This document shows positions 1 to 64,000 of a stretch of 64,000 nt of DNA, in pieces. Where the stretch lies: the IMG/VR virus record IMGVR_UViG_3300042894_003937; one strand, 5' to 3'. The stretch is from a virus (taxonomy: Duplodnaviria > Heunggongvirae > Uroviricota > Caudoviricetes). How positions within the stretch are numbered: position 1 is the stretch's first letter; the number at the start of each line of letters is the position of its first letter. Below the pieces are notes generated by a model. That model saw nothing but the letters and a program-made list of their open reading frames with translations. It was not told where the DNA came from and made no database searches. A program made the position numbers and the translations under genes.

Positions 1-54
1 ATACACGTTATATCAGAACCACGTACTTGGATTAAAGGAACTAAAGTAGTTCAA

Positions 55-486
55 TTGATTAGACCTAGAATACAGGTTATGAAGGTTAATCCATTGGCTC
101 TACAAGAACAACAAAGCTATACAGATAATTTTAAAGCACTTATTGAGAATGTAGATTTAAGTTGTTGTGGAATTAGTTGGTCTAACGGTGTCTTATATGA
201 AAATTGTGAGTCTGCAGTTTTACATTGTTTGAATAAACAATATACTGAAAATACAGGTGCTAGAATGTACTCATATGAAAGAGCAACACATAGAAGAGCT
301 AAATTAGAAAGTAGAGGATGGGAGCAAGTTTCTAGAAATAGAGTTCAAAGAAGAGATTTAAAGATTGACTTTGTACTAGAAAATAAAGAAGAATTTGAGT
401 TTACAAAAGAATGGAATGACACAGAACCACTGACGAAAAGTCAAGATCCACCAGCAAGTATGAGTAGAGGTAAAGTATGGAGCTAA
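55..486 (+). CDS. hypothetical protein (Cys-containing); ORF may begin upstream of the window
   Basis: 143-aa ORF; no recognisable motif; next gene overlaps its stop. Confidence 0.4.
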   Translation: MIRPRIQVMKVNPLALQEQQSYTDNFKALIENVDLSCCGISWSNGVLYENCESAVLHCLNKQYTENTGARMYSYERATHRRAKLESRGWEQVSRNRVQRRDLKIDFVLENKEEFEFTKEWNDTEPLTKSQDPPASMSRGKVWS

Positions 487-689
487 GAAGAGCATTTGTT
501 AAAGAAGACTCATTTTATTTAAAAAAGAATATATTATATGATGTTTATCAAGAAGTATGTGAACCACTTACTTGGACAAAGAATACTTTTTATGTAAAAC
601 ATTCACAAGGAGTTACAGCAGCAGATATAAATGATTTAATCTTTCTTGATGAATTAAGAGATAAAAAAATAGACGAACTATTTAAGTAG
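477..689 (+). CDS. small protein with C-terminal tail motif (..LDELRDKKIDELFK)
   Basis: 70-aa ORF; stop lies inside the palindrome at 657-710; tail motif R-D-K-K-I-D-E-L. Confidence 0.45.
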   Translation: MELRRAFVKEDSFYLKKNILYDVYQEVCEPLTWTKNTFYVKHSQGVTAADINDLIFLDELRDKKIDELFK

Positions 690-710
690 TTCGTCTATTT
701 TTTTATCTCT
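657..710. terminator. perfect inverted repeat (24-nt arms, 6-nt loop) between convergent genes; candidate bidirectional terminator
   Basis: agagataaaaaaatagacgaacta / tttaag / tagttcgtctatttttttatctct; arms are exact reverse complements; T-runs on both strands. Confidence 0.6.
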
Positions 711-1244
711 TCGTGAAGGAACATCTAAAAATCCATCCCATTTCCTAATTTCATCATTCTTAGCTTTAATTAGTTCAGCTCTTTTATTATCATCTAATTG
801 ATTTTTATAAAGCCAATCTAAGTGAGATTTAACATTATCAGAAATATATTTTATAGTACGACCACTAGTATCTATATCTACTAAATCATCTACAGTAAAG
901 ATATTCTGTCTATATAAGAAAAGTTTTTTCTTACCTATTACCGATGGGAAATAACCTAACTCAGAATGATAAATCCATTTTATATTTCTATATCTCTTAA
1001 AATTCCAAATATAGTTAAATATACTTTTCTTTCCATCCATTATAGCACCACCTATAAGACCATTTGTTATTAAATTCCATATCAGAAAGAAAAACAAACT
1101 TGAAAAAAGTACTGCACTAATATTAGTAGGATCTATAATACACATTTTTCCAAACCAAGTACATAAAACTGCACCTAAAATAACCAAACCAATTCCAAAA
1201 AAATGGAATAAAACAAAATTTAACTTACTATTCATATCTTTCAT
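678..1244 (-). CDS. membrane protein (several N-terminal TM helices) with C-terminal tail motif (..RRDKKIDELLK)
   Basis: 188 aa; hydrophobic N-terminal segments; C-terminus is encoded by the other arm of the 657-710 palindrome. Confidence 0.55.
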   Translation of the reverse strand: MKDMNSKLNFVLFHFFGIGLVILGAVLCTWFGKMCIIDPTNISAVLFSSLFFFLIWNLITNGLIGGAIMDGKKSIFNYIWNFKRYRNIKWIYHSELGYFPSVIGKKKLFLYRQNIFTVDDLVDIDTSGRTIKYISDNVKSHLDWLYKNQLDDNKRAELIKAKNDEIRKWDGFLDVPSRRDKKIDELLK

Positions 1245-1515
1245 TATATTTACTTAATTCATTCCAAATTTCTTGTGATGTAAATTGTTCTGCCATATCA
1301 GCAGCAAAACTTTTAACACCTCTATATCCACTTATCCATTCACCTTTACCATCTAATCTGATAAAGACCACAAAACTATTTAAGTTCCAATGTGGTTTAG
1401 TCTCACTATTCGGATTATGAGCACAGTCACCATACCAAACATCAATACATCCTGTAACACAGGGTATTCTTGAGAACCTAACCCATCCTTCTTTTAAATC
1501 TTCAAATTGTACCAT
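1228..1515 (-). CDS. hypothetical protein
   Basis: 95-aa ORF in co-directional block; start overlaps the upstream stop. Confidence 0.45.
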   Translation of the reverse strand: MVQFEDLKEGWVRFSRIPCVTGCIDVWYGDCAHNPNSETKPHWNLNSFVVFIRLDGKGEWISGYRGVKSFAADMAEQFTSQEIWNELSKYNERYE

Positions 1516-1732
1516 CTAGTATTTCATTTATTTTATCTTCTCTACGTTTTGCAATCTCTTTATCACACTGAATTATATAAGCTTCCCACATACCATTTTC
1601 TTGATATGCACTATCTAATGTGTTTTTAAGTTCAACTAAATCCCAAAAATGTAAAGTTTCTATTAGTGAAACTCTTTCAGTTGGTGTTAGTGAAGAAAAT
1701 TGTGTTATGTGTTTCATAATTATTATATACAA
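1502..1732 (-). CDS. small protein with C-terminal tail motif (..REDKINEILDGTI)
   Basis: 76-aa ORF; tail motif. Confidence 0.45.
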   Translation of the reverse strand: MYIIIMKHITQFSSLTPTERVSLIETLHFWDLVELKNTLDSAYQENGMWEAYIIQCDKEIAKRREDKINEILDGTI

Positions 1733-1784
1733 ATATAATGTAAATTATTTAATATATCTAAAATTATTTTACTATATTTGCTAT

Positions 1785-2123
1785 ATGAAAACATTTACAC
1801 ACACATTTGAAATTTCAGACGAAGGTTATTCACTTTTACTTTCTATTCAAAAAGAAGGTTATGTTGAATATAGAGATACTCGTTGGGAATCATTAGAAGA
1901 TTTTCGTGCAGATGATGATGAAACAAAATGGCGTTCAGAAGAACACTTTCTAGAACGTAATCACGGTGGTACTTACTACCTAACTTCAGAACTATTAAAA
2001 TACAATCTAATAGATCATGTTGAAGATGCTTGGCATATAACTTATGAACTAACTGACTTTGGTAAAGAAATGTTATCCTTACAAAATGTTAGAGATCAAA
2101 AAATTATCGAAATATTAAAATGA
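1785..2123 (+). CDS. hypothetical protein with C-terminal tail motif (..VRDQKIIEILK); start placed at internal ATG 1785
   Basis: ORF-track ORF 1620..2123 overlaps the minus-strand gene; the Met at 1785 (MKTFTH..) follows an A/T-rich leader. Confidence 0.5.
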   Translation: MKTFTHTFEISDEGYSLLLSIQKEGYVEYRDTRWESLEDFRADDDETKWRSEEHFLERNHGGTYYLTSELLKYNLIDHVEDAWHITYELTDFGKEMLSLQNVRDQKIIEILK

Positions 2124-2353
2124 TAGTAAGAGTTATTAAAAGTCTAATGGTATGTACCAGTAAAAAGTTAAATAACTTCACTTATGGTAGAGTTTATCGT
2201 TTCATAGATGATCCGGATATATACGATACTGGTTATCATTGGGTTAAAAATGATAAGAAAGTTATTTCAGCAGTTCCGATAAGTTCTTTCAGAACTATTG
2301 AAGAGTTTAAAGAACAATTAGAAAAGATGAAACTTAATGAAAATTTAAAATAA
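2120..2353 (+). CDS. small hypothetical protein
   Basis: 77 aa; ATGA overlap with the upstream gene. Confidence 0.4.
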   Translation: MIVRVIKSLMVCTSKKLNNFTYGRVYRFIDDPDIYDTGYHWVKNDKKVISAVPISSFRTIEEFKEQLEKMKLNENLK

Positions 2354-2358
2354 TATAT

Positions 2359-2562
2359 ATGACACTACAATTTGAAGTCGGAGATAAAGTTTTCTTACAA
2401 TCAAATCCTTTTGAAGATGGTAATTTTCTCACAAGTGGAAAGAAACTTGTTATAGATGTAAAAGATACATCTGATATGCCTGGTGCTAAATCAAATCAAT
2501 GGATTATGGTAGAAGGTTATAATGATTGGATTGATAGTACTTGGTTAAAAAAAATAAAATGA
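2359..2562 (+). CDS. small hypothetical protein
   Basis: 67-aa ORF. Confidence 0.4.
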   Translation: MTLQFEVGDKVFLQSNPFEDGNFLTSGKKLVIDVKDTSDMPGAKSNQWIMVEGYNDWIDSTWLKKIK

Positions 2563-2918
2563 TTAAAGAAATGATAGGATTGACAAAAGCATTAGATTAT
2601 ACAATACTTAAACACTTAGGATTAGAACCTAATGGTAACACACTATATAAGGTATGTTATGAAGGTTTTATTAGTAAGTGTCAACCTTGTTATGATAAAA
2701 TAGTAGAATATCATAAACTACAAAGTGGTAGTGATAAATTAGATGCAGTTTTTAGATTATCAACACCACTATTCATCAAAATACATTCTGATAATTGTAT
2801 TACATACTCTTTATCTCTAAATGATAGAGACCTTTGTTTTTTAGGTGAATTAGATTTAAACGCACTCTTTAAAACAGAAATTAGAGAATATAAATTAGAA
2901 AGTTTATTTGTTTTTTAA
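2541..2918 (+). CDS. hypothetical protein
   Basis: 125-aa ORF. Confidence 0.45.
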   Translation: MVKKNKMIKEMIGLTKALDYTILKHLGLEPNGNTLYKVCYEGFISKCQPCYDKIVEYHKLQSGSDKLDAVFRLSTPLFIKIHSDNCITYSLSLNDRDLCFLGELDLNALFKTEIREYKLESLFVF

Positions 2919-2961
2919 GTAAAATTCCGTATATTTGCTATAGAAATTTAATATATAGTAT

Positions 2962-3264
2962 ATGATAATCGATTTTACTGAATACAAATACGGAACGAAA
3001 TTAAATATGACTTTATCAGACGATAAATCTGATGTAAAGGTGGCCGCAATTGTTGAAGAAATTTCATGGGCACCTAACAGAACCCCGTTTCTAGTACACT
3101 TAATTTTAGACGAAAGTGGAGACACTACTAAATGGCCAAATAAGTCTAAAATAGTTTTAGAAGTGAAGTGTAATGATGAAAAAGAACAAATGTTTCTTTT
3201 AGATTGTCCTGCGATGTTAGGAAGAAAAACATTACGTTGTAAAGCAAAAATTCATTTAAACTAA
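2962..3264 (+). CDS. hypothetical protein
   Basis: 100-aa ORF followed by a terminator. Confidence 0.45.
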   Translation: MIIDFTEYKYGTKLNMTLSDDKSDVKVAAIVEEISWAPNRTPFLVHLILDESGDTTKWPNKSKIVLEVKCNDEKEQMFLLDCPAMLGRKTLRCKAKIHLN

Positions 3265-3336
3265 AATAAGTTCTAAATAGGATAACAACTCTGAGAGGTC
3301 GAAAGACAGGAAATATATCTGGTGCAGTTTAGACAC

Positions 3337-3370
3337 AAAGAGAGAGCAATTTGCTCTCTTTTTTTATTTT
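3337..3370 (+). terminator. rho-independent terminator-like hairpin with T-run
   Basis: aaagagagagcaatttgctctctttttttatttt: stem agagagc/gctctct followed by T-tract. Confidence 0.5.
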
Positions 3371-3406
3371 ATTAGTTTTTTATCTAAAAACTTTAATATA
3401 TAAAAT

Positions 3407-4687
3407 ATGAAATTAAATGAAGCTAAATTTAGAAGTCCAGAGTGGCTAAGAAACTTTGTTGACTTTGAAGTCAATACAGGTGAAGATATTAAAGGTGAAC
3501 CTTCTAAAAGAAAGGCCGCTAAACTTGAGAAAGAAAAACAAGATAAACTTAGAGCAGAAGCTAAAAAAAGAGCAGAAGCTAAAGAAAAAGCGGAAAAAGA
3601 GAGAAAAGAACAAGAGGATAGATATAAAGCTTGGAGAAAACAAGCTGATGAAAAAGAAGAACAAGATAAAATTGAACGAGATCTTAATACTCTTTATCGA
3701 TCAATAATCACTGACTTTAGTTCCGCTCGTTATTCAGATAAGATTAGTACACCACAAAGAAATGGTAAAACTGCGTTCTACTATACATTTGAGAATGGGA
3801 AAGTTATCAGAATGTATAAAAGTGCTACTGATAATAGATACCAGTTAGAATCGGAAACTCATATTTATACACTTGGTGTTATATGGTCAGGTAAATTTAT
3901 AGATTTAGCAAATGAAATGATTAAGAAGGGTACATCAAGACCTACTAGTGGTAGATCTGGTTATGATAGATATGATAGTTATGGTGGTAGTAGATCATCA
4001 GGTTCATCTGGTAGTTCAGGTTCTTCACAACAACAAAGAAAAGCTAATACACCACCAAAATGGAAAGACCATCCGAAAGGAGCAATGTATCAAAACTTAA
4101 AAGATACAGTTAAATTAAGAGAAGAACAATTAAAAAGAGCTAGTGGTTCTGATAGAGAAGCTTTACAAAATGAGTTGAATGCTGCTAAAAGAATGTTAGA
4201 CAATCTTAATAAAAAATATAGTTTTGAAAGTAATATACAGAACTTCTCACAATTCAATCAAATCTTTGAAAAAAGTAAGTTTGTTGATACCGATGAGTTT
4301 AACGAATTATTAGATAAGATAAATGATACTGGAATCACCTCTTTAACAGATATAGAAAAGAAAAGATTAGACCTTTTCTCAATGGATGATGAACCTATTT
4401 TAGATTTAATTGATAGAATGGGAGATTTAACTGCTGAGTTTAAAATAATAAACAAAAAGATAAAACAGTTATCTGACGAAGGTAAATCAGTTGAAGCTAA
4501 GAATTTATTTAGAGATCAATGGGACCCAATGAATGATGAGATGATTAAACTTGAAAGAGAAATCAAAAGTTATGGTATTGAAGTAGGTGACGAAACATTT
4601 ATGTCAATGATGAACAAACACAGAGGTGATGTTTATGGTTATGATGTTGATAATGAAGATGATGATGAATTAGAAATGGATATGTAA
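3407..4687 (+). CDS. K/E-rich coiled-coil protein with Gly/Ser-rich low-complexity segment
   Basis: 426 aa; long KE-rich heptad-like N-terminal region; SGSSGSSGSS tract. Confidence 0.6.
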   Translation: MKLNEAKFRSPEWLRNFVDFEVNTGEDIKGEPSKRKAAKLEKEKQDKLRAEAKKRAEAKEKAEKERKEQEDRYKAWRKQADEKEEQDKIERDLNTLYRSIITDFSSARYSDKISTPQRNGKTAFYYTFENGKVIRMYKSATDNRYQLESETHIYTLGVIWSGKFIDLANEMIKKGTSRPTSGRSGYDRYDSYGGSRSSGSSGSSGSSQQQRKANTPPKWKDHPKGAMYQNLKDTVKLREEQLKRASGSDREALQNELNAAKRMLDNLNKKYSFESNIQNFSQFNQIFEKSKFVDTDEFNELLDKINDTGITSLTDIEKKRLDLFSMDDEPILDLIDRMGDLTAEFKIINKKIKQLSDEGKSVEAKNLFRDQWDPMNDEMIKLEREIKSYGIEVGDETFMSMMNKHRGDVYGYDVDNEDDDELEMDM

Positions 4688-5163
4688 TGAGATATATAAG
4701 AACACTTGAATCATTAAAAGAAGATAAAGAAGAACTTGATCAATTTAAAGAAATAATTAAAATGATTTTTGTTGATTTAATTGATGAAGGATTTTCTCCA
4801 CAAATACTATTACAACAAAGAGTTAAGTCACGTATCAATGATTATACAACTCGTCTGGCAGAAAGTTATAATAACTGTAATGTTGTTTATATTAGACTTG
4901 TGAGAAATAAGTTATGGTCGGACCAAGAAGCATACAACTATCCACAGAATAATAAATCAGAAGAATTTAAAGATAAAATAACTGATTGTTTTGAAACTCT
5001 TCTAGCTTTGTTAGACAGAAGATGGAATGGTGCAAAGATTGAAAAGATTGTTAGACAAGACGCAGTTACTGCTAGTGATACTTACTTTCATGTTTTAGAT
5101 GAAAGAGTATGGAGTAGAGACTTTATATCAATTGCAATTACAATAGTTAAAAAAGAAATATAA
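4687..5163 (+). CDS. hypothetical protein with divergent Fam-A-like N-terminus (MRYIRTLESLKE)
   Basis: 158 aa; stop/start overlap with the neighbour. Confidence 0.5.
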   Translation: MRYIRTLESLKEDKEELDQFKEIIKMIFVDLIDEGFSPQILLQQRVKSRINDYTTRLAESYNNCNVVYIRLVRNKLWSDQEAYNYPQNNKSEEFKDKITDCFETLLALLDRRWNGAKIEKIVRQDAVTASDTYFHVLDERVWSRDFISIAITIVKKEI

Positions 5164-5164
5164 T

Positions 5165-5557
5165 ATGAGATACTTAAAATTATTTGAAGATAACGAAGAT
5201 ATAACTATTGATAAAGATTATATTGAAATGTGTTTCGTTGATTTTATTGATGAGGATAACTTTAAACTAATGTTTCATGGACGAGTAAGTAGCAAAACTT
5301 GTGAGATCACTATTGATATGGAAGATAGTTCTTTACCTTTCTCTAGTTCAATAAGAGAATTTACTATGAGAACTGAACTGAGAAATCAACTATTTAATAA
5401 AATTGAAGAATGTTTATCTAAAGTAAAAATTGAATATCCTACAATGAAACATAAAGTAATGGATATGACTGGTGCTGATCAAACAGAAGTTAAAATTATA
5501 TTATCAGTATCAGAATCTTATATTTCATATAATCCTTCTGGATGGTTTCCGTTATAA
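5165..5557 (+). CDS. hypothetical protein with divergent Fam-A-like N-terminus (MRYLKLFEDNED)
   Basis: 130 aa. Confidence 0.5.
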   Translation: MRYLKLFEDNEDITIDKDYIEMCFVDFIDEDNFKLMFHGRVSSKTCEITIDMEDSSLPFSSSIREFTMRTELRNQLFNKIEECLSKVKIEYPTMKHKVMDMTGADQTEVKIILSVSESYISYNPSGWFPL

Positions 5558-5603
5558 TTTGTATTTTATTAAACTTTTATCTATTTTTGTATAAAATAAA
5601 TAT

Positions 5604-6062
5604 ATGAGAGTAGCATTTTTCCACGGCTTAGAGTCGAAACCCCACAGTGAAAAGAACATAGAATTAGTAAAACATTTTGGTGAATCAAATGTTTATGCGC
5701 CTGCTATGGACTATCGAGATCCTTGGTTATTCGATACTGTATTAAAAGAAATAAAAGAAAGAGATATCCAATTACTTATTGGTTCTTCAATGGGTGGGTA
5801 CTTCTCATATTGTTTATCTACAATCACTGGTATTCCTACTTTATTATTCAATCCTGCCGTGATAGGTCGTTCTTTTGATCCAGTTACTGAATTAGGTAAT
5901 CTACCAGCAAAACACACCGTTGTACTAGGTATGAATGATGATGTAATTGATCCAATTAAATCAACTGCTTACTTTATGAAAAATGGTATAGGTGAGTTTG
6001 AGTATAATAAAGAAGATATAGGACATAGAATTCCTATTGAAATATTTACTAAATACCTATAA
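5604..6062 (+). CDS. alpha/beta-hydrolase-fold esterase (YqiA/UPF0227-like)
   Basis: FFHGLES.., nucleophile elbow GSSMGG, NPAV motif; collinear with E. coli YqiA. Confidence 0.6.
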   Translation: MRVAFFHGLESKPHSEKNIELVKHFGESNVYAPAMDYRDPWLFDTVLKEIKERDIQLLIGSSMGGYFSYCLSTITGIPTLLFNPAVIGRSFDPVTELGNLPAKHTVVLGMNDDVIDPIKSTAYFMKNGIGEFEYNKEDIGHRIPIEIFTKYL

Positions 6063-6114
6063 TCGTTTTTATTTCTGAAAAGTATTCCGTATCTTTGTTG
6101 AAATCAAAAGAGAT

Positions 6115-6813
6115 ATGACAAAAACTACTACAGACTTTACAATAAATCAAAAATTTGACTTTTTAAGTGACTTAACTACTATGGTAGTAAACAATACTAC
6201 ACCATCCATCGTGGTTGTGGGACAAGGTGGACTAGGAAAAACTCACTCTGTGTTAGCAACCATCAAAGACAATGATGTTGATGAAAGTAATTTCTTATTC
6301 ATTAAAGGTTACTCAACTGCGAGAGGTCTTTATAATACTTTATATGATAATAACGGAAAACTGATCGTATTTGACGACTGTGACTCTGTGTTAGAAGATA
6401 AAATCGCACTTAACATCTTAAAATCAGCTCTTGACTCTTACGAAAAAAGAACAATAACTTGGTCTGCTCGTATGAATAAAGCAGATGTTTATCCACAATC
6501 ATTTGATTTCACTGGAAGAATTATCTTTATTTCTAATAAAGACAAATCTAAAATTGATGGTGCTATCTTATCAAGAAGTTTAACTGTTGATTTGAGTATG
6601 ACACCAGATGAAAAAATCGAAAGAATGGAATACATCTTACCTAACATCTTACCAGACTATGAGTTAGCAGTTAAGAAAGATGCTTTAAAATTCTTATCAG
6701 AGAATAAAGAAAGTGATAACTTGAACCTTAGAACATTGATAATGGTGTCTAAAATTAGACATTCTTACAAGAATACTTGGCAAGACTTATCAAACTATAT
6801 GATAAATTCATAA
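6115..6813 (+). CDS. P-loop NTPase (Walker A GQGGLGKT, Walker B LIVFDDCD)
   Basis: 232 aa with both Walker motifs. Confidence 0.6.
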   Translation: MTKTTTDFTINQKFDFLSDLTTMVVNNTTPSIVVVGQGGLGKTHSVLATIKDNDVDESNFLFIKGYSTARGLYNTLYDNNGKLIVFDDCDSVLEDKIALNILKSALDSYEKRTITWSARMNKADVYPQSFDFTGRIIFISNKDKSKIDGAILSRSLTVDLSMTPDEKIERMEYILPNILPDYELAVKKDALKFLSENKESDNLNLRTLIMVSKIRHSYKNTWQDLSNYMINS

Positions 6814-7049
6814 TGACTAATAGATCAGCATACGGAACATTTACCGTTGTTTATATCGACGACTACTATGATACTCTTACTACTGGTAAAGAGTATCAAG
6901 TCGGTATTTATGATATAATCGAACAAGGTTCTTCCGAAGAAAGCTATCTTATTGAAAATGATTTAGGTTACACTGAATGTTTCTATAGTGATAGTTTCAA
7001 AAGAGTAAACAAATCCGAAGAACGTGATATAAAGTTAAAGGAATTGTGA
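6777..7049 (+). CDS. small protein with tail motif (..EERDIKLKEL)
   Basis: 90-aa ORF. Confidence 0.45.
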   Translation: MARLIKLYDKFIMTNRSAYGTFTVVYIDDYYDTLTTGKEYQVGIYDIIEQGSSEESYLIENDLGYTECFYSDSFKRVNKSEERDIKLKEL

Positions 7050-7058
7050 ATATAAACT

Positions 7059-7433
7059 ATGATAAATTTTAAATGGAAAACTAAAAAGTCAGACTCTAGA
7101 GCTACATTCCCATTAGATGTAATCTATACTCGTAATATAAAATTATTATTCGGTATTCAAATAGCGGAATATATTCGTGTAGTTACTTATCCTGGTTGTA
7201 CTAATAAAAGATTTACATATCTACGAAGAGTTCTCACATCTGAAAGTCCGTGGACTCACCTACAAGATCCAAAATGGAAAATCAGAATAACTAGATCTTT
7301 AAATTTACTTCTTCATAAAGATATAGAAGCCAATGAAGTTTTAGAAACAAAATACATTAAAAAGTATCCATTTTTAATGAAAAACTTCTTAGAATTAGAA
7401 AGAGAAAGAAAACTCAAACAACTAGGAATATGA
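7059..7433 (+). CDS. hypothetical protein with tail motif (..RERKLKQLGI)
   Basis: 124-aa ORF. Confidence 0.5.
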   Translation: MINFKWKTKKSDSRATFPLDVIYTRNIKLLFGIQIAEYIRVVTYPGCTNKRFTYLRRVLTSESPWTHLQDPKWKIRITRSLNLLLHKDIEANEVLETKYIKKYPFLMKNFLELERERKLKQLGI

Positions 7434-7461
7434 CAAAAAATCAGTCAACTAATCAAACAAT

Positions 7462-7500
7462 AAATGTCGAGAAAAAACCCGACATTTATATTATTATTAG
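7462..7500. terminator. hairpin terminator between convergent genes
   Basis: aaatgtcg-agaaaaaacc-cgacattt followed by tatattattatt. Confidence 0.5.
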
Positions 7501-7525
7501 TTATATATCATGATGTTACATGTTT

Positions 7526-7720
7526 TTAGTTTATATGGAACTTTTCAATGTTATTTTTTCCACACTTAGTACACTTCTGACGAATGACTTTATACTTTGA
7601 TTCAGCTAAACCAACCGTATTCTCAACCGTTTTGTCTTCCCAATTATGAAGACACTTGTCACGTCTAAGATAAACAATCGCTACCGCAGCAGCACATAAA
7701 AAGAAGAAAGATAAGTCCAT
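7526..7720 (-). CDS. small membrane / CxxC protein
   Basis: 64 aa; N-terminal hydrophobic helix; CTKCGKN. Confidence 0.35.
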   Translation of the reverse strand: MDLSFFFLCAAAVAIVYLRRDKCLHNWEDKTVENTVGLAESKYKVIRQKCTKCGKNNIEKFHIN

Positions 7721-7788
7721 AATGTTTTTTGTTTTGTTTTACAAATATACGAAATATAATCCATATCTTTACAATATAATTAAAAAAA

Positions 7789-8205
7789 ATGAGAGTCATA
7801 TTCACCGACATAGACGGAGTTCTAAATCCACATTGGAAAACAAAGTGGAGCAAGGTTGCTATAGACCAATATAACAAGGTTTGTAGAGACTTTGACTTAA
7901 CGCCTGTAATCACTTCAACCTGGAGACTAAATCACACAATAGAAGAGCTACAAGAGATTTTTACTAAACAAGGTATAACAACCCCAATTTATGATTTCAC
8001 ACCTCATATCGACCAAGCAGATAGAGGAATAGAAATAAAAGAATGGTTAAAGAATAATGCTGTTGATAACTTTGTTATCATAGATGATAAAACTTCCGAT
8101 ATAGAGCGACATATAAATAATGTGGTAAAGTGTCGTAGTTGGATCGGTTTAACAAAAGACGAATATAAAGAAATTGAAATAATACTAAATGAAAGTAATT
8201 TGTAA
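7789..8205 (+). CDS. HAD-superfamily hydrolase-like protein (motif I DxDG: FTDIDGVL)
   Basis: 138 aa; DIDGV near the N-terminus; VIIDDK later. Confidence 0.5.
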   Translation: MRVIFTDIDGVLNPHWKTKWSKVAIDQYNKVCRDFDLTPVITSTWRLNHTIEELQEIFTKQGITTPIYDFTPHIDQADRGIEIKEWLKNNAVDNFVIIDDKTSDIERHINNVVKCRSWIGLTKDEYKEIEIILNESNL

Positions 8206-8413
8206 TATAGGATATGAAGCTACTCACCGTGGTGAAGCAGGGAATGTAAGAATTGTATTTAAGAGAGGTCAAGTATATGATACGTTATCTGAATATGATA
8301 ACTGTTATATGTTCTTATTTGACCACGACATTTATATTATAAAAAAACTGTACTTTCTGACATTAGAACAAGTAGCTAAGAGAAAACTATTCTCGTTTAA
8401 CAAAAAAGCTTAG
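8189..8413 (+). CDS. small hypothetical protein
   Basis: 74-aa ORF. Confidence 0.4.
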   Translation: MKVICNIGYEATHRGEAGNVRIVFKRGQVYDTLSEYDNCYMFLFDHDIYIIKKLYFLTLEQVAKRKLFSFNKKA

Positions 8414-9237
8414 GTTATTTTTTTACCTATTTTCAATTTTATTGAGTACAATCCATATCTTTTAGTAAACTGTTCAGTATCAATATTATCAATAATAACA
8501 TCCTCACACGAGTAGTAATATTTGCTACCCATAAAGGTTTGAAAACAAACAAACTCACTCTTTTTACAATCAAAATCCTCAAAATGAAAGTTGAATAAGT
8601 TATATTGTTTTGACAACATATGTAAGAATGGTATGAAATGATCTTTTACTTCATCCCAAGTAAATATCTGTGTAACACCTGATATTTTAATTACTACTTC
8701 GGTCATATGACCACCATACTGTTCAGTATATTCAACCTCAAAGTTTTTATCTGTAAGGTAAGCTAAGTGAGTATCACAGAAGTCTTCAAGTTCTTCTTTT
8801 GGTGATAAACTCTCATTAAGTTGTTCTTTCTCACCAGATAAATATATATCTATGTAAGATACTACCTCAGTGGATAGTTTATCTAACTGATTTTCAAAGT
8901 TATCTCTGATTACTAAATTTATAGTAGGTCCTAAAATTTTAATTTCACTGATTTCATATTCCTTTTCTAATCTTACACAAAAAGGAATAAAATGATCCTT
9001 AATATCACCCCAATTAAAATCTTCTCTTTCTACACCTCTCTCCGCTCTCTGTTTTAAAGTTAAAGATTCTTTTTTAATTCCAATTGAAACATTTCCTATT
9101 GCATATTGTTGACCAACTCTTATTCGGAAACCTTCATCCATAAGATAAGCTAAATTAGTCTCACAATACTCAGTAAGTTCATTCTTTTGATCTCTCGACC
9201 ATCTATCAAATGCTTCAAATAATTTTATATACTTCAT
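8410..9237 (-). CDS. Fam-A paralog, two-domain (two LAYL..DHFIPF units)
   Basis: MKYIKLFEAF..; EYCETNLAYLMDEGF and DFCDTHLAYLTDKNF; GDIKDHFIPF and DEVKDHFIPFLHML. Confidence 0.7.
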   Translation of the reverse strand: MKYIKLFEAFDRWSRDQKNELTEYCETNLAYLMDEGFRIRVGQQYAIGNVSIGIKKESLTLKQRAERGVEREDFNWGDIKDHFIPFCVRLEKEYEISEIKILGPTINLVIRDNFENQLDKLSTEVVSYIDIYLSGEKEQLNESLSPKEELEDFCDTHLAYLTDKNFEVEYTEQYGGHMTEVVIKISGVTQIFTWDEVKDHFIPFLHMLSKQYNLFNFHFEDFDCKKSEFVCFQTFMGSKYYYSCEDVIIDNIDTEQFTKRYGLYSIKLKIGKKIT

Positions 9238-9668
9238 TTCTTATCATTTATTGTTATAGAGATCTTATCGAGCATCAAATATTTTAAATCTTCTTCATCA
9301 AGTAAATCTTGTAATGAATAACAAATACCACGCATACTTTCATCATATATTACATACGGTTTATCTGACCTATTACTGGATGAATCCTCTAATTCATAAC
9401 GTCTTTCTAATAGTTGTAAAAATGGTAAAATCCTATCTTTTACTGAATCCCAAGAAGTACCTTCATCTTTCTCTATACTTATATTTATACATCTACTATC
9501 AACTGGTATATAACCTTTTTTGGTATTCCAAATCCTAAAATCTATTTCCCAACCTTCATCAACTAAATAAGCTAATGATTGTTCAGTAAGATCCTTTACC
9601 TCTTCTAAAAGATTATCATAATATAATTCAACATCTTTCCAAGATTCAAATAAATTTATATACTTCAT
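9234..9668 (-). CDS. Fam-A paralog
   Basis: MKYINLFESW..LAYLVDEGW..DSVKDRILPFLQLL; ATGA overlaps on both sides. Confidence 0.7.
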   Translation of the reverse strand: MKYINLFESWKDVELYYDNLLEEVKDLTEQSLAYLVDEGWEIDFRIWNTKKGYIPVDSRCINISIEKDEGTSWDSVKDRILPFLQLLERRYELEDSSSNRSDKPYVIYDESMRGICYSLQDLLDEEDLKYLMLDKISITINDKK

Positions 9669-10525
9669 CTTTCCTTTACTATTATTCTTATCCTAGTATA
9701 AAACTTATTGGTAAGCCACTGATCTGCTTCACCACTTACAAGCTCTTCTATATCTTTTCTAGTATCATATTGGTACTGTCTTCCACCATTTTGATAAAAT
9801 ACTATTTCTAAAATATGATACTCTTTATTCAACATATAAATATACGGTGACAATCTATCAGTAATCTCCTCCCAAGTGAAACCCGAACGTTTAACTATTC
9901 TCGTACAAATACAACCAGCATAATTATTAGAACGGTCTGTTACCGGATTATCAGTAGTACCAATCTCAAACCCATCATCCATAAGGTAAACTAAACGATC
10001 CTGAGTAAATTCAAGAACATCATCTTTAAGACTTTCATTAGTTCTCAGTTGCCAAGAATACTGACCAACACTATGATCTAATACAACTACCCTAACAGAA
10101 CTAATTAAAGTAGCATGTTCATAAGAATGATTTTTATAACCTTTAGTCAAACTGAAAATCTTTTCTTTTACCTTGTCATCAATAACATCCTGAAAACTCA
10201 TCTTAACTTGAGCACCTCCTCTAATTTGAAAAAAGATTAAGTTATCCTTAATATCATACTGCTTATCTAAAATCTGTAGAAATGGTATAAATCTATCCTT
10301 TATATGATCCCAATCCATCCAATCAACCGTTCCACCAGCACCAGGTACCCAATTACCATACTGAGTATTATATTTAGGATTAACCAAATCTATTTGAGTT
10401 ACTCTACCGGATTCTCTAAAGTCTAAAGCATAACCATCATCTAACAAATAAGCTAGATACTGCTCACAGAAATCTTTTATCTCACCTGGTTCAATTGCTT
10501 CATTAAATTTCTTTAAGTATCTCAT
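9665..10525 (-). CDS. Fam-A paralog, two-domain
   Basis: MRYLKKFNEA..DFCEQYLAYLLDDGY..IKDRFIPFLQIL plus a second LVYLMDDGF..ITDRLSPYIYML unit. Confidence 0.7.
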   Translation of the reverse strand: MRYLKKFNEAIEPGEIKDFCEQYLAYLLDDGYALDFRESGRVTQIDLVNPKYNTQYGNWVPGAGGTVDWMDWDHIKDRFIPFLQILDKQYDIKDNLIFFQIRGGAQVKMSFQDVIDDKVKEKIFSLTKGYKNHSYEHATLISSVRVVVLDHSVGQYSWQLRTNESLKDDVLEFTQDRLVYLMDDGFEIGTTDNPVTDRSNNYAGCICTRIVKRSGFTWEEITDRLSPYIYMLNKEYHILEIVFYQNGGRQYQYDTRKDIEELVSGEADQWLTNKFYTRIRIIVKER

Positions 10526-10543
10526 AGAACTATATATTAAATC

Positions 10544-10996
10544 CTATTTTTGATCTTCATGCAACAAAATGTAAAAAGAAATACTAACAACATTATCTAA
10601 TGAAACCGTATCTAAATCTTGAATCTTATAATATGAAGTTGATGGTATATTATCCTCATCACGACAAGTAAAGATTATATCATCACCATTATGTTTATAA
10701 ACCTCTAAAATATGATACTTCTTCTTTAAATGATAAACAAATGGAATAAATTGATCTTTAACTTCATCAAAACTAAATGGATTGAATGTATAATGAGGAT
10801 CACTTTCTTCTCTTTTAAGAAAAATAAAGGTAGAAACTAGTTGATTATTTGCATTCACAAAAGTATCACTTCTAAATGAGTAACCATCATCTGCTAAATA
10901 AGCTAAATGAGTAGAACAAAAATCATCCAACTCTTGTCGTAATGCTTTTCTTTGTGGACGATTTAAAGCCTCGTTAAACCTTTTTAAATGTTTCAT
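10544..10996 (-). CDS. Fam-A paralog
   Basis: MKHLKRFNEA..DFCSTHLAYLADDGY..DEVKDQFIPFVYHL. Confidence 0.7.
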   Translation of the reverse strand: MKHLKRFNEALNRPQRKALRQELDDFCSTHLAYLADDGYSFRSDTFVNANNQLVSTFIFLKREESDPHYTFNPFSFDEVKDQFIPFVYHLKKKYHILEVYKHNGDDIIFTCRDEDNIPSTSYYKIQDLDTVSLDNVVSISFYILLHEDQK

Positions 10997-11011
10997 ATAT
11001 TATTTTATTTT

Positions 11012-11944
11012 TTAGTAAAATTGTACTTGTAATTCATAGAATTGTTCAGGAACATCCTGATCCTTTATAACATTTCTAATATCCATATAATAAAAATCTG
11101 CATCATAAACATCAGGTAAGAATCTGTCAAACACAATCGTTCTGTTTCTAGGATTATCATCTATGTAAACTGCCTTTTTTTGCATATGACGAACAATTTT
11201 TTCACGTGGCTCAATACTATACTCTCTTATCAACATATGTAAAAAAGGTATAACCTGATCTTTAACATCATTCCACTGAATTAGATCTTGAGCTCCTTCT
11301 ATAGTACGTCCATCATAACTAATATTTCTTGTTAAACTAACAAAGTAAGATGGTGATGCTCTGTAACCAGACATTTCCCATGTTACACTTAATTGATAAG
11401 TAGTATCATCTAAAAGATTTGCCAAGTAATTTGAACAGAACTCTCTAACATCATCGACACCACCGGCAGATTCATTATAACTCTTTAAGTATCTCATTAA
11501 AGATTCTTGTTCTTTAGTATCATTCTCTAACATTATTTCAATATATTGAATCTCATCATCATCTTCATACCAATTATCCACAACTCTTATAAACTTCTCA
11601 TAAGTGAATTCTCTTGATTCATGTCTCTGACGAACTTCAATCACTGAACCATTATCAGAACCAGAATCATCAAACTTATAATTCTTATGTAACTGAATCA
11701 CAAATGGAACAACATGATCTTTAACTTCACCCCAGTTGAAATTAGTTCTCATTACCTGACCTGAACCTAAATCAACTGTCTTACATAAAATAACCGAAAC
11801 AAATCGAGAAGGTTTCTTCCAATCAGTATCTTCAATTCTTATCTCAAAGTCAGGATCATCCAATAAGTAAGCCAAGTTTGTCTCACAGAAATCTTTCAAC
11901 TCATCTTTATCTAAACTCTCAAAAATCCTTTTTAAATATTTCAT
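11012..11944 (-). CDS. Fam-A paralog, fused doublet (internal MRYLKSYNES leader)
   Basis: MKYLKRIFES..DFCETNLAYLLDD..GEVKDHVVPFVIQL, then internal MRYLKSYNES..EFCSNYLANLLDD..NDVKDQVIPFLHML. Confidence 0.7.
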   Translation of the reverse strand: MKYLKRIFESLDKDELKDFCETNLAYLLDDPDFEIRIEDTDWKKPSRFVSVILCKTVDLGSGQVMRTNFNWGEVKDHVVPFVIQLHKNYKFDDSGSDNGSVIEVRQRHESREFTYEKFIRVVDNWYEDDDEIQYIEIMLENDTKEQESLMRYLKSYNESAGGVDDVREFCSNYLANLLDDTTYQLSVTWEMSGYRASPSYFVSLTRNISYDGRTIEGAQDLIQWNDVKDQVIPFLHMLIREYSIEPREKIVRHMQKKAVYIDDNPRNRTIVFDRFLPDVYDADFYYMDIRNVIKDQDVPEQFYELQVQFY

Positions 11945-12825
11945 TTTGTATCTTCTTTTTCTGTTAAAATAATCTGTAATCTAATTCTAATATCACCAAA
12001 ATAATACTGACCTGCAGCAGTCTTAAAAGACATAACAATCTTCTTACTAGCAAAATTATCCGATAAACTTAATAAAATCTTATCAGCAGCATCCTGTGCG
12101 AAAAACTCAACCTGATTCAATATATCAGATCTAAAATTAGATAACGGAACTGGCTTCTTAAATTGATTAGTAGTGAATACTCTCATCGGTTCAGACCTTA
12201 CACCAATTATCACATTCTCATATATAATACCTGTTCTTAAAATAGATTGCCACTCTTCCGTAGTAAGTGCTCTCTCCATAGAAATTGCTGTCATTGGTTC
12301 AATATTATCAGGACTTTTAGTAACCCTAACCCCTTCAAATCCAGAATCCAATAACTCAACCAAATAATGTTCTACATCATCTGTCTTTAATTCAACAGAC
12401 TCTTTAATAGGTTTCTTTTTTTCAGACCTGTAAGTCCAAGATTTGAGATCTACCCAAACTAAAATCTGTATTAAAGGTTCATTATCATATACATTTGGTA
12501 AAGGATTACCAGATAAAATTGTTTCAATATCAAACTCCGTATCATCATCTCCATCATAAAACTCTATAGTCTGATCTATTATATTATAATCTCTGTTTAA
12601 CATATGTAAAAATGGAATATATGACTCTTTAACATCTAACCAAGTAAAATCAATCACCTCATTATCAACCTTACCCAAACTTATCAAAAATGTCTTATTA
12701 TTATTTGTAGGTGAAACTTGTATTTTGTAACCATCATCTAACAAATAAGCTAGATAAGACTCACTAAAATCACGTAGCTGTGATTCTATATCAACAGACT
12801 CATTAAATCTTTTTAAATATCTCAT
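11941..12825 (-). CDS. Fam-A paralog with C-terminal extension
   Basis: MRYLKRFNES..DFSESYLAYLLDDGY..LDVKESYIPFLHML. Confidence 0.7.
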   Translation of the reverse strand: MRYLKRFNESVDIESQLRDFSESYLAYLLDDGYKIQVSPTNNNKTFLISLGKVDNEVIDFTWLDVKESYIPFLHMLNRDYNIIDQTIEFYDGDDDTEFDIETILSGNPLPNVYDNEPLIQILVWVDLKSWTYRSEKKKPIKESVELKTDDVEHYLVELLDSGFEGVRVTKSPDNIEPMTAISMERALTTEEWQSILRTGIIYENVIIGVRSEPMRVFTTNQFKKPVPLSNFRSDILNQVEFFAQDAADKILLSLSDNFASKKIVMSFKTAAGQYYFGDIRIRLQIILTEKEDTK

Positions 12826-13292
12826 TCTACCAATTTATTTTTCATTCCAACCTGAAGTGTAATCTCTAATAAAGGAACATCATCATATCTACCAGGTAAA
12901 GGATCACCAGATAAAACATCCTTAATCGAAACACAAAAGTTTTGACTACCATTATATAAACAAATACAAGGAACATCCCATTGTCCTGCGTTTCTACTTG
13001 CTTCACCTTTATCCATTATCTCATACTGCTTATCTAACATATGTAAAAAAGGAATATAAGAATCTTTAACCTCATTCCAAGTAAAACCAGTTGCTTTTCC
13101 CCATCCTAAATCCCAATTTAATTTACATAGATTTATATTATAATCATCTTCTTCTCTTCCTAAATAACCGTGTCCGTTCCAGATAACAGATAATTCAAAA
13201 TCACCATCCAACAAATAAGCTAGATAAGTCTCACAGAAATCTCTTAAATCTTTCTCTAAATCAACAGATTCAAATGTTTTTAAATACCTCAT
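12822..13292 (-). CDS. Fam-A paralog
   Basis: MRYLKTFESV..DFCETYLAYLLDGDF..NEVKDSYIPFLHML. Confidence 0.7.
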   Translation of the reverse strand: MRYLKTFESVDLEKDLRDFCETYLAYLLDGDFELSVIWNGHGYLGREEDDYNINLCKLNWDLGWGKATGFTWNEVKDSYIPFLHMLDKQYEIMDKGEASRNAGQWDVPCICLYNGSQNFCVSIKDVLSGDPLPGRYDDVPLLEITLQVGMKNKLVE

Positions 13293-13759
13293 ATCTTTAT
13301 AGTATTTTTTACTACAATACCAATCTCTTTTATATCATCACCAGTCCAATAATCTGGTCTTTTCACAAGTCTTTGACCCCAATCCTCAATCTCATCTGCT
13401 TTCAAAAATAATTGATTTCCCGACATAAAATTGATAATAATACTCGACTCCCTCTGATCTAAATCTTTATCATTCAAATCATACTCTCTTGATAAAATAG
13501 TAACAAATGGAATATAATAATCTTTAATGTCATTCCAATGAAAAGGTTGAATACGACGATCCACTAAAGTTTTACCCAACCATATAATATACGAGTCCCA
13601 GGCAGATTTAGCTCCAGACCTTTCAGTATCAATAACTTCTATCTTAAAACTCGTATCATCCAATAAGTAAGCTAAATAAGTCTCACAGAAATCTTGTAAC
13701 TCTACTTCATCAACCTGACTATATAAATCGTTCTCGAAAATCTTTTTTAAATATTTCAT
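13289..13759 (-). CDS. Fam-A paralog
   Basis: MKYLKKIFEN..DFCETYLAYLLDD..NDIKDYYIPFVTIL. Confidence 0.7.
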   Translation of the reverse strand: MKYLKKIFENDLYSQVDEVELQDFCETYLAYLLDDTSFKIEVIDTERSGAKSAWDSYIIWLGKTLVDRRIQPFHWNDIKDYYIPFVTILSREYDLNDKDLDQRESSIIINFMSGNQLFLKADEIEDWGQRLVKRPDYWTGDDIKEIGIVVKNTIKI

Positions 13760-14202
13760 ATCTTACGTTTTACTTTAAACATTATTTTTCTAACTGGTTG
13801 ATTACCCGGTATTAAATCATTTAGTATCTTTTCCTTTGGTACATTCGCGCCTGAAAAATCTACCAAATTATTAACAAGACTTCCGTCTTTCATACTACGA
13901 GAAACACTAGGTATCAATTCATAATTATCTATCAAAACTTTGAAGAATGGTATAAAATAATCAGATACATCATCCCAAGTAGCATTAGGATAACTATGTG
14001 ATCCATCAGCATTCGTTTCATATCTTCTCCAAATCATACAGTCATAATAACCAGTATTTGGATAAACTGAAGTTCTCATAGCAATGTCTATTCGCCAATT
14101 ACCATCATCTAATAAGTAAGCTAAATACATCTCACAGAAATCTTTTAACTGCTCATACTCATCTCTATTGACCTCTTCAAAAATTTTTCTTAAATACTTC
14201 AT
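13756..14202 (-). CDS. Fam-A paralog
   Basis: MKYLRKIFEE..DFCEMYLAYLLDDGN..DDVSDYFIPFFKVL. Confidence 0.7.
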   Translation of the reverse strand: MKYLRKIFEEVNRDEYEQLKDFCEMYLAYLLDDGNWRIDIAMRTSVYPNTGYYDCMIWRRYETNADGSHSYPNATWDDVSDYFIPFFKVLIDNYELIPSVSRSMKDGSLVNNLVDFSGANVPKEKILNDLIPGNQPVRKIMFKVKRKI

Positions 14203-14216
14203 ACTCTATATATTAT

Positions 14217-14636
14217 TTAAAAATTTCTAAACCACGCTTTTTCAACCCTTTCTCCCTTTTTAACAACCCTAATGTATAAAGTAGCTATCTCAGTATCATC
14301 TGGTAAATCATTTATCTGATTTAATGTTAAAGGCTTTTGTTTAATACCAGAACCACCATGAAAAACAATACCCATAGCAGGTTCAACATCATTATCATAA
14401 TATAATTCGTAATACTTAAATAGAAAATGTAAGAAAGGTAGAACCTGATCCTTTACTTCAGACCATAAAAAATTAATTGGCTCAGAAGTACCCAACATTA
14501 TCTGATGATAATCATCTCCTTCAAACTTTGAAATCCTTACTTTAAAACCCTCATCTAACAAATAAGCTAAATTAGTCTCACAGAAATCTAATAACTCTTC
14601 TTTTAAACTCTCATTGAACTTTCTCAAATGTTTCAT
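14217..14636 (-). CDS. Fam-A paralog
   Basis: MKHLRKFNES..DFCETNLAYLLDEGF..SEVKDQVLPFLHFL. Confidence 0.7.
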   Translation of the reverse strand: MKHLRKFNESLKEELLDFCETNLAYLLDEGFKVRISKFEGDDYHQIMLGTSEPINFLWSEVKDQVLPFLHFLFKYYELYYDNDVEPAMGIVFHGGSGIKQKPLTLNQINDLPDDTEIATLYIRVVKKGERVEKAWFRNF

Positions 14637-14644
14637 ACCTAATC

Positions 14645-15490
14645 TTATTTTTCTTTAATCATAATACCCACCGAATATATACCTTGCTTATCCGAATAAG
14701 AACCAAATAAAGTATCATTCACCACCGAATATAACGGGAAATCACTAAACGCCTCATCAGTATAACCATGATGTAATCTAAACCTAACCTGACTTGTCGA
14801 ACGACCATCTTTCCTCGGATTACCAAATCCAATAATCTGATACCTATTATGTAATAACTTTAATAACGGTATGTAATAATCCTTTATATCATCCCAAGTG
14901 AAAGTATCACTCTTAAGCGCATATTGATTACTAAGTGATAACCAAATCGCAGTAGTATCATCCTCTGAACCTCTAGGAATAAAAATACGAAAACCCTCAT
15001 CCAATAAATAAGCTAAACAACTTTCTACGAAATCCGTTAACTCATCCTTATCTATACTCTCATTAAACATCTTCAAATGTTTCATACCATCCTTTTTAAC
15101 CACAATCGAAAAACTATAAAATAACATATCATCTCGTAAATCCTCTAACCGATCTATATCCTTAATATGTATATCATCCGAATAAGTCGCTTCTATCCTA
15201 ATAATCGATGAACTGCCCTCATAACCCACCTGATACCTATTAGATAACATCTGTACAAAAGGAATAATACGATTCTTTACCGATGACCACTCAACATCAT
15301 CATGATGAATCCTATTGTTTCTAACCGACCTAGGCGATAACAAAACAATCTTATACGATGTAGTAAATCCCCACACCGATACCGACCACTCATCATCGAT
15401 AAGATAAGCTAAGTAATCATTAGCAAACTCCTGTAACTCTGCCCTTTTATCAGTAGATTCATCATTGAAAGCTTCATTCAAATACTTCAT
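14645..15490 (-). CDS. Fam-A paralog, fused doublet (internal MKHLKMFNES leader)
   Basis: First unit EFANDYLAYLIDDEW..SSVKNRIIPFVQML; second unit starts with an intact internal leader MKHLKMFNESIDKDELTDFVESCLAYLLDEGF..DDIKDYYIPLLKLL. Confidence 0.7.
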   Translation of the reverse strand: MKYLNEAFNDESTDKRAELQEFANDYLAYLIDDEWSVSVWGFTTSYKIVLLSPRSVRNNRIHHDDVEWSSVKNRIIPFVQMLSNRYQVGYEGSSSIIRIEATYSDDIHIKDIDRLEDLRDDMLFYSFSIVVKKDGMKHLKMFNESIDKDELTDFVESCLAYLLDEGFRIFIPRGSEDDTTAIWLSLSNQYALKSDTFTWDDIKDYYIPLLKLLHNRYQIIGFGNPRKDGRSTSQVRFRLHHGYTDEAFSDFPLYSVVNDTLFGSYSDKQGIYSVGIMIKEK

Positions 15491-15924
15491 ACCTTTTCAC
15501 CTTTAATTTTAAATTGAATTGTATAAATCTTATAATCATCACGAAGACGACTAGAAGGAACAATCTGCTCCGATATAATATCATCCATATTAAACCAATC
15601 AGAATATGTACTCTCCAAACCAATTATCTCAATTCTTACATTAGGCGAAACAAGCCTACGATCCATCGTAACTAAATCATACCCATTTCTTAAATGTGTC
15701 AAAAATGGTATAACCTGATCCTTTATCTGACCCCACCTCTTATTAGCAAATAATCTAAATGATAACGTCACCTTATAATCTATAATCTTTAAATCAAAAT
15801 AATCTGGTGAAACCAAAACCCTTAAACCATCATCCATCAAATAAGCTAAGTGAGTCTCACAGAAATCTTGTATATCTTGCTCAGTTAAATCTTTATTCTC
15901 ATTATATCTTCTCAAATGTTTCAT
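15487..15924 (-). CDS. Fam-A paralog
   Basis: MKHLRRYNEN..DFCETHLAYLMDDGL..GQIKDQVIPFLTHL. Confidence 0.7.
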   Translation of the reverse strand: MKHLRRYNENKDLTEQDIQDFCETHLAYLMDDGLRVLVSPDYFDLKIIDYKVTLSFRLFANKRWGQIKDQVIPFLTHLRNGYDLVTMDRRLVSPNVRIEIIGLESTYSDWFNMDDIISEQIVPSSRLRDDYKIYTIQFKIKGEKV

Positions 15925-15927
15925 ACA

Positions 15928-16464
15928 TTATTTATTATTTTCAAAGTTAATTAAAATCGGATCTTTGTAAATATATCCATTTTCAATTCTCTGTGTTTGT
16001 TTAGCATTAGGCCAATAAGAAACAAGTTTATATAAACTTTCACATACTTTTATTGAATTTTTATATTCTTTTCTTACTTCACCATTTACTATCCATTTAT
16101 TTCCATGTACATATACCTGATTCGATTTCTTTTCTTTAATATCTTCCATATTATTATAAAATATTATCTCACTATGCCACTGAATATCAAAAAATATACT
16201 ATACTTTTCCATTCCTAGCTTTGTACCCTGATATATCACATCTTCAATATCATCTATATTATGATGACCTGTCAAAATAATATCAATATCAAGTGGTGTA
16301 CCTTCATCATTTAGTAATTTATTCGCAAAACTTCCTAATAACAAAACATCAAATTTTTCCGCATTCGGTATTTTAAAAAAATCCTCTCGCCAAGCAAAAA
16401 ATGACTCTACACTTGGCGACTTCCAATTTATATCTATATCTATTTTTCCGTATTTTATATTCAT
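15928..16464 (-). CDS. putative nucleotidyltransferase (pol-beta superfamily motif GS-x15-DIDI)
   Basis: LLLGSFANKLLNDEGTPLDIDIILTG fits hG[GS]..[DE]h[DE]h; further acidic residue in FFDIQ; 178 aa. Confidence 0.45.
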   Translation of the reverse strand: MNIKYGKIDIDINWKSPSVESFFAWREDFFKIPNAEKFDVLLLGSFANKLLNDEGTPLDIDIILTGHHNIDDIEDVIYQGTKLGMEKYSIFFDIQWHSEIIFYNNMEDIKEKKSNQVYVHGNKWIVNGEVRKEYKNSIKVCESLYKLVSYWPNAKQTQRIENGYIYKDPILINFENNK

Positions 16465-16590
16465 TATTCTAATTTATTTTATCACTCACTAAACCCCTAC
16501 GTGCGTCAGCACGTTTACGACTCCGACGACCCACATTCTTCTTGCCGAAGGCAACGACTCCACCGAAACCCAATTGGTCCCACCACAATC
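16465..16590 (-). other. GC-rich intergenic island with three short palindromes (candidate structured leader / ori / pac-like element)
   Basis: acgtgcgtcagcacgt, ttgccgaaggcaa, ccaattgg; direct repeat acgactcc x2; compositional outlier in an AT-rich genome; immediately upstream of the nucleotidyltransferase start. Confidence 0.4.
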
Positions 16591-17034
16591 CTAATCCTTC
16601 TTTAAACCCTTAACCGTCAACTTAACCGTAGTAACCAAAAAATCCGGTGCTCCATCATTTACTATCTGATCCACCGTAAATACCTTCTTATTTATATCCA
16701 ACTGCTCGGTACTATAAAAATGAATCCATTCAGACAAATCATACCTCCTAGATAATATACGAACCAACGGGATAAACCTATCCATCACCAAAGAATAATC
16801 ATATAACTTATTAGTAAATCTGCCTATTTGGTCTGGACGACCATCAGTTAAAGATAACCTTATATCAAACTCACCATTCCAAGCCGGTCTTATCTCATAC
16901 GTAAATCCATCATCCGACAACGGTGCCAAAAATTGCTCACATAAATCATCCAACCCATCCTGTAAATCATCACCTTTCAACCTAACATAAAAATCTGACT
17001 CCATAAAACTTTTTAAATACCTCATCATATACAT
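16591..17034 (-). CDS. Fam-A-like paralog (divergent)
   Basis: MYMMRYLKSFMES..DLCEQFLAPLSDDGF..MDRFIPLVRIL. Confidence 0.65.
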   Translation of the reverse strand: MYMMRYLKSFMESDFYVRLKGDDLQDGLDDLCEQFLAPLSDDGFTYEIRPAWNGEFDIRLSLTDGRPDQIGRFTNKLYDYSLVMDRFIPLVRILSRRYDLSEWIHFYSTEQLDINKKVFTVDQIVNDGAPDFLVTTVKLTVKGLKKD

Positions 17035-17052
17035 ATATATAAATCTTTAATA

Positions 17053-17661
17053 ATGAAACTATCATCCGAACTAAAAAAATTTATAGATAAAGAATACTCC
17101 AATCACCAATGCTTCCCACCTAAACACCTTATACTACACGCACTAAACAACATAGAAAACACCAAAGTTATCATCATAGGTCAAGACCCCTACCACGGCC
17201 ATAACCAAGCTCACGGTCTAGCTTTCTCCACACTCGACACCACAATCCCACCTTCTCTGAAAAACATCTTTAAAGAGCTTAATAACGATTTAAACATCGA
17301 AACACCAACACACGGTAACCTAACCCATTGGCATAACCAAGGAGTACTTCTTCTCAATACAATACTAACAGTAAGAAAACACCAACCACTATCCCATAAG
17401 AATAAAGGATGGGAACAATACACCAATAACATTATATCAGAACTAAATAATAATAAGAATAATCTCGTATTCATTCTATGGGGTTCACAAGCTCACAAGA
17501 CAGAGAAACTTATCGATACGAATAAACACCTTATATTAAAGTCTGGCCATCCATCACCACTATCCGCTAATGCAGGGAAATGGTTCAATAATAAACACTT
17601 TAGTAAAACGAATCAATATCTCACAGAGAATAATATAACACCTATCGACTGGACACTATGA
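17053..17661 (+). CDS. ung: uracil-DNA glycosylase, family 1
   Basis: GQDPYHGHNQAHGLAFS, VLLLNTILTVR, GHPSPLSA and PIDW are collinear with E. coli Ung; catalytic Asp and His motifs are intact. Confidence 0.92.
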   Translation: MKLSSELKKFIDKEYSNHQCFPPKHLILHALNNIENTKVIIIGQDPYHGHNQAHGLAFSTLDTTIPPSLKNIFKELNNDLNIETPTHGNLTHWHNQGVLLLNTILTVRKHQPLSHKNKGWEQYTNNIISELNNNKNNLVFILWGSQAHKTEKLIDTNKHLILKSGHPSPLSANAGKWFNNKHFSKTNQYLTENNITPIDWTL

Positions 17662-17996
17662 TAACAACTACCGCACTACCTAAATCAAAATACTTTATTA
17701 AGAACGTAATAGAAAGTTTTCACATACAAGGAACTACTATTGAGATAGAAGCATTCTATGATACATTACATAAAGGTAATAGATACTCTTGTACAGTCAA
17801 ATCAATAAGAACACAATATCCAACAGGACACTACAACCGTAAATCATTTAAAGTATGTGGTGGATATGGCAAAGATAATCAAATTACCCATCCAACATAC
17901 GAGAGTATTCTTCTACACGCTTTACAAATGGCCGAACTAGGTAACGATATAATAAGAGACTTTAAACTTAAACTTATACTAAATTCTACTGAATGA
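17658..17996 (+). CDS. hypothetical protein
   Basis: 112 aa; ATGA overlap with ung. Confidence 0.5.
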   Translation: MITTTALPKSKYFIKNVIESFHIQGTTIEIEAFYDTLHKGNRYSCTVKSIRTQYPTGHYNRKSFKVCGGYGKDNQITHPTYESILLHALQMAELGNDIIRDFKLKLILNSTE

Positions 17997-18229
17997 AAAC
18001 AACTGATGGGTACGAACTACCAGAAGAACACCTCGAAGTAATCAGAAATGTCTGTAATGTAAATGGTCAAGACTTTAATATAACTCTTATACAAAAGATG
18101 AAAAGATCTTACCAAATAGAAGGTACTTATAAAGGTATCGATAAACATTATACCGCTGAAATTGAATTCGATTATATCAAACAAGAGATTAGAAATAATC
18201 GAATAAATGATGTGTTAAATAACAAATAA
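17993..18229 (+). CDS. small protein with tail-like motif (..IRNNRINDVLNNK)
   Basis: 78 aa. Confidence 0.45.
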   Translation: MKTTDGYELPEEHLEVIRNVCNVNGQDFNITLIQKMKRSYQIEGTYKGIDKHYTAEIEFDYIKQEIRNNRINDVLNNK

Positions 18230-18273
18230 CTGAATTAAGGTAAATATACGTAAAATATGGGTAGCTACCAAAA

Positions 18274-18302
18274 GTGTATAAAATCCGGTCGTTTTTTATA
18301 CA
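18274..18302. promoter_or_regulatory. palindromic element P1 (gtgtataaaa-N9-ttttatacac); adjacent palindrome GGTAGCTACC at 18260-18269
   Basis: 10-bp perfect inverted arms; near-identical copies at 20265-20294 and 22456-22485; about 130 bp upstream of the RHH gene. Confidence 0.45.
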
Positions 18303-18432
18303 AATTTTTAGTTGATCCTATTCGTGTTTGTAAGGTTGTCCCAAAACCTTTTTCGTGGTCATTACATTTATTTGCGATTGTGGATAACTTTTCGCATTAT
18401 TTAGAATATATATAGAAAGAAAATAGTTGACG

Positions 18433-18624
18433 ATGTTTGAAAGAGCGAAGAAAGGTTTTAAACCACCTAAACCAAAAAAGCAAAGGATAAACTTCTTTAT
18501 GAACAAAGAGGTGTATGACCAGTTTGAGTTGTACTGTGATGCGAACCAATATAAGAGAAACGAATTGATTGAATGTATCTTAGAAGAGTTTCTGAATAAG
18601 TATGGAACAGATAAAAAAAGGTAG
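18433..18624 (+). CDS. ribbon-helix-helix (CopG/Arc-like) DNA-binding protein
   Basis: KKQRINFFMNKEVYDQFELYCDANQYKRNELIECILEEFL: beta-strand/helix/helix pattern typical of RHH; ORF track begins at TTG 18427, ATG at 18433. Confidence 0.55.
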   Translation: MFERAKKGFKPPKPKKQRINFFMNKEVYDQFELYCDANQYKRNELIECILEEFLNKYGTDKKR

Positions 18625-18625
18625 A

Positions 18626-18751
18626 ATGAAAGATATGTTACCAGTGGGTTCATTTTATGTTACCTATGAAGATGTTAGACCATATTGGAGACCTGTTATA
18701 CTAGCGAGAAAGTATAAGATTAAAAGGATTCTGTCATGGCGATTCCTTTAG
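18626..18751 (+). CDS. tiny basic peptide, Fam-D (..WRPVILARKYKIKRILSWRFL), 41 aa
   Basis: Translated by hand; below the ORF-track cut-off; shares the RKxKIKRI core with seven other tiny ORFs. Confidence 0.35.
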   Translation: MKDMLPVGSFYVTYEDVRPYWRPVILARKYKIKRILSWRFL

Positions 18752-18762
18752 TCCCATATGGT

Positions 18763-18864
18763 ATGAGTTATGCTGATTGGGCTAAACGGGTTCATAGACC
18801 GACGAATTTAAAGTGGATAAGAAAGAACTCACGAATGAGAAAGATTAAAAGGATATATGAATAA
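18763..18864 (+). CDS. tiny basic peptide, Fam-D (MSYADWAKRVHRPTNLKWIRKNSRMRKIKRIYE), 33 aa
   Basis: Hand translation; RMRKIKRIYE core. Confidence 0.35.
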   Translation: MSYADWAKRVHRPTNLKWIRKNSRMRKIKRIYE

Positions 18865-18868
18865 TGAT

Positions 18869-18905
18869 AAAACCCACTTAATAGTGGGTTTATCTGTTAT
18901 TATTT
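18869..18905. terminator. hairpin terminator aaaacccact-taat-agtgggttt plus T-rich tail; identical copy at 21755-21790
   Basis: 9-10 bp GC-containing stem, 4-nt loop, followed by atctgttattattt. Confidence 0.55.
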
Positions 18906-18929
18906 ATATACTATTATAAAAAAAAATAA

Positions 18930-19451
18930 TTAAAATGCGTATTGATCAAATGATTTATATCTTTCTCCTTCTTTATATTTATCAAATTTCACTCTTGTAG
19001 ATGTACCGTTATAAATATAACCTTCATTAAATTCTAAAATATATGTTAAATTCCCATCTTTGTAAGAAATTGATTCTTGATCAACATCTAAAACTTCGAA
19101 GTCTTGACCATCTATTGTTATGTAATCATTATTAGGTTGATAGTTTAAACTAATGTTACCTTGAACGGCAGTATTTATAAATTGTTGGGAATTGATAATA
19201 TAATTTTCATTTCCGGGGTTATAATATTTAAGTACTAATTCGGCATTTATCACGAATCCTTTTTCAGGATTTATGTGTTTTTGTTTAACTACGTTTTCTA
19301 TGTTATCATCGGGTGTACATGATTGAAAAGGACTTCCAAGTAGACATGCACCCATAGCGGCACCAATAATTGCTTTCTTACCGAAGTTTGCTAAGCCTTC
19401 GTTAGTTTCTTCACTTTTAGTGAATTTATTAAAATCGTTTAAATATTTCAT
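18930..19451 (-). CDS. secreted/lipoprotein-like protein with Fam-A-type leader (MKYLNDFNKF)
   Basis: Hydrophobic segment AIIGAAMGACLLGSPFQSC after the leader. Confidence 0.55.
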   Translation of the reverse strand: MKYLNDFNKFTKSEETNEGLANFGKKAIIGAAMGACLLGSPFQSCTPDDNIENVVKQKHINPEKGFVINAELVLKYYNPGNENYIINSQQFINTAVQGNISLNYQPNNDYITIDGQDFEVLDVDQESISYKDGNLTYILEFNEGYIYNGTSTRVKFDKYKEGERYKSFDQYAF

Positions 19452-19551
19452 TTTTTGATTATTTTTTTAAGTATATATTATTATTTAAAAATAATTTTTC
19501 TCTGTGTTTAATTAAAGATGATGGTAGACATAAATTGTTACTATATAATTT

Positions 19552-20169
19552 ATGATTATATATACAGACAAAAGTCAATCAGAAGAGGTTGAACCACATC
19601 CAGAACTAATTTTATACTTTCAAGAGACACAAAAATTTTCAGGAAAACTACCAGATGATTATAATGAGGGAAATGAATTCTACAATATAGTAAGTAATAT
19701 TGAACAAAATATATTTTTATTAGATAGATTAAATGAAAGAAATCTACTTAAAGAAAATAACAATATGATAGATTGTGGAATAGGTCTTGGATTTTCTCTT
19801 TTTGATTTTTATTTACAATCTCTTAGTTTAAATAGAAATTTCACATTCACTGGAATTGAAAAACAAAAAATATATGTTGATTATCTTAAAGAAAATCTAC
19901 TATCATTTTGGAATGAAGAGTTGAATATAATTGAAGATGATATAATGAATCATAGTTACAGTGATTATAATATTGTTTATTCATACACACCATTTCGTTC
20001 TGGAAAAAGTTTAAATGAGTTTTATAATAAAATAGCTTATGAAGTAAAAAGTGGTTCAATTATAATTGAGAATGCTAATTGGGGATTAGGTTATCATGAT
20101 TTGTTAAAAAATATTGATTTGTTAGAACCTATTGAGATAGATGATATACATATTTTTGTAAAAAGATAA
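19552..20169 (+). CDS. hypothetical protein, possible SAM-methyltransferase fold (MIDCGIGLG)
   Basis: Gly-rich motif-I-like segment; weak. Confidence 0.45.
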   Translation: MIIYTDKSQSEEVEPHPELILYFQETQKFSGKLPDDYNEGNEFYNIVSNIEQNIFLLDRLNERNLLKENNNMIDCGIGLGFSLFDFYLQSLSLNRNFTFTGIEKQKIYVDYLKENLLSFWNEELNIIEDDIMNHSYSDYNIVYSYTPFRSGKSLNEFYNKIAYEVKSGSIIIENANWGLGYHDLLKNIDLLEPIEIDDIHIFVKR

Positions 20170-20264
20170 TTTCATTATAAAATAGGTTGGAGTCTACTCT
20201 TCTGATCTTATCAACCCGTCATCCAATACAAAGATAAGAAGATTATATGGTTCTACCAAGTAAA

Positions 20265-20294
20265 GCGTATAAAATCCGTACGTTTTTTACACGC
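20265..20294. promoter_or_regulatory. palindromic element P2 (gcgtataaaatccgtacgttttttacacgc)
   Basis: Copy of P1/P3; shares upstream tatgg.t.ctaccaa with the P1 flank. Confidence 0.45.
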
Positions 20295-20334
20295 TTTATA
20301 ATAAAACTTATCATTACAGGTTCTATATAATTAT

Positions 20335-20457
20335 ATGGGTTGGGTAAATAAGAATGTTTGGATAGATGAACCAGAGGATGATGGGATAAGTCATTTCAAG
20401 TTTTTGAGAAGGATTAGAAGGAAAACAAAGATAAAAAGGTTATTTGTCTGTATTTAA
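20335..20457 (+). CDS. tiny basic peptide, Fam-D (..HFKFLRRIRRKTKIKRLFVCI), 40 aa
   Basis: Hand translation; RRKTKIKRLF core. Confidence 0.35.
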   Translation: MGWVNKNVWIDEPEDDGISHFKFLRRIRRKTKIKRLFVCI

Positions 20458-20764
20458 AGGAAAGTGTATTGTGGAGAAAGGTGATATAGTGCAAAGCACT
20501 CTCTGCGTGGGTGGAGTATTAGTTTGTAGGAAGACTTATTGTAGATATGTTTTATATAATCGTAGTTGGTCGAGAAATATAAGTGGTAAGAGTTATATTA
20601 TAATGGCGATAAAGGAAAGTGTAAATGTTTATGTTTCTAATGAAGAGGGAGGTTCTATGTTATTTTCTTTATATGATGATGGTAAGTTACCATATTTAGG
20701 GGATTATTTTATTTCGTTGGTGGATTTTCGTGAGGAAAAATTAGAACAAATTATAGGTAAATGA
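20444..20764 (+). CDS. small protein with C-terminal tail motif (..DFREEKLEQIIGK); start may be the internal ATG at 20603
   Basis: 106-aa ORF; stop overlaps the purN start (ATGA). Confidence 0.45.
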   Translation: MSVFKGKCIVEKGDIVQSTLCVGGVLVCRKTYCRYVLYNRSWSRNISGKSYIIMAIKESVNVYVSNEEGGSMLFSLYDDGKLPYLGDYFISLVDFREEKLEQIIGK

Positions 20765-21336
20765 AAAAGATTATACTTTTTGCTTCGGGTAATGGTTCTA
20801 ATGTTGAGAATATCATTGAATATTTCAATGCAGGTGAAGTTACTGTTGTGGGTGTTTTTACTAATAACTCAAATGCTAAGGTTTTAGAAAAGGTTAGTAG
20901 GTATGGTATTCAAACGGTAATTTTCAGTAGGGAAGATTTTACTTCGGGATTTGTTTTAGATAAGATAATTTCGTTTGAACCGGATTTAATTGTTTTGGCG
21001 GGATTTCTTTGGAAGATACCTGAATCGATTATTAGTTATTATACTAATAGAATAATCAATATACATCCTTCTTTATTACCAAAATATGGAGGAAAGGGTA
21101 TGTATGGAATGAATGTTCATCAATCTGTTTTAGACAATCGTGACAAGGAAACTGGGATTACTATTCATTATGTGAATAATGATTATGATGATGGTGAATT
21201 CATTTTTCAACAAAGTGTGATGATTGATGATTGTTTTTCCGCTGCTGATATTGCGGTTAAAATACATGAGTTGGAATATAGGTATTTACCTGTTGTAATA
21301 AAAAGAATACTGATTGGATATGAAAAATTGGGATAA
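20761..21336 (+). CDS. purN: phosphoribosylglycinamide formyltransferase
   Basis: ILFASGNGSN, LIVLAGFL, NIHPSLLPKYGG and H..V..G.TIHYV are collinear with PurN. Confidence 0.88.
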   Translation: MKKIILFASGNGSNVENIIEYFNAGEVTVVGVFTNNSNAKVLEKVSRYGIQTVIFSREDFTSGFVLDKIISFEPDLIVLAGFLWKIPESIISYYTNRIINIHPSLLPKYGGKGMYGMNVHQSVLDNRDKETGITIHYVNNDYDDGEFIFQQSVMIDDCFSAADIAVKIHELEYRYLPVVIKRILIGYEKLG

Positions 21337-21562
21337 TTTGGCTGTTACAGATAAGTTTAACATTACTGGTCGTGGAGTTGTGTTGATTGTTGATTTCATT
21401 AAGTCTGGTTTATGTACAGAGGTATGGGAGAAGGATTTACCGAAAATTGACGTGGGAGACACGATTTTATATGAAGGTATAACTTATACTATACGAGCTA
21501 TAGATAGTTCAAGGAACACGTTTAATGGTCGTTTAATGACAAGGATAGGAGTATTGGTTTGA
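21314..21562 (+). CDS. hypothetical protein
   Basis: 82-aa ORF overlapping the purN end. Confidence 0.45.
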   Translation: MDMKNWDNLAVTDKFNITGRGVVLIVDFIKSGLCTEVWEKDLPKIDVGDTILYEGITYTIRAIDSSRNTFNGRLMTRIGVLV

Positions 21563-21564
21563 TT

Positions 21565-21699
21565 ATGGATTTAAAATTGAGGATTACGGACTCTATTGAG
21601 AGGAAGTTGGGTTTAAAGGATTCGGGGTTGATAAGTTCTTATTCGTTATATAATACGATTAGGCGGATGCAGATTATAAGTAATTTGTTTAAAAAATAA
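21565..21699 (+). CDS. tiny basic peptide, divergent Fam-D (..LKLRITDSIERKLG..IRRMQIISNLFKK), 44 aa
   Basis: Hand translation; Arg-rich; same island type. Confidence 0.3.
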   Translation: MDLKLRITDSIERKLGLKDSGLISSYSLYNTIRRMQIISNLFKK

Positions 21700-21754
21700 C
21701 CGGATTTTAAACAATGAGACTTGGTATTCTATATTAGAATGAGTTGGATATGAT

Positions 21755-21790
21755 AAAACCCACTTAATAGTGGGTTTATCTGTTATTATT
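21755..21790. terminator. hairpin terminator identical to the one at 18869-18905
   Basis: gataaaacccacttaatagtgggtttatctgttattattt. Confidence 0.55.
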
Positions 21791-21799
21791 TTAGTTAAC

Positions 21800-22390
21800 T
21801 TAGTTGTATACTCTGATTTCTATTGGACTTGATTGTAAAAGGTCATTAAACGGTGTATTATCATAAGAAGTATGTAACTGCATAGTTCCTGTAGTTGTTA
21901 AATCAATTCCTAATATATAGGTGCCACCACTTCCACCATAAGGTAAACCCATAGCCCATGTTTTATTAGTAAACGCTCCATTTATTATATATCCTCCTAC
22001 TCCATTATAAGAAAAAGTAGGTGTAAATCCTAAAGTATTTTCTAACACAACAGCAGTTGGAGCTGCTGTACCACTCTGTGTTAATAAAGCAGTATAAACT
22101 GAGTATAACGGTAATGCAGATGTTCCGGAAGTACCATTTAAACCAGAGGTTCCAGAAGTACCATTTATACCAGAAGTTCCAGAGGTTCCAGAGGTTCCAG
22201 AAGTACCATTTATACCAGAAGTTCCATTTATACCAGAAGTACCAGAGGTTCCAGCTATACCAGAAGTTCCAGAAGTACCAGAGTTTGATTGTGTTAAACC
22301 AGCTAACTGATCTTCTAAATAGTGAAAGTTGTTATCCATTTGAGCAACTGATAATGCTCCGTCTTGTTCTGATCTATATGTAATACCCAT
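21800..22390 (-). CDS. collagen-like repeat tail-fibre-like protein, short paralog (Gly-Thr-Ser triplets)
   Basis: N-terminal 33 aa identical to the 22497..24305 product; (GTS)n/(GIN) triplet run; shared C-terminal domain ending PIEIRVYN. Confidence 0.7.
22287..22390. repeat. about 104-bp near-identical repeat (fibre gene 5' end), copy 1
   Basis: Matches 24202..24305 apart from a few substitutions. Confidence 0.6.
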
Positions 22391-22455
22391 TTTTTATATT
22401 TTTTTTATACTACTCTTTTATTTTGATATAAATAAATGTAGCTCTCTGTGAAACA

Positions 22456-22485
22456 GTGTATAAAATCTGTACGTTTTTTATACAC
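22456..22485. promoter_or_regulatory. palindromic element P3 (gtgtataaaatctgtacgttttttatacac)
   Basis: Copy of P1/P2; lies in the upstream region of the short fibre gene. Confidence 0.45.
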
Positions 22486-22496
22486 CTTTAACAAAT

Positions 22497-24305
22497 TTAG
22501 TTATATACTCTTATTTCGATTGGAGTTCTTAATATTAAATCGTCTGCACCAGTACTACTCTGATTAGTTGCTATATATATATCATTAGAAGTAGTGTCTT
22601 CATTATCAACATAAAAGTCATAATCATTGATAGCCCAATGATTTTTACAAAAGAACACTACGGTTTTTAATAAAGGAAATCCACCAGTACTACTTAAAAA
22701 ATATAAACCGGGAGAGTCTCTATTCCAAACGGGAGTAAAACCTAAAGTATTTTCTAACACAGAGGCTGTTGGTGATGCTGTACCACTCTGTGTTAATATA
22801 GCGGTATAAACTTTATATTTTGGTGCATAAGCCGTAGTTTGAACCGAATTATCTGGGAATGTTATACTTCCAGTTGTACCAAATACCCAGTTTTCAGGTC
22901 CATCATTATCACCAGTTTGTATAGTAACAGTTCCATTATCAGCAATCACTCTACCACTCTGATAACGAATTATTTCTATATCTATTCCAGTTATAGCCAA
23001 ACTCGCAGTTGGTGCATTCTGGTCCACGGTTAAAACTATTGGGTTTGACTGGACCTTATTCGTGATATTTAGGCTTACTGCTGTAGTTGGATCGTAAAAC
23101 ACTGTAAATATGTCTGTTGCTACTTGATAACCGTTTATGAAATTTACTAGAGTTGAATCTGGATTAGTAATAGTTATCAGATTGCCAGACCATGTAGCAG
23201 AATCATAGTTAGATCCTACAGAGCAACTTGCAGAATCTTGAGTGTATAAATTCTTTGAATTTATTTGTACTGTTTTACTAGTGTCACTAACTTTTAAGTT
23301 ATTATCTTCACCACCAATGAATAGATCAGTTGCACTATCATCGATAGGACCACCTGCACGAATATGTATATGATTAGGACTTCCTTCAGTAGGATCTAAT
23401 ATAATGTATTGGTCAGTTTCTAAAGAAGAATCTGGTTTTAATACTATTATTGGACCAAGACCAAGATTGACTGATTCTATTTGACTACCATTAGAATTTA
23501 TAGCACCAGTAATATTCACATCACCATCTACATCTAAAGCTACTGATGGATTGGTTGTTCCTATACCTATCTTACCATCATTAGTAATTCTCATTCTTTC
23601 ATCACCATCAGTTTGCACGATTACGTTTCCTCCCGCGGTGCCTCCACCTCCTGCGTTTATAACGATATTACCACCAGTATTAGCTCCGTAACCAGATTCA
23701 ATGTATACTTCACCACCATAACCATTATTACTTTGTCCTGCATATATTTCAACAAAACCACCATCACCTGTATCTGTGTATCCACCTCTTATCTTAACTG
23801 TACCTCCTTCTGAGATACCTTCTCCTGCATCAACTTTAATATCTCCACCATTTTGTCCTTTACCGGCCCATAGGTAAATGTCTCCACCTTCGCCACTGTA
23901 GGTAAGTCCATTTTGATAACTATCACCACCAGATATGACTAATCTTTCAACGGTCGGAGCAGATCCTGTTCCATCTTGAGTTGATATGATTTTTTGGTAT
24001 ACACTTCCTTTTTCAAATTGAAGGTTATCTCCGCTTCCTGTTCTTTGGTTACCTGGTAAGAATGGAAAACTAATTGCACCGGTTGTACCAAACCCTGCAG
24101 GTCCTGTAGCACCTTGTGGTCCAGTAGGTCCTTGAGGTCCTGTAGCACCATTTATACCAGAAGGTCCTGTAGCACCGGCAGGTCCAGTAGCACCAGAACC
24201 AGAGTTTGTTAAACCAGCTAACTGATCTTCTAAATAGTGAAAGTTGTTATCCATTTGAGCAACTGATAATGCACCGTCTTGTTCTGATCTATATGTAATA
24301 CCCAT
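22497..24305 (-). CDS. collagen-like repeat tail-fibre-like protein, long paralog
   Basis: 602 aa; G-X-Y collagen-like repeats (GATGPAGATGPSG..); Gly-rich beta-rich middle; C-terminal domain shared with the short paralog. Confidence 0.75.
   Translation of the reverse strand: MGITYRSEQDGALSVAQMDNNFHYLEDQLAGLTNSGSGATGPAGATGPSGINGATGPQGPTGPQGATGPAGFGTTGAISFPFLPGNQRTGSGDNLQFEKGSVYQKIISTQDGTGSAPTVERLVISGGDSYQNGLTYSGEGGDIYLWAGKGQNGGDIKVDAGEGISEGGTVKIRGGYTDTGDGGFVEIYAGQSNNGYGGEVYIESGYGANTGGNIVINAGGGGTAGGNVIVQTDGDERMRITNDGKIGIGTTNPSVALDVDGDVNITGAINSNGSQIESVNLGLGPIIVLKPDSSLETDQYIILDPTEGSPNHIHIRAGGPIDDSATDLFIGGEDNNLKVSDTSKTVQINSKNLYTQDSASCSVGSNYDSATWSGNLITITNPDSTLVNFINGYQVATDIFTVFYDPTTAVSLNITNKVQSNPIVLTVDQNAPTASLAITGIDIEIIRYQSGRVIADNGTVTIQTGDNDGPENWVFGTTGSITFPDNSVQTTAYAPKYKVYTAILTQSGTASPTASVLENTLGFTPVWNRDSPGLYFLSSTGGFPLLKTVVFFCKNHWAINDYDFYVDNEDTTSNDIYIATNQSSTGADDLILRTPIEIRVYN
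24202..24305. repeat. about 104-bp near-identical repeat (fibre gene 5' end), copy 2
   Basis: Matches 22287..22390. Confidence 0.6.
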
Positions 24306-24353
24306 GATTTATATTTATGTTTTTTTATATACTATATATTTAATATAAATATT

Positions 24354-24385
24354 AAAAAAACCCACTATTAAGCGGGTTTGTTTTT
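24354..24385. terminator. hairpin aaaccc-N10-gggttt plus T-run (variant of the 18869 hairpin)
   Basis: aaaaaaacccactattaagcgggtttgttttt. Confidence 0.45.
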
Positions 24386-24935
24386 ATTTAACGGCTACTA
24401 TTTCAAAGTAACCGTTATGATCAATTGAACCAACATCAGCAACTCTAGCTTCTTCACCTTTATCTAAACGACAATAAATTCCTACTTCACCTTTCAACTG
24501 AGTAGTATTATAATAATTATTAGTCGGTATATCTTGATATTCTGTTCCATATGAAGAATAGATACCTATTTCACCAGCTTCTTTATTGTATTTTATAAAA
24601 TAATTATTTGTTGGTATATCCTGACTACGACTTCTATAATCTTCAATGTCTTTTGGATCGTAATTCTTGAATAGTAGGTAGTATTCACCATGTTTCATTT
24701 CCAAACCTTTAGCTTCTTTATGTGATAAAGAAGGAGTTGATGCTAAATCTATCCAACTACCGAAATAAAACCAGTTATCTCTTGGCGGCGTTAAAGCAAT
24801 TGCCGATTTAATATAATTATCCCAAAATTTATCATAACCACTCTGAGTAAATTTAACAACAATTTTATCAGGGTTGTTTTTCGTATTTTCATAATTATAT
24901 TCATTAAACTCCTCAAATAATTTTACGTATTTCAT
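24384..24935 (-). CDS. hypothetical protein with MKYVKLFEEF leader and internal YQDIPTNNY repeat
   Basis: 183 aa; two copies of QDIPTNNY..GE(I/V)GIY. Confidence 0.55.
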   Translation of the reverse strand: MKYVKLFEEFNEYNYENTKNNPDKIVVKFTQSGYDKFWDNYIKSAIALTPPRDNWFYFGSWIDLASTPSLSHKEAKGLEMKHGEYYLLFKNYDPKDIEDYRSRSQDIPTNNYFIKYNKEAGEIGIYSSYGTEYQDIPTNNYYNTTQLKGEVGIYCRLDKGEEARVADVGSIDHNGYFEIVAVK

Positions 24936-24985
24936 AATCTTTTATATTTTTTTATATTAAGCGGTATTTCATAATTTTTTTAATT

Positions 24986-25390
24986 CTAATTGAAGATCAA
25001 ACCATTTAATGTAGAAGGATCCACTTTACAATCTCTTTCATCGAATGCCATAAGAATTTTATCACCTTCGTGTAATACACCGATAAGTTTATCATCCATT
25101 CCTTGATCAATAAGTTCTACTACAGAGAATTTCTTCTCACCATTTACATATTGTTTCCAAAATGTTTCAGCTCTTGGTCTAGTTAATCCAAATCCTGTCT
25201 CGTACGATGGATTACCATAAAGACACCATAACACTGGTTTATTATTTTCTTCAATCCATTCAGAAACAGTTAGACAAAAATCACCATGTTCTTCTGGTCC
25301 AAATGTATGTGTAGAAAACATCTTACCATTTGGGTTTTGATACTTAACTTCTTCATTAGTGAAGTTTTCAAATAATTTTACGTATTTCAT
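24986..25390 (-). CDS. hypothetical protein with MKYVKLFENF leader
   Basis: 134 aa. Confidence 0.5.
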   Translation of the reverse strand: MKYVKLFENFTNEEVKYQNPNGKMFSTHTFGPEEHGDFCLTVSEWIEENNKPVLWCLYGNPSYETGFGLTRPRAETFWKQYVNGEKKFSVVELIDQGMDDKLIGVLHEGDKILMAFDERDCKVDPSTLNGLIFN

Positions 25391-25667
25391 AATTGTTTAT
25401 TTTTTTTTCTTATAGTATATATTATTTAATTTCTACTATATTTTTATTCTTTAACACAATAAATTGAGATAGGATAAAGCCAGTGACATTTAGTGGAGAT
25501 AGAGTATAACATATCACCACCTAACATCTTTGTCATCTTGTGAATCAAGAGAATATTTTTTATAGTATATATATTATAGAAATTAAAATTTATTGATAAA
25601 AAGTGTGAATTATATAAAAATCGTTTTTTTTAATAAATATATACTTTTATAAAAAATAATTAAAATT

Positions 25668-26171
25668 ATGAAACACATTAAAGAATTTAATCAAATCAAC
25701 GAAGGTAAAGGTGATTGGATAAGAACAATACAAACACTTTTTGATAAATCTGACGTAGGATCTTTTTCTGGTGATGAAATGGATTTCGAAATGTTTCAGA
25801 AATGGGATAATTTATTACCATATCTTGATCAATATGGTGAAATAAATAACTCTAAGCCTTTAGGTCCTATTGAAGAAACTATTAGACATTTTGAAAATAA
25901 ACAATTAAAGAAAGAATTTATTCCAATGCAAGATATTTCAAAAGAAGAGAAGGAAATCAAAAAGAGAGAAGGCACTCCAAAAGTTTATACTGCCTTCGGA
26001 GAACATGAATGGAATTTAGATAGTTATAATAAAGAATATCAAGATGGTGTTAAAAAACTTAGAAAAGCTTGGATGAGTTTCTTAAAAGAGGCGGGTACAT
26101 TTGCGGGAAAGGCTCATTTTGATATTGATATTGAACCTGGTAGAAAAGTTATTGGAGTACCCAGAAAGTAA
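25668..26171 (+). CDS. hypothetical protein with MKHIKEFNQ leader
   Basis: 167 aa. Confidence 0.5.
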   Translation: MKHIKEFNQINEGKGDWIRTIQTLFDKSDVGSFSGDEMDFEMFQKWDNLLPYLDQYGEINNSKPLGPIEETIRHFENKQLKKEFIPMQDISKEEKEIKKREGTPKVYTAFGEHEWNLDSYNKEYQDGVKKLRKAWMSFLKEAGTFAGKAHFDIDIEPGRKVIGVPRK

Positions 26172-26271
26172 GATTTGAACCATTAAAATCATCATTGACA
26201 CAAATTTAGATGCTGATTACAAATTCGTAGTTCTAAATAGAAACTAAAATAATAAATTATACAAACAAAAT

Positions 26272-26302
26272 AAAAAAACCAGTTAAAGACTGGTTTTTTT
26301 AT
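26272..26302. terminator. bidirectional hairpin aaaaaaaccagt-taaag-actggttttttt
   Basis: Perfect 12-bp stem flanked by A- and T-runs, between convergent genes. Confidence 0.55.
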
Positions 26303-26499
26303 TCTACCTTCTTTTCTATTCTATTTGTTTTCGTATTAAATAACATATCACCACCTATAATCTCATACGCTATCCCATTTATAACCTTTGTTTTACCGTG
26401 GTCTTTATGTGAACGTATTGTTTTGAGTAAGGTTGAATTATCTTCACAGAAAACTCTGTGAGGTGCTTTTCTAGTAGTAGTTGCCATTAGTTTATACAA
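26299..26499 (-). CDS. small hypothetical protein
   Basis: 66 aa. Confidence 0.45.
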   Translation of the reverse strand: MYKLMATTTRKAPHRVFCEDNSTLLKTIRSHKDHGKTKVINGIAYEIIGGDMLFNTKTNRIEKKVE

Positions 26500-26687
26500 A
26501 CAGCATTTACATCTTCATCACCTTCTTGGAACTCCATATCTTCATAGTAACCTTTGGATGGTGTATAATGAACTTCTTGGAACCCATTACCTTCATCATC
26601 ACGTGAGTAGATAACATCCATATCTAATGTTTCTGGGTTTGCTTCGGCAAACTTTTGTAATTGTTCGATATATTCTCTTAGTTTCAT
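26487..26687 (-). CDS. small acidic hypothetical protein
   Basis: 66 aa. Confidence 0.45.
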   Translation of the reverse strand: MKLREYIEQLQKFAEANPETLDMDVIYSRDDEGNGFQEVHYTPSKGYYEDMEFQEGDEDVNAVCIN

Positions 26688-27058
26688 TTTATATTTAATT
26701 GTTTTAGTTTATCTTCTCTTATTTCTGCAATTGATCTAGTATGTAATAACATTTCTTTTTTAATCTTCCAATGCCAATATTGTGTATAAGGATCAAAAAA
26801 CGGTATGAAGTCTTTATGTATGTAACCATTGGTTAGTTTAATAGTTTCATCTTGTTTAAAGTATAAAACTGCACCAGGTTTATCTTTAGATGTGAATGTA
26901 ATGAATATTTCATTATTACTACTCAATATATAATCTTTATTCTTTATAACAAGATAGGTTTCTTTATAATACTTATACTTTGGATAGTAAGTTAAGAATG
27001 AAGCAAGCCAAAATATACTTATTACTACCAGTAATACTGAAGTCAAGATTAGTATCAT
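26684..27058 (-). CDS. membrane protein (N-terminal TM) with tail motif (..IREDKLKQLNIK)
   Basis: 124 aa. Confidence 0.5.
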   Translation of the reverse strand: MILILTSVLLVVISIFWLASFLTYYPKYKYYKETYLVIKNKDYILSSNNEIFITFTSKDKPGAVLYFKQDETIKLTNGYIHKDFIPFFDPYTQYWHWKIKKEMLLHTRSIAEIREDKLKQLNIK

Positions 27059-27351
27059 TATATTTTAGGATAAACTCTTGATTTAGAAACTTCAATAACC
27101 ATCTTAACTTTATCTTCTGTAACTTCAAGAATTTCACCATTTATACTACCAGACATAACAGGAGTATAAACTAGGTCACCTTGCTTCATAGTAGGTGTAT
27201 ATTCTTTTCTTTTCTTTTCAGTTTGTAATGTTCTGTAAGCCGCATAAACTATAAATGAACCTAAGAAGGCTAATAGTAATAATAGAATTAGATTTGTATA
27301 TAAGATTGCATCTTGCATTGCTAAATCAGTAACCGGTAGTTTTGCGTTCAT
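27058..27351 (-). CDS. small membrane protein
   Basis: 97 aa; one TM helix. Confidence 0.5.
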   Translation of the reverse strand: MNAKLPVTDLAMQDAILYTNLILLLLLAFLGSFIVYAAYRTLQTEKKRKEYTPTMKQGDLVYTPVMSGSINGEILEVTEDKVKMVIEVSKSRVYPKI

Positions 27352-27352
27352 A

Positions 27353-27841
27353 TTATATTTCTAGTTTAATGTATTTCGAATCTTCTTTATAATCAATGAA
27401 CGTAATGTCGGTCACCTCATCTTCAATACTATCTTTTATCTTTTGTTTGGTTTCTTCTGAGATTGTGAATAGTTTCATTACTGATTTATAGATAGACCCA
27501 AAAGTCTGTTGTCTACTTTTTATATCATATACTTCTACTAAGCCATCCTTATAGTCATACGAGAACCATAATCCTTCCACCCATACACTCTGTTCTCTTT
27601 TTATATTTAGTGTCTTATCTAACGCTATATCTCTCCAATATGATATAGTCAATGAGTCTACTATTGGTTTAATCCAAGTTAGTAAATTTCTATCATCTAC
27701 TTCATCCTCTGGAAAGTTTACCCAATATGATTTACCATCAGGTCTTTCGATGGTAGCTCTTCTTTCGTCCGTATTATGACCTGAGTATCTACAAGGTTGT
27801 TTTGTCATATTACAAAGATACAATTTATATTTCAGTCTCAC
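27353..27841 (-). CDS. hypothetical protein
   Basis: 162 aa. Confidence 0.5.
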   Translation of the reverse strand: MRLKYKLYLCNMTKQPCRYSGHNTDERRATIERPDGKSYWVNFPEDEVDDRNLLTWIKPIVDSLTISYWRDIALDKTLNIKREQSVWVEGLWFSYDYKDGLVEVYDIKSRQQTFGSIYKSVMKLFTISEETKQKIKDSIEDEVTDITFIDYKEDSKYIKLEI

Positions 27842-28475
27842 AAGAAGACATCACTTCATTTATCTTCTTTTCTCTACTATCTGCAATTATCTGATAGATA
27901 TAATCGGTAAGACCTTCTTGTTTAAGAGTATCTATATTATTGAAAACACTTCTACTTTCTACATAATCTTCTATGAAGAATGGTTGATTCTGTTTTAACC
28001 AATCAATCCAAGCCCTTTGACTATTAATATCAATATTTGGTTTATCCCATTCTTGTTGAATAACTTCACAGTTATCGAATGATGGTAAATGACCGATATA
28101 TGAACCTATCAATTTAATATTTATTTTTAGATGATCGTTATTTCTTGGATCAAACTGGTAAGAATTTATTAGTTTATCTTTGAGTGTTTTACCAACTAAA
28201 GTAAATTTTATCTGACCTTCGTGATAGATACAAAGAGCTATCTTTGTGTTTTGTAGTTTTGATGGATAATTTCCCTGAGCTAACGCACCACCTTGATACA
28301 ATCCTTCTTGATAAGCTTTGGTTTTTAAAGCCGTTTTTAGATGATTCTGTGGTGTATCATAGATTACTTTACCACCAATATAAAAACCTCTTAGTTCTTC
28401 TACTGGTGAGAATGAGCCGTCTTTTTTAATGATTGGTAGTATTTTTATTATGTCACCGTCTTTTAGTTTGTACAT
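27825..28475 (-). CDS. hypothetical protein
   Basis: 216 aa. Confidence 0.5.
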   Translation of the reverse strand: MYKLKDGDIIKILPIIKKDGSFSPVEELRGFYIGGKVIYDTPQNHLKTALKTKAYQEGLYQGGALAQGNYPSKLQNTKIALCIYHEGQIKFTLVGKTLKDKLINSYQFDPRNNDHLKINIKLIGSYIGHLPSFDNCEVIQQEWDKPNIDINSQRAWIDWLKQNQPFFIEDYVESRSVFNNIDTLKQEGLTDYIYQIIADSREKKINEVMSSCETEI

Positions 28476-28484
28476 GATTTTAAC

Positions 28485-28781
28485 TTAATTAAAGCAGATA
28501 TAATTACCTACATAATATCTATTAAAAGTTTGAGGATCGATATAAACCGTTATAAATGTACCATTCTGATTTATATCAAATGAATATTGAGTGTTTCCAT
28601 TATTTCTTTTAGAAGCGATTAAGCCACAACCATAATATCTTTCAGTATAATTTGGATATAAAAATCCAATATTGTAATAAACTGGATTTATATAATTTGG
28701 AATTTGATAATTTGGAATTGGTTCTACAACACATCCACTTAATGTAAATGATAGTACAATTGCTAATATAATTTTTTTCAT
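28485..28781 (-). CDS. lipoprotein (signal peptide plus lipobox LSGC)
   Basis: MKKIILAIVLSFTLSGCVV. Confidence 0.55.
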   Translation of the reverse strand: MKKIILAIVLSFTLSGCVVEPIPNYQIPNYINPVYYNIGFLYPNYTERYYGCGLIASKRNNGNTQYSFDINQNGTFITVYIDPQTFNRYYVGNYICFN

Positions 28782-28785
28782 AGTT

Positions 28786-29013
28786 TTATTTTTTTAGTTT
28801 TTTTATTTCAATTATAAATATGTATTTGAATGCTGCCCACATCCAAAATACGGTAGCAGAGGTAACTACTAGATTTATGAACAATTGTTTTATCGAGAAA
28901 CCTTGTTGGTATATATACCACCATCCACATATACTATTAACGATTAGTGATAGCATACATAAAATCATAAATGTTATATAAATAACATCACCAGGTGTTG
29001 GTTTTACTTTCAT
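28786..29013 (-). CDS. small membrane protein (2 TM)
   Basis: 75 aa, hydrophobic. Confidence 0.5.
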   Translation of the reverse strand: MKVKPTPGDVIYITFMILCMLSLIVNSICGWWYIYQQGFSIKQLFINLVVTSATVFWMWAAFKYIFIIEIKKLKK

Positions 29014-29297
29014 ATTAAATCGTTTTTATATATCTCTACTGCTCTTTCTAAGATTCTTTTCAACTCTTTTTTATCCATTCTTGGGTCTTCAATATCAAAA
29101 TCAACATTAAATGCAAATTTAGGTCGTTGTTCTACTATTTTATCACCAAAGAGCCAATATTTTTTATACACTTCTTCGGTATATCCAAAATAAAAGTTGT
29201 ACCCTTTAAAGATGGCTGTTGATGCGGCATCATTACTATGAGTGTAATGTTTTGAATAAAAATATTCTTCACCTAAAATTATTATACTTTTCATCAT
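29010..29297 (-). CDS. hypothetical protein
   Basis: 95 aa. Confidence 0.5.
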   Translation of the reverse strand: MMKSIIILGEEYFYSKHYTHSNDAASTAIFKGYNFYFGYTEEVYKKYWLFGDKIVEQRPKFAFNVDFDIEDPRMDKKELKRILERAVEIYKNDLI

Positions 29298-29516
29298 TTA
29301 TATCAATTTATTTAATTTTTTATCTCTTTCTACTTCTAAGGTAGCATCTTCAAATTGTCCCAATAAAAGATAGTATGAATCATTATCATAGTTATCATTG
29401 ACTTTAACAATTAAATTAGCATCAAACTTTGAAGTACCAATATAGTCGATTACTTTATATACTTCACCTTCACTTAATCGGTAACCATCCTTTTTTATAC
29501 ATCTTACCCACTTCAT
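29298..29516 (-). CDS. small protein with tail motif (..VERDKKLNKLI)
   Basis: 72 aa. Confidence 0.5.
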   Translation of the reverse strand: MKWVRCIKKDGYRLSEGEVYKVIDYIGTSKFDANLIVKVNDNYDNDSYYLLLGQFEDATLEVERDKKLNKLI

Positions 29517-29905
29517 AACTCTCCTTTGTTTTTTAATTCTCTATATGTTTCATGTTCTACAAACTTACCCTCAACTTTATATCCCCACTGTCTCTTTGGT
29601 TTTGTCACGAAGAAAAGTGTATAAACAACTGGACTTAGCAGTTCTAGTATCTTATGATAGTCTTCACCGTTTCTTATATTGATATGACCAGGTGTTTGAA
29701 GATAAACACCCGTTTGTGTCAGTTCTTTATAAGAACCTTTTAAAACGATTGATTTAAAGTCCCAAGGGTGGTTATGAAGATGTTTATCAGCATCGGCTTT
29801 ATAAATAGCGTGTAACCAGATAGAACCCCAACGTGTTTTAAGGATTTCCCAACGTTTGAAGTGTAGTTCACCGGTTTTCGACTTTATTTCTTTGATTAGT
29901 TTCAT
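29513..29905 (-). CDS. hypothetical protein (His-rich segment HLHNHPWDF)
   Basis: 130 aa. Confidence 0.5.
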   Translation of the reverse strand: MKLIKEIKSKTGELHFKRWEILKTRWGSIWLHAIYKADADKHLHNHPWDFKSIVLKGSYKELTQTGVYLQTPGHINIRNGEDYHKILELLSPVVYTLFFVTKPKRQWGYKVEGKFVEHETYRELKNKGEL

Positions 29906-29906
29906 A

Positions 29907-30017
29907 TTACATTAATAGTATTGTTAATACAAGTATTATACCGAGTATTACTCTTGCTATAGACCAATACTTAGCTTCTTTGGCATTTTTCTTTGCGGTT
30001 TCTTCAAATGGATTCAT
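29907..30017 (-). CDS. tiny membrane peptide (MNPFEETAKKNAKEAKYWSIARVILGIILVLTILLM), 36 aa
   Basis: Hand translation; fills the gap between genes; single TM helix. Confidence 0.3.
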   Translation of the reverse strand: MNPFEETAKKNAKEAKYWSIARVILGIILVLTILLM

Positions 30018-30343
30018 TACTTAGATTTTTTAATCACTATGATGGAATCATTCTCAGATATAACTGATTCTACATTGATAGTTGTTGGTGTTCCCTTATT
30101 TACAAGTATTACTGATTGTTGGTGTTTACCTGATTGATAAGTTGTAGAAACAACTTGGTTATTTAGAATACCTACTTTTACATATTCATTATCACCACAA
30201 GATACTCTATAGACTTTAAGTCCTTTTAGTTCTGCTGGTAAGGTTGGTTCGTCACCAGTTAGTCTTTGACTGGTTACACCTTTATCTTCACAGGAAATTG
30301 TTAGTAGTGCGATACAGAATAGGATTGTTAAGATTTTTTTCAT
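30017..30343 (-). CDS. lipoprotein (signal peptide plus lipobox TISC)
   Basis: MKKILTILFCIALLTISCEDKG. Confidence 0.55.
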   Translation of the reverse strand: MKKILTILFCIALLTISCEDKGVTSQRLTGDEPTLPAELKGLKVYRVSCGDNEYVKVGILNNQVVSTTYQSGKHQQSVILVNKGTPTTINVESVISENDSIIVIKKSK

Positions 30344-30365
30344 TGTTATTTAGTTTATTTTTTAT

Positions 30366-30710
30366 TTATGAGAAATGTGAGAAGATGAATAGGGTTGGTT
30401 CTGTTGTAGGGTATATACCAAATAATTCAACATATTTGGATTTAACCTTTTCTGCATCACAAGAAGCAATGTCAAGGTTTACAAAGTCCCAACCTTCGTA
30501 TTCATCATTACAGTGTTGTACATTAAGTCCAAAGACGTTATACCTACCACACATTCCATCTGTGATTAAAGCAAAGTCTTCTCCTTCAAATCCACACATA
30601 ATGGATTCAAATTTTTCATGGTAAAGGTCAATTTTATTACCTTCATTATCAAGTATTTCATATGGTAGTTTCCAACCATATACAATATAATCACTTCTGT
30701 CTATTCCCAT
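30366..30710 (-). CDS. hypothetical protein
   Basis: 114 aa. Confidence 0.5.
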   Translation of the reverse strand: MGIDRSDYIVYGWKLPYEILDNEGNKIDLYHEKFESIMCGFEGEDFALITDGMCGRYNVFGLNVQHCNDEYEGWDFVNLDIASCDAEKVKSKYVELFGIYPTTEPTLFIFSHFS

Positions 30711-30711
30711 A

Positions 30712-31041
30712 TTAGTTAAGGTTTTGTAGTTGTAGTTGTAATCTTTCGATTTGTTGAGTAATCAATCTTCTTTGAGCTTCTCTTTGAGCTAAACGAATAG
30801 AATCCCATTGTGTTGGTATTTTAGTAGATACTTTTGTTTCTGTATCAAAGATATAAGCACTTAGTATACCACAAGATGTTGTTGTAGCTGAGAATTTCTC
30901 GATAGCTTCGTTTATAGTAATTTCACTATTGCTATCACGTGTTTCTATAATACACATATCATCCTCGGTTAAAGGGACGTTAAATCTGTTGTAAGCACTG
31001 TTTAAAACTAATCTTCTCATTTCATTTTCATTTAAGTACAA
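30712..31041 (-). CDS. hypothetical protein
   Basis: 109 aa. Confidence 0.5.
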   Translation of the reverse strand: MYLNENEMRRLVLNSAYNRFNVPLTEDDMCIIETRDSNSEITINEAIEKFSATTTSCGILSAYIFDTETKVSTKIPTQWDSIRLAQREAQRRLITQQIERLQLQLQNLN

Positions 31042-31094
31042 AGATAAACAAATTTTATGTAAAAAGATATTTTGGAAATGATATTTTTATTTAA

Positions 31095-31106
31095 TATATA
31101 CATAAT
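31095..31106 (+). promoter_or_regulatory. ATATATACATAAT box abutting the start codon (recurrent upstream motif)
   Basis: Same ATATACATTAT-type box occurs directly 5' of the ATGs at 34240, 35189, 54669 and (variant) 42517, 53117, 59930. Confidence 0.35.
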
Positions 31107-31523
31107 ATGAAGATAAAGAGAATAGGTGAATTCAATACCACAAATATCAAGACAAAACAATATAAAGACTATCTTTTAGTCATAGGTAAAAGTTCAGACA
31201 TATTCGACTATTTTGGAGTTGAAGAACTACACGGGTTAAAAAGATCTGAATGCTACGATACACCAGATGATGCATACATTGCCGGGCTTTGTAATCAATT
31301 CCCTGATGATCCATCAAAGCAGTTCTTATTCATAAATGAGATAAGAATTGGAAGAAGCTACAAAGACGTTCTTTTGATAATGCATGAGGCAATGCATCTA
31401 TCATTGGAAGTACATGGATATAACCTACAAGGTGATACAGAAGAAGTAGCAATTACATATGGGGAAAATGTGGCTACAGAGATATGTGAATATCTAAAGT
31501 CGATAGGAATATTGAAGATATGA
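31107..31523 (+). CDS. hypothetical protein with HExxH (HEAMH) zinc-peptidase-like motif
   Basis: 138 aa; LIMHEAMHLSLEVHG. Confidence 0.45.
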   Translation: MKIKRIGEFNTTNIKTKQYKDYLLVIGKSSDIFDYFGVEELHGLKRSECYDTPDDAYIAGLCNQFPDDPSKQFLFINEIRIGRSYKDVLLIMHEAMHLSLEVHGYNLQGDTEEVAITYGENVATEICEYLKSIGILKI

Positions 31524-31529
31524 TAGAAA

Positions 31530-31570
31530 AAAAAGAGAGGGTCTTAATAAGACCCTCTCTTTTATTATTT
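31530..31570. terminator. strong bidirectional hairpin agagagggtctta / taagaccctctct plus T-run
   Basis: 13-bp GC-containing stem between convergent genes. Confidence 0.6.
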
Positions 31571-32395
31571 TAATCCTTTTATGACAGTTGTTCCTGCACC
31601 AAAGACGTTGTTATTACCATAACGTGATACACCTTTATCAGCCCACTTCTCTTCAATCTCAAGTTCTTTCAATCTCAAGATTGCTGGTTGAGACATAAGT
31701 GCTTTAGCTTTCGTATCATACTCAGCTGTTTCAAAACGTCCTCTAGCTGCTTCTACTGTAGATGCTGCGATATTTGTTTCATAAGCTTTCAATTTCTCTG
31801 CTTTCAAGTTAAGTTGCTCTTGTTCTTGTTTAGCGATAATAGCTGAAGCAATAGCAGATGGTAAATCAACATCGGTAACTTCGGCAAATGCAACGTGAAT
31901 ATTTTCTTTAGCTAGTGAAGTTCTAATACTTGTTTCGATTTCACTTTCAACGTTTTCACGTTTAGCTCCATATATTTGTTCGTATCCATATCTACCGATA
32001 GCATCTTTAATAGCTCCGGATGATTGTACATCAATTACACTGGCTTCATAGCCTGGTCCGTGTTTAAGGTGGACAGATGGTGATTTACCTCGTAGTAAAG
32101 CGGCAGATACGGTTACAGATACGGTTACTTCGGTTCCGTCTTTATCAAGTACTTTGGCGGTGTACTTATAAGATTTATATTGTACATTATAGGTAATCAT
32201 TTCTTTCCAAGGAAGGTATGGTGTATACCCTTCACTATAGGTCATGGTTTTATCGATACCGCCGCCGAAGCTATCGAAGAGGAAACCTTCTTCTCCGGGT
32301 TTGATTGTTTTACCACTAAAGGCAAAGATTAAGAATGTGATTACAAGACCGAGTCCTGCTAAAATTTTTACAATTGTAGAAAAGTTTAAGTTCAT
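31565..32395 (-). CDS. SPFH/band-7 (stomatin/prohibitin-like) membrane protein
   Basis: N-terminal TM; band-7-like core; coiled-coil tail EQEQLNLKAEKLKAYETNIAAS. Confidence 0.6.
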   Translation of the reverse strand: MNLNFSTIVKILAGLGLVITFLIFAFSGKTIKPGEEGFLFDSFGGGIDKTMTYSEGYTPYLPWKEMITYNVQYKSYKYTAKVLDKDGTEVTVSVTVSAALLRGKSPSVHLKHGPGYEASVIDVQSSGAIKDAIGRYGYEQIYGAKRENVESEIETSIRTSLAKENIHVAFAEVTDVDLPSAIASAIIAKQEQEQLNLKAEKLKAYETNIAASTVEAARGRFETAEYDTKAKALMSQPAILRLKELEIEEKWADKGVSRYGNNNVFGAGTTVIKGLK

Positions 32396-32610
32396 TATTT
32401 TTTTGTTTTTTTTGTTATTAAATATTGTTGAAAGTCAGGATATTTGAAGATTGCCCATATGGAACCTAATGTTCCTAAAATTCCTATGATTTTAAGAGGT
32501 CTGGCGAGTCTTAGCATTTCGATTGATAGAAATAATAGGAAAGCTACTATTACCATATAAGCCATAAAGACAAAGATGTTGTCACGTGCTGATTTAAAGT
32601 ATTTGTTCAT
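32395..32610 (-). CDS. small 2-TM membrane protein co-transcribed with the SPFH gene
   Basis: 71 aa; ATGA overlap. Confidence 0.5.
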   Translation of the reverse strand: MNKYFKSARDNIFVFMAYMVIVAFLLFLSIEMLRLARPLKIIGILGTLGSIWAIFKYPDFQQYLITKKTKK

Positions 32611-32661
32611 ATTTTTTAATTTGTTTTACAAAGATAGGTATAAAAATTGAATAACCTAACT

Positions 32662-33048
32662 TTACTCTAATATTTTATTTAATTGTTTATCTCTATATAA
32701 TTCAATAGAGAATAATTGTTTTATATTTTCTTTTGTTAGTTCGATATATTGTTTACCTTCCTTAAGCATTGCTCTATCTTTTATTCTTCTTAAAGCTTCT
32801 TTAACATCTACTGATAATGATAATGTAGAATTATCAACACCTTCTTTTAATACTGGTTCTTGCCATACAGGATGAGTATAAACTTTATAGTTATCTATAT
32901 CAAATGAGAGTTTAAGTGTTTCGAGTGATATAATAGGTTCTGTTGAAAGACTTATATTTTGGTGGAGTTTTTCTAGGTCTTGATCTTTCGTTTCTAGATT
33001 GATAGTATATGGAAGTTGCATCATTGTTATGATTGCGTCTATTGTCAT
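32662..33048 (-). CDS. hypothetical protein with tail motif (..YRDKQLNKILE)
   Basis: 128 aa. Confidence 0.5.
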   Translation of the reverse strand: MTIDAIITMMQLPYTINLETKDQDLEKLHQNISLSTEPIISLETLKLSFDIDNYKVYTHPVWQEPVLKEGVDNSTLSLSVDVKEALRRIKDRAMLKEGKQYIELTKENIKQLFSIELYRDKQLNKILE

Positions 33049-33236
33049 AGTATTTGATTTAGTTTATCTTCTCTTAATTCTTGTACAGTAGCAAAGTTTA
33101 CTTTGTGATACCGAGAAGAGTTCCAAGGTATATCAGTATGGTTTTCTAATTGGAATGATTGTGAGGAGGAAAGTATTACCTTATACCATTCTCCTTTTAT
33201 CAGAAATCTTGAACCTCTTACACACAGAACTTTCAT
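33045..33236 (-). CDS. Fam-B small protein (MKVLCV.., ..ELREDKLNQIL)
   Basis: 63 aa. Confidence 0.5.
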   Translation of the reverse strand: MKVLCVRGSRFLIKGEWYKVILSSSQSFQLENHTDIPWNSSRYHKVNFATVQELREDKLNQIL

Positions 33237-33253
33237 ATGGTTTATTTATTTGT

Positions 33254-33353
33254 AGTCAGGACAGGATTCGAACCTGTATGTAACTTTATGTTTCCACTCC
33301 GTCTATAGTTACTACGGTATACTTAGCGTCTTACCAATTCCGCCACCTGACTA
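33254..33353 (-). tRNA. tRNA-like gene (Leu-like D-arm; canonical acceptor and T arms; anticodon arm not resolved, about 100 nt)
   Basis: Minus-strand RNA AGTCAGG-TG-GCGGAATTGGTAAGACGC..ACAGG-TTCGAAT-CCTGT-CCTGACT; 7-bp acceptor stem, GGTTCGAATCC T-arm, GGCGGAATTGGTA D-arm; no canonical 5-7-5 anticodon arm found by hand. Confidence 0.45.
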
Positions 33354-33438
33354 AAAATGAGAGTTCCATACTTCCGGGAAGTCACTCACAACCCACCTGC
33401 TTCTTTGTTTACTTTACAAAGATATGATATATATTTGA

Positions 33439-33672
33439 TTATATAATCTTATTTATTTGTTGTTCTCTCCATTTATCTAATTCCATAAAGTATTTCATCA
33501 TGTAAGCATAGTACTGGTTATTATCATCAGTAATCCATACTGCTATATCACCATCTAAAGAAAATATCTTATCTACGGTATAAACTTTCTGTAGGGTTAG
33601 ACCATCTATTTTAACACCATCAGGATAATGTTTGTTGATGGCTATATTATTTATACAAATGATTTGGTTCAT
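33439..33672 (-). CDS. Fam-B-like small protein (..KWREQQINKII)
   Basis: 77 aa. Confidence 0.45.
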   Translation of the reverse strand: MNQIICINNIAINKHYPDGVKIDGLTLQKVYTVDKIFSLDGDIAVWITDDNNQYYAYMMKYFMELDKWREQQINKII

Positions 33673-33680
33673 TATGGTAA

Positions 33681-33896
33681 CTATATTCCTATTTGTTTTA
33701 ATTTTTGTAATCGATTATTAAGTTTTATTTGGTCTTCGTGTATTTCTAGTTCAGATTCAACGAATGGGAAATTAGAGTTCTCGACATAAACAAATAAAGC
33801 ATCTATATTAGTTATAATACGTCTTGTGCCGGGAATACTTTTAATCTTTACTATATCACCAACATTCATATTAGTCAATGTTTTGAAATTCTTCAA
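33681..33896 (-). CDS. small protein with tail motif (..LQKLKQIGI)
   Basis: 71 aa. Confidence 0.45.
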   Translation of the reverse strand: MKNFKTLTNMNVGDIVKIKSIPGTRRIITNIDALFVYVENSNFPFVESELEIHEDQIKLNNRLQKLKQIGI

Positions 33897-34182
33897 CTGC
33901 TAAGTTATATGCGTCTTGTAGATTTTTATCTGCAGGTCTATTGATAGTTTTGATTAGTTTTAATACTTGACTATGTTTTAACAAACCTTGTTTGATTTGA
34001 TTATCAGTAGGGTTGTGGTATCTATTTACAACCTTTAACAGAGACTTAAACTGTTCTGCTAATGAAGTAGCAGTATGTGCCAGTTTTAGTTCTTCTAAAG
34101 CTTTATTATAAGTAAAGTTAGTTGCTTTGAAGTTATTCATTTCTTCTTTATGTATTTCTTGTAATTCTTTGATAGATGTCAT
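33871..34182 (-). CDS. hypothetical helical protein
   Basis: 103 aa. Confidence 0.45.
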   Translation of the reverse strand: MTSIKELQEIHKEEMNNFKATNFTYNKALEELKLAHTATSLAEQFKSLLKVVNRYHNPTDNQIKQGLLKHSQVLKLIKTINRPADKNLQDAYNLAVEEFQNID

Positions 34183-34227
34183 ATGTCGTTATTTAATACA
34201 ACAAAGATATGGATATTATTTTATAAT

Positions 34228-34238
34228 ATATACATTAT
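34228..34238 (+). promoter_or_regulatory. ATATACATTAT box 1 nt upstream of the ATG
   Basis: Recurrent start-proximal motif. Confidence 0.35.
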
Positions 34239-34239
34239 T

Positions 34240-34686
34240 ATGAAACATTTAAAAAAATTTAATGAAAGTTTAGAACCAGTTGAGATCGATGAGTTAAAAG
34301 ACTTCTGTGAGACATCACTCGCTTATCTATTAGATGATGGGTATCAAGTTAGTGTATATGAATCAAGATTTAAAGATGTATCTGTAAGAGATAAAGTAAA
34401 GTATCCTGAGAAAGAACATACAATTGTAAGTTTGGGTTTAAAAGGAAAAATGGGTTATAGGTTATTCGATTGGAATGATATAAAAGATTATTACATACCA
34501 TTTCTTCAAATGTTAGTAAGAAGATATGAATTACTACCTTTCGGAATGTATGATAAGATTTGTTATTTTAATACCGAAGGTGGTTTTAGATATTTATCAT
34601 TAGATCAAGTTATAAATGATAGGGTTGGCTCAGAACTTGGTAGTCGTTTGTGGGGAATAAATATAATGATAGTAGATAAGATATGA
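34240..34686 (+). CDS. Fam-A paralog (start at MKHLKKFNES)
   Basis: DFCETSLAYLLDDGY..NDIKDYYIPFLQML; the ORF-track start upstream is unlikely. Confidence 0.7.
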   Translation: MKHLKKFNESLEPVEIDELKDFCETSLAYLLDDGYQVSVYESRFKDVSVRDKVKYPEKEHTIVSLGLKGKMGYRLFDWNDIKDYYIPFLQMLVRRYELLPFGMYDKICYFNTEGGFRYLSLDQVINDRVGSELGSRLWGINIMIVDKI

Positions 34687-35123
34687 AACATTTGAAAAGA
34701 TATAATGAAAGTTTACAACCTAATGAGGTTGACGAGTTAAAAGACTTCTGTGAGACTTCATTGGCTTATCTATTAGATGATGGATATAATGTTGATGTTT
34801 CTATAAGAAATTCAGTAGGGTATCCAGGAAATAATCAAGTAATCGTAAGTTTGGGTTTACCTACATATAGTGAAAGTGGTTTACTGGATTATAAAAGGTT
34901 CCATTGGAATGATGTAAAAGATTATTACATACCATTTCTTCAAATCTTAGTAAGAAGATATGAGTTGCTGCCTTATAGAGGTGAGGGTTATGTTTATTTT
35001 AATGGTGAGATGGGATTTGACTATTTCTCATTAGATGAAGTAATAGATGATACGGTCAGTGGTATGAATCACATTGGTAGTAGTTTATGGGGTATAAATA
35101 TAAAAATAGTAGATAAGATATAA
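34683..35123 (+). CDS. Fam-A paralog
   Basis: MKHLKRYNES..DFCETSLAYLLDDGY..NDVKDYYIPFLQIL; ATGA overlap. Confidence 0.7.
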   Translation: MKHLKRYNESLQPNEVDELKDFCETSLAYLLDDGYNVDVSIRNSVGYPGNNQVIVSLGLPTYSESGLLDYKRFHWNDVKDYYIPFLQILVRRYELLPYRGEGYVYFNGEMGFDYFSLDEVIDDTVSGMNHIGSSLWGINIKIVDKI

Positions 35124-35179
35124 ACTATCTCCTTGAGACATATACACCCAGACTCAAACTTTTTAAAAATAATTTTAAT

Positions 35180-35190
35180 ATATACATTAT
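35180..35190 (+). promoter_or_regulatory. ATATACATTAT box overlapping the ATG
   Basis: Recurrent start-proximal motif. Confidence 0.35.
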
Positions 35191-35965
35191 GAAATACTGT
35201 AGAAAACAAAGTGTAAGTTCAGGAAGAACTTTACGCTATATTAAAAGTTTTAATCAAACACTTGAGAACTACTCAACTGTTGCCAATACATTTAGAGGAT
35301 TACGACCATCTATTAAAAATCTTGCCATATTAACCGCACAGAACCCACATGGTGAGCAACATTCAAATGAGTTTAACAAATCTGCGAACCAAGAACTTGA
35401 AGAGGTTCTATCTAAAGCTAAATTAGGTTATAAAAAGGTTAAAGGTTCGTATGTTCAAAAAGAGAAATCATTTATTGTTTTTAATATACCTTATGCAGTA
35501 GCTATAGAAATTGGTACAAGATTTAAACAAGATAGTATTATCTATGGTGAGATTAACGATAAACAAAGTTATGATGATGATGAATCAATGTTATTTAAAA
35601 TTATAGGAACTGATCAAAGTAAGCCAGAAGAATATAAGAAAGTTTTGGCAGAAACTAGTGTTTTTGTTAGTAGAGATAATGCGGATGATTTTTATAGTGA
35701 GATTAAAGGTAGGAAATTTATATTACCATTTTATGATGTGATTGATCAATCTGATGATCCTACGATACTTAATATAAAAAAGGATTATACTGGAAGTAAA
35801 TGGAAAGGTGGTAAAGCGGAACCTACATCAACAACAACTTATCGACTTCCTGATTGGTTATTAAAATGGCAGCAAGATCAAAGGATAAAAGAACATGAGG
35901 AAAAACATTCAATGTACAATAAATCCAAAAAACCTTTCATTAGAAAGGTAACTGGTGATAACTAA
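35189..35965 (+). CDS. hypothetical protein
   Basis: 258 aa. Confidence 0.5.
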   Translation: MKYCRKQSVSSGRTLRYIKSFNQTLENYSTVANTFRGLRPSIKNLAILTAQNPHGEQHSNEFNKSANQELEEVLSKAKLGYKKVKGSYVQKEKSFIVFNIPYAVAIEIGTRFKQDSIIYGEINDKQSYDDDESMLFKIIGTDQSKPEEYKKVLAETSVFVSRDNADDFYSEIKGRKFILPFYDVIDQSDDPTILNIKKDYTGSKWKGGKAEPTSTTTYRLPDWLLKWQQDQRIKEHEEKHSMYNKSKKPFIRKVTGDN

Positions 35966-35979
35966 AAGTAAAGTATAAT

Positions 35980-37230
35980 ATGATACAATCTATAATAGGA
36001 ACAAGTTTTACCGGAGGTTATAATCCACCTTTACCATTTGACATAACTGCTAACTGGAGTTTGACAACACCTGCTGTTGTAGATGAGGTATCTTTTAAAA
36101 CTTTTCTAGAAAGTGGTGAAGATGGAGATGATGAGACAAATGAGTTAACAGGTGTAGTCATTACTGACTTCTTACTTGAAGGAAACAGGTTAACTTGTAA
36201 TCTTTCTGCTAGTGGTTATAATTTTTACCTTAGTTATACAGAAGTTTCAGTTGTAAATAGTATAGGTAATATTGTAGGATTAGAAAATTTGAATTTAAGT
36301 GTTAATCAAATAACATCATTCGATCCCTCTATTGCATTACCTAGTTCATTACTTAGTTTAGCTTTAGGTGTCAATCAAATAACATCATTCGATCCCTCTA
36401 TTGCTTTACCTAGCAGTTTACAACAATTAAGTTTAAGTGATAATCAATTAACATCATTTGATCCCTCTATTACTTTGCCTAGCAGTTTACAACAATTAAG
36501 TTTAAGTGATAATCAATTAACATCATTTGATCCCTCTATTGCTTTACCTAATTCATTGTTAGAATTAAGTTTAAGTTATAATCAAGTATCGATGAACTTT
36601 ACCCCAAGTTTACCATTACCCAGTTCATTACAATATTTAAGCTTGGATAATTCTAATATAGTTACATTTGATCCAGCATATGATTTGCCTAGCAGTTTAC
36701 AACAATTAAGTTTAAGTGATAATCAAATAGTGAATTTTACTCCAAGTAACTCGCTTGGGGGTGGATTACAATATTTAGATTTAAGTGATAATCAAATAGT
36801 AACATTTGATCCTGTTGCAGCATTACCAAGTTCATTACAATCAATATTCTTAAACCGCAATCAAATTGTGACATTTGATCCCACTATAGCTTTACCTACT
36901 GGATTAACAAGTTTAGATTTAACTGGTAATCAAATTGTGACATTTGATCCCACTATAGCTTTACCTACTGGATTATTATACTTACAATTAGCGGATAATC
37001 AAATTGTTACATTTGATCCTAGCATTACGTTACCAAATTCATTAATTGTTTTAAATTTAGTTAATAATCAAATGACAACAGCTGGTTATACTGCATCTGA
37101 ACCATGGGCAAATGCTATGTCTGTGATTCCTGGGAGAGGTAGTGTATATTTTGGTGCTAATCCAAATTCTGTAAGTGGAACAAATCTTGGAACAATATTA
37201 CAATCTAAAGGTTGGAGTGTAAACGTATAA
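35980..37230 (+). CDS. leucine-rich-repeat protein (about 14 LRRs of LSLSDNQLTSFDPSIALPSSLQQ type)
   Basis: Regular 22-residue LxxLxLxxNxL repeats; N-terminal 16 aa identical to the next gene. Confidence 0.7.
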   Translation: MIQSIIGTSFTGGYNPPLPFDITANWSLTTPAVVDEVSFKTFLESGEDGDDETNELTGVVITDFLLEGNRLTCNLSASGYNFYLSYTEVSVVNSIGNIVGLENLNLSVNQITSFDPSIALPSSLLSLALGVNQITSFDPSIALPSSLQQLSLSDNQLTSFDPSITLPSSLQQLSLSDNQLTSFDPSIALPNSLLELSLSYNQVSMNFTPSLPLPSSLQYLSLDNSNIVTFDPAYDLPSSLQQLSLSDNQIVNFTPSNSLGGGLQYLDLSDNQIVTFDPVAALPSSLQSIFLNRNQIVTFDPTIALPTGLTSLDLTGNQIVTFDPTIALPTGLLYLQLADNQIVTFDPSITLPNSLIVLNLVNNQMTTAGYTASEPWANAMSVIPGRGSVYFGANPNSVSGTNLGTILQSKGWSVNV

Positions 37231-37244
37231 AAATAAAGTATAAT

Positions 37245-37982
37245 ATGATACAATCTATAATAGGAACAAGTTTTACAGGAGGTTATAATCCACAAGGTCC
37301 ATCATTTAGACTTATGTTTACAGATATAAGTTTTGCTAATACCCTAGTAGGGGATGCGTCAAATGTTAATGATTGGAATACATATTTAGATTTACCTCTT
37401 TTGGGTACACCTTTCACTAGTGTAAACGTTAGTGGTGATGAAGTGTCTTTGTATGGCGGAGTAGGTATTACATTAAAAACTTCTGCATTTACTATTAATC
37501 TAAAAAAAAATGAAGTTCCTTATTTAGTTTCTGTAGATGATGAAAGTGGAGTGATTGTGGAATTACAAGAAGAAACTTTTTCAAGTCAATCATTATTAAC
37601 AACTGTATCTTTACCACAACTAATTACTGCAGATATTTTCTGTTTTAATGGTTGTGACAATTTAGCCATTATTAATTTACCACAGTTAACAACTGCAGGT
37701 GTTGGCTGTTTTAATACTTGTGACAATTTAGCCATTATTAATTTACCACAGTTAACAACTGCAGGTGCTGGATGCTTTGCTGGTTGTAGTTTAACAACAG
37801 TAACATTACCTCTCTGTACAAACTTAGGTGGCGGTGTTTTAAATGATAATGTGTTTTCAGACATAATTGGAAACACAATTTCTTTAACTATACCTGAGTC
37901 TTTAATGACTTGTAATTCAGGAAATCCAGATGGTGATATTCAATACTTGCAGGCAAATAACACAGTAACAATAATAAGTTAG
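37245..37982 (+). CDS. repeat protein with Cys-containing LRR-like repeats (INLPQLTTAG.GCF..C.NL); start placed at MIQSIIGT
   Basis: N-terminal 16 aa and about 45 bp upstream identical to the 35980 gene. Confidence 0.6.
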   Translation: MIQSIIGTSFTGGYNPQGPSFRLMFTDISFANTLVGDASNVNDWNTYLDLPLLGTPFTSVNVSGDEVSLYGGVGITLKTSAFTINLKKNEVPYLVSVDDESGVIVELQEETFSSQSLLTTVSLPQLITADIFCFNGCDNLAIINLPQLTTAGVGCFNTCDNLAIINLPQLTTAGAGCFAGCSLTTVTLPLCTNLGGGVLNDNVFSDIIGNTISLTIPESLMTCNSGNPDGDIQYLQANNTVTIIS

Positions 37983-37985
37983 ATT

Positions 37986-38050
37986 CATTTAACAGAACTC
38001 TTGTAGTTCTTCTTTGAAGGTGTCACCTACTAAATGGTTTTAAATGTTTC
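37986..38050 (-). pseudogene. degenerate fragment of a Fam-A 5' end (MKHLKPF-frameshift-GDTFKEELQEFC)
   Basis: Near-identical to the first about 70 nt of gene 39100..39636 apart from a 9-nt deletion that causes a frameshift and stop. Confidence 0.45.
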
Positions 38051-38055
38051 ATATA

Positions 38056-39054
38056 TTATCGTTTACCTTTGAATGATTCAAATGTTTTAATCCATTTTTT
38101 ATTAGAAGTTTTTTCCATAGTTAAATCAGGATTACCTAAGATTCTTTTTATAATCTCAAACGCTTCTTCTTTAGTTTTACCAGCTATTTCTTTATTTATT
38201 TGACCAATCTGTGGACCTTTTGCACCATATTTCATAATGTCTTGTGCAGTGAATAAAACAGGAGCTTTCTCTGCTTTAATCTCAACTAATTCTGATTTTT
38301 TGAATTGGTCTTTCAATGGGCATTCTTCATCCCATTTATCATAAGATGGATTATCCCATTTTAAAGATTCTGCATTAAAGTCATTACCCATATTATCCAT
38401 TTTAGAAAATACACATAACTTATAAAAAGATTTAGCTTTTTCATTATTATCAACACCAGGAGCATCCGCGAATATTTTAAATCTTGTGTTTGGATTTAAT
38501 TCACCACCTTCTGATGGTCCACCAGTCACACTTGCCAACCAACCTTTAATAACCATATGTTTTGCACATATATAAACAACTAACTCATTCGCACCACCTG
38601 CAGAAGCTGACTCGGCACCTGCTTTATCATGACCTAAAGAAGTTGGCCATCCCATCTTATTAAAAGAAACAGTATCAAACTTGGCTATATCGTGATAAAG
38701 TGCTGCAGTAATCAAATCTTGATCATTAGTTTCAATTCCTCTACTCATAACTATCTTAATATGAACTAAAGAGTTTCTTTCTGGATGCCACTTAGGATTT
38801 TCATTTATATAAACATTTCTAAGTAATTGTTTTTTTAAATCTGTGCCTAAACCACCAATAAGTGAATCACACTGATCAAAAGCACCTTTATACTTATTCT
38901 CTAGTTCCATACTAACTTGTTTTTCGGTTCTCATAGATTCTGATTTGCCTAAAGCTTCATCAACTATTGTTTGTTGTACATCATTCAAAGAAACACCTTC
39001 AAGTGGATCGACATTCCACTGATCTTTTATTGTTTTTGCATTATCACTTTCCAT
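38056..39054 (-). CDS. HD-domain phosphohydrolase-like protein
   Basis: H..H...YHDIAKF metal-binding HD signature. Confidence 0.55.
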   Translation of the reverse strand: MESDNAKTIKDQWNVDPLEGVSLNDVQQTIVDEALGKSESMRTEKQVSMELENKYKGAFDQCDSLIGGLGTDLKKQLLRNVYINENPKWHPERNSLVHIKIVMSRGIETNDQDLITAALYHDIAKFDTVSFNKMGWPTSLGHDKAGAESASAGGANELVVYICAKHMVIKGWLASVTGGPSEGGELNPNTRFKIFADAPGVDNNEKAKSFYKLCVFSKMDNMGNDFNAESLKWDNPSYDKWDEECPLKDQFKKSELVEIKAEKAPVLFTAQDIMKYGAKGPQIGQINKEIAGKTKEEAFEIIKRILGNPDLTMEKTSNKKWIKTFESFKGKR

Positions 39055-39099
39055 AAAATATTATTTTTTTTATTGTTCTTTTTTCTAATAGACTATATA

Positions 39100-39636
39100 T
39101 TATTTAAAGAATGATTTTAATTTGGTTAGAACAGATTTATTTTCTTGTTTATATCCATCTATTATAAATTCAAACTCTGTTATATAAGATTCTAAAACAT
39201 CATCAGTATCAGTATCATAATAAAGACCTGATTTTATATCATCATTGATTAGTTTATTTACTTGGTAAAATAATTCTGTTTTACGATGAGGCCAGTGTTG
39301 TCTAGCAGCTTCTAAGTCACGTGTTACTTCTATTATGACATCTTTTTTATTTTTACGAGTATGTCCCATTTGTCTAGCATATTGTTTAAGTTCATATTGA
39401 TTAGTAAGTCTGGTTAAGAATGGTATCATATGGTCTTTTATATCGGACCATAATCTAGGATTCTCATTTAATTCTAGTGTAAGTTTGAAACTTAAACCTA
39501 AACCACTTCTAACTAACGTTATAGAAATATTTAATTCTTCATCTAATAGATAAGCTAGATTCATTTCACAGAAGTCTTGTAGTTCTTCTTTGAAGGTGTC
39601 ACCTACTGCTTCATTGAATGGTTTAATATGTTTCAT
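39100..39636 (-). CDS. Fam-A paralog
   Basis: MKHIKPFNEA..DFCEMNLAYLLDEE..SDIKDHMIPFLTRL. Confidence 0.7.
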   Translation of the reverse strand: MKHIKPFNEAVGDTFKEELQDFCEMNLAYLLDEELNISITLVRSGLGLSFKLTLELNENPRLWSDIKDHMIPFLTRLTNQYELKQYARQMGHTRKNKKDVIIEVTRDLEAARQHWPHRKTELFYQVNKLINDDIKSGLYYDTDTDDVLESYITEFEFIIDGYKQENKSVLTKLKSFFK

Positions 39637-39638
39637 AT

Positions 39639-40865
39639 TTAGAGAATGAATTTATTTACAATACTAGATATTTGACTGGCTCCATTTTTACATATATCAT
39701 GGTGTTCTACTCCTGGTATAACTGTTAAAGATGTTTTATCATTAGGAAAATTACCTTTGTCATCTTTTTCAGCTTGTTCCTTAGTAAGTACACCTGAGTC
39801 TGTTTTACCAGCTCTAATAATTAAACACTCAACACTATCATCTAACTTTTCTATTTCTTTTGGATCTCTCTGTAATGATCCAACCATACCAATCGCTTGA
39901 CTGTGTAAGAAATCTATATTATATTTTCTATCTCCATTTTCTATATCACAATAGTAGTTCTTTTTATCTGATGAATCAAATTTATCTTCTACTATCCAAA
40001 CATTATTAGGATTTTTAATACCTGATGAAGTAATAATTGATTTGATGTATTCAATAGATGTTTTACCATCATTTGTTGGTATTTCTTCTTGCTTCACACC
40101 TTTTTTCCAAACTGATGATGGATTAGTTTTACTAGGATAATGTTTACCTACTCTTTCTGTGAATGGTTCATCTATGAATTCAATTACAAGTTCTTTTGTT
40201 GCTCTCCATTTTTCATAATCTGATTGTAATTTGAATTCAAAATCTGATAGTTTTGCTTTACTAAAATCAAAATCTGATGGATTTTTTTTATGTACTTCTG
40301 GTTTATATGTATATTTGAATTGAATAATTTCGTCTTTTGTTGGATTAGTTTGAGAATCTTTTTCATAAAAAGGAAAGGTAACACAATTATACCTTCTCAT
40401 TGTGTTATTTTTCATTGTTGTACTTACATATTTATCAGGTGCTATTGCATTAGGAGCGGCAGCATCTATACATATAAATTTACCTTTGAAATCTGATCCT
40501 AATTCTTTAATTATCCAAAATCCAAAAGTTGTACCCATTGAAAATCCTAGAATAGATAAATTAGGATATGATTTTAATTGTTTTGCGATTTCCTTACATC
40601 TATCTTTACCATTATCTTTAACGTTCTCATCATATGAAAATGTTATTAAGTTAAATGTTTCTTTTAACAGAGAAGCAAGTACCTCGTAATCATCTATTGG
40701 ATTACCACCACCACCTGGAATTAAAAGAAGTGTTGGTTTATTTTTATCATTATCTGATTCTATTGGATAAGGTTGAATAATAAATTTCTCAGGTGATAAT
40801 TTTTCTTTATTATCTTCTAATATAAGTCTAAATTGTTTATATAACTTTAAGTGTTTCATAATCAT
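39639..40865 (-). CDS. alpha/beta hydrolase (GFSMG nucleophile elbow) carrying a Fam-A-type leader (MIMKHLKLYKQF)
   Basis: 408 aa; LLLIPGGGGN..ILGFSMGTTFG. Confidence 0.6.
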   Translation of the reverse strand: MIMKHLKLYKQFRLILEDNKEKLSPEKFIIQPYPIESDNDKNKPTLLLIPGGGGNPIDDYEVLASLLKETFNLITFSYDENVKDNGKDRCKEIAKQLKSYPNLSILGFSMGTTFGFWIIKELGSDFKGKFICIDAAAPNAIAPDKYVSTTMKNNTMRRYNCVTFPFYEKDSQTNPTKDEIIQFKYTYKPEVHKKNPSDFDFSKAKLSDFEFKLQSDYEKWRATKELVIEFIDEPFTERVGKHYPSKTNPSSVWKKGVKQEEIPTNDGKTSIEYIKSIITSSGIKNPNNVWIVEDKFDSSDKKNYYCDIENGDRKYNIDFLHSQAIGMVGSLQRDPKEIEKLDDSVECLIIRAGKTDSGVLTKEQAEKDDKGNFPNDKTSLTVIPGVEHHDICKNGASQISSIVNKFIL

Positions 40866-40873
40866 TAATTTTT

Positions 40874-41098
40874 TTATTCTAATTCATCAAGAAATTTTTT
40901 ATAGTCAAACTTAATCTTCTCTTTTTTGAATTGTTTAACCATATCATTGGCTATCTCTATTCTATTTTCTTTATCTTTGACTTTCTTTAGTATATCAATT
41001 ATACCTGATACCATTTGGTAATAGTTATTATTACCAAGCTCTGCTTTTATTTCAGATTTAGATTCTTTTACTTGTGAGTATGTTTTTAAATGTTTCAT
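40874..41098 (-). CDS. small helical protein with MKHLKTY leader
   Basis: 74 aa. Confidence 0.45.
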   Translation of the reverse strand: MKHLKTYSQVKESKSEIKAELGNNNYYQMVSGIIDILKKVKDKENRIEIANDMVKQFKKEKIKFDYKKFLDELE

Positions 41099-41108
41099 AG
41101 TTTATATA

Positions 41109-42437
41109 TTAAATTATATAAGAGGTAGGATTTAAACTTCCGTAACTTCCATACCCTAAATCAGATATTAAGTCAACTCTATCAGTAAAATCATTATACT
41201 TTATTTTTATTAGTTTAGTTGTAGGGTTTGGTATTTTATTAGGATCTATATCCCAAGATCCTGTTGCATATGTATTAGTTGGTGCCTCACCATTAAGATA
41301 AATATATCCATCTGAAAAAATTGAATTATCATCTGTTATTAATGTATCTATTGGAATGGATTCTTCGATAGCTAACGTATCAATATTCATTCGCACTAAA
41401 CTTCTATGTGAAGTAGTAGTACCCATTATAGCATTACTTATTATTAACTTATCATTATAAACTCCCATCCAGTGTGGCAAAGGTATAAATGATGGAGTTC
41501 CTGCATTTATAGTTTGACTATAAATTTGTCTTTTTCTAATACCATCTAATCCCCATACTTCCATTCCCATTTGACTAAATCCTGAACCGCCGGCAGCATT
41601 ATTAACAATAGGTATGTAAATCTCATCATTATAAATTAAATATGAGGAAAAAGTTCTTACTCTTCTAGATGGAACTGATAAGGTTCCAGTTATTAGTAAT
41701 TCACTATATGTTCCAAGTGTTAAATCCATTTTTAAAATAATACCATTGGAAGTAGTTAATGATGGCATTATATATACATAATCTTTATAAGCTATAATAT
41801 CAGTTGTTTGTTTATTCAAATATTTAGCGGGTAAAGTAAGTGTGATAATATTATCAATATTACCAGAATCTATTCTAGCGACAGTAGTTGTGGCAGATCT
41901 TGATGCTAAATAAAGGTAACCTTTATAGAAACACATACCGTGTACTAGATTTATATTAGATGTTATAAGTTTATATTCAATTTTATCAAACTGAAGAATA
42001 AGACCATTTTTTAATTTACAATTTGTTAATTTTAAAAAGTAAGTATCTGAAGGTCCAAAATTACCACATAAATAAAAATCAGAACCATTTCTAACAATTT
42101 CATTACTGTTTCTAACATTTATACTTGGATCCAAATAACTTTCTAAATCTATTCTACGAAAAGAATCTGTATAATATAATAGCTCACTGCTATTTACTAA
42201 AGTAGATATATAAAAGTCTTCTGGTATATCTTTAAATATACCTCCCCCTGAGTTACTACTCGCGACTGCATTATTAGCCATTTGTAAAGAGTTTTCATAA
42301 ATCTTGAGTCTTCTAAGATGTTCTTCTTTTTGTTTTTGTTGAATTTCTAACGCATCTACTAAATATTTTGTTTCTTTTAAATCTCTCTCCCTCTTTTCTT
42401 CTTCAATTTTCATAAGAATCTCTTCAATTGATTTCAT
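41109..42437 (-). CDS. hypothetical protein, N-terminal coiled coil plus beta-rich domain (structural?)
   Basis: 442 aa. Confidence 0.55.
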   Translation of the reverse strand: MKSIEEILMKIEEEKRERDLKETKYLVDALEIQQKQKEEHLRRLKIYENSLQMANNAVASSNSGGGIFKDIPEDFYISTLVNSSELLYYTDSFRRIDLESYLDPSINVRNSNEIVRNGSDFYLCGNFGPSDTYFLKLTNCKLKNGLILQFDKIEYKLITSNINLVHGMCFYKGYLYLASRSATTTVARIDSGNIDNIITLTLPAKYLNKQTTDIIAYKDYVYIMPSLTTSNGIILKMDLTLGTYSELLITGTLSVPSRRVRTFSSYLIYNDEIYIPIVNNAAGGSGFSQMGMEVWGLDGIRKRQIYSQTINAGTPSFIPLPHWMGVYNDKLIISNAIMGTTTSHRSLVRMNIDTLAIEESIPIDTLITDDNSIFSDGYIYLNGEAPTNTYATGSWDIDPNKIPNPTTKLIKIKYNDFTDRVDLISDLGYGSYGSLNPTSYII

Positions 42438-42504
42438 AAATAAAAAACTTTTTATGTATATATTAAAATAAAATCAGTATAAATGATTTTAAATATCTTA
42501 TTTT

Positions 42505-42516
42505 TATATATACTTT
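42505..42516 (+). promoter_or_regulatory. TATATATACTTT box abutting the ATG (variant of the recurrent motif)
   Basis: Motif variant. Confidence 0.3.
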
Positions 42517-43131
42517 ATGAAATACTTAAAATCATTTAATGAAGGTTCTACTACGACTGATGTAGATTATTATAAATCCGCTATACATTACTTCAATAAT
42601 AATTTGAATAATGATAGAGCATTAGAATATATCAATAAAGCCATTGAGTTATCAGATAGAAAAAGTAATCCATACTATTTCGCTTTAAAACAAATGATTG
42701 AGGAAAAAGGACCTGAACCAAAGTTTGAAAGTAATGAGCAACAGATAGAAGCTTTAAAAGATTTATGTGATACTAATCTAGCTTATCTAAAAGATGATAA
42801 TTTCATTGTAAGGGTTGTTCCTTCTAGACCTGATAGTTTCTATATATTTATTGGATCAGATGGATTTAATCCAAGTGGTGAAAGATATTATTTTAGTTGG
42901 TTATCTGTAAAGAATCATTTAATACCATTCTTTCATTACCTACTAAAAGATTTTAAGATACAAGATAATCCAAAGGGTACTAATAACAGAGGTGTATCAT
43001 TTGTTAGTTATGGTACTTTTAATGATACTAATGAGTATGTTAAGGTTGATCAAATCTTAAATGATGAGATAGAAGATGATAAACAAATAGCGGGTATATC
43101 TATTTATATTAAGTCGGAATACTTTATTTAA
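42517..43131 (+). CDS. Fam-A paralog with N-terminal helical (TPR-like) extension
   Basis: MKYLKSFNEG..DLCDTNLAYLKDDNF..LSVKNHLIPFFHYL. Confidence 0.6.
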   Translation: MKYLKSFNEGSTTTDVDYYKSAIHYFNNNLNNDRALEYINKAIELSDRKSNPYYFALKQMIEEKGPEPKFESNEQQIEALKDLCDTNLAYLKDDNFIVRVVPSRPDSFYIFIGSDGFNPSGERYYFSWLSVKNHLIPFFHYLLKDFKIQDNPKGTNNRGVSFVSYGTFNDTNEYVKVDQILNDEIEDDKQIAGISIYIKSEYFI

Positions 43132-43168
43132 TATAATTATTTAATATATAAAAGAAAAAATAATAAAA

Positions 43169-43624
43169 ATGGAAAATATGTCAAGAAAAGAAATGTGTAA
43201 TATGTTATGTAATATGGGACACGATATGCGAGATCTAGAAGTTTGTTCAAATGAAGAACTAGCACAAATGTGTAGTGGTATGAACCACGATATGGATAAA
43301 GAAATAGTGGAAAATCAATCATCCAGAATCATTAAAAGTTTTAAAGACTTTAGAAAAACATTCGAAGAATTAAGTCCAGAGATTTATAAAAGAGCCGCTG
43401 CTGGTTTTAGAAAAAGAGATGAAAAAGATAGATCTCAACGTAAAATGTTAGGTATGTCGGATGAATATGAAGAAGACTTTCTTTTAGATAAAGAAGGTAA
43501 TCTAGTTGAGGACGAAAAAGGCAATTTTATTAGAAAGGCTGATGCTTCAGCAAAGAACTTAGAAGATCATGCCAAAGAAAGAGAAGGAAGAACCATAACT
43601 TGGGCAAATCAATCTACGAAATGA
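43169..43624 (+). CDS. hypothetical protein with Cys/Met-rich N-terminal repeats
   Basis: 151 aa; CNMGHDM and CSGMNHDM. Confidence 0.5.
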   Translation: MENMSRKEMCNMLCNMGHDMRDLEVCSNEELAQMCSGMNHDMDKEIVENQSSRIIKSFKDFRKTFEELSPEIYKRAAAGFRKRDEKDRSQRKMLGMSDEYEEDFLLDKEGNLVEDEKGNFIRKADASAKNLEDHAKEREGRTITWANQSTK

Positions 43625-43639
43625 CTTTAGATAATTAGA

Positions 43640-43672
43640 AAAGAAGTGTGGTGAAAACTACACTTCTTTTAT
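43640..43672. terminator. bidirectional hairpin aaagaagtgtg..cacacttcttt
   Basis: 11-bp stem between convergent genes, flanked by A/T runs. Confidence 0.55.
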
Positions 43673-43840
43673 TATACCTACATAGTAACCTTTAAAGCTA
43701 CTTTCTTCAATAAGGTTCTCTGTAACTAACCTTTCTATTTGTTGTTTAGTTGATTGCATATCCTCTTTGGTGATATAAGAACTTATATAAGTTATATGGG
43801 TTGGTAGCTTTAAATGTTTTATTAGAACTTCATCTTTCAT
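43658..43840 (-). CDS. small hypothetical protein
   Basis: 60 aa; overlaps the terminator, uncertain. Confidence 0.35.
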   Translation of the reverse strand: MKDEVLIKHLKLPTHITYISSYITKEDMQSTKQQIERLVTENLIEESSFKGYYVGIIKEV

Positions 43841-44268
43841 TATCTATCAATCTTAGCAATTCTATCTAAATGTCTTCCACCTTCAAATCCTGTATTGATG
43901 AATTCATCTACACATTCAAACGCAGTTTCATCAGAGATATATCTTGCTGGTAAAGTAAGTATATTCGCATCATTATGTAATCTAGCCATATTAGCTATCT
44001 CTGCGCTCCAACAAACCGCTGATCTAACACCAGACCATTTATTGGCGGTCATACTGATACCATTACCGGAACCACAGATTAGGATACCGAAGTCACAATT
44101 TTGATTGGTAACATCATTGGCAACTGCGTGAGCGAAGTCTGGATAGTCACATCGTTCTTCTGAGTGACAACCAAAGTCATTTACTTCGATATTTTTGGTG
44201 GTTAGATATTGTTTAACCTTTTCTTTAAGTTCGTATGCTGCGTGGTCGCAACCGATAGATATTTTCAT
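43840..44268 (-). CDS. rpiB: ribose-5-phosphate isomerase B (RpiB/LacAB family)
   Basis: MKISIGCDHAAYELK, ILICGSGNGISMTANK and GGRH are collinear with E. coli RpiB. Confidence 0.88.
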   Translation of the reverse strand: MKISIGCDHAAYELKEKVKQYLTTKNIEVNDFGCHSEERCDYPDFAHAVANDVTNQNCDFGILICGSGNGISMTANKWSGVRSAVCWSAEIANMARLHNDANILTLPARYISDETAFECVDEFINTGFEGGRHLDRIAKIDR

Positions 44269-44298
44269 AGTGGTTTTTATTTATTATAGAATCTTATA

Positions 44299-44487
44299 TT
44301 ATTCTAATTCTATTTGTTTATTTTTTCTTCTATCAGCTTTTCTTCTAGCTACTTTCGCTTTGGCTCTTGCTTTTCTAGCATTACCATAACGTTCACCTCT
44401 TTCTTCTTGCCACGTTGCTTCGCCTCGGTCGGCGTTTAAACTGATGGTGTAACCAGTTCGTGTCGATAGTTTTGATACTTTTTTCAT
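44299..44487 (-). CDS. small highly basic protein
   Basis: 62 aa; RKARAKAKVARRKADRRKNK. Confidence 0.4.
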   Translation of the reverse strand: MKKVSKLSTRTGYTISLNADRGEATWQEERGERYGNARKARAKAKVARRKADRRKNKQIELE

Positions 44488-44723
44488 ATTCCCAATTCTT
44501 TTAACTTGTTATCTCTTGACATTGATTTTGTGATAAACATATTTTTCTTGTAGTAAACTTTCATATCACCTAAGTCGGTTCTAATGAAAAGGTGTTTACT
44601 TTCTACACCATTATAAACAAAACCTCCAAACTCATAAGACTTACCTTTGGTTAGTTCCTTTACTTTGCCTTGACCTGGTATATTTCGGTAGAAGTCTCTT
44701 ACTGGTATTACTATATCTATCAT
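44484..44723 (-). CDS. small protein with tail motif (..SRDNKLKELGI)
   Basis: 79 aa. Confidence 0.45.
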   Translation of the reverse strand: MIDIVIPVRDFYRNIPGQGKVKELTKGKSYEFGGFVYNGVESKHLFIRTDLGDMKVYYKKNMFITKSMSRDNKLKELGI

Positions 44724-44728
44724 ATTCT

Positions 44729-45448
44729 TTACTTTTTAAATTCAAATTGTATTAAACCCCAATCAACTTCAAGGCCGTTTGCGGTAGATTTTATTCCTAA
44801 TATATCACGAATCCCATCATAAATAATATTTTCATTGACTTTATCTAACCCAAAGAAATAAGAAAAGAAACAAAGCATCTCAGATTTATCTTTAAATACA
44901 AACGGATACTGGTTATATTGTGTTCTTATAATCTTTTGTTGTAATAATGGAAATTCATTAAATGAATCTTCTGTAAAGAAAATTCCATTATGACCTAATG
45001 AATTATATTCATTAACAAATTCATTTAAAAAAATATCAACTGCGGTATCTTTTTTTACATCAGAGAAGATAAATGAACCATTTGCTTTCAAAACTCTCAA
45101 ACATTCGTTCACAAATTTAGGAACATCATTCAAATGATGTAAACCACTTAAAGAAAGAACTAAGTCAAATGAATTATCCGAATATGAAAATTGTGTAGGA
45201 TCTACAAGTTGTATATTTTCATTTGTAAAACCTTCTGAAAAGTCTGCCGAGATAAGTTCAATATTGTTAGGAAGATATTTTTTTAAATACCCACCACCAG
45301 ATGGAATATCTAAAACGTTCTTAATGTTTGAAAAATCGGTACTACCGATTAAACTTTCAAATTCATAAGAACGAACATCTGGATATTTCTGCATCGCCCA
45401 GTGATAATCATTTGCTCTTTTTTCAAAAATCTTTTGGTAGTCGTTCAT
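44729..45448 (-). CDS. class I SAM-dependent methyltransferase
   Basis: Motif I VLDIPSGGGYL, acidic loop, FDLVLSLSGLHH, LKANGSFIFSD. Confidence 0.65.
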   Translation of the reverse strand: MNDYQKIFEKRANDYHWAMQKYPDVRSYEFESLIGSTDFSNIKNVLDIPSGGGYLKKYLPNNIELISADFSEGFTNENIQLVDPTQFSYSDNSFDLVLSLSGLHHLNDVPKFVNECLRVLKANGSFIFSDVKKDTAVDIFLNEFVNEYNSLGHNGIFFTEDSFNEFPLLQQKIIRTQYNQYPFVFKDKSEMLCFFSYFFGLDKVNENIIYDGIRDILGIKSTANGLEVDWGLIQFEFKK

Positions 45449-46339
45449 TTACTTATTTATAAAATTTTTCATTTTCCAAGCTTCCAATGTATTTAGAATC
45501 AATCCCGATATAGTCATTGGTCCAACACCTCCAGGTACTGGAGTTATTCTAGCTTTCTTTACAATTTCTTCATAGTCACAATCACCTACTAGTTTACCAT
45601 TATCTAGTTTATTGATACCAACATCAATCACAACTGCACCTTCTTTAATCATATCTGCTGTTACTAAATTAGGTTTACCAACTGCTACAATAACAATATC
45701 TGCTTTTAAACACTCTTCATTTAGAAGCAACTTAGGTGTATTTATATCACACGTGGTTACTGTTGATCTTCCAATGTTAAAATCATTAGATAACATAATA
45801 GAGATAGGTTTACCAACGTGATTTGATTTCCCTATAACAACGACATGTTTTCCTTTTGTTTCAATTTGGTAATACTCTAGAAGTTTCAGAATACCATAAG
45901 CGGTGGCGGGTCTCATTGATTTTTGACCTAAACACATTTTACCAAAGTTAAGTGGATGAAAACCATCAATATCTTTGTAAGCACTTATTTCATTGATAAT
46001 TGGTTCAGGTCGGATATGATTAGGTAGTGGTAGTTGAACTATGAATCCATCGTGGTGAGATTTATTTAGATTTTTGACTTCTAGTAATAAATCATACTCG
46101 GATATAGTTTCATCAAATCTAATTAGGTTGTAGTTGATGTTAGCGGATTCACAAGCTTTTAATTTGGCTTTGACATATGATTCGGATGCGGGGTTATTAC
46201 CGACAAGAATGATTGCTATACTAGGTTTAGCAATTTTATATCCTAATCTGATTTTAGATTCATTTATATGTTCGTCAACTGACTCTTTAATTTGGTTGAT
46301 AATTTTATCTGCTACTAGTTTGCCGTTTAATCTATTCAT
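45449..46339 (-). CDS. folD: bifunctional methylene-THF dehydrogenase/cyclohydrolase
   Basis: Full-length collinearity with FolD: GKHVVVIGKSNHVGKP, PVPGGVGPMT, DVDGFHP. Confidence 0.92.
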   Translation of the reverse strand: MNRLNGKLVADKIINQIKESVDEHINESKIRLGYKIAKPSIAIILVGNNPASESYVKAKLKACESANINYNLIRFDETISEYDLLLEVKNLNKSHHDGFIVQLPLPNHIRPEPIINEISAYKDIDGFHPLNFGKMCLGQKSMRPATAYGILKLLEYYQIETKGKHVVVIGKSNHVGKPISIMLSNDFNIGRSTVTTCDINTPKLLLNEECLKADIVIVAVGKPNLVTADMIKEGAVVIDVGINKLDNGKLVGDCDYEEIVKKARITPVPGGVGPMTISGLILNTLEAWKMKNFINK

Positions 46340-46568
46340 TATTTAATAGTTGATTTAATTTTTGTTCTCTTATATTTTGTATAGTCATAAAGTAGGTAAT
46401 TATTTTACCACTTTCATAACCATAAAGTGAAGGCCAACCTCTCACACCACGATCATTTAGAATGTCTAGGTTAAAACCAGTTAAATCACTTATTAGTTGG
46501 TATTTCTTACCTTTAGTAAAGTTAGCAAATCTGTGATCAACACATACTACCCAATCACCTTTTTTCAT
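46332..46568 (-). CDS. Fam-B small protein (..NIREQKLNQLLNNE)
   Basis: 78 aa; stop overlaps the folD start. Confidence 0.5.
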   Translation of the reverse strand: MKKGDWVVCVDHRFANFTKGKKYQLISDLTGFNLDILNDRGVRGWPSLYGYESGKIITYFMTIQNIREQKLNQLLNNE

Positions 46569-46792
46569 ATCAATTTATCTAATTGTTGTTCTCTCCACTG
46601 TTCTATGGTAAGAAAGTATTTTCTATCTAAAGCATATTCTGTACCTTCTTTAACAAAGAAGTATCTAGTTTTTAGAAATGGTTCAGAATCTTCTGAGTAA
46701 TCATTTCTAGATTTTTCAGTTACATCAATCCATTCACCTAACTTAATACGAAGAGTTCTTAAATGAGTATTTGATACACATATTACTTTCAT
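46565..46792 (-). CDS. Fam-B small protein (MKVICVSNT.., ..EQWREQQLDKLI)
   Basis: 75 aa; 5' 27 nt plus 13 nt upstream identical to the gene at 47138..47383. Confidence 0.55.
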   Translation of the reverse strand: MKVICVSNTHLRTLRIKLGEWIDVTEKSRNDYSEDSEPFLKTRYFFVKEGTEYALDRKYFLTIEQWREQQLDKLI

Positions 46793-47136
46793 ATACCTAG
46801 TTTATTTAATTTCTTCTCTCTTGTCTTATCTATACGATTCAGAAAATCTGGTATATCAGGAACTTCGTGATATTCCCACCACTCTGAACCATCATACTCA
46901 CCTCTTGTTGTCCAAGTACCGTCTTCATACCAAATCATACCATCTAGTTCTTGGCCACCATACCCGTTATTATACTCTCTATCTATATCAGATAAAAACT
47001 GATTATATTCATCTTCGGTGTATCCGGTTGTAAGTGAGAACCTTTCATCTTCATAATCTAACTCTATATAAGCACATTTGATTACTTTACTTTTGGTGTG
47101 TCTAACAAACTCTTCTTTTGCATTTATTATAGCCAT
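46789..47136 (-). CDS. small acidic protein with tail motif (..TREKKLNKLGI)
   Basis: 115 aa. Confidence 0.5.
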   Translation of the reverse strand: MAIINAKEEFVRHTKSKVIKCAYIELDYEDERFSLTTGYTEDEYNQFLSDIDREYNNGYGGQELDGMIWYEDGTWTTRGEYDGSEWWEYHEVPDIPDFLNRIDKTREKKLNKLGI

Positions 47137-47137
47137 A

Positions 47138-47383
47138 TTATATTCCCAGTTTTTCTAATTGGTTATTTCTCCATTTTTGTTTGTAATCTTCTGCCTTGAC
47201 AAAATATCCAGGTGGTATCCATCTTTGTTCTTCCTCAACCCAATTTGAGAAAGTTTCCCAATTATCTATATCAGTTTGCATTACTAATCCAGATAATGTA
47301 TATTCTTTACCTATTACTAGTAATGGTTCGCTTCTTTTATAATTATTTATTACGATAGTATTTGATACACATATTACTTTCAT
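47138..47383 (-). CDS. Fam-B small protein (MKVICVSNT.., ..KWRNNQLEKLGI)
   Basis: 81 aa. Confidence 0.55.
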   Translation of the reverse strand: MKVICVSNTIVINNYKRSEPLLVIGKEYTLSGLVMQTDIDNWETFSNWVEEEQRWIPPGYFVKAEDYKQKWRNNQLEKLGI

Positions 47384-47607
47384 ATACCTAGTTTATCTAA
47401 TTTATCTTGTCTATCTTGTTGAATATCTGCTTCAATAAATTCACCTGTGTGGTTTATAAAGATGTTACACGTATTCGAGAAACCTTTATCACAATTGTGT
47501 TTAACCCCATAGAAGTTTTTACCAATATGAAATACAACACCTTTTACGTTATAGATTTCGGATATCCTTTTGGTTATGATTACGTTATCTCCTATTTTAA
47601 AATTCAT
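47380..47607 (-). CDS. small protein with tail motif (..QDRQDKLDKLGI)
   Basis: 75 aa. Confidence 0.5.
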   Translation of the reverse strand: MNFKIGDNVIITKRISEIYNVKGVVFHIGKNFYGVKHNCDKGFSNTCNIFINHTGEFIEADIQQDRQDKLDKLGI

Positions 47608-47845
47608 CTAATAGTTCTTCTAATTGTTTATTTCTCCATTCTGGTAAAGATATGAAATCTTGTTGTAATACAGTAACCGCATAATTTTTACCATCAATAA
47701 AATCTATTACAATATTTATCTTATCTCCGCTCAGTTGATAATAAACAGGTTGTAATCGTGCTACTTCAAATTGGTCACCTATATTGAAATAATAATCTAA
47801 ATGGTTGAATGAATACAAACATTCTTTAATACATACTACTTTCAT
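47597..47845 (-). CDS. Fam-B small protein (MKVVCIKE.., ..EWRNKQLEELLDEF)
   Basis: 82 aa. Confidence 0.5.
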   Translation of the reverse strand: MKVVCIKECLYSFNHLDYYFNIGDQFEVARLQPVYYQLSGDKINIVIDFIDGKNYAVTVLQQDFISLPEWRNKQLEELLDEF

Positions 47846-48200
47846 CTAATATACTATTTAATTTATTATCTCTTAGTATTTGTGTAAAGTTTACAAAAGT
47901 ATAATCATCCCAATCACCATAGACATCATAGTCCCTATTAGACCTAGAATATAGTTGGTATTCAAATCTTACACCAAATTCCATACTTATTATTCTTTTC
48001 CTTACTAAAATGATAGAACTATGTTTCGTGGATAGAAATTGAGTATATTTTTCAAACATATCTTCTTCTTCACTTTCTTTCCAATCCATCTTCTGATAAG
48101 TAATGCCTTCTTGTTTACTTATCTCGATAAATTGTTTTATATGTTCGAATGTATCACATATAAATGCGGTATTACCGTTTTCTATTATTTCTTTAATCAT
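47826..48200 (-). CDS. hypothetical protein with tail-like motif (..ILRDNKLNSILDESSMY)
   Basis: 124 aa. Confidence 0.5.
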   Translation of the reverse strand: MIKEIIENGNTAFICDTFEHIKQFIEISKQEGITYQKMDWKESEEEDMFEKYTQFLSTKHSSIILVRKRIISMEFGVRFEYQLYSRSNRDYDVYGDWDDYTFVNFTQILRDNKLNSILDESSMY

Positions 48201-48411
48201 TTAAAATCTGATTTATTTTATTATCTCTTAATTGTTGAATTGTAATAAAGCTTTCTTTCCGAAACTGACTTTGTATATTATTATCTGCAATAAGTAAATA
48301 TCCATGTTCATTGATGGATTCCACCTCATATATTTCACCTACTGTTAGAAATCTATAGTGTATAGTATTCGGATTTTCATTTGCCGCAGTTGATATACAT
48401 TTAACTTTCAT
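48193..48411 (-). CDS. Fam-B small protein (MKVKCIS.., ..QQLRDNKINQILND)
   Basis: 72 aa. Confidence 0.5.
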   Translation of the reverse strand: MKVKCISTAANENPNTIHYRFLTVGEIYEVESINEHGYLLIADNNIQSQFRKESFITIQQLRDNKINQILND

Positions 48412-48622
48412 TTAAAATCTGATTTATTTTATTCTCTCTTACCTCTGCGGTCGCATCTTCGAACCATGTATGAATATCATATGTACATTCAAAATCTGCA
48501 TCATTTGTTAGTATGATATAGGTAAGATTACTCCAATCTGATGTCCAGTAACGTTTGACCTCATATACTTTTTGATACGTTAGATTGACTGCCAATGGAT
48601 TCACACACTTAACCCAGTTCAT
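48401..48622 (-). CDS. Fam-B small protein (MNWVKCV.., ..EVRENKINQILNES)
   Basis: 73 aa. Confidence 0.5.
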   Translation of the reverse strand: MNWVKCVNPLAVNLTYQKVYEVKRYWTSDWSNLTYIILTNDADFECTYDIHTWFEDATAEVRENKINQILNES

Positions 48623-48846
48623 TACAATCGTCTTAGTTCAAAGATTTCATCTTCAAAGGTTTTATCTAAATAATCTTGGGCTTCTTGCTCTGAGTCGTCT
48701 TCTAATGATAAACCTAATAGTTCAATTTGTTTTGGTTCATTATCAATGATTTCGTATATGGTAACAAGTTTGCTACCGGTACATTCTAGTACATCGTCTC
48801 CGTAATCTTCTACGGCGATGTCTACTACATAGTAAAATTTTCTCAT
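48622..48846 (-). CDS. small acidic protein
   Basis: 74 aa. Confidence 0.45.
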   Translation of the reverse strand: MRKFYYVVDIAVEDYGDDVLECTGSKLVTIYEIIDNEPKQIELLGLSLEDDSEQEAQDYLDKTFEDEIFELRRL

Positions 48847-48847
48847 A

Positions 48848-49120
48848 TTAGTTTTCTTCTGTTTGTTCTACTTCTTCTACATAAACATCGATTTCATCAC
48901 CATCATCACCTTGATAGTCTAATTCATACTTATATGAATCTTTGACGTAGGTTCCTGGGAAATGTTCTGATTCTGGACTGAATCTAGCTAATCTAGACCA
49001 ATCTTCTGTTGCTTCATAGATTTCTTCTTCTAAGTCTTCTAATGCCAAGTCTGATTCGATTTCTAGTTCAACTCTAACCTGTGCGGTTACATACTGGTTT
49101 AAATAAATTTTGTACTTCAT
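48848..49120 (-). CDS. small acidic protein
   Basis: 90 aa. Confidence 0.45.
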   Translation of the reverse strand: MKYKIYLNQYVTAQVRVELEIESDLALEDLEEEIYEATEDWSRLARFSPESEHFPGTYVKDSYKYELDYQGDDGDEIDVYVEEVEQTEEN

Positions 49121-49121
49121 A

Positions 49122-49394
49122 TTATTGTTTTAGTGTTATTTTTCGTATATCTGGTTTAACAAAACATAAGTCAATACCTTTATTTTGAATTATTTGTTTT
49201 AATTGATCTTCATTCCAATGATTAAGTTGAATAGAAGGTGCTGCAATGTTATGTATCGGTGTTAAAACACTGACATCACCTTCGTCTTCACCTACTGGTG
49301 TAAAGAATATATAATCATTTTCTGATACGTCAAATTGTTCCATTACTAGATTCAATTTATCAATCAGTTGTTTTATTGTTAAAGGTTGTATCAT
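49122..49394 (-). CDS. small hypothetical protein
   Basis: 90 aa. Confidence 0.45.
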   Translation of the reverse strand: MIQPLTIKQLIDKLNLVMEQFDVSENDYIFFTPVGEDEGDVSVLTPIHNIAAPSIQLNHWNEDQLKQIIQNKGIDLCFVKPDIRKITLKQ

Positions 49395-49406
49395 AATTTA
49401 TTTGTT

Positions 49407-49586
49407 TTAAAAATCCTCACTGATTGAATCTAATCTAGATGTCGTATTTACTTTATCCACCTTTTGATTGATAGATTCACATGCAGTTAGATATCCTTTA
49501 ATTTCTTCTTCTGACCAACCTTCAAATGATTGTTCTTTTAAAGTTTTGATATATCGTTTTATCTCTTCAAAATAATAGTTGTTCAT
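49407..49586 (-). CDS. small hypothetical protein (59 aa, MNNYYFEEIKRYIKTLKEQSFEGW..)
   Basis: Hand translation; one residue below the ORF-track cut-off; fills the gap. Confidence 0.4.
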   Translation of the reverse strand: MNNYYFEEIKRYIKTLKEQSFEGWSEEEIKGYLTACESINQKVDKVNTTSRLDSISEDF

Positions 49587-49592
49587 ATTTTT

Positions 49593-50018
49593 TTATAATT
49601 GAATTGGTAATAAGTGTTCTGGTAAGTATTGTTCTGGACAAACGATTGTATAACTATCTATATTGTATTCATACTTTAATAGGTAGTTTATATCTTCCGC
49701 CTTCTTATCATGATAATTGATTATCACATAAGGAATCTTAACTTTATTATCAAGTTTGATACGTATCTTCTGAAAGTCCATTTGTAAGTATCTATATTCT
49801 CCATCAACGGCTCCCATCGCTTTGACATCAGTAGTGGTATAAGTACCAGAACTAGCGGATCCTGCAATCAAAAAGAATGATGCTGATGAATAGGTTTCCT
49901 TTGTCTCACTTTTGACAAGTTGACGTAAAGGAATTTTTTTTGTATGTCTATCTGTATAAGGTTGACCACACGAAGTTAAAAGCACTATGGCTACAAGTAA
50001 AAGGATTAGTTTTTTCAT
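49593..50018 (-). CDS. lipoprotein (lipobox LTSC)
   Basis: MKKLILLLVAIVLLTSCGQ. Confidence 0.55.
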   Translation of the reverse strand: MKKLILLLVAIVLLTSCGQPYTDRHTKKIPLRQLVKSETKETYSSASFFLIAGSASSGTYTTTDVKAMGAVDGEYRYLQMDFQKIRIKLDNKVKIPYVIINYHDKKAEDINYLLKYEYNIDSYTIVCPEQYLPEHLLPIQL

Positions 50019-50029
50019 ATTTATTTTAT

Positions 50030-50278
50030 TTATTTAAGTTGAATCATTGCTATACCTCTGGAGTCATTATACAGAAGTATTTCCTTACCATCTTGTAAGG
50101 TTACTTTGTACAATCCAATACTACGACCATTGGTATGTAATTCACCAGTGATGTATTCGATACTTTTAGCTTTATGATTTTTTGTGGTTACTTCTATAGG
50201 TTCAGTTGGTTTATCTGGTGCGAATAGATCACAAGATGTTGCGGTGATAGCAAGTAATAATAAGATTATTTTTTTCAT
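50030..50278 (-). CDS. lipoprotein (start at MKKIILLLLAITATSC)
   Basis: ORF-track start extended; internal Met followed by signal peptide and Cys. Confidence 0.5.
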   Translation of the reverse strand: MKKIILLLLAITATSCDLFAPDKPTEPIEVTTKNHKAKSIEYITGELHTNGRSIGLYKVTLQDGKEILLYNDSRGIAMIQLK

Positions 50279-50304
50279 ATTTAGTAATTTATTTAATTTT
50301 TTAT

Positions 50305-50691
50305 TTAATTTAATTCCCAACATAAGTCAGATAAAAGTTTATCTCTTTCATCTATCGACTGTATGATTTCTAGTTTATGTTGTTCTGATTTTTCACCATT
50401 ATCTTTCCAACAAGTTTCTTGGTCGAAATCATTTAATGTAGCTGATCTAACTAACTCGTTATAATCTTCATCACGTAGATAACCTTTTAGTGGCATTAAA
50501 CGACCTACACATGTATTCCATGTTAGTTTTCTACCATCATAGGTGATCCAATACAAATCGTGTTCGTCTTCACCTATCGCTACTAATCTTTCGATTTTAT
50601 GGCTTTGAGTGATTACGAACTGGCCTTTTAGTGATTCAAACTCTTGTTTTACTCTTTCTTCTGGTGTCATATTATATTTTTTCGTGTTCAA
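50305..50691 (-). CDS. hypothetical protein
   Basis: 128 aa. Confidence 0.5.
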   Translation of the reverse strand: MNTKKYNMTPEERVKQEFESLKGQFVITQSHKIERLVAIGEDEHDLYWITYDGRKLTWNTCVGRLMPLKGYLRDEDYNELVRSATLNDFDQETCWKDNGEKSEQHKLEIIQSIDERDKLLSDLCWELN

Positions 50692-51043
50692 TTAGTCTAG
50701 AGGCAGTAGCATAATTTGTTGCTAAAGGTATATCATAAACATTACATAGTCTCATAAGCATGTGAATATCTACTGAATGTGGATGTGAAAACATTGGATC
50801 TATAAAGAATAGAACCATATCAATTTTACCTTCTACGATAAGAGTCGCGATTTGTGCGTCTCCACCTAATGGTCCCGACTTCAAACATTCGACTTCTAAA
50901 CCACCTGCGTGTATGATATGTGAACCGGTTGTACCGGTTGCGAATAATTTTACATCTTTTTGTTTAAAGAATTTTAATCGTTTCATAACGAAAGCGACCA
51001 TATCGGCTTTCTTATTATCGTGTGCAATGATTGCTATGTTCAT
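50672..51043 (-). CDS. mgsA: methylglyoxal synthase
   Basis: IALIAHD.., ATGTTG, SGPLGGDAQI and the FF.DP...HPHSVD..L.RL....IP.ATN block are collinear with E. coli MgsA; 123 aa. Confidence 0.85.
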   Translation of the reverse strand: MNIAIIAHDNKKADMVAFVMKRLKFFKQKDVKLFATGTTGSHIIHAGGLEVECLKSGPLGGDAQIATLIVEGKIDMVLFFIDPMFSHPHSVDIHMLMRLCNVYDIPLATNYATASRLIEHEKI

Positions 51044-51091
51044 ATTATATCTTTTTATTTATACAAAGTTACGTATAAAGATTTATATAAC

Positions 51092-51412
51092 CTAATATAA
51101 ATCTTCCGAGTATAAAGTCGTCTTTAACTCTTCAGTCTGACCTGCCATAAAAGCTATTTGACCTGCTTCTTTTCTATCAACAAATCTATTAGTATTGGTT
51201 AAGAACCCTTGTTCGTATTCACCAACACCATCAACCGCGTTTGTGACACTTCTTAGTCCAGTTAAAGAAGCCATAGTCCACATACATTGACCGTGACGAT
51301 GGCCTAGAACAACTAAGCCTTTATCACAGTTTTTTGGTAGAACTTGAGGTATTTCTTTCTTTAAAGGGATTTCTTTGTACCAGATAGCGGCACATAGTAT
51401 GTACTCTTTCAT
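51092..51412 (-). CDS. hypothetical protein
   Basis: 106 aa. Confidence 0.5.
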   Translation of the reverse strand: MKEYILCAAIWYKEIPLKKEIPQVLPKNCDKGLVVLGHRHGQCMWTMASLTGLRSVTNAVDGVGEYEQGFLTNTNRFVDRKEAGQIAFMAGQTEELKTTLYSEDLY

Positions 51413-52044
51413 TAAGCTATATTTAATTCGTTAAGTTTCATTTCTCTTAGAACTTCTAAGTTTATTGATAATGGTTCATTCTTTGAAGCATATCTTTTAT
51501 TATGTTTAATAAGATACTCTTCAATTGTTATTTCATTATCTCCCATATCACTAGGGGATATACCATAAGGAATTACTAGTTTATCACCTAACATGTATGA
51601 ACTAATATAATTCATTTTAAGGTCCCAATCTTTTATCATGGTGTAAACCTTTTGGTAGTTAAGAAAAGCATTGAATAGTACTTCCCATTTAGAGACTAAT
51701 TCTTTTTTAATAATACGCTGGGCTATATCATCTGTTATAGGATAAACTTTATAAGCAAAAACTTGATTATCATATTTAGATGAATAGTGTCTAGGTGTAT
51801 TTATGATGTCGTGTTCAAAGTAGTAGTATTGGTTACCTTGTTTAGTTAAACCATCTCTTATATGGTCGGAAGATCTTGGATAATCTTCGTGTTTTACAAA
51901 AGCGATAGCCGTTTCATCGGTGATTACATCGATGAAAGGTTCGCATTTAGTTAAGGTTTTTATGGATTTATCTCTTATTACTATCATTTTCATATTTTTT
52001 TCTACCCACACATTTTGTTTTTTCTTTTGTGTCCCATAGGTCAC
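51412..52044 (-). CDS. hypothetical protein with tail-like motif (..LREMKLNELNIA); start may be the internal Met at 51993
   Basis: 210 aa. Confidence 0.5.
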   Translation of the reverse strand: MTYGTQKKKQNVWVEKNMKMIVIRDKSIKTLTKCEPFIDVITDETAIAFVKHEDYPRSSDHIRDGLTKQGNQYYYFEHDIINTPRHYSSKYDNQVFAYKVYPITDDIAQRIIKKELVSKWEVLFNAFLNYQKVYTMIKDWDLKMNYISSYMLGDKLVIPYGISPSDMGDNEITIEEYLIKHNKRYASKNEPLSINLEVLREMKLNELNIA

Positions 52045-52171
52045 CTCGTTTATCTTGAGGTATCATATGACAATTATGTGCTTTATCATATTTCTTTGAG
52101 TGTTCGATAATCATATCATTGAATTTATTTCTAACAACCCACGGACATTCTTTACAGGGAGTCTTACACAT
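51968..52171 (-). CDS. small Cys/His-rich protein (possible zinc-binding)
   Basis: MCKTPCKECPW..HNCHMIP; overlaps the neighbour's 5' end. Confidence 0.3.
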   Translation of the reverse strand: MCKTPCKECPWVVRNKFNDMIIEHSKKYDKAHNCHMIPQDKRGDLWDTKEKTKCVGRKKYENDSNKR

Positions 52172-52324
52172 TATTTACGTTTGATTAAAGATAAAAGGTC
52201 TGATAAAATTGGTACAACTAAAAAACATATAATTAGTGCGATACCTGCGGCTGAGTCTGTCATATAATTTCTTTTCACAAAGATAGTAAAAATAATTATA
52301 AAATAAAAATATGTATTGACTAAC

Positions 52325-53035
52325 TTAGGTATTATTATTGATAATAAATTTAGAGCATTCTAATAAAAAATTCATATCCCAAATACTTTTAAACATATTT
52401 ATACTATGCCATACTAATTGAATATTATCTAACTCATAAGTTCCTCCATTCTTTTTGGGATTTATTCTATCTATTGATGGTAATTTTGGACTTCCATTTT
52501 TTAATTCAAAGTCCTGTCCAGTTATTGCACATTTATAATTTTGTTTTTCTAGGACAGACATTAAATCATTTATGGAAAAATAATCCTTTCTATTTCTTTT
52601 ATTCATTAGTGATTGGAAATATTTTTCAAATGAAGAGTATCTATTTAGGTTCAAATTATATTTATTCAAATAGTAATAATCTTTTTTCTGATCTAATGCA
52701 CAATCAGTACAATATTTATGTCCCCATTTAAAGGATGATTCTAGTTTATATTCCTCACATCGATAACATAGAAAATCTCCATTTAAACACTTTAACTCTT
52801 TTAAAACTCTTTTATTTTTATTTCTGACAATCTCTATTCCTTTTTCGACAACTTGGTCTATAGCATCAAATGCGTCATTCCAACTTGGGAAAAATGCAAC
52901 ATGTTTTCCGTCGAATACTAACTGATAAGGATTTTTTGAATATTGTTTACAGTTTGCTATTGTAAGTTTACTAATACCTAAATCTTTTTTCTTTTGAAAA
53001 AGTATTTTAGTTTCGTTTGTCCATTTCTTTCCCAT
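52325..53035 (-). CDS. HNH endonuclease (free-standing, homing-endonuclease-like) with N-terminal Cys-rich module
   Basis: CAITGQDFELKNGSPKLPSIDRINPKKNGGTYELDNIQLVWHSIN is an HNH-type motif; CYRCEEY..CTDC Zn-finger-like. Confidence 0.7.
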   Translation of the reverse strand: MGKKWTNETKILFQKKKDLGISKLTIANCKQYSKNPYQLVFDGKHVAFFPSWNDAFDAIDQVVEKGIEIVRNKNKRVLKELKCLNGDFLCYRCEEYKLESSFKWGHKYCTDCALDQKKDYYYLNKYNLNLNRYSSFEKYFQSLMNKRNRKDYFSINDLMSVLEKQNYKCAITGQDFELKNGSPKLPSIDRINPKKNGGTYELDNIQLVWHSINMFKSIWDMNFLLECSKFIINNNT

Positions 53036-53104
53036 ATATATTGTTTTTAATTTTATATATTATTTCTCACAATACCTATACTGATTTTTATTGAAAAAAA
53101 AATT

Positions 53105-53116
53105 TATATATACTTA
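53105..53116 (+). promoter_or_regulatory. TATATATACTTA box abutting the ATG
   Basis: Motif variant. Confidence 0.3.
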
Positions 53117-53701
53117 ATGAAACATTTGAAAACATTTGATGAGATTACCGAATCTTATAATAAACCAAGAGCTGGTGGTAAGAAACGCTGGTCGGTCAAA
53201 TATAAGAAGTCAATAAATTGCTCTAATGCAAAGGGGTTTTCTCAAAAGCAGTATTGTAAGAGGAAAAGAAAAGGTGGTTCTTATAAGAATGAGTCTGTTG
53301 AATCTGTGATGGGTGGTTTAATTCAAAAAGTTGGTAAGGTTATTGAAGGTGTTGATGAATTGTGTGAACAACATTTAGTTTACTTACAGGATGATGGGTT
53401 TAAATATTTCATTGATATAAATGAAGATCTAAACAGTGATTTATATAATCAAGGTGATGTTATCTTTATTTTAGAGAGAAATCGAGAAGAATTTTCTTGG
53501 GATCAGGTCAAGGATAGGTTTATACCATTTTTGATTATGTTGAAAAGGGATTTCAAACCGTTATCAGATATTGAATTCGCTTTGGGTACTAACTGGAGGT
53601 ATGCGACTAATAATGAGAAGTTTGAAATAAATCTTCTTATAAATGATGCTATTGATTCGTATAGTAACATAGTAGAAATAATTATAAAGATAAACGTATA
53701 A
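53117..53701 (+). CDS. Fam-A paralog with basic N-terminal insertion
   Basis: MKHLKTFDEI..ELCEQHLVYLQDDGF..DQVKDRFIPFLIML. Confidence 0.6.
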   Translation: MKHLKTFDEITESYNKPRAGGKKRWSVKYKKSINCSNAKGFSQKQYCKRKRKGGSYKNESVESVMGGLIQKVGKVIEGVDELCEQHLVYLQDDGFKYFIDINEDLNSDLYNQGDVIFILERNREEFSWDQVKDRFIPFLIMLKRDFKPLSDIEFALGTNWRYATNNEKFEINLLINDAIDSYSNIVEIIIKINV

Positions 53702-53702
53702 T

Positions 53703-54212
53703 TTATATATCTAATTTTACTTGATTTTTCTTTACCTTTATAATAACACCAATACTTATCAAATCTGGATCTGGTGTCCACTTATAATATATATGATCCT
53801 TCCAATAACCTTCTGAATCAAATACATCATCATTAATGACTCTGGCATAACTGAAATTTTTACTAACATTTACAAATGAATAATCGTTCTTTTGACGGTA
53901 TCTAAATCTAACACTTGGTTCACGTGAATCTACATCACCATCGAAAAAAGTACCTATATCATATCTATTAGATAATAATTGTAAGAAAGGAATATAATAA
54001 TCCTTTACATCATCCCATTTAAAAAACTCTCTACCATTATTCTTTGCTAAAAAAATACCAAACTGTCCCGTAGTTGCCCTTGCACGTGGATCGTCACCGC
54101 CCCTAATAGTAACGTTGAAGCTCTCATCCATTAGATAAGCTAATGATGATTCACAGAAGTCTTGTAGGTCTTCTTGGGTTACTCCCTCGTTAAATCTTTT
54201 CAAATGTTTCAT
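53703..54212 (-). CDS. Fam-A paralog
   Basis: MKHLKRFNEG..DFCESSLAYLMDESF..DDVKDYYIPFLQLL. Confidence 0.7.
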   Translation of the reverse strand: MKHLKRFNEGVTQEDLQDFCESSLAYLMDESFNVTIRGGDDPRARATTGQFGIFLAKNNGREFFKWDDVKDYYIPFLQLLSNRYDIGTFFDGDVDSREPSVRFRYRQKNDYSFVNVSKNFSYARVINDDVFDSEGYWKDHIYYKWTPDPDLISIGVIIKVKKNQVKLDI

Positions 54213-54604
54213 TTTAGAAAGAATACTATTTTTTCGACAATCTTTTCTTGTGGAAGATTTTCTAATTCATCATATGAAAGATAAAGTTCTTTGCTATAAT
54301 TACCCACAAAATTTCGATTTGAAACTTGTACTATAATGAATTTATCAGAACCATCTTCTAAACTATTTATTTCATAAACATTATTAAATCTATGTAAGAA
54401 TGGTATAATCTGATCTTTGATTTCTGACCACGGTCTACCGTGTCCATTAGATTGGTAAAGGTATAGTGTAACAAATAAATCTGATCGGTCATTATCAATT
54501 CTAACTTCTAATCCTTCATCCATTAGATAAGCTAGATGGGTTTCACAATAATCTTTTAGATCATATTCGTTTATACTTTCATTAAATCTTTTCAAATATC
54601 TCAT
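54209..54604 (-). CDS. Fam-A paralog
   Basis: MRYLKRFNES..DYCETHLAYLMDEGL..SEIKDQIIPFLHRF. Confidence 0.7.
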   Translation of the reverse strand: MRYLKRFNESINEYDLKDYCETHLAYLMDEGLEVRIDNDRSDLFVTLYLYQSNGHGRPWSEIKDQIIPFLHRFNNVYEINSLEDGSDKFIIVQVSNRNFVGNYSKELYLSYDELENLPQEKIVEKIVFFLK

Positions 54605-54642
54605 AAACTATATATAAATAAAAGTGATTTAATTTTTTAATA

Positions 54643-54670
54643 TATACATTATAAAAATAATATACATTAT
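54643..54670 (+). promoter_or_regulatory. two tandem ATATACATTAT boxes immediately 5' of the ATG
   Basis: atatacattataaaaataatatacattATG. Confidence 0.35.
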
Positions 54671-54878
54671 GAAAAACTTACTAATCTTTGAAGACTTTAA
54701 AGAGGTTCTTATTGTAGAGAAAAATGTGCCGACAAATTCTGAATTGTGGAATACTTGTAAAGCTTGGGCTAAGTCGAAGTATGATGTATGGCCATCTGCG
54801 TATGCTTGTGGTGCTGCTGCAAAAAGATATAAGGCTAAAGGTGGTAAGTGGAAAAAAGCTAAAAAGAAAAAGAAATAA
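54669..54878 (+). CDS. small basic protein (Lys-rich tail KWKKAKKKKK)
   Basis: 69 aa; paralogous N-terminus (M.N.LIFEDF) with the next gene. Confidence 0.45.
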   Translation: MKNLLIFEDFKEVLIVEKNVPTNSELWNTCKAWAKSKYDVWPSAYACGAAAKRYKAKGGKWKKAKKKKK

Positions 54879-55171
54879 TGGAACATATATTATTATTTGA
54901 ACAATTTATTTTAGAGGAAAAGAAAACTAAAGGTGGTTTAGACAAATGGTTTAAAGAAAAATGGGTAGATATATCTAAAACCAATGCTGATGGTTCACAC
55001 CCACCTTGTGGTCGTGATGATGCTGACAAAGGTGGTTATCCAAAATGTAGAAAGGTTAGAGTTGCTGCAAGGATGTCTGCAAAAGAGAAAAAAGCATCTG
55101 TTGCAAGAAAGAGAAAAGTAGAGAAAACCGGTTCGAAAGGTGAAGGTAGAAAACCAAACTATGCAAAATAA
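54878..55171 (+). CDS. small basic protein (K/R-rich C-terminal half)
   Basis: 97 aa; MEHILLFEQF; ATAATG junction. Confidence 0.45.
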   Translation: MEHILLFEQFILEEKKTKGGLDKWFKEKWVDISKTNADGSHPPCGRDDADKGGYPKCRKVRVAARMSAKEKKASVARKRKVEKTGSKGEGRKPNYAK

Positions 55172-55254
55172 TACAAAAGTGATATAATATTTTATATCAC
55201 TTTTTTTATACATTATATTTATCAACAAAGTTATACTCAAATTATATAACGTGT

Positions 55255-56358
55255 ATGAATAAATTAGATAAACAATACACAGACTTGCTACTAGACATTT
55301 TACATAATGGTCAAGCAAAAGGTGATAGAACCGGTACAGGAACAATCTCAGTATTCGGTAGACAGATCAGACATGATATGAAGGATGGTTTTCCTTTACT
55401 AACAACCAAAAAGATGCCATTCAAAACAATCGTAACAGAATTGTTATGGTTTTTAAATGGTGATACTAATATAAAGTATCTAGTTGATAATGGTTGTAAC
55501 ATTTGGAATGGTGATGCTTATAAAAACTATGTCACAAAATTCAAAGAGTATTGGAGTGGAAAAGGATATGATGTACCTACAATGGAAACCTTCGTCGATA
55601 GAATTAAGAATCAACAAGGATTTTCTGAAGAGAATGGTCAGCTAGGTCCAATTTACGGAGCTCAGTGGAGATCTTGGAGAGTTGGTAAGGGAATTGAAAC
55701 TACATTAAAAACTGAAGATGGTGAATCTATATATGAGGCAGGTTCAATGTATATTGACCAAATTGCAAACCTAATCAAAGATTTAAAAACAAATCCAGAT
55801 TCTAGACGATTGATGGTTTCTGCTTGGAATGTGGGAGAATTGGAGAATATGGTTTTACCACCTTGTCATTATGGATTTCAAGTTTATACCAGAGAGTTAG
55901 ATGCAGAGACTAGATATAACATCTGGTTTAATAACAATTATGAAACAGGTATGGAAAGATTCTTTGATCCTAACAAACTACCTGATTATGATAATACATA
56001 TTATATACCGACACCTACCAGAGCAATCTCACTTATGTGGAATCAACGTTCAGTAGATACATTCTTAGGATTGCCATTTAATATAGCTTCTTATGCTCTT
56101 TTATTAGAGATTATTGCAAGAGAAGTGAATATGGTGCCGGATCAATTGATTGGAAATTTAGGTGATGTTCATTTATATTCTAATCATATTGAACAAGCTA
56201 AGGAACAGATTGCGAGAAAAGGATTGGATTTACCTAGTATAATTATAAATAAAGTTATGAAGAAAGCAGATGATTCATTACCTTTATACAATATAACTGA
56301 CTTTAAATTAAATGATTATAAGTCACACGAAACAATTAAAGCAAAATTAAGTAATTAA
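55255..56358 (+). CDS. thyA: thymidylate synthase (ThyA-type, with insertions)
   Basis: DRTGTGT, catalytic LPPCH, WNQRSVDTFLGLPFNIASYALLLEIIA and GD.HLYSNH are collinear with ThyA; 367 aa, so about 80-100 aa of inserts. Confidence 0.92.
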   Translation: MNKLDKQYTDLLLDILHNGQAKGDRTGTGTISVFGRQIRHDMKDGFPLLTTKKMPFKTIVTELLWFLNGDTNIKYLVDNGCNIWNGDAYKNYVTKFKEYWSGKGYDVPTMETFVDRIKNQQGFSEENGQLGPIYGAQWRSWRVGKGIETTLKTEDGESIYEAGSMYIDQIANLIKDLKTNPDSRRLMVSAWNVGELENMVLPPCHYGFQVYTRELDAETRYNIWFNNNYETGMERFFDPNKLPDYDNTYYIPTPTRAISLMWNQRSVDTFLGLPFNIASYALLLEIIAREVNMVPDQLIGNLGDVHLYSNHIEQAKEQIARKGLDLPSIIINKVMKKADDSLPLYNITDFKLNDYKSHETIKAKLSN

Positions 56359-56361
56359 GAT

Positions 56362-56901
56362 ATGGCAAACATTATGACAACTTATGTTAAGGTAGGTAAC
56401 CTTAATGAAGAAACCCACAAAAGATTTGTGGATCTATTTGAAGATACAGAGGATTTACTATCACACTTCAATAAAATATATTCTACTGAATTTTCAGACT
56501 ATGATGAATTAGATAGAGATTGGATGGTAGAAAACATTGGATCTAAATGGATATCTATAGAATGTGACGACGATTTATCTTATAATGATAGTATGGATTT
56601 AGTTTTAGAAACAGCTTGGTCAGTACCAACTGAATACCTTCAAAAGGTGGTTGAATTTATTGGTGATGATGTTGTTGTATATGGAACTTATGAGGATGAA
56701 TCTTATGATCCAATCGGTGCATTCGTATATGCAGTTGATTATGATGATATTGAGGATTATGAAGAGGTTGAATTAGAGCGTATTCATGAAGATGATGATT
56801 ATATGGAATCGATGTATGATGAATTATACCAACTTCGTGATTCTTTATATGAATCATATCTTGAAGTAATTTATGAGAGAGCAAACGAAGAACAAATATG
56901 A
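56362..56901 (+). CDS. highly acidic hypothetical protein
   Basis: 179 aa, D/E-rich. Confidence 0.5.
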   Translation: MANIMTTYVKVGNLNEETHKRFVDLFEDTEDLLSHFNKIYSTEFSDYDELDRDWMVENIGSKWISIECDDDLSYNDSMDLVLETAWSVPTEYLQKVVEFIGDDVVVYGTYEDESYDPIGAFVYAVDYDDIEDYEEVELERIHEDDDYMESMYDELYQLRDSLYESYLEVIYERANEEQI

Positions 56902-57401
56902 AAAGAATACTAACAACACTTTTACTAATAGTTTCAATAGTATGTACCGCTCAAACACCAGTAACTCTCGTATTTGACAATGGTATGACTGTGGTAAATG
57001 GATTTGTAGATGATGGTGTTCAGATTATTCTACCACCGAAATATAACTTCTTTATGTATGGTGAGAGAAACATTATGGGTATTGAACAGTTTGATTCGAT
57101 TGAACAATATAGATTAGTTGAGAAGGAGTTTCGGTATATGTATCAAGCTAGATTATATGGAGATACAGAAGTATCGATAGAGATTCAAGATCATCCAATG
57201 TTTGAATATTGTACTGTGATTTACTTCTTTTATGAGTCTGGCATGTCTACTAATGGTATAACAAATATGTGGACTTCGATGGGTAATGGGGATCATCATA
57301 TTATTATAACGACTTATGAAGGTATTTACTATAAAGCTTTTATAAGAATAAAAGATGGATGTTTGGTAGAACAAAGAGAGTTACCGATATATCATGAGTA
57401 A
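56898..57401 (+). CDS. secreted hypothetical protein (signal peptide)
   Basis: MKRILTTLLLIVSIVCTAQ. Confidence 0.5.
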   Translation: MKRILTTLLLIVSIVCTAQTPVTLVFDNGMTVVNGFVDDGVQIILPPKYNFFMYGERNIMGIEQFDSIEQYRLVEKEFRYMYQARLYGDTEVSIEIQDHPMFEYCTVIYFFYESGMSTNGITNMWTSMGNGDHHIIITTYEGIYYKAFIRIKDGCLVEQRELPIYHE

Positions 57402-57546
57402 TTATATTTGTAGTGTTGATTTAGTAACTGATAATCCAACGGTTATTATTACGTCAACACCTTATGGAAGTAATTGGTCAAGTTTTATAGGCTTCCATTT
57501 CAAATTAAGACGTATAGAAAAGATTAGACGAATTTTCAATGGGTAA
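57394..57546 (+). CDS. tiny basic peptide, Fam-D (..FHFKLRRIEKIRRIFNG), 50 aa
   Basis: Hand translation; overlaps neighbours by ATGA-type junctions. Confidence 0.3.
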   Translation: MSNYICSVDLVTDNPTVIITSTPYGSNWSSFIGFHFKLRRIEKIRRIFNG

Positions 57547-57643
57547 AAATAAATGGAGAAATATATTTCGAGCTAGATTAAGAAAGCATAAAATTAGAAG
57601 GATATTCTCTATGGGAATACCTGAATACTGGCAAAATATTTAA
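57539..57643 (+). CDS. tiny basic peptide, Fam-D (MGKNKWRNIFRARLRKHKIRRIFSMGIPEYWQNI), 34 aa
   Basis: Hand translation; its nucleotides aaggatattctctatgggaatacc are homologous to 18726-18750. Confidence 0.3.
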   Translation: MGKNKWRNIFRARLRKHKIRRIFSMGIPEYWQNI

Positions 57644-57648
57644 AAGAA

Positions 57649-57759
57649 ATGTATCAAAAAACATCAGGAAAATGGAATCCAATTACTAGACATAGTATAT
57701 TACGATCAAATGTAAGAAAGATTAAGATAATGAATATCTTTATGAATATAAAAAAATAA
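57649..57759 (+). CDS. tiny basic peptide, Fam-D (..ILRSNVRKIKIMNIFMNIKK), 36 aa
   Basis: Hand translation. Confidence 0.3.
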   Translation: MYQKTSGKWNPITRHSILRSNVRKIKIMNIFMNIKK

Positions 57760-57766
57760 AAAATAA

Positions 57767-58195
57767 ATGAAAAAGGAAATACAATTAAGATCAATACTAG
57801 ATGATGAAGGTCATTTAGCTAGTCCACAATTACCATCTGATATTAAAAATTATCTAATAGATATTGATGGTACTATTACAGATGATGTACCTAATGAAGA
57901 GCATGAACGTATGTCAGTAGTTATACCTTACTCTGATTCTGTAGAAACATTAAATAGATGGTATGATGAAGGACATGTTATCACATTCTTTACTTCTAGA
58001 ACAGAAGAGCATAGAGACATAACTGAGGCTTGGTTAAACAAGTGGGGTTATAAGTATCATGGATTACTAATGAATAAACCAAGAGGTGGTAACTATCATT
58101 GGGTAGATAATCATATTGTAAAGGGAACTAGATACGAGGGTGTTTGGAGTGATCTTGTTAGAGAAGAAAGAACGATAGAAGTTTTCCCATCATAA
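57767..58195 (+). CDS. HAD-superfamily hydrolase-like protein (motif I LIDIDGTITDD)
   Basis: 142 aa; DxDGT near the N-terminus; FFTSRTEEHRD motif-II-like. Confidence 0.5.
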   Translation: MKKEIQLRSILDDEGHLASPQLPSDIKNYLIDIDGTITDDVPNEEHERMSVVIPYSDSVETLNRWYDEGHVITFFTSRTEEHRDITEAWLNKWGYKYHGLLMNKPRGGNYHWVDNHIVKGTRYEGVWSDLVREERTIEVFPS

Positions 58196-58225
58196 GTAAT
58201 TAAACAATTAAAAATAATAATAAAT

Positions 58226-58555
58226 ATGAAAAAACATTTTAGAGCGACTGAATATTTTACTATTTACGCAGCAACAGAACCAATTGAATTAGACAGTGAT
58301 TTATTCCCAGAGTTTGAGGGAACAACTGAACAGGAATTTTTTGACTACATATCAGAGAATTATAATGACTTAGCAGAGGATGAATCTTTACCAGAAGAAG
58401 TAAGAAATTCTCTTTGGACACTTATTGAAGGTGAGAAGTTTGATTACTTTAATTCATCATATAAAGGTTATGAAGGTGATATTCAAATGGGTAAACCAAA
58501 TGAAACTTGGCATAAGACTGGTGGATTTGAAGTTGAACTTACAACTGGATACTAA
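58226..58555 (+). CDS. acidic small protein, Fam-C (ATEYFT..ELDSD..FEG..E.F.DYI)
   Basis: Paralogous to 62013..62273 and 62276..62569. Confidence 0.5.
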   Translation: MKKHFRATEYFTIYAATEPIELDSDLFPEFEGTTEQEFFDYISENYNDLAEDESLPEEVRNSLWTLIEGEKFDYFNSSYKGYEGDIQMGKPNETWHKTGGFEVELTTGY

Positions 58556-58813
58556 TTGAATCTCGACAATATACAAAAGGTTATCTGTATAAAAAATACA
58601 CGTGAGATTGATGGTGAGATATTTGTAGAAAATAGATTACAGGTTGGTAAGATATATGATATGCAACGTATTTTATATACTGATGATAACTCCTGGGACT
58701 TATGGAATTGTTATATACATGATGGAGAGGTTTTTATAGTACCTTTAGATTTTTTTGAGTATTTAGAACAGTGGAGAGATAAACAATTAAATATTTTATT
58801 AAATAGCAAATGA
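58556..58813 (+). CDS. Fam-B small protein (..KVICIKN.., ..EQWRDKQLNILLNSK)
   Basis: 85 aa. Confidence 0.5.
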   Translation: MNLDNIQKVICIKNTREIDGEIFVENRLQVGKIYDMQRILYTDDNSWDLWNCYIHDGEVFIVPLDFFEYLEQWRDKQLNILLNSK

Positions 58814-59019
58814 GAAAAATAATAACATTACTTGCCATTTTACTTCTTTTTAGTTGTAAAACAGCAGAAGAAAGAATATACAAACATAGTTATACTGATT
58901 CTTGGTATTATACAGACAGCGGAGAAAGATACCAAGTATACCAAACTTCTATGGGTAATAAGTATATTTTAGTTATAAACAAGAAACAAACAAAAACTAT
59001 TAGAAAATACATAAAATGA
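58810..59019 (+). CDS. small lipoprotein (lipobox LLFSC)
   Basis: MRKIITLLAILLLFSCKT. Confidence 0.5.
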   Translation: MRKIITLLAILLLFSCKTAEERIYKHSYTDSWYYTDSGERYQVYQTSMGNKYILVINKKQTKTIRKYIK

Positions 59020-59171
59020 GTAACCCGGCAAGACAAATTCGTAAGAGATTTAGTGATGAAGTAATCAGTAAGTTATTAGAATTGAAATGGTGGGATAAAA
59101 CTGAGTCTGAGATAAATGATATATCTGATATTCTTTGCTCTGATGATATACAAAAATTAAATAAATTATAA
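59016..59171 (+). CDS. small hypothetical protein (51 aa, MSNPARQIRKRFSDEVISKLLELKWWDK..)
   Basis: Hand translation; ATGA and TAATG junctions with both neighbours. Confidence 0.35.
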   Translation: MSNPARQIRKRFSDEVISKLLELKWWDKTESEINDISDILCSDDIQKLNKL

Positions 59172-59752
59172 TGAAAAGAACAGATATTATAAATAAACTT
59201 GTTGTAAAATATAACTACAAATCATATTTAGAGGTTGGTACTCAAGATCCATCATCTAACTTTGATCTAATAAATATAGAACATAAGGTTTCTATTGACC
59301 CATTTCCTAGAGGTGCAGTTACTTTTGTTGGAACATCTGATGAATATTTTGATTCAATTACTAAGGATGTAAAGTATGATATTATTTTTATTGATGGTTT
59401 ACATCATTCAGAACAAGTATTAAAAGATATTGAAAATTCATTAAATCATTTATCTGATAATGGAACAATTGTTTGTCATGATTGTTTACCAACAACTGAA
59501 AAGATGCAATATAGAGAAGATCACGGTGAAGAATGGACTGGTGATGTTTGGAAAGCAATTGCCGAATTAAGAGTTGTACGAACTGATTTAGATATAAAGG
59601 TAGTAGATAGTGATTATGGTTGTGGTATAATTAGAAGAGGTACTAATATACCATATCAAACATCTGAGGATTATAAAACATATTCTCACTTTTCATTAAA
59701 TAGAAATCATTTAATGAATGTTATCTCAACCAATGATTTATTAAAAATATGA
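59171..59752 (+). CDS. class I SAM-dependent methyltransferase-like protein (TylF/CmcI-like fold)
   Basis: LEVGTQDPSS.., DIIFIDGLH, DNGTIVCHD. Confidence 0.5.
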   Translation: MKRTDIINKLVVKYNYKSYLEVGTQDPSSNFDLINIEHKVSIDPFPRGAVTFVGTSDEYFDSITKDVKYDIIFIDGLHHSEQVLKDIENSLNHLSDNGTIVCHDCLPTTEKMQYREDHGEEWTGDVWKAIAELRVVRTDLDIKVVDSDYGCGIIRRGTNIPYQTSEDYKTYSHFSLNRNHLMNVISTNDLLKI

Positions 59753-59874
59753 TAAAATTTGATTTAGACTTAGGACAGAAAGATTGGACTGAAAAAGATT
59801 GGATAGAACTTGATTCACGTATGAGAGCTATCCGAAGAATGATGAAGATAAAAGATATATTTGAACATGACTGA
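59749..59874 (+). CDS. tiny peptide, Fam-D (..WIELDSRMRAIRRMMKIKDIFEHD), 41 aa
   Basis: Hand translation; SRMR.I.R core as in 18763..18864. Confidence 0.35.
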   Translation: MIKFDLDLGQKDWTEKDWIELDSRMRAIRRMMKIKDIFEHD

Positions 59875-59888
59875 TTAAAATTTAATAG

Positions 59889-59920
59889 AAGATTCTAAAT
59901 TTTTAGAGTCTTTTTTTTAT
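59889..59920 (+). terminator. hairpin agattctaaa-ttt-ttagagtct plus T8
   Basis: Stem with one G:U, then tttttttt. Confidence 0.5.
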
Positions 59921-59929
59921 ATATAAGTA

Positions 59930-60340
59930 ATGAAGTATTTAAAAAGTATTTTTGAGTCTAGGAGTGAAAAAGATCTTACTGAGTTACAAGATACTTGTGA
60001 GATGTATCTAGCTTATTTAATTGATAATGGATTTCATGTTGAGATACAAGATTTTGATATAATAGATATAGACATTAGAAATGATTTAGATGCTAATGAG
60101 GAAGAAACTTTTAAATGGTCGGACGTAAAGGATCATGTGATACCTTTAATAACTTTATTTAAGAATGATCATTTTAGATATAAATTAAAAGAGACTGTTT
60201 TATTCTATAAGGGTAAGCCAGATGATATGGTGAGTATTTCTAATTTTAATTCTGGTAGACGCCACATAGGATTAGATGAGAATTTAGAATCAATAAAAGA
60301 AGATCAAGAAATAATTTGCTTAACAATAAGAGTTCGATAG
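59930..60340 (+). CDS. Fam-A paralog
   Basis: MKYLKSIFES..DTCEMYLAYLIDNGF..SDVKDHVIPLITLF. Confidence 0.7.
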   Translation: MKYLKSIFESRSEKDLTELQDTCEMYLAYLIDNGFHVEIQDFDIIDIDIRNDLDANEEETFKWSDVKDHVIPLITLFKNDHFRYKLKETVLFYKGKPDDMVSISNFNSGRRHIGLDENLESIKEDQEIICLTIRVR

Positions 60341-60341
60341 T

Positions 60342-60788
60342 ATGAGATATTTAAGAAAATTTGAGAATTTACAGGATAGATTTACCACTGATGAATTGTC
60401 TGAAATAAGGAATAAGTGTGAGATGTATCTGGCTTATTTAGTTGATAATGGATTTGATATTGATATAGATAATACAGAAAGTACTCATAGTTGTATAGAT
60501 ATAACACAATCTAATACACTGGATGCTAAACTACATTTTACTGAAACTGGTGATGGTGTATCTTGGTCAGAAATAAAGGATAATATTATTCCTTTAATTT
60601 CTTTATTTATGAAAGGTGACTTTGATTGTCAATTATTAAATATAGAATTTTTCTTTTGGAGAAAAAGACCTATACTAGTGGAAGCTGAAGATTTTGAGGA
60701 TTTTATTAATGATAGACCTCATTCATTTTCATTGAAAGATTTAGAAGGTAATGGTATATCGTGTATAACATTAGAAATAAAGAAATAA
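60342..60788 (+). CDS. Fam-A paralog
   Basis: MRYLRKFENL..NKCEMYLAYLVDNGF..SEIKDNIIPLISLF. Confidence 0.7.
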   Translation: MRYLRKFENLQDRFTTDELSEIRNKCEMYLAYLVDNGFDIDIDNTESTHSCIDITQSNTLDAKLHFTETGDGVSWSEIKDNIIPLISLFMKGDFDCQLLNIEFFFWRKRPILVEAEDFEDFINDRPHSFSLKDLEGNGISCITLEIKK

Positions 60789-60790
60789 GT

Positions 60791-61261
60791 ATGAGATATT
60801 TAAAAAAATTTTTTGAGAGTTTTGAAGAAAATGTATTACAAGACTTCTGTGAAACCCATCTAGCTTATTTGTTAGATGAAGGATATGAATTATATATTGG
60901 TGATGAACGTGGTAAGAAAACAATCAGTATAACTATACCGAGTGATGTAAGTGATGAAGATGGTGAGTATGATACTGGTGAATTTGAATGGAATAATGTT
61001 AAAGATCATTACATAACATTTTTAACACATTTGAATAATAAGTATAACGTTGTTCCTTATTTTGATCAAAACTCTTTTGTAGCGTACGATTGGTTTACGA
61101 GAGATGAAAAAGATGTCGTCGAATTTTTTACTAACTCTGCCGGAGTGAAGCCAGGAGAAGAACAATATAGACATTATTATTCAGTACAAGAAGTACTTGA
61201 TGATAAACCTTCAGAATTAGATAGTTGTTTATATGAAATAACTGTAAAGGTGCAATTATAA
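60791..61261 (+). CDS. Fam-A paralog (start at MRYLKKFFES)
   Basis: DFCETHLAYLLDEGY..NNVKDHYITFLTHL. Confidence 0.7.
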   Translation: MRYLKKFFESFEENVLQDFCETHLAYLLDEGYELYIGDERGKKTISITIPSDVSDEDGEYDTGEFEWNNVKDHYITFLTHLNNKYNVVPYFDQNSFVAYDWFTRDEKDVVEFFTNSAGVKPGEEQYRHYYSVQEVLDDKPSELDSCLYEITVKVQL

Positions 61262-61912
61262 TATTGGTTTATAAACGGTATTTACAAATACCATTTTTTC
61301 GTTACTATTGTATATTAGTTGTTTATAAGGTTCATAATTGATTGATTTCATAAAGTTATTATAATCTACTGCTCTCGTATCTATCTCTAGTACTATGATA
61401 GGTTTGTCTCTTTCTATAAGCTCTTTAGCACCTTTTAAAGCATTAAACTCATATCCTTCGAGGTCTAAATGTATTAAATCGATTTTTTCAATAAGAAAAT
61501 CATCTAATTTGATCATATCTATTCTAATACCTTCTCCGATTTCACTTCGAGGTCCCATTTCTAATCCTGATTCATCGATATGTTTTAGACTACTTTTACA
61601 ATTACTTTCACCTAAAGCTTGTTTATATAAGCTAACATTGGTTAAATTATTTAGTACTATTGTTTGTAAAGTACATTTGTGCATTAAAGGATTAGGCTCA
61701 AAAACAAATACTCGATTACAATCTTTTAGTGCTGGTAGAAAATCACCAAATCCGGAACCTGCGTGTATAACATTTCCACCAATTGATTTTATGTATTCGA
61801 TTGTAGTTTCTTCGTGAACACCACCGTCTATAATAGTTTGAGCGGTATATGTGTATTTGATTTCTTCGGGTATTACGTATACTCCGTATTTATTCTGTGC
61901 TTTTAACATCAT
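61256..61912 (-). CDS. FkbM-family methyltransferase
   Basis: IHAGSGFGDF..; IDLIHLDLEGYEFNALKGAKELIERDKPIIVLEI matches the FkbM-domain signature. Confidence 0.65.
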   Translation of the reverse strand: MMLKAQNKYGVYVIPEEIKYTYTAQTIIDGGVHEETTIEYIKSIGGNVIHAGSGFGDFLPALKDCNRVFVFEPNPLMHKCTLQTIVLNNLTNVSLYKQALGESNCKSSLKHIDESGLEMGPRSEIGEGIRIDMIKLDDFLIEKIDLIHLDLEGYEFNALKGAKELIERDKPIIVLEIDTRAVDYNNFMKSINYEPYKQLIYNSNEKMVFVNTVYKPIL

Positions 61913-61920
61913 ATTATTTG

Positions 61921-62002
61921 ATATTGGGATAGGACTCGAACCTACAACGATACAACCTTTGAAAGGATGACATGCCTTTTTGCCATTACGTACTACCCAA
62001 TA
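61921..62002 (-). tRNA. tRNA-like gene (canonical acceptor and T arms; middle non-canonical; possible UCA anticodon loop)
   Basis: Minus-strand RNA TATTGGG..GTAGG-TTCGAGT-CCTAT-CCCAATA-T; candidate anticodon loop TTTCAAA flanked by an imperfect stem CATCC/GGTTG. Confidence 0.4.
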
Positions 62003-62012
62003 ATTGTTCTAT

Positions 62013-62273
62013 TTAATCAGTAAGAACTTCTGTTTCATCACCAGTGATTTTGTTTTTAACAATCTCTTGATCCATTAATTCATCCCATAGTGAATAGTAG
62101 TTATCAGTATCTTCTCCTTCTTTATACATATCAGAAGAATTCCATTTGATGTAATCTTTTGCTTCTTCTTCGGACATTCCTTTTAATTCATGGTAGTCCT
62201 CAGTATTGATTATAAGTTCATCCCTTACTATATAAGTGGTGAAGTATTCTGTTGCTTGTGCTTTAATTTCCAT
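62013..62273 (-). CDS. acidic small protein, Fam-C
   Basis: ..ATEYFTTYIVRDELIINTEDYHELKGMSEEEAKDYI.. Confidence 0.5.
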   Translation of the reverse strand: MEIKAQATEYFTTYIVRDELIINTEDYHELKGMSEEEAKDYIKWNSSDMYKEGEDTDNYYSLWDELMDQEIVKNKITGDETEVLTD

Positions 62274-62275
62274 TA

Positions 62276-62569
62276 TTAGAACATTTCTAATTGAGCATTG
62301 ATTTCTTGAGTCTCATTTGTGATTTTATCTCTACGGATATCTTGATCATTAAGTTCATCTGCCAATGAATCATACATATCTGGATTTGTTGATGGCATTT
62401 CCCATGCATTAGACTCAACATAGTCAATTGCTTCTTCTGCACTCATACCTTCCAATTCTGGATAATCTTCAATGTTTAATTCAATAGGTTCTCTAGTGAT
62501 AGATGTTTCGTAATACTCAGTTGCGAATACTGCGATTGTTTTCTGGGTTGTTTCTGTTTGTTCTGACAT
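62276..62569 (-). CDS. acidic small protein, Fam-C
   Basis: ..ATEYYETSITREPIELNIEDYPELEGMSAEEAIDYV.. Confidence 0.5.
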   Translation of the reverse strand: MSEQTETTQKTIAVFATEYYETSITREPIELNIEDYPELEGMSAEEAIDYVESNAWEMPSTNPDMYDSLADELNDQDIRRDKITNETQEINAQLEMF

Positions 62570-62583
62570 AATTTATATTTGTT

Positions 62584-62751
62584 TTAATTGTTACGTTGTT
62601 TAGATTTCGTGTATAGGTTTTCAGATTTCTTTTGAAGAGAACCGTCACGAACCGCCATTTCGGCAATGAGTTTAGAAAATTTATTTGTTGTTAGTAGAAG
62701 ACCTGAGCCAGACACTATGAAACCTAACTTTCTGAAAATGTAATTTATCAT
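62584..62751 (-). CDS. possible small protein (55 aa)
   Basis: Hand translation, MINYIFRKLGFIVSGSGLLL..; uncertain. Confidence 0.3.
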   Translation of the reverse strand: MINYIFRKLGFIVSGSGLLLTTNKFSKLIAEMAVRDGSLQKKSENLYTKSKQRNN

Positions 62752-62771
62752 TATATTATATTGTTGAAAAT

Positions 62772-62978
62772 TTATTTGTTTAGTAAATCATTTAATAATT
62801 TATCTCTTTTTTCTTCAATTGGTTCAAAACGATCTTTAGTGAACCAAAAGTTTCTACCTAAATCATCAATTATTCGGTAGCCAATCGTATCTATATCAGT
62901 TAGTTGATAGTAAGCATCTATTCTTAATCCTTTTAATCTACCTACACCATCATGATCTTTAATACATTTAACTTTCAT
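62772..62978 (-). CDS. Fam-B small protein (MKVKCIKDH.., ..EEKRDKLLNDLLNK)
   Basis: 68 aa. Confidence 0.5.
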   Translation of the reverse strand: MKVKCIKDHDGVGRLKGLRIDAYYQLTDIDTIGYRIIDDLGRNFWFTKDRFEPIEEKRDKLLNDLLNK

Positions 62979-62983
62979 TGGAC

Positions 62984-63916
62984 TTATCTTTTTATTTTAT
63001 AAGTTGTTATTGTATCGTTACTTATTGATTTTACAATATAGATACCTTGTTGTAGATCATCTATATTATCTCCGACAAAAACACCCGACATATCAAATAT
63101 CTTTACAGAATTTACTTTAGCAGCAACAGTGTTTACTACAACAGTTTGAAATAAATCATTATATCCTTTAGTTGGTACCCAAGTATTTATGTTGGCAAAT
63201 TGTATAGCATAATTTACATTTGTACTATTTGGATCTGGTATATGAAGGTAAAGCTTGTAAGTACCGATTGGTAGATTATAGTTTAGTGGTACACTAATTG
63301 TTTTAGTAGTGCCTTCTAACCATTGATTGGGACTACTGACTTCAAATTTATATTCTGTTCCTAATGTATTTTGAAAAATCAAAAAAACTTTTCTTGTTTT
63401 GAAAACATTGGCCCAACCAGTATTCTTAATATTTACTGTTAAAACATTATTAGTTATATTAGAATTGACCAATTCATATCTATATCCTAATTTCTTTTGT
63501 ATTTCAGTAAAACATCCATTAGTTTGCCAGTTTGATATAACTGTTGGGAAATAATCTTTATTGATAAGACTCCAATTATATCTATTTAGTTCTATCATAG
63601 CGTTAGCACAATCTGTTCTTGGAGCGTTAACCATATTTGATTCCCCACTTACCGGATTGTTTACTGTATTGGTTTGCCAATATGTTACATCAGCAGCAGA
63701 TGGTGTACCATATTTTGAACTAACATTGAATGTACCACTATCACCCCATGTTCCTAAGAAGCTGTCATTGTAAAATCCAATTCTGCCTACAAAAGTATTT
63801 CCATACATTTTTTGTTTAGCAAAAACATATCTAACTTGTAACGGAATAGAAGAATCAAATGAACTAATCATTGAATCCATTACTTTTTTTCTATTATTCC
63901 ATTGTGTAGTTGTCAA
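62984..63916 (-). CDS. beta-rich protein with C-terminal T9SS-sorting-domain-like module
   Basis: C-terminus ..KVNSVKIFDMSGVFVGDNIDDLQQGIYIVKSISNDTITTYKIKR matches the Por/T9SS C-terminal-domain pattern (IYD.SGR.V..GVYLVK..K.IK); no N-terminal signal peptide. Confidence 0.55.
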   Translation of the reverse strand: MTTTQWNNRKKVMDSMISSFDSSIPLQVRYVFAKQKMYGNTFVGRIGFYNDSFLGTWGDSGTFNVSSKYGTPSAADVTYWQTNTVNNPVSGESNMVNAPRTDCANAMIELNRYNWSLINKDYFPTVISNWQTNGCFTEIQKKLGYRYELVNSNITNNVLTVNIKNTGWANVFKTRKVFLIFQNTLGTEYKFEVSSPNQWLEGTTKTISVPLNYNLPIGTYKLYLHIPDPNSTNVNYAIQFANINTWVPTKGYNDLFQTVVVNTVAAKVNSVKIFDMSGVFVGDNIDDLQQGIYIVKSISNDTITTYKIKR

Positions 63917-64000
63917 TACTGTAAAATTACCATCCCCAAATTCTGATGATCCAGTGTAGTACCATTCACCATACCTACCTATAAACCCAGCTTGTATACT

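Follow-up and report, generated by a model that had tools for sequence, protein, structure and literature searches.

Two convergent genes of an uncultured phage end inside the opposite arms of one palindrome and finish with almost the same peptide. This locus raises the question of what the palindrome does, how both proteins came by the residues that it encodes, and whether a C-terminal motif that recurs in many genes around it is tied to nucleic-acid structure. The palindrome was examined in its window (i.e. the whole stretch of DNA that was analysed, 64 kb) and in related metagenomic loci. Its anatomy and its conservation are those of a terminator: it most probably corresponds to a bidirectional intrinsic (Rho-independent) terminator that two convergent units share and that lies within both of their ORFs. 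It is best understood as a common type of two-way stop signal inside the ends of two facing genes, which is neat and not fundamentally new. A single DNA segment nevertheless finds triple use here, contributing to two proteins on opposite strands and to an RNA/DNA structure.

The window (30% G+C) seems to belong to the genome of a very large uncultured phage. Its FolD-like gene (45449..46339) was 72% identical to a gene of LR745206.1, an uncultured 635-kb phage, and about 48% identical to genes of Lak megaphages. A megablast search among GenBank phages yielded no close DNA relative of the window. Scans of IMG/VR with genes A and B (see below) recovered no relatives and tblastn searches of phage records with gene B gave no match. 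Likewise, no Pfam or PHROGs family was found for either gene or for the neighbouring ones.

Coding content and geometry of the junction

Gene calling based on codon usage recognized 129 genes, which occupy 58 of the 64 kb, and genes A and B both scored well (Table 1). At their junction, which was also present in relatives, gene A was the last plus-strand gene and gene B the last of a three-gene minus-strand block. The two ORFs overlapped by 12 nt and terminated as ..LRDKKIDELFK-TAG and ..RRDKKIDELLK-TAG, respectively, each TAG pairing with a CTA Leu codon of the partner gene at the top of the stem. The initial annotation had described convergent genes that end in opposite arms and carry a common RDKKIDEL tail; this first observation is confirmed and lies far beyond chance. 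The C-terminal ..WDGFLDVPSRRDKKIDELLK was the most conserved part of protein B. AlphaFold models were of low confidence for both proteins (pLDDT 69 for A, 61 for B). They proposed a small beta domain followed by a C-terminal helix for A, and both tails were modelled as short terminal helices.

Some Lak megaphages recode TAG and the genetic code was therefore tested here. Recoding of TAG or TGA was ruled out, as ORFs became not markedly longer when either codon was read as sense. In locus L012, gene A stopped at the identical position with TAA instead of TAG, and the tails were kept in homologues. With the standard code in use, the suspicion that the ORF ends had been mis-called and that the real stop codons lay upstream was dismissed.

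The element had been presented as a perfect palindrome of 54 nt. Its arms were indeed exact reverse complements, yet its real size was 56 nt, with 27 of 28 positions paired and a mismatched centre. Segment 657-680 (AGAGATAAAAAAATAGACGAACTA) was the exact reverse complement of 687-710, and positions 656 and 711 also paired, giving arms of 25 nt; an inverted-repeat search delimited arms of 28 nt with 96% complementarity. The central TTTAAG is not fully self-complementary (T681 versus G686) and this mismatch is the sole cause of the difference between the LFK and LLK tails, the peptides of A and B being otherwise identical because the palindrome is read in the same frame on both strands. RNA folding gave -41.4 kcal/mol (z -9.1) for the plus strand and -35.1 kcal/mol (z -8.3) for the minus strand. 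Positions 656-711 formed the longest perfect hairpin within the window, the next stem reaching 16 bp. The chance expectation for a 25-bp perfect hairpin at the window's base composition was estimated at about 3e-8 per window. A search of the window for further copies retrieved only the palindrome's own two arms (at most three mismatches) and one chance-level match, and an Rfam search gave no match at the site. A weaker inverted repeat (649-685 / 766-802, 76% complementary) was taken as chance.

Table 1. Coordinates of the junction, of the hairpins of similar form and of the tail-motif genes in the window.
Feature	Position	Strand	Description
Whole palindrome	656..711	both	arms 656-680 and 687-711, 25 nt, perfect, around 681-686 (TTTAAG)
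~244-aa gene, 3' part	1..486	+	start outside the window
Gene A	477..689	+	70 aa; tail-motif gene, variably present at the junction; last codons pass through the left arm
Gene B	678..1244	-	188 aa; N-terminus with two predicted transmembrane helices; right arm made up of its last codons
A7 tract	663..669		U-tract for minus-strand transcripts; gene A codons Lys-Lys and first base of Ile
Core stem, left half (TAGACGAACTA)	670..680		gene A Ile-Asp-Glu-Leu codons; 678-680 antisense of gene B stop
Loop TTTAAG	681..686		Phe-Lys in gene A, Leu-Lys in gene B
Core stem, right half (TAGTTCGTCTA)	687..697		687-689 gene A stop; on the minus strand, gene B Ile-Asp-Glu-Leu codons
T7 tract	698..704		U-tract for plus-strand transcripts; antisense of gene B Lys-Lys codons
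Same-form hairpin	3337-3363		
Same-form hairpin	18864-18905		identical at 21750-21791
Same-form hairpin	26269-26303		
Same-form hairpin	31531-31563		
Same-form hairpin	43639-43670		
Same-form hairpin	55175-55204		
Dense motif arrays	26684-29516, 32662-33896, 44484-48622		
Other motif sites	1502-2918, 6813-7433, 17658-18229, 20603-20764, 51412-51993, 58661-58813, 62772-62978		

Within the palindrome, a unit of the form A7 - TAGACGAACTA - 6-nt loop - TAGTTCGTCTA - T7 was recognized. Its core can be described as a stem of 11-13 bp with four G:C pairs, closed by a loop of 4-6 nt, and folded at -15.9 kcal/mol on the plus strand and -14.6 kcal/mol on the minus strand. Both transcribed strands thus yield a stable hairpin containing G:C pairs with a U-tract directly 3' of it, at the 3' ends of convergent transcription units. 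A terminator scan reported the site on the minus strand; since it counts the tail after the longest possible stem, the plus-strand site is hidden from it. As far as anatomy is concerned (A7, an 11-bp stem with four G:C pairs, T7, and a stem conserved through compensatory changes, see below), the earlier proposal of a bidirectional terminator held. We infer that RNA polymerase would terminate at the palindrome. The position of the stop codons in the top of the stem may render this termination inefficient or dependent on translation.

At least six intergenic hairpins of the window displayed the same A/T-flanked form, at gene ends or convergent junctions, with folding energies of -7 to -17 kcal/mol. 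The palindrome was the only hairpin of its class lying wholly inside coding sequence. Two of the intergenic copies (18864-18905 and 21750-21791) were identical 42-nt terminator-like hairpins (ATGATAAAACCCACTTAATAGTGGGTTTATCTGTTATTATTT) located 2886 nt apart, both at convergent junctions.

Conservation and covariation among relatives

Gene B had 33 metagenomic homologues sharing 52-95% identity, and DNA was compared for 17 B loci comprising 12 distinct hairpin sequences and 13 distinct B genes. The most conserved segment of the protein was ..EI(R/K)KWDG(F/Y)LDVP(S/T)RRDKKIDELLK. The last 33 nt of the gene were identical in 15 of the 17 loci, although the proteins were 52-96% identical. Among the 13 distinct genes, identity of codons specifying the same residue reached 0.986 over the last 11 codons, versus 0.785 over the rest. 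Asp and Leu were specified in both arms by rarer, more G+C-rich codons (GAC, 15% of the Asp codons; CTA, 16% of those for Leu), a choice that doubles the G:C content of the stem, and the probability of finding identical codons for the same eight residues was about 0.003. Taken at the sequence level, the gene B tail is under a nucleotide constraint that adds to the constraint on the protein.

Substitutions in the arms followed the structure. Two independent double substitutions were compensatory. In L022, an AAC codon replaced GAC, turning Asp into Asn in B, and the opposite arm had T for C, so that a G:C pair became A:T. In L025, CAA replaced GAA (Glu to Gln in B) and the opposite arm had G for C, converting G:C into C:G. 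L012 displayed a G:C to U:G change in the core helix. Only these three arm substitutions were informative, the B tail being nearly invariant at the nucleotide level. Across the 12 distinct loci, pairing in the core helix reached 97% and two base pairs differed at both of their positions; this level of double changes was matched in 2 of 500 shuffles and no double change was obtained in any slid register. Compensatory substitution, as expected of a terminator stem, was therefore observed. Comparison of the loci shows that the structure constrains the proteins, residue changes in the gene B tail being accompanied by corresponding changes in the opposite arm.

Conservation was not uniform along the palindrome. 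Pairing of the A/T-tract helix was kept in 90% of cells among the 12 distinct loci, and that of the outer helix (AGAGAT/ATCTCT) in 54%, full pairing of the latter being restricted to the three aligned carriers of gene A (the window, L012 and L015). Persistence of the core and of the A/T tracts, but not of the outer helix, indicates that the conserved unit is the terminator and not the long palindrome. In L022, the T-tract following the stem on the strand of gene B was degraded (TTTATTTCC).

Gene A and the C-terminal motif

Most relatives (L003-L008, L013, L014, L016-L020 and L025) lacked gene A. In these loci, gene B faced a convergent gene of 241-247 aa at a distance of 12-14 nt, the stop of this ~244-aa gene merged with the A-tract and the second arm was non-coding spacer. 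Alignment of empty sites (L013, L016, L008, L007 and L017) with filled ones (the window, L012 and L015) revealed about 210 extra nt in the latter, between the stop of the 244-aa gene and the A-tract, with an arm sequence identical in both and an insert of gene A ending exactly at the A-tract. Presence of gene A was patchy with regard to gene B identity: it was absent from L013 (96%) and present in L015 (85%).

Gene A itself had 19 homologues. The copies at the B junction, 83-99% identical to each other, ended with LRDKKIDELFK. Other copies (L009, L010 and L011) belonged to arrays of small genes oriented in the same direction and ended with LRDNKLNELGI, LRDKKLEKILNED or LRDKKINKILI, their tail being encoded by AGA GAT AA(A/T) AAA (A/T)TA ... 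A further gene A variant (P0040) ended with IDDLFK. At the right boundary of gene A, the native tail and the arm were identical over 10-11 nt.

These observations are consistent with the following scenario. In this clade, the 3' end of gene B would have taken in the terminator, and its Lys-Lys-Ile-Asp-Glu-Leu codons supply one A/T tract and one half of the stem. In the ancestral state, the other half would be spacer, with the ~244-aa gene stopping right at the A-tract. In the lineage of the window, the 70-aa tail-motif gene A would then have come to separate the 244-aa gene from the terminator. The tail of gene A, which natively starts with AGA GAT AAA AAA (A/T)TA, would have been linked to the older arm at the A-tract without loss of frame, so that, beyond its Arg-Asp-Lys-Lys codons, the junction copy would consist of the pre-existing terminator arm. 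Because this arm is the reverse complement of the gene B tail and the frame was kept, gene A still ends with a valid motif tail, KKIDELFK. A gene grafted onto an existing terminator arm can in this manner retain a functional-looking C-terminal motif. The palindrome would have been extended from ~18 to 25 bp because gene A's own Arg-Asp codons (AGAGAT) happen to be complementary to those of gene B. We infer that the fusion took place by recombination at the A-tract microhomology provided by the 10-11-nt identity. On grounds of parsimony, a gain of gene A is favoured over repeated losses, since empty sites are found in the most divergent B lineages and the junction copies are young. The notion that both genes acquired their tail from the palindrome is hence retained for gene A, fused in frame to the arm, and abandoned for gene B, whose tail, like the hairpin, is ancestral at this site.

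Gene content beside the junction was mosaic in L003-L008, L025 and L024. In L024 (874-1020), no more of gene A than its last 20 codons was present, fused to a new N-terminus, together with the palindrome and behind a different gene; the junction is therefore considered a hot spot of mosaicism. Two types of 244-aa gene end occurred at the junction among relatives. In most of them, a 234-aa R2K gene (ATP-grasp-like, PF14243/PF18299) was found upstream of gene B; it was absent from the lineage of the window.

The tail motif was searched for in six-frame ORFs of at least 30 aa with the strict pattern R-[DENQ]-x-[KQ]-[LI]-x-x-[LI]. The 26 instances found in the window were all located 0-7 residues from the C-terminus and never internally, for an expectation after residue shuffling of 0.12 at C-termini and 1.2 anywhere. 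The motif can be written roughly as (aromatic/aliphatic)-R-[DE]-x-[KQ]-[LI]-x-x-[LI]-(L/G)(I); about a fifth of the 129 called genes carried it, with 30 matches to a loose pattern and 26 to the strict one. Most motif genes followed one another head to tail, the stop codon of one overlapping the start of the next. Synonymous codons varied among the copies (AGA/CGT, TTA/CTA/CTT/CTC/TTG, GAA/GAG), as expected for a motif acting at the protein level. The pattern was recovered within eight residues of the C-terminus in A and B and, independently of the hairpin, in their homologues. It was also encountered in LR745206.1 and related metagenomic loci, and was not found in the 41 kb of Lak-A2 that were examined. 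It is predicted to be helical. No Pfam or PHROGs family covers it, and a literature search on such a tail motif in huge phages returned nothing relevant.

The association of this widespread motif with a nucleic-acid structural element, put forward in the initial annotation, did not extend beyond the A/B locus. The other 28 motif genes lacked an end hairpin, their codons varied, and none of them ended in a partial palindrome, perfect stems being limited to about 6 bp. The median minimum free energy of gene ends was -6.3 kcal/mol for the 30 loosely defined motif genes (A and B included) versus -6.5 kcal/mol for the others. The motif gene at 7059..7433, located at an operon end, had its own terminator further downstream (7460-7489). 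In L021, the B homologue (40% identity) encoded SRRDKKIDNLLK, with the tail RRDKKIDNLLK, using common codons and devoid of hairpin or pairing, and was directly followed by a separate canonical terminator. These findings indicate that the motif is a protein feature older than the overlap, and that only in the clade studied here did the terminator move onto it. The idea that this abundant motif is a by-product of nucleic-acid structure is thereby removed; as a protein feature, it is possibly the most interesting one of the window, ahead of the hairpin.

In the minus-strand array at 44484-47607 (e.g. at ends 47380, 46789 and 44484), ..KLGI tails were encoded by ..CTA GG(T/A) ATA TGA. The Gly codon provides an AGG Shine-Dalgarno-like element, and ATATGA contains the next start overlapping the stop. 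The DNA of this tail variant thus has a second use, as the region where translation of the following gene is initiated.

Known systems and alternative readings

A-tract terminators act in both directions, and some of them extend into the gene upstream (PMC4824070). Bidirectional terminators typically have A and T flanks (PMC1852404), which can pair with each other, thereby extending the stem (PMC1852404, PMC4824070). Like these elements, the palindrome displays an A-tract, a G+C-containing stem, a short loop and a T-tract in a symmetric arrangement at a point of convergence. Unlike them, it occupies no intergenic space: its stem halves and tracts are codons of overlapping ORFs, its top base pairs are two stop codons and its arms encode the same family-wide motif peptide. 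As in terminators that overlap an upstream ORF, described in work on lambda tR2, the hairpin begins before the stop codon. In the lambda case, a ribosome stopped a few bp before the terminator can strongly repress termination (PMC4824070), whereas in the palindrome this potentially repressive geometry is conserved on both strands. This suggests either weak coupling between ribosome and polymerase or a deliberately translation-sensitive termination.

Other mobile or modular elements resembled the palindrome less. REP- and MITE-like elements would be expected in many dispersed copies, contrary to what was found in the window. Integron attC-like sites would imply an imperfect palindrome at the 3' end of every cassette gene and a dedicated recombinase, yet the other motif genes lacked palindromes and no recombinase domain was found in neighbouring genes. 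PeSL promoter/stem-loop cassettes are proposed mediators of modular gene shuffling in T4-type phages. Like them, the palindrome is a short conserved stem-loop that marks gene boundaries within a hyperplastic stretch of small genes, with neighbours gained and lost; unlike them, it has no promoter and is single-copy, and the recurring sequence is a coding tail motif with variable codons instead of a DNA cassette.

Four other readings of the palindrome or its motif were weighed against the terminator. It is rather improbable that the palindrome primarily serves as a DNA-level site of recombination or docking (a cruciform or a homology linker for cassettes) with terminator activity as a secondary trait. 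Presence or absence of gene A in closely related backgrounds, the two types of 244-aa gene end, the truncated gene A of L024 and the 10-11-nt identity at the right boundary would all fit such a site. Yet the junction contained no recombinase or endonuclease gene, the sequence was single-copy in the window, and variable neighbours are explained by general phage mosaicism. Moreover, conservation coincided exactly with the terminator stem and its A/T tracts, leaving out the outer palindrome, and the compensatory changes preserved pairing and not sequence. The hairpin could also act mainly after transcription, as a 3' stabiliser, as a target of RNase III or through pairing of the convergent mRNA 3' ends. 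Stable 3' hairpins generally protect mRNA, and the two messengers would be complementary over, at a minimum, the 12-nt ORF overlap and both arms. The A/T tracts, conserved at 90% pairing, are nevertheless specific to termination and unneeded by a stabiliser, which makes this very unlikely as the main role; such a role would in any case be compatible with termination.

Hardly any credit was given to the proposal that the tail motif is the translated footprint of a DNA or RNA structural element, with motif genes ending in hairpins or partial palindromes. Motif codons and stem do coincide at the A/B locus, and the preferred codons (AGA GAT AAA AAA ..) are A-rich and can act as an A-tract. This is outweighed by the strictly C-terminal location of all 26 strict instances (0.12 expected in shuffles), the ordinary folding energies and missing hairpins at motif gene ends other than those of A and B, the differing synonymous codons, the head-to-tail arrays with overlapping stops and starts, and the hairpin-free tail of L021. 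Finally, the perfection of the arms (25/25) might betray a very recent event, i.e. a functionless inverted duplication or an assembly artefact such as a fold-back chimera. The chance of this is negligible: the structure was found in independent assemblies (JGI, ENA and Logan) from different samples, in several sequence backgrounds and at internal positions of long contigs, and its core was kept, with compensatory changes, where B proteins were only 52-58% identical.

The terminator reading can be extended by a joint interpretation of the geometry, which we consider unlikely, combining translation-gated termination with a docking function of motif DNA. With the stops located in the top of the stem, a ribosome that completes either gene would open or mask the terminator; termination, and hence antisense read-through into the partner gene, would depend on the coupling of translation and transcription. 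The DNA encoding the tail motif (AGAGATAAAAAAAT..) would in turn act as a homology linker through which small motif genes dock in frame at terminators or at other motif genes. If true, such docking would be what makes small genes turn over like cassettes in these huge phages.

Several features elsewhere in the window were recorded in passing. Two pairs of adjacent paralogues displayed near-identical C-termini: 21800-22390 and 22497-24305 on the minus strand (..PIEIRVYN), the 602-aa member having weak tail-fibre PHROG matches, and 34183-34686 and 34683-35123 on the plus strand (..LWGINI(M/K)IVDKI). An Rfam tRNA match of 100 nt (37.3 bits) was obtained at 33253-33352 on the minus strand, where ARAGORN gives none; it may represent an unusual tRNA or one interrupted by an insertion or intron. 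At 54669-55171 (plus strand), two adjacent small and very lysine-rich ORFs, ending with ..KGGKWKKAKKKKK and ..GSKGEGRKPNYAK, may encode DNA-condensing proteins. A 71-aa gene for an Hc1 histone-like protein (PF07432) was observed elsewhere, in related contigs.

Follow-up and report, generated by a model that had tools for sequence, protein, structure and literature searches.

Fam-A, an alpha/beta domain some 135 residues long that has not been described before, has expanded to 25 genes within the window, by which we mean the whole 64-kb stretch of phage DNA analysed. Each copy consists of two separable modules, a disordered N-terminal leader and a folded domain, and the leader, a portable peptide signal, resembles an address label. 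When a profile HMM built from eight genes of the main array is iterated over all window ORFs to convergence, it detects 29 significant domain copies and a weak 30th, the C-terminal half of the 11941–12825 protein (E 0.047). Together the genes occupy 13,719 nt, or 21.4% of the window (Table 1). The expansion claimed in the first-pass annotation is therefore real, and every gene on its list was recovered, the divergent 4687 and 5165 included. Its inability to place the domain in a known family was also borne out, as Pfam-A, PHROGs v4 and NCBIfam 20 give only chance matches below the family thresholds, and a tblastn search of 50,697 GenBank phage records with a member returned nothing at E<=0.01.

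Table 1. Fam-A genes, other leader-bearing genes and array features in the window (lengths in aa unless stated).
Position	Strand	Feature	Evidence
4687..5163	+	Divergent Fam-A, 158	HMM E 3e-19 after iteration
5165..5557	+	Divergent Fam-A, 130	HMM E 6e-12
8410..9237	-	Fam-A, two domains, 275; last array gene	HMM domains 1-139, 132-270; E 3e-33, 4e-30
9234..9668	-	Fam-A, one domain, 144	HMM E 1e-33; ATGA overlap on both sides
9665..10525	-	Fam-A, two domains, 286	HMM E 7e-33, 2e-24; AATATATA motif 5 nt upstream
10544..10996	-	Fam-A, 150	HMM E 9e-36
11012..11944	-	Fam-A, two domains, 310	HMM; internal leader MRYLKSYNES retained
11941..12825	-	Fam-A, 294; one clear domain, very divergent second after I-K-E-S	HMM E 5e-33, 0.047
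12822..13292	-	Fam-A, 156; reference copy for structure model	HMM E 7e-40
13289..13759	-	Fam-A, 156	HMM E 4e-36
13756..14202	-	Fam-A, 148	HMM; AATATATA motif 4 nt upstream
14217..14636	-	Fam-A, 139	HMM E 5e-34
14645..15490	-	Fam-A, two domains, 281	HMM E 5e-31, 2e-36; complete internal leader MKHLKMFNES, disordered linker
15487..15924	-	Fam-A, 145	HMM E 2e-33
15928..16464	-	Interloper ORF, not Fam-A, 178	No Fam-A HMM match
16465..16590	-	G+C-rich non-coding element within array, 126 nt	93% identical to L002
16591..17025	-	Fam-A, first array gene, 144 from leader Met	HMM E 1e-27; TATATATA just upstream
18930..19451	-	Non-Fam-A, 173, leader MKYLNDFNK	hhalign to family profile covers residues 1-9 only
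24384..24935	-	Non-Fam-A, 183, leader MKYVKLFEEF	hhalign covers residues 1-12 only
24986..25390	-	Non-Fam-A, 134, leader MKYVKLFENF	No HMM match at E up to 10
25668..26171	+	Non-Fam-A, 167, leader MKHIKEFNQ	Leader match in sequence
34240..34686	+	Fam-A, 148 from leader Met	HMM E 6e-39
34683..35123	+	Fam-A, 146	HMM E 2e-39
39100..39636	-	Fam-A, 178; same gene string as two other leader-bearing genes	HMM E 1e-30
39639..40859	-	Alpha/beta-hydrolase-like, ~406, leader MKHLKLYKQF	Homologues carry PF00561
40874..41098	-	ORF, 74, leader MKHLKTYSQ	Leader match in sequence
42517..43131	+	Fam-A, 204: leader, ~60-aa insert, domain	HMM; TATATATA 4 nt upstream
53117..53701	+	Fam-A, 194: leader, very basic ~45-aa insert, Y-K-N-E-S, domain	HMM; TATATATA 4 nt upstream
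53703..54212	-	Fam-A, 169	HMM E 3e-36
54209..54604	-	Fam-A, 131	HMM; TATATATA 4 nt upstream
59930..60340	+	Fam-A, 136	HMM; TATATATA 4 nt upstream
60342..60788	+	Fam-A, 148	HMM E 3e-25
60791..61261	+	Fam-A, 156	HMM E 1e-37

Thirteen of the genes lie in the minus-strand array at 8410–17034, and five of these encode two-domain proteins, one with a weak second copy only. The annotation had read the array as 13 consecutive genes chained by ATGA overlaps; the count stands, but the run is broken by an unrelated ORF and a non-coding element, and the 4-nt ATGA overlap is found at seven junctions, the rest being spacers of 8–18 nt. Two starts also had to be moved, that of the 16591 gene to 17025, though its ORF runs to 17034, and that of the 34183 ORF to 34240. 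The interrupting ORF has no match in Pfam or PHROG; its motif LGS-x13-DIDII resembles, at the level of sequence, that of minimal nucleotidyltransferases. By gene order, the related 515,853-bp contig L002 has a Fam-A gene in its place. The non-coding element is present in a single copy, is conserved in L002 despite diverged flanking genes, and found no match in an Rfam search.

The copies are not products of recent duplication in situ, a possibility raised in the first-pass annotation, as they are only 24–49% identical to the reference copy and are thus old paralogs. Identity among window paralogs is 29–60%, the closest pair being 34240–34686 and 34683–35123 (60%). Tandem duplication long ago, together with fusion and fission of genes, produced the expansion: the array is collinear with its L002 counterpart apart from fusion/fission and gain/loss differences, and the two-domain gene at 11012–11944, for example, is two separate genes there. 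Orthologues in the two arrays are 60–89% identical over whole proteins and 39–89% by domain. Because of this collinearity, and because dN/dS between the arrays is 0.26–0.59 as against 0.07–0.20 in six of seven flanking genes, we conclude that Fam-A genes are functional and fast-evolving. High copy number and the fusion and fission differences between relatives would also be expected of decaying or selfish duplicates without function, a reading that we consider scarcely credible and that the selection data contradict: all 25 ORFs are intact, a diverged genome preserves the orthologues in their order at a dN/dS far below 1, and some 1,500 diverged Fam-A clusters keep the same conserved positions.

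Conservation within the fold is concentrated in two helices, DFCExxLAYLLDDG and WxxVKDxxIPFLxxLxxxY, which hold nearly all of the conserved residues, while the C-terminal half of the domain and a beta-hairpin of variable length are hypervariable. The motifs given in the first-pass annotation, of which it called the N-terminal one invariant, are strongly conserved, but in an alignment of 24 domains only E8, L24, A25, L27 and D29 are invariant, and several copies have S, A, V or T in place of the supposedly strictly conserved Cys. The AF2 model of the reference copy has a pLDDT of 82.9 and a pTM of 0.79. A tail terminator or completion fold (lambda gpU, T4 gp15, DUF3168) was considered and rejected, as structural scores lie below any accepted threshold, sequence similarity is lacking, and copy number and variability are incompatible with such an identity. 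It is more broadly most improbable that the proteins are structural virion parts in many variants, whether neck- or tail-terminator-like, decoration or fibre-associated.

The N-terminus, which the annotation had counted as an invariant part of the module, is instead a disordered, portable leader lying outside the fold. In Fam-A it comprises 9–10 residues, M-[KR]-[YH]-L-K-x-F-N-E followed by S, with a broader consensus of M-[KR]-[YH]-[LI]-[KR]-x-[FIY]-[NF]-E and then a small residue. We regard it as separable from the fold because pLDDT falls below 50 at residues 1–6 or 1–10 of the AF2 models, and because inserts of 45–60 aa stand between leader and domain in 42517 and 53117. The model of the two-domain 14645–15490 protein has pLDDT below 50 solely at residues 1–10 and at the internal leader, residues 139–144.

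Portability is apparent from genes that share nothing else with the family. The leader begins six of 108 non-family window genes, against 0.02 expected, with no internal matches, so that 31 of about 133 window genes (about 23%) bear it. When four of the six were compared with the Fam-A profile by hhalign, two aligned within residues 1–12 only and the other two had no significant similarity. Beyond the window, a degenerate DNA pattern for the leader matches at least 120 stretches of viral contigs in IMG/VR, on more than 100 AT-rich contigs; 98 of the 136 ORFs that start with the leader in these stretches are not Fam-A and, once redundancy is removed, stand for at least 70 proteins, among them SET, GNAT, LRR and Zn-ribbon members. 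Tandem LRR arrays also bear it, and the hydrolase-like family retains it in almost every full-length homologue, with identities as low as 36%. The leader is virus-specific and almost absent from cellular genomes, 596 Gb of which contain the pattern in only eight stretches; every one lies in a MAG, and a single MAG accounts for five. It is thus a short N-terminal sequence common to unrelated proteins of the same phage, as a propeptide may be.

Selection acts on the leader as a peptide, since synonymous codons are free to vary (TAT 35/TAC 38, CAT 32/CAC 35, AAA 97/AAG 43, GAA 108/GAG 32) and replacements are conservative (K/R, Y/H, F/I/Y). This bears on an explanation that we consider improbable, in which N-terminal conservation reflects a constraint on translation initiation, possibly on leaderless mRNAs, with an A/U-rich unstructured 5' coding region being selected or bound by a regulator. 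Leader codons are indeed almost purely A/U (AUG AAA UAU UUA AAA AAA UUU AAU GAA), promoter-like TATATATA or AATATATA lies 4–5 nt upstream of most cluster-head Fam-A genes, and no SD-like sequence is visible upstream of the family's genes. However, residue order is fixed beyond mere A/U richness, synonymous variation runs against the idea, and the leader is equally conserved inside ATGA-coupled strings and where 20–35 nt separate motif and ATG. AATATATA, a putative late promoter upstream of cluster heads, is not enriched window-wide (30 found versus 20.7 expected).

The source phage is T4-related and very AT-rich, and its host is probably a member of the Bacteroidota. Signs of the T4 lineage are a T4_Y16D domain and a gene that also occurs in about 1,300 phage records, most of them listed with hosts that known T4-type phages infect; relatives are found on contigs of 400–650 kb. 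The megaphages LR745206 and LR756502 have another leader family. Their relative Mar_Mega_1 has T4-type protease, portal and capsid (MCP) proteins by Phyre2 (PMC9723777 supplement).

The T4 capsid-targeting sequence (CTS) is MKTYQEFIAE. Only M1, K2 and F7 coincide with M-K-Y-L-K-K-F-N-E, and the two are not homologous. Their likeness is one of design: after an initial M-K, each has an aromatic or hydrophobic character at positions 3/4 and 7, and each closes with hydrophobic-x-Glu and then a small residue. This ending, which fits the prohead-protease motif (L or I as the hydrophobic residue in T4), is nearly universal in Fam-A: of 230 family leaders, 228 have Glu at position 8 or 9, 85% have a hydrophobic P3 (one of F, I, Y, L, V and M) and 91% have S, A, N or G at P1'. 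At internal junctions M-K-x-L-K is kept by only three of 45 domains, whereas the Glu-containing tripeptide upstream is kept in 39, mostly as x-N-E-[SA]; the 8410–9237 protein, for instance, retains L-N-E-S. The pattern suggests separate targeting and processing parts, as in the T4 CTS, where targeting depends on residues 4 and 7 and processing on residues 8 and 10 (PMC9026906). The internal N-E-S could, on the other hand, be the domain's own, perhaps capping a helix.

The internal proteins of T4 are defence proteins of diverse kinds with only the CTS in common (PMC3012670). IPI, IPII, IPIII and Alt, like the proteins described here, are otherwise unrelated and fast-diversifying, and all begin with a leader about 10 residues long. 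Both systems combine enzymes (Alt in T4; SET, GNAT and hydrolase-like proteins here) with small inhibitor (IPI) or unassigned proteins, and both occur in phages with T4-type genes. As is typical of T4-type internal head proteins, the Fam-A locus is hypervariable between related phages, as judged against L002. Our best reading, a tentative one that falls somewhat short of being probable, is that the leader acts like the T4 CTS, both targeting proteins to the capsid and offering a protease its cleavage site, so that diversified effectors would be loaded into the head. Packaging, cleavage, ejection and targets are what we infer for Fam-A by this analogy. Docking on the prohead scaffolding core would fall to the N-terminal part of the leader (Y3, L4, F7), a gp21-type prohead protease would cut after the Glu of hydrophobic-x-E, and the mature domains would be kept in the head and delivered to the host along with the DNA. 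The internal x-N-E-S that two-domain fusions retain may let the protease part their domains.

Several observations sit uneasily with head loading, the lack of homology between the leader and the T4 CTS among them. The system also differs from that of T4 in that its cargo domain is new. With 25 Fam-A copies and 31 leader genes in 64 kb, as compared with a handful in T4, very many protein species would have to share one head. Fam-A proteins are acidic (pI 4.4–5.9, with one exception), unlike T4 internal proteins, which are described as basic and DNA-associated (PMC9026906). The analysis covered the 64-kb window and 20-kb pieces of related contigs, and the gp21-type protease is known only from the literature, for a relative of phages with another leader family. 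Leader number and acidic pI are easier to accommodate if the proteins are cytoplasmic, made after infection as host-takeover or anti-defence binders, with the leader serving as a tag for a non-capsid process: it could recruit them to a phage structure inside the cell, bind a common hub protein or chaperone, or time their degradation. A portable, disordered, virus-specific leader under protein-level selection suits this equally well, and SET, GNAT and hydrolase-like enzymes need no injection. We nevertheless judge this somewhat less likely than head loading, as it leaves unexplained both the near-universal hydrophobic-x-E and small residue at the leader end and the retention of x-N-E-S, with the rest lost, at internal junctions. 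A literature search also found no comparable non-capsid N-terminal sorting tag for tailed phages, whereas head loading has an exact functional precedent in the T4 CTS.

Large tandem expansion of an uncharacterised giant-phage family has a parallel in paralog family B of SPN3US and phiKZ (gp138–154 and others), of which the giant phage SPN3US has 20 members in its head, and diverged SPN3US head paralogs, such as gp53 and gp54, have identical N-terminal propeptides ending in an x-E cleavage motif (PMC5694885). The SPN3US propeptides, however, are mostly longer than 100 residues, the lineage is phiKZ-like rather than that of a T4-related megaphage, and no homology to those families was detected for Fam-A by PHROG or in the tblastn search (50,697 GenBank phage records, E<=0.01). 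Other expansions are also comparable. Bacillus phage G has about 35 Zn-ribbon copies, a lineage-specific jumbo-phage expansion, and bacteria carry tandem arrays of polymorphic immunity proteins (SUKH and similar). Like Fam-A, these are tandem, diverged small domains whose surfaces vary around a conserved core, a pattern interpreted as diversification through conflict; they differ in fold and sequence, Pfam gives no SUKH, Imm or Zn-ribbon signal in Fam-A, and those families are not reported to have a shared portable leader.

Overall, the first-pass interpretation of the family as an arms-race arsenal is partly supported. One undescribed domain family, with a tag common to unrelated proteins, makes up a fifth of these 64 kb of giant-phage DNA and, if the proteins are indeed loaded into the head, Fam-A would act in the host as a diversified binding or inhibitor panel against host factors that vary, defence systems for instance.

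Fam-A, a family of small paralogous domains of about 135 residues, occupies a minus-strand gene string that runs unbroken in the ORF list from 17034 down to 8410. A profile HMM seeded with eight single-domain genes and iterated over all window ORFs converged on 25 genes with 29 significant domain copies, 13 of the genes lying in the array; a 30th, very divergent copy forms the C-terminal half of 11941-12825. This confirms, with minor corrections, the first-pass annotation, which had reported a 13-gene tandem array and at least 23 genes with about 29 copies; every locus that it named was recovered by the HMM, including the divergent pair at 4687 and 5165. The 13 genes are not strictly consecutive, as the series has a single interruption, consisting of a non-Fam-A ORF and a G+C-rich spacer. 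Chaining by ATGA start/stop overlaps of 4 nt holds at seven junctions, but the others are spacers of 8–18 nt, and the share of coding capacity first put at about a quarter comes to 13,719 nt, or 21.4% of the window by nucleotides. Five of the 13 array genes encode two-domain proteins, one of them with only a weak second copy.

The interrupting ORF has no match in Pfam or PHROG, and its position is taken by a Fam-A gene in L002, a related contig with a collinear array. The neighbouring element is single-copy and 93% identical to its L002 counterpart, as against approximately 60–66% protein identity for the flanking genes. It contains several hairpins, one of them a UUCG-loop stem, with a folding z-score of only -1.5, and an Rfam search with it gave no match. 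Sigma-70 promoters and intrinsic terminators show no excess over chance in the array.

In an alignment of 24 Fam-A domains, which are 24–49% identical to the reference copy, no substitution occurs at E8, L24, A25, L27 or D29, and M1, Y26, W72, K76, D77, P81 and Y90 each reach 90% conservation or more. The strong motif conservation noted at first pass therefore stands, but strict invariance is limited to those five positions, and the Cys of "DFCE" is substituted in several copies. We rejected a catalytic Cys/acid motif, the functional core proposed earlier, because the Cys is variable and the conserved positions are mostly hydrophobic and lie in helices. An AlphaFold2 model made from the paralog alignment (pLDDT 82.9, pTM 0.79) predicts an N-terminal helix pair (residues 12-29) bearing DFCExxLAYLLDDG, a beta-hairpin (32-59), a long helix (72-89) bearing WxxVKDxxIPFLxxL and, after it, a beta-beta-alpha-beta segment that makes up the C-terminal half. 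Variation in length and sequence is concentrated in the hairpin and the C-terminal half; the pattern is that of a conserved scaffold with diversified surfaces, and not of an active site.

The domain had been described as unassignable, and so it proved: there are no family matches in Pfam, PHROGs or NCBIfam, an 88-sequence profile found nothing among PDB sequences, tblastn against 50,697 GenBank phage records returned nothing, and megablast against GenBank phages likewise left it unassigned. Homologues are nevertheless numerous. A word-indexed protein search gave 561, none of which has a Pfam domain or an informative name, and exhaustive HMMER against 1.84 billion cluster representatives gave 1,530 at E≤0.001 (977 of these at E≤1e-10), with one to three domains each and the profile nearly always beginning at residue 1. 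Fam-A is thus a large undescribed family of about 1,500 clusters at 50% identity, and its predicted fold is confident and without a known structural relative. That its members are structural parts of the virion, of a tail-terminator-like kind, is quite improbable, the one point in favour being a fold resemblance below threshold.

The closest Fam-A paralogs in the window are 29–60% identical, and the orthologues in the collinear L002 array are 60–89% identical over the whole protein and 39–89% by domain. Gene boundaries differ in places: where the window has the single two-domain gene 11012-11944, L002 has a pair of ATGA-coupled genes, and 16591-17025 matches the second domain of a 317-aa protein there. 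By the Nei-Gojobori method, dN/dS is 0.26–0.59 for ten Fam-A orthologue pairs between the window and L002, compared with 0.07–0.20 for UDG, HAD, a clamp-loader-like gene, UPF0227 and two small ORFs; one 112-aa neighbour ORF has 0.51. Non-synonymous evolution of Fam-A is several-fold faster than that of most of its neighbours. Given these values and the retention of orthologues in a diverged relative, the copies are old and have been kept by selection. Recent in-situ duplication, for which the first-pass annotation had proposed a phylogenetic check, is rejected on the grounds of paralog identity and orthologue persistence, and the notion that the copies are non-functional duplicates is contradicted by the selection data and is scarcely credible.

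The N-terminus of Fam-A is a portable peptide leader, M-[KR]-[YH]-L-K-x-F-N-E. It is disordered over residues 1-6 to 1-10 in models of both a single-domain and a two-domain protein, and in the latter (14645-15490) the sole other segment with pLDDT below 50 is the internal leader in the linker (residues 139-144). In 42517-43131 and 53117-53701 (both plus strand) it stands at the extreme N-terminus, with the domain 45–60 aa further on. The intervening insert is helical and TPR-like in the former (about 60 aa); in the latter it is strongly basic (Lys/Arg-rich, about 45 aa) and could bind nucleic acid.

Six genes outside the Fam-A HMM begin with the pattern M-[KR]-[YHF]-[LIVM]-[KRN]-x-[FYILA] (18930, 24384, 24986, 25668, 39639 at Met3, and 40874), where N-terminal composition predicts 0.02 such starts in 108 genes, and the pattern has no internal match in 15,198 residues. 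When four of the six were compared with Fam-A by profile-profile alignment, two aligned at the first 9–12 residues only, and the other two gave short, non-significant internal matches (probability ≤6%). The 406-aa protein at 39639 belongs to an alpha/beta-hydrolase-like family (PF00561 falls just under its gathering score) in which nearly all full-length homologues retain the leader, down to 36% identity. The leader is carried by 31 of about 133 window genes. Its synonymous sites vary freely while its amino-acid replacements are conservative, and therefore selection acts on the peptide. A DUF3293 protein (35189-35965, plus strand) with a weak match to the S-adenosylmethionine-lyase family (E 0.003) has a leader-like R-Y-I-K-S-F-N-Q from residue 16, which may mark the true start or follow an N-terminal extension. 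The leader strings gave no paper in a full-text search of the literature, and to our knowledge and by our searches the leader is undescribed.

Beyond the window, M-[KR]-[YH]-L-K-[KR]-F-N-E, written as a degenerate DNA pattern, matched at least 120 contig stretches in IMG/VR. Among the matches listed, the contigs span 4–483 kb with a median G+C of 28.8%, and 136 ORFs start at the pattern, 38 of them Fam-A; the other 98 reduce to 70 non-redundant proteins with nothing but the leader in common. These include SET-domain, GNAT acetyltransferase, LRR and Zn-ribbon proteins, and nearly all the rest of those listed lack a Pfam or PHROGs match. A leader family of about 250 aa recurs in the GenBank megaphages LR745206 (634,780 bp) and LR756502 (642,428 bp), 40-kb stretches of which hold more leader ORFs and weak Fam-A matches. 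Bacterial and archaeal genomes, 596 Gb in all, gave only eight stretches with the same pattern. All are in MAGs, and 'Candidatus Muiribacterium halophilum' (JALOAD01 contigs) accounts for five. The three of the five that were read carry tandem ATGA-coupled arrays of 8–9 leader-bearing LRR genes (MKY[LI]K.FNE[SN]); their contigs, of about 25% G+C, probably represent phage DNA that binning placed in a bacterial MAG. In its first 50 kb, Bacteroides phage DAC19, a cultured relative for one gene, has neither leader nor Fam-A, and its annotation tells nothing further.

The window has about 30% G+C, a GC skew that tracks transcription direction, and long strings of 60–130-aa ORFs. Its genes are present on JGI metagenome contigs (sample 3300042890); the syntenic array, flanked by UDG and a HAD-family gene in the order UDG, array, HAD, lies on a 515,853-bp ENA contig (L002), and further homologues are found on contigs of 378–649 kb. 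The neighbours encode a T4_Y16D-domain protein, FolD, RpiB, ThyA, UDG, methyltransferases, an endonuclease VII/HNH protein, collagen-like fibre proteins and LRR proteins. Homologues of the gene at 6115-6813 occur in about 1,300 phage records, the majority listed under Escherichia, Klebsiella, Vibrio and further hosts of known T4-type phages, and UDG is nearest to Flavobacterium and Bacteroides phage genes. TAnnTTTG, the -7 element of Bacteroidota sigma-A promoters, occurs in many intergenic regions. On the basis of the neighbour genes, the phage-record homologues, TAnnTTTG and the UDG affinity, the source is a T4-related phage, and probably a megaphage of a Bacteroidota host. A giant eukaryotic virus was considered for the AT-richness, the collagen and LRR genes and the paralog families; it was rejected in view of T4_Y16D, the clamp-loader and endonuclease VII PHROG families, the ATGA-coupled strings, the Bacteroidota-type TAnnTTTG and the phage-record homologues of 6115-6813. 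A 426-aa DUF6576 protein (3407-4687, plus strand) is 71% identical over its first 35 residues to a stretch of the 735-kb megaphages LR756501 and LR756503, in which the remainder has no match.

There are two promoter-like classes, the sigma-A type and a phage-specific (T)TTAATATATA. A/T-rich AATATATA or TATATATA lies upstream of most of the genes that head Fam-A clusters, and also of other leader genes and of a gene for a collagen-like fibre. This distribution would be compatible with one shared promoter that is specific to the phage and possibly late; motifs of the AATATATA type have no window-wide enrichment. (T)TTAATATATA often stands only 4–5 nt before the ATG, recurs before leader genes in IMG/VR contigs, and by this closeness suggests leaderless mRNAs. 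No Shine-Dalgarno sequences are visible. The leader might reflect a constraint on translation initiation in mRNAs that are leaderless or lack a Shine-Dalgarno sequence. We consider this improbable: the residues keep a fixed order, synonymous sites vary freely, and genes within coupled strings conserve the leader equally well.

A second small-protein family (50–82 aa) has 13 window copies by HMM, and 8189-8413 may be another; seven members begin MKV.C or MKW.RC, and most end W/L-R-E-x-K-L-N-x-I-L. The collagen-repeat and LRR pairs listed below are further local duplications, possibly encoding alternative fibre or receptor-binding proteins, and four of the signal-peptide-like ORFs have a Cys after the hydrophobic stretch in lipoprotein fashion.

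Coordinates of additional features in the window
Feature	Position	Strand	Description
Non-Fam-A ORF in array	15928-16464	-	178 aa; LGS-x13-DIDII resembles minimal nucleotidyltransferases
G+C-rich non-coding element	16465-16590	-	126 nt, inside AT-rich array; L002 counterpart 3496-3627
TAnnTTTG sites	upstream of e.g. 5604, 6115, 7526, 27353, 30712, 32395, 50672
AATATATA sites	upstream of e.g. 2962, 3407, 22497, 24986, 25668, 31107, 35189, 38056, 41109, 43169, 52325
Second-family ORF starts	6813, 29298, 33045, 33439, 44484, 46332, 46565, 47138, 47597, 48193, 48401, 58661, 62772
Rfam tRNA	33253-33352	-	100 nt, 37.3 bits; absent from ARAGORN calls; may contain intron
T-arm-like GGTTCGAGTCC	~61930-61960	-	upstream of 61912; no Rfam match
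Adjacent collagen-repeat genes	21800-22390, 22497-24305	-	first 24 residues identical
Adjacent genes, first an LRR protein	35980-37230, 37245-37982	+	first 16 residues identical
Signal-peptide-like N-termini	28485-28781, 30017-30343, 49593-50018	-	small ORFs
Signal-peptide-like N-termini	56898-57401, 58810-59019	+	small ORFs

The leader has the same formal properties as the T4 capsid-targeting sequence (CTS). The first 10 residues of T4 internal protein IPIII are enough for head incorporation, CTS residues 4 and 7 serving in targeting and residues 8 and 10 directing cleavage by the prohead protease gp21, and the CTS is regarded as a means by which T4-like phages bring diverse proteins into the head (PMC9026906). 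The T4 internal proteins are diverse defence proteins with the CTS alone in common (PMC3012670). Phage SPN3US has a 20-member head paralog family, and its diverged head paralogs have identical N-terminal propeptides ending in a cleavage motif (PMC5694885). Mar_Mega_1, a relative of LR745206 and LR756502, has a T4-type prohead protease, portal and capsid by Phyre2 (PMC9723777 supplement).

Of the hydrophobic residues in the leader, Y3, L4 and F7 are the best conserved. Among 230 Fam-A leaders, 228 have Glu as residue 8 or 9; around a putative cut after this Glu, 85% have a hydrophobic P3 and 91% have S/A/N/G as P1'. Within multi-domain proteins, just 3 of 45 internal domains keep M-K-x-L-K, while 39 of the 45 have an E-containing tripeptide upstream, mostly x-N-E-[SA]. 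This is what would be expected if targeting is required once per protein and cleavage at each domain junction, although the junction N-E-S could alternatively be part of the domain. Capsid loading with proteolytic release is the best explanation and the one we rank first, if tentatively; everything in it beyond a portable peptide signal is what we infer. Against it count the lack of homology between leader and CTS, the acidic character of Fam-A as opposed to the basic T4 internal proteins, and the sheer number of window genes bearing the leader. The leader might instead be a tag that directs proteins to another destination or hub, in which case they would act in the cytoplasm. The portability data fit this as well, but the terminal hydrophobic-x-E plus small residue, kept at internal junctions, is left unexplained, and we find this reading doubtful.

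The leader may be a general and hitherto unrecognised protein-sorting code across a wide range of very AT-rich large and huge phages, a conceivable generalization that falls short of probable. It would mark a cargo proteome bound for a single place, most likely the inside of the capsid and, from there, the infected cell. The cargo would comprise Fam-A as its largest family, LRR arrays, the ~250-aa family, SET and GNAT enzymes, hydrolase-like proteins and dozens of unknown families, and mature Fam-A domains, ejected into the host, would form a diversified panel of binders or inhibitors. Such a system would be alike in kind to the T4 CTS and internal-protein arsenal and the giant-phage head paralog families, but with another leader, new cargo domains, a far larger scale and probably a different host phylum.

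We know of no megaphage (>500 kb) that has ever been cultured, and annotation is lacking for most megaphage genes. With a short tag that can be read from sequence, proteins of common fate could be recognised, and a tag common to dozens of families across uncultivated huge phages would surprise a specialist. Whatever the mechanism, Fam-A remains a large family with a confident predicted fold. If the fate is the capsid, candidate injected effectors and anti-defence proteins, namely Fam-A, the LRR arrays and the SET, GNAT and hydrolase-like enzymes, would be identifiable from metagenomes alone, and the T4 capsid-targeting principle would reach a much larger scale and a different host phylum. The T4 CTS became a tag for packaging foreign proteins, and the leader could likewise serve to package them into Bacteroidota phages. 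The leader makes the question of what megaphages inject directly testable and, if the explanation is true, the injected effector repertoire of uncultivated megaphages would be legible directly from sequence.

Follow-up and report, generated by a model that had tools for sequence, protein, structure and literature searches.

A conserved non-coding island with two invariant hairpins between co-oriented genes of uncultured AT-rich very large phages

A GC-rich island located between two genes of the 64-kb window (the whole stretch of phage DNA that was analysed) is best read as a non-coding intercistronic element, present in single copy and ancestral in a clade of uncultured phages that are AT-rich and very large. 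The island is a new sequence family; the kind of element is familiar. Its adjacency to the 178-aa ORF that follows it in the window is incidental. As to its role, sequence comparisons lead us to favor, tentatively, a cis-acting intercistronic leader in which the hairpins would serve as recognition signals controlling the gene array located downstream.

The island fills the gap between two minus-strand ORFs, paralog 1 and the 178-aa ORF (coordinates of all features are listed in Table 1). Its core, nucleotides 16487-16586, has a GC content of 56%, the joint-highest value among the 100-nt windows of the 64-kb stretch (mean 0.302, sd 0.056). This bears out the preliminary description of this DNA, which had reported here a GC-rich patch of 100 nt in an AT-rich genome; the values are 56% vs 30% GC. 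The other window with 56% GC, 24094-24193, is accounted for by the collagen-like G-X-Y repeats of a 602-aa ORF (22497-24305, minus strand). Among the 26 intergenic gaps of at least 60 nt, the complete island, with a GC content of 0.48, is an outlier; the next value is 0.38, which belongs to a tRNA-like region, and most gaps range between 0.09 and 0.30. The sense strand is G-rich, with 40 G and 16 C per 100 nt. Three perfect palindromes had been proposed within the patch. The three sequences are present, but the 16-mer and the 13-mer are stem-loops rather than perfect palindromes, namely ACGTGC-GTCA-GCACGT (6-bp stem, 4-nt loop; hairpin 2) and TTGCC-GAA-GGCAA (5-bp stem, 3-nt loop; hairpin 1), while the third is the 8-bp palindrome CCAATTGG at 16570-16577. 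The loop of the 13-mer had been described as a UUCG-type tetraloop on the minus-strand RNA, but it is a UUC triloop, as the c(UUCG)g register produces a C.C mismatch. The direct repeat acgactcc x2 was found in its expected place; as a 13-nt imperfect direct repeat (ACGACTCCGACGA / ACGACTCCACCGA) it occupies 16517-16529 and 16554-16566. When the 100-nt core was subjected to 5000 dinucleotide shuffles, two hairpins, each with a stem of 5 bp or more, appeared in 1.1% of them, and two hairpins plus an 8-bp palindrome in 0.24%. An exact 8-nt direct repeat occurred in 8.8% of the core shuffles and is within chance.

Table 1. Features of the island and of the genes that flank it
Feature	Position	Strand	Remarks
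Upstream gene (paralog 1), first of the leftward array	16591..17034	-	likely start ATG at 17025
TAG stop and G/U-rich block GAUUGUGGUGGG	16579..16593	-	alignment of 13 copies
Whole island, 126-nt non-coding spacer	16465..16590	-	between the TAG that ends the upstream gene and the ATG of the following ORF
Variable linker that includes the first direct-repeat copy and the palindrome CCAATTGG	16555..16578	-	
Hairpin 1, UUGCC-UUC-GGCAA	16542..16554	-	stem invariant in 13/13 copies; sole change is loop UUC to UAC in L146
Block around hairpin 2, GGGUCGUC.G.GUCGUAAAC-hairpin-(A)GGGGUUU	16491..16532	-	conserved in the alignment
Hairpin 2, ACGUGC-UGAC-GCACGU	16499..16514	-	invariant in 13/13 copies, including the 5 copies fetched by means of the flanking protein alone
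Lineage-variable segment AGUGAGUGA, about 9-10 nt	16482..16490	-	between GGGGUUU and the A-rich tail
A-rich tail UAAAAUAAAUUAGAAUA, read as SD-less translation start region	16465..16481	-	directly before the ATG
178-aa ORF, earlier "NTase"	15928..16464	-	inserted, in this lineage only, between the island and the following paralog
Downstream array, MKYLKxFNE..DFCE.YLAYLLDDG paralogs	8410..15924	-	tightly packed, gaps of 0-18 nt or overlaps

Thirteen distinct copies of the island were identified in metagenomes, eight by a hairpin pattern scan and five through the flanking protein alone. The metagenome scan looked for the two hairpin cores and fixed the hairpins by construction; therefore, five loci were fetched using only orthologs of the upstream protein (59-79% amino acid identity). 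In all five the island directly follows the TAG stop, hairpin 2 is identical, and hairpin 1 is identical in four; the gap measures 112-135 nt, or at least 153 nt up to the contig end in L148. The scan itself returned mostly chance matches, plus nine AT-rich contigs with true copies of the island at 82-89% identity. In those that reach far enough in either direction, the island is flanked by the orthologs of paralog 1 and of the next paralog (window 15487-15924). In every relative that is not rearranged, the same upstream gene ends in TAG, the island comes next, and then the following paralog of the tandem array. Absence from related genomes had been named as an observation that would speak against the element, but the island is kept in all the relatives of the locus examined, and nhmmer detected one copy per related locus and no second copy in the 64-kb window. 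Searches of a cultured-phage collection by megablast, blastn, and tblastn identified no relatives, and searches of IMG/VR with the ORF, the hairpin 16-mer, and an upstream-protein profile produced only chance matches to the 16-mer.

The 13 copies were aligned and read 5' to 3' on the sense strand. After the TAG stop there is a G/U-rich block ending in TTGTGGTGGG, followed by a variable linker, hairpin 1, a second linker, GGGTCGTC.G.GTCGTAAAC, hairpin 2, (A)GGGGTTT, an optional segment of about 10 nt, and TAAAATAAATTnnnnTnATG. The TTGTGGTGGG sequence is near-invariant (12 of the 13 copies, with one substitution in L018), and the 9-nt unit TTGTGGTGG is duplicated in L150. Another 9-nt unit, GUCGUNNNN, occurs two to three times in the block around hairpin 2, and L149 has one additional 9-nt unit, GTCGTCNGN. 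The linker that precedes hairpin 1 measures 24, 23, 25, or 15 nt, with only about 5 nt remaining in L035, and the linker between the hairpins (the GGCA-to-GGGTCG stretch) measures 14, 18, 20, or 21 nt. In most relatives CCAATTGG is replaced by CCAATCAGG; neither this palindrome nor the direct repeat is conserved, and the two repeat copies vary independently among relatives. The segment AGUGAGUGA is missing in 7 of the 13 copies, and UAAAAUAAA is invariant in all of them, irrespective of the gene that follows. A comparison of six unbiased sequences showed variation in one out of 29 columns in the hairpins vs 49 out of 98 in the rest of the island (Fisher p = 2e-6). By this measure, selective conservation within the island is confined to the two hairpins. 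Parts of the neighboring coding sequence match the island core in nucleotide-level conservation, and consequently part of the conservation of the island reflects shallow divergence. The argument for function then rests on the contrast within the island, on its retention in every relative, and on the maintenance of GC against AT pressure, the island keeping 48-56% GC vs 30% for the genome.

The preliminary description had considered the island as a leader or small RNA controlling a nucleotidyltransferase gene, the 178-aa ORF. This ORF is absent from all nine contigs recovered in the scan; the arrangement is island, inserted ORF, and paralog in the window lineage, and island followed by paralog in the relatives. 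The insertion occurred exactly at the start codon, and TAAAATAAATTAGAATAATG was retained before the new ATG. Judging from these alignments, the ORF is a recent insertion behind the island that is restricted to the window lineage; as a newly inserted gene, it does not have the island as its own control element. Homologs of the ORF (53-89% identity) occur in different surroundings, where the gaps measure 0-18 nt and the island is missing upstream. What stands of the original proposal is a conserved, leader-like element attached to whichever gene start follows; what does not stand is its specificity for this ORF, which has homologs without the island, as there are relatives that have the island without the ORF. 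Three near-identical contigs, L017, L018, and L020, also include the island, with two SNPs inside it in L018. Contig L019 is a mosaic: it matches the window at 99.6% identity from position 16594 onward, precisely from the 5' edge of the island, and what precedes that point is unrelated. Here the upstream gene has been replaced, yet the island remains joined to the downstream gene. The right end of L019 is shared without differences with another strain, L084, and L019 could be an assembly chimera. Directly upstream of the island, L019 (135-180) has two copies of a 17-bp inverted repeat, TTTCACAAAAAGTGAAA, that has no counterpart in the window and, from its sequence, looks like an operator.

The label "nucleotidyltransferase" for the 178-aa ORF must be considered a motif-level guess. 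The protein has the motif hG[GS]x9-13Dh[DE]h and a third carboxylate, with G44-S45, D59-x-D61, and D93 invariant in 11 homologs, and the predicted order of its elements is strand-GS-helix-strand(DxD). Beyond this G-S...D-x-D motif the label found no backing. There was no Pfam match (DUF6932 matches four members of the family, best E = 0.022), comparison with PHROGs gave no support for an NTase, a PDB sequence profile search gave E > 1, and no NTase was among the Foldseek matches listed (TM about 0.3) for the AF2 model (pLDDT 64.5). In the more distant relatives L029 / L030 (433-kb contig ERZ27280238 k141_468807), members of this ORF family adjoin DnaJ-like and LAGLIDADG-like genes, surroundings that differ from those in the window.

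In the window, two reading frames run through the island uninterrupted, and a small basic protein could be encoded there, either by a 39-aa ORF with a TTG start (16469-16588, minus strand) or by read-through of the TAG. This explanation is scarcely credible. Both the 39-aa ORF and the frame that follows the TAG are open because the sequence is G-rich and has no stops. Among relatives, the island has indels of 1 nt and 2 nt, and in-frame stops occur in some copies; indels that are not multiples of three, together with these stops, exclude coding. Both SNPs in L018 are non-synonymous in both frames, and the codons CGT, CGG, GGC, and GTC found in the island are rare in the genome, where 71% of Arg codons are AGA and GGC, GTC, and CGG reach 4%, 6%, and 1%. 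Gene callers predicted no ORF in the island except for a 29-aa call in L149. Stop-codon recoding, considered for the open frames and the conserved TAG, was rejected when neither TAG nor TGA produced a gain in ORF coverage, and the unusual tRNA at 33.25 kb cannot clearly be taken for a suppressor. Read-through or hopping at GAU-UAG-GAU was also rejected, the context not being conserved in relatives.

No evidence was found for a stable fold of the island as a structured leader RNA. ARAGORN, run with and without the intron mode, identified no tRNA or tmRNA in the island. The comparison with Rfam 15, which had been suggested as a check, recognized no family either at gathering thresholds or at E values up to 10, the best match being snoU105B with 13.3 bits vs a gathering threshold of 49 (E = 7.5). 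Folding z-scores of the sense-strand sequences tested were -1.8, -1.4, -0.5, -0.5, -0.5, -0.8, and +0.95, with no excess over shuffles, and the plus strand of the window, with -1.3, was no better than shuffles. RNAalifold and explicit pair counts showed that the 15 tested pairs were kept wherever present and that none was changed on both sides, i.e., there was no covariation. The stems of both hairpins never vary and are hence uninformative about RNA pairing. A candidate third helix (GRUUG...CAAUY) varies only from G-C to G-U and from A-U to G-U, and is missing in L035. These G-U changes fit a sense-strand RNA, since they would be mismatches in DNA, and the third helix may be taken as weak evidence for such an RNA. 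A common global RNA fold was discarded because the individual variants fold inconsistently. The element looks like two short recognition hairpins with conserved flanks rather than a compact folded RNA.

Both hairpin stems are purely Watson-Crick, and a site recognized at the DNA level fits them equally well. According to this explanation, the inverted repeats would be operators for dimeric proteins or part of a phage-specific promoter, and the array would be initiated independently of paralog 1. The invariance of perfect stems together with their loop or spacer is what duplex recognition is expected to produce, the island moves with the downstream start region, and the folding and covariation analyses gave no signal for RNA. 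Nonetheless, we consider a DNA site unlikely. None of the sigma-70-like sites listed falls within 16465-16590, and the island has neither a TAHHTTTG box at a usable distance nor ATATATAC; the nearest promoter look-alike in it is the non-conserved TAAATTAG, at 4 nt from the ATG. Lineages differ by about 10 nt in the spacing between hairpin 2 and the ATG, the two palindromes have no sequence relationship and would need two different proteins, and a promoter class would recur, while there is no second copy in the 64 kb or at other loci. The motif ATATATAC is enriched in the window, with 17 occurrences vs 8.7 +/- 3.0 expected (none of 100 shuffles reached 17), and is a candidate phage-specific promoter with very short leaders. 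It is located in many intergenic regions (e.g., 19471, 25637, 31094, 35178, 42456, 42506, and 53106), 4-25 nt before start codons and often as divergent pairs. A close variant is present before paralog 1, and the motif is absent from the island; the promoter-like sequence TATATATA(T/A)GTAT lies just before the ATG of paralog 1 in most relatives.

A scan for intrinsic terminators found no sites in the island, where hairpin 2 is followed by GGGG and then by a run of no more than 3-4 U. The terminator-like hairpins of this genome, AAACCCAC-TTAATA-GTGGGTTT, differ in form from those of the island. This hairpin, probably the standard bidirectional terminator of the genome, is contained in an exact 42-nt direct repeat (18864-18905 and 21750-21791), and there is a similar one near 24330.

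The island was also proposed to be a replication origin, consisting of iterons and palindromes next to an AT-rich unwinding element, or a packaging (pac/cos) site; a single-strand initiation site belongs to the same group of explanations. The cluster of hairpins does adjoin an AT-rich stretch, a divergent gene boundary is about 0.5 kb away, the local minimum of the cumulative GC skew is near 17-18 kb, and the G-rich sense strand could favor an R-loop. However, the supposed iteron (acgactcc x2), a repeat within chance, and CCAATTGG are not conserved, and the AT-rich flank, although present, is the A-rich region just before the next ATG, i.e., the translation start region of the next gene. Moreover, the skew minimum coincides with the switch in gene orientation, all flanking coding sequence has the same G excess, and in the rearrangements observed the island has not been separated from the gene start next to it. 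A function in replication or packaging is judged improbable; the proposed origin found no support, and none of the observations points to pac/cos.

More than 10 tandem paralogs of the form MKYLKxFNE..DFCE.YLAYLLDDG occupy the minus strand from 17 kb to 8.4 kb, and a UDG gene diverges at 17053. The island sits between two co-oriented genes of an array that has no other intergenic space, its remaining genes being 0-18 nt apart or overlapping. Given this packing, the promoter-like motif at paralog 1, the lack of a promoter motif and of a terminator in the island, and its constant place before whichever start codon follows, the island would most likely be transcribed within a leftward operon and act in cis as a checkpoint for the downstream array. 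The comparisons show a conserved, non-coding island with a defined position, selectively invariant hairpins, and a traceable insertion history; we infer that it is transcribed, that it acts at the RNA level, and that its role is regulatory. The cis-acting leader that we tentatively favor would work as follows. The island would be transcribed as part of a polycistronic RNA that starts at the promoter-like motif ahead of paralog 1, and the downstream paralogs are presumed to be co-transcribed through it. The two invariant stem-loops, with their GUCGUAAAC and GGGGUUU flanks, would be recognized by a putative protein or by the elongating polymerase, and these signals would set the extent of transcription or translation into the downstream array, possibly in the form of leader-type pausing and antitermination or of a processing checkpoint. 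The A-rich tail would supply an SD-less start for the next gene.

An RNA decoy against host defense, e.g., a solitary hairpin resembling a CRISPR repeat, would also combine short GC-rich hairpins, conserved flanks, and an intergenic position in a phage. We take the stem and loop sizes of the island to resemble those of class 1 CRISPR repeat hairpins, a likeness that is useful only as a lead. Neither a promoter nor a terminator of its own was found for such an RNA, and we regard the decoy as very improbable.

The small-protein family with the N-terminus MKYLKxFNE and the motif DFCE.YLAYLLDDG is greatly expanded at 8410-17034 (minus strand), with more copies near 34.2-34.8, 53.1-53.5, and 60.8-61.0 kb, and some members are fused into two-domain proteins. 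It matches neither Pfam nor PHROG families. The 3' end of the upstream gene has a 9-nt direct repeat at 16609-16629 (plus strand CTTAACCGT x2; sense ACGGTTAAG-TTG-ACGGTTAAG) that encodes TVK-L-TVK, and its 15-nt core, ACGGTTAAGTTGACG, is identical, including synonymous sites, in the six sequences compared.

A further explanation is that the island is a REP-like, domesticated hairpin module acting as a 3' stabilizer of mRNA or as a processing barrier, in which case paralog 1 would be expressed above the array. Such a module may derive from GC-rich hairpin elements of AT-rich bacteria. Contig L068 (Ga0247611_10079210; 27% GC, AT-rich, and bacterial-looking) has, at 2100-2600, five tandem intergenic units after an rsmG-like gene. 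Each unit reads TGCTCAAGCGCCGCAGGGGCTAAGTCGTTGTGC[CTTCGG or TGAC]GCACAACGTTTTTTT and forms terminator-like hairpins, and no Rfam family matches these repeats. The L068 hairpins share with the island the UGAC loop and the AGTCGT(T) 5' flank, and their UUCG loop includes the UUC of the island, a likeness that exceeds what the search pattern demanded. In addition, the island starts right after a stop codon, and the copy number of its 9-nt unit changes. Against a REP-like origin, the island is a single copy fixed at one locus in every relative, with no presence/absence polymorphism, and L019 retains it without the upstream gene. The L068 hairpins are followed by T-runs and those of the island are not, and searches of GTDB representative genomes with an island pattern and an L068 pattern gave no match. 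This explanation is distinctly unlikely. More speculatively, and with little weight, the two hairpins preceded by AGUCGU could belong to an undescribed family of portable hairpin modules shared by Bacteroidota-type megaphages and AT-rich bacteria, domesticated as a recruitment site that would render the phage polymerase resistant to termination over the 9-kb early array or as a decoy for a host defense nuclease that recognizes hairpins.

The genes of the window are small, densely packed, and often overlapping, and they lack Shine-Dalgarno sequences. Bacteroidetes genes typically have A-rich starts that lack an SD (PMC6847099). Several TATCTTTG or TATATTTG boxes, which match the Bacteroidetes -7 element TAHHTTTG (PMC6847099), are found about 20 nt before start codons, although the motif is not enriched overall. 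Homologs of the local proteins are encoded by contigs of 433 kb and 635 kb, and phages larger than 634 kb have been predicted to infect Bacteroidetes (PMC7162821). Taken together, the SD-less genes, the TAHHTTTG-like boxes, the large contigs with homologs, and that prediction point to a Bacteroidota megaphage, and the phage clade that has the island probably infects Bacteroidota. Two other RNA-like features were noticed in the window. A tRNA-like gene at 33252-33352 (minus strand) scores 37 bits against the Rfam tRNA model, and its anticodon arm contains, or is followed by, about 26 additional nt; it was missed by default ARAGORN, while the intron mode called it as tRNA-Val(aac), assigning it a long extra arm and an intron of 5 nt. 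The intergenic region 61913-62012 (minus strand, 36% GC) has a tRNA-like T-arm and acceptor end (GGTTCGAGTCCTATCCCAATA) and was recognized by neither ARAGORN nor Rfam.

Very large Bacteroidota phages are known only from metagenomes, and the control of their gene expression is almost unknown. A conserved, easily recognized, single-copy island at the head of a large paralog array provides a handle for mapping transcripts in metatranscriptomes from lakes and for finding the factor that would read it, and its interest is mainly for the field of megaphage gene regulation. The history of the locus also shows that accessory genes can be slotted exactly behind an existing, putatively regulatory spacer, and it advises caution: an intergenic element should not be named after the gene that happens to be its neighbor in one genome.

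Several known systems share properties with the island. PeSL cassettes of T4-like phages consist of a stem-loop and an early promoter flanking shuffled accessory genes. Like them, the island is found in a hyperplastic, paralog-rich region and has breakpoints exactly at both edges (at 16594 in L019 and at the ATG where the ORF was inserted); unlike them, it is not repeated before each gene and has no recognizable promoter. REP/BIME elements are intercistronic hairpins of enterobacterial operons, and those of the malE-malF type stabilize mRNA. The island resembles them in that its GC-rich hairpins lie between two genes of what would be one operon, right after a stop codon, and in that a related hairpin module is multi-copy in the AT-rich bacterial contig L068. 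It differs in being single-copy, with two mutually unrelated hairpins, no linked RAYT transposase, and no sign of mobility. The leader hairpins of LoaP, lambda nut, and HK022 put are leader elements of processive antitermination, and lambda nutR follows the first gene of its operon. As in these leaders, the island has short hairpins with conserved flanks near the head of a long, putative multi-gene operon, its conservation is sequence-specific rather than fold-specific, and, like nutR, it follows the first gene. Unlike antitermination leaders, it lacks a boxA or ops consensus, and, unlike in ops/pause leaders, the lineages do not share a conserved pause consensus after hairpin 2. In Bacteroides, the leaders of long operons contain pause hairpins, and hairpins of the non-template strand recruit NusG paralogs; in the CPS operons, ops sites with pause hairpins recruit UpxY (PMC11685472). 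The host phylum of the island is likely the same as that of the UpxY systems, and, by analogy, the UpxY-recruiting leader hairpin with ops would be its nearest mechanistic precedent in the presumed host phylum.
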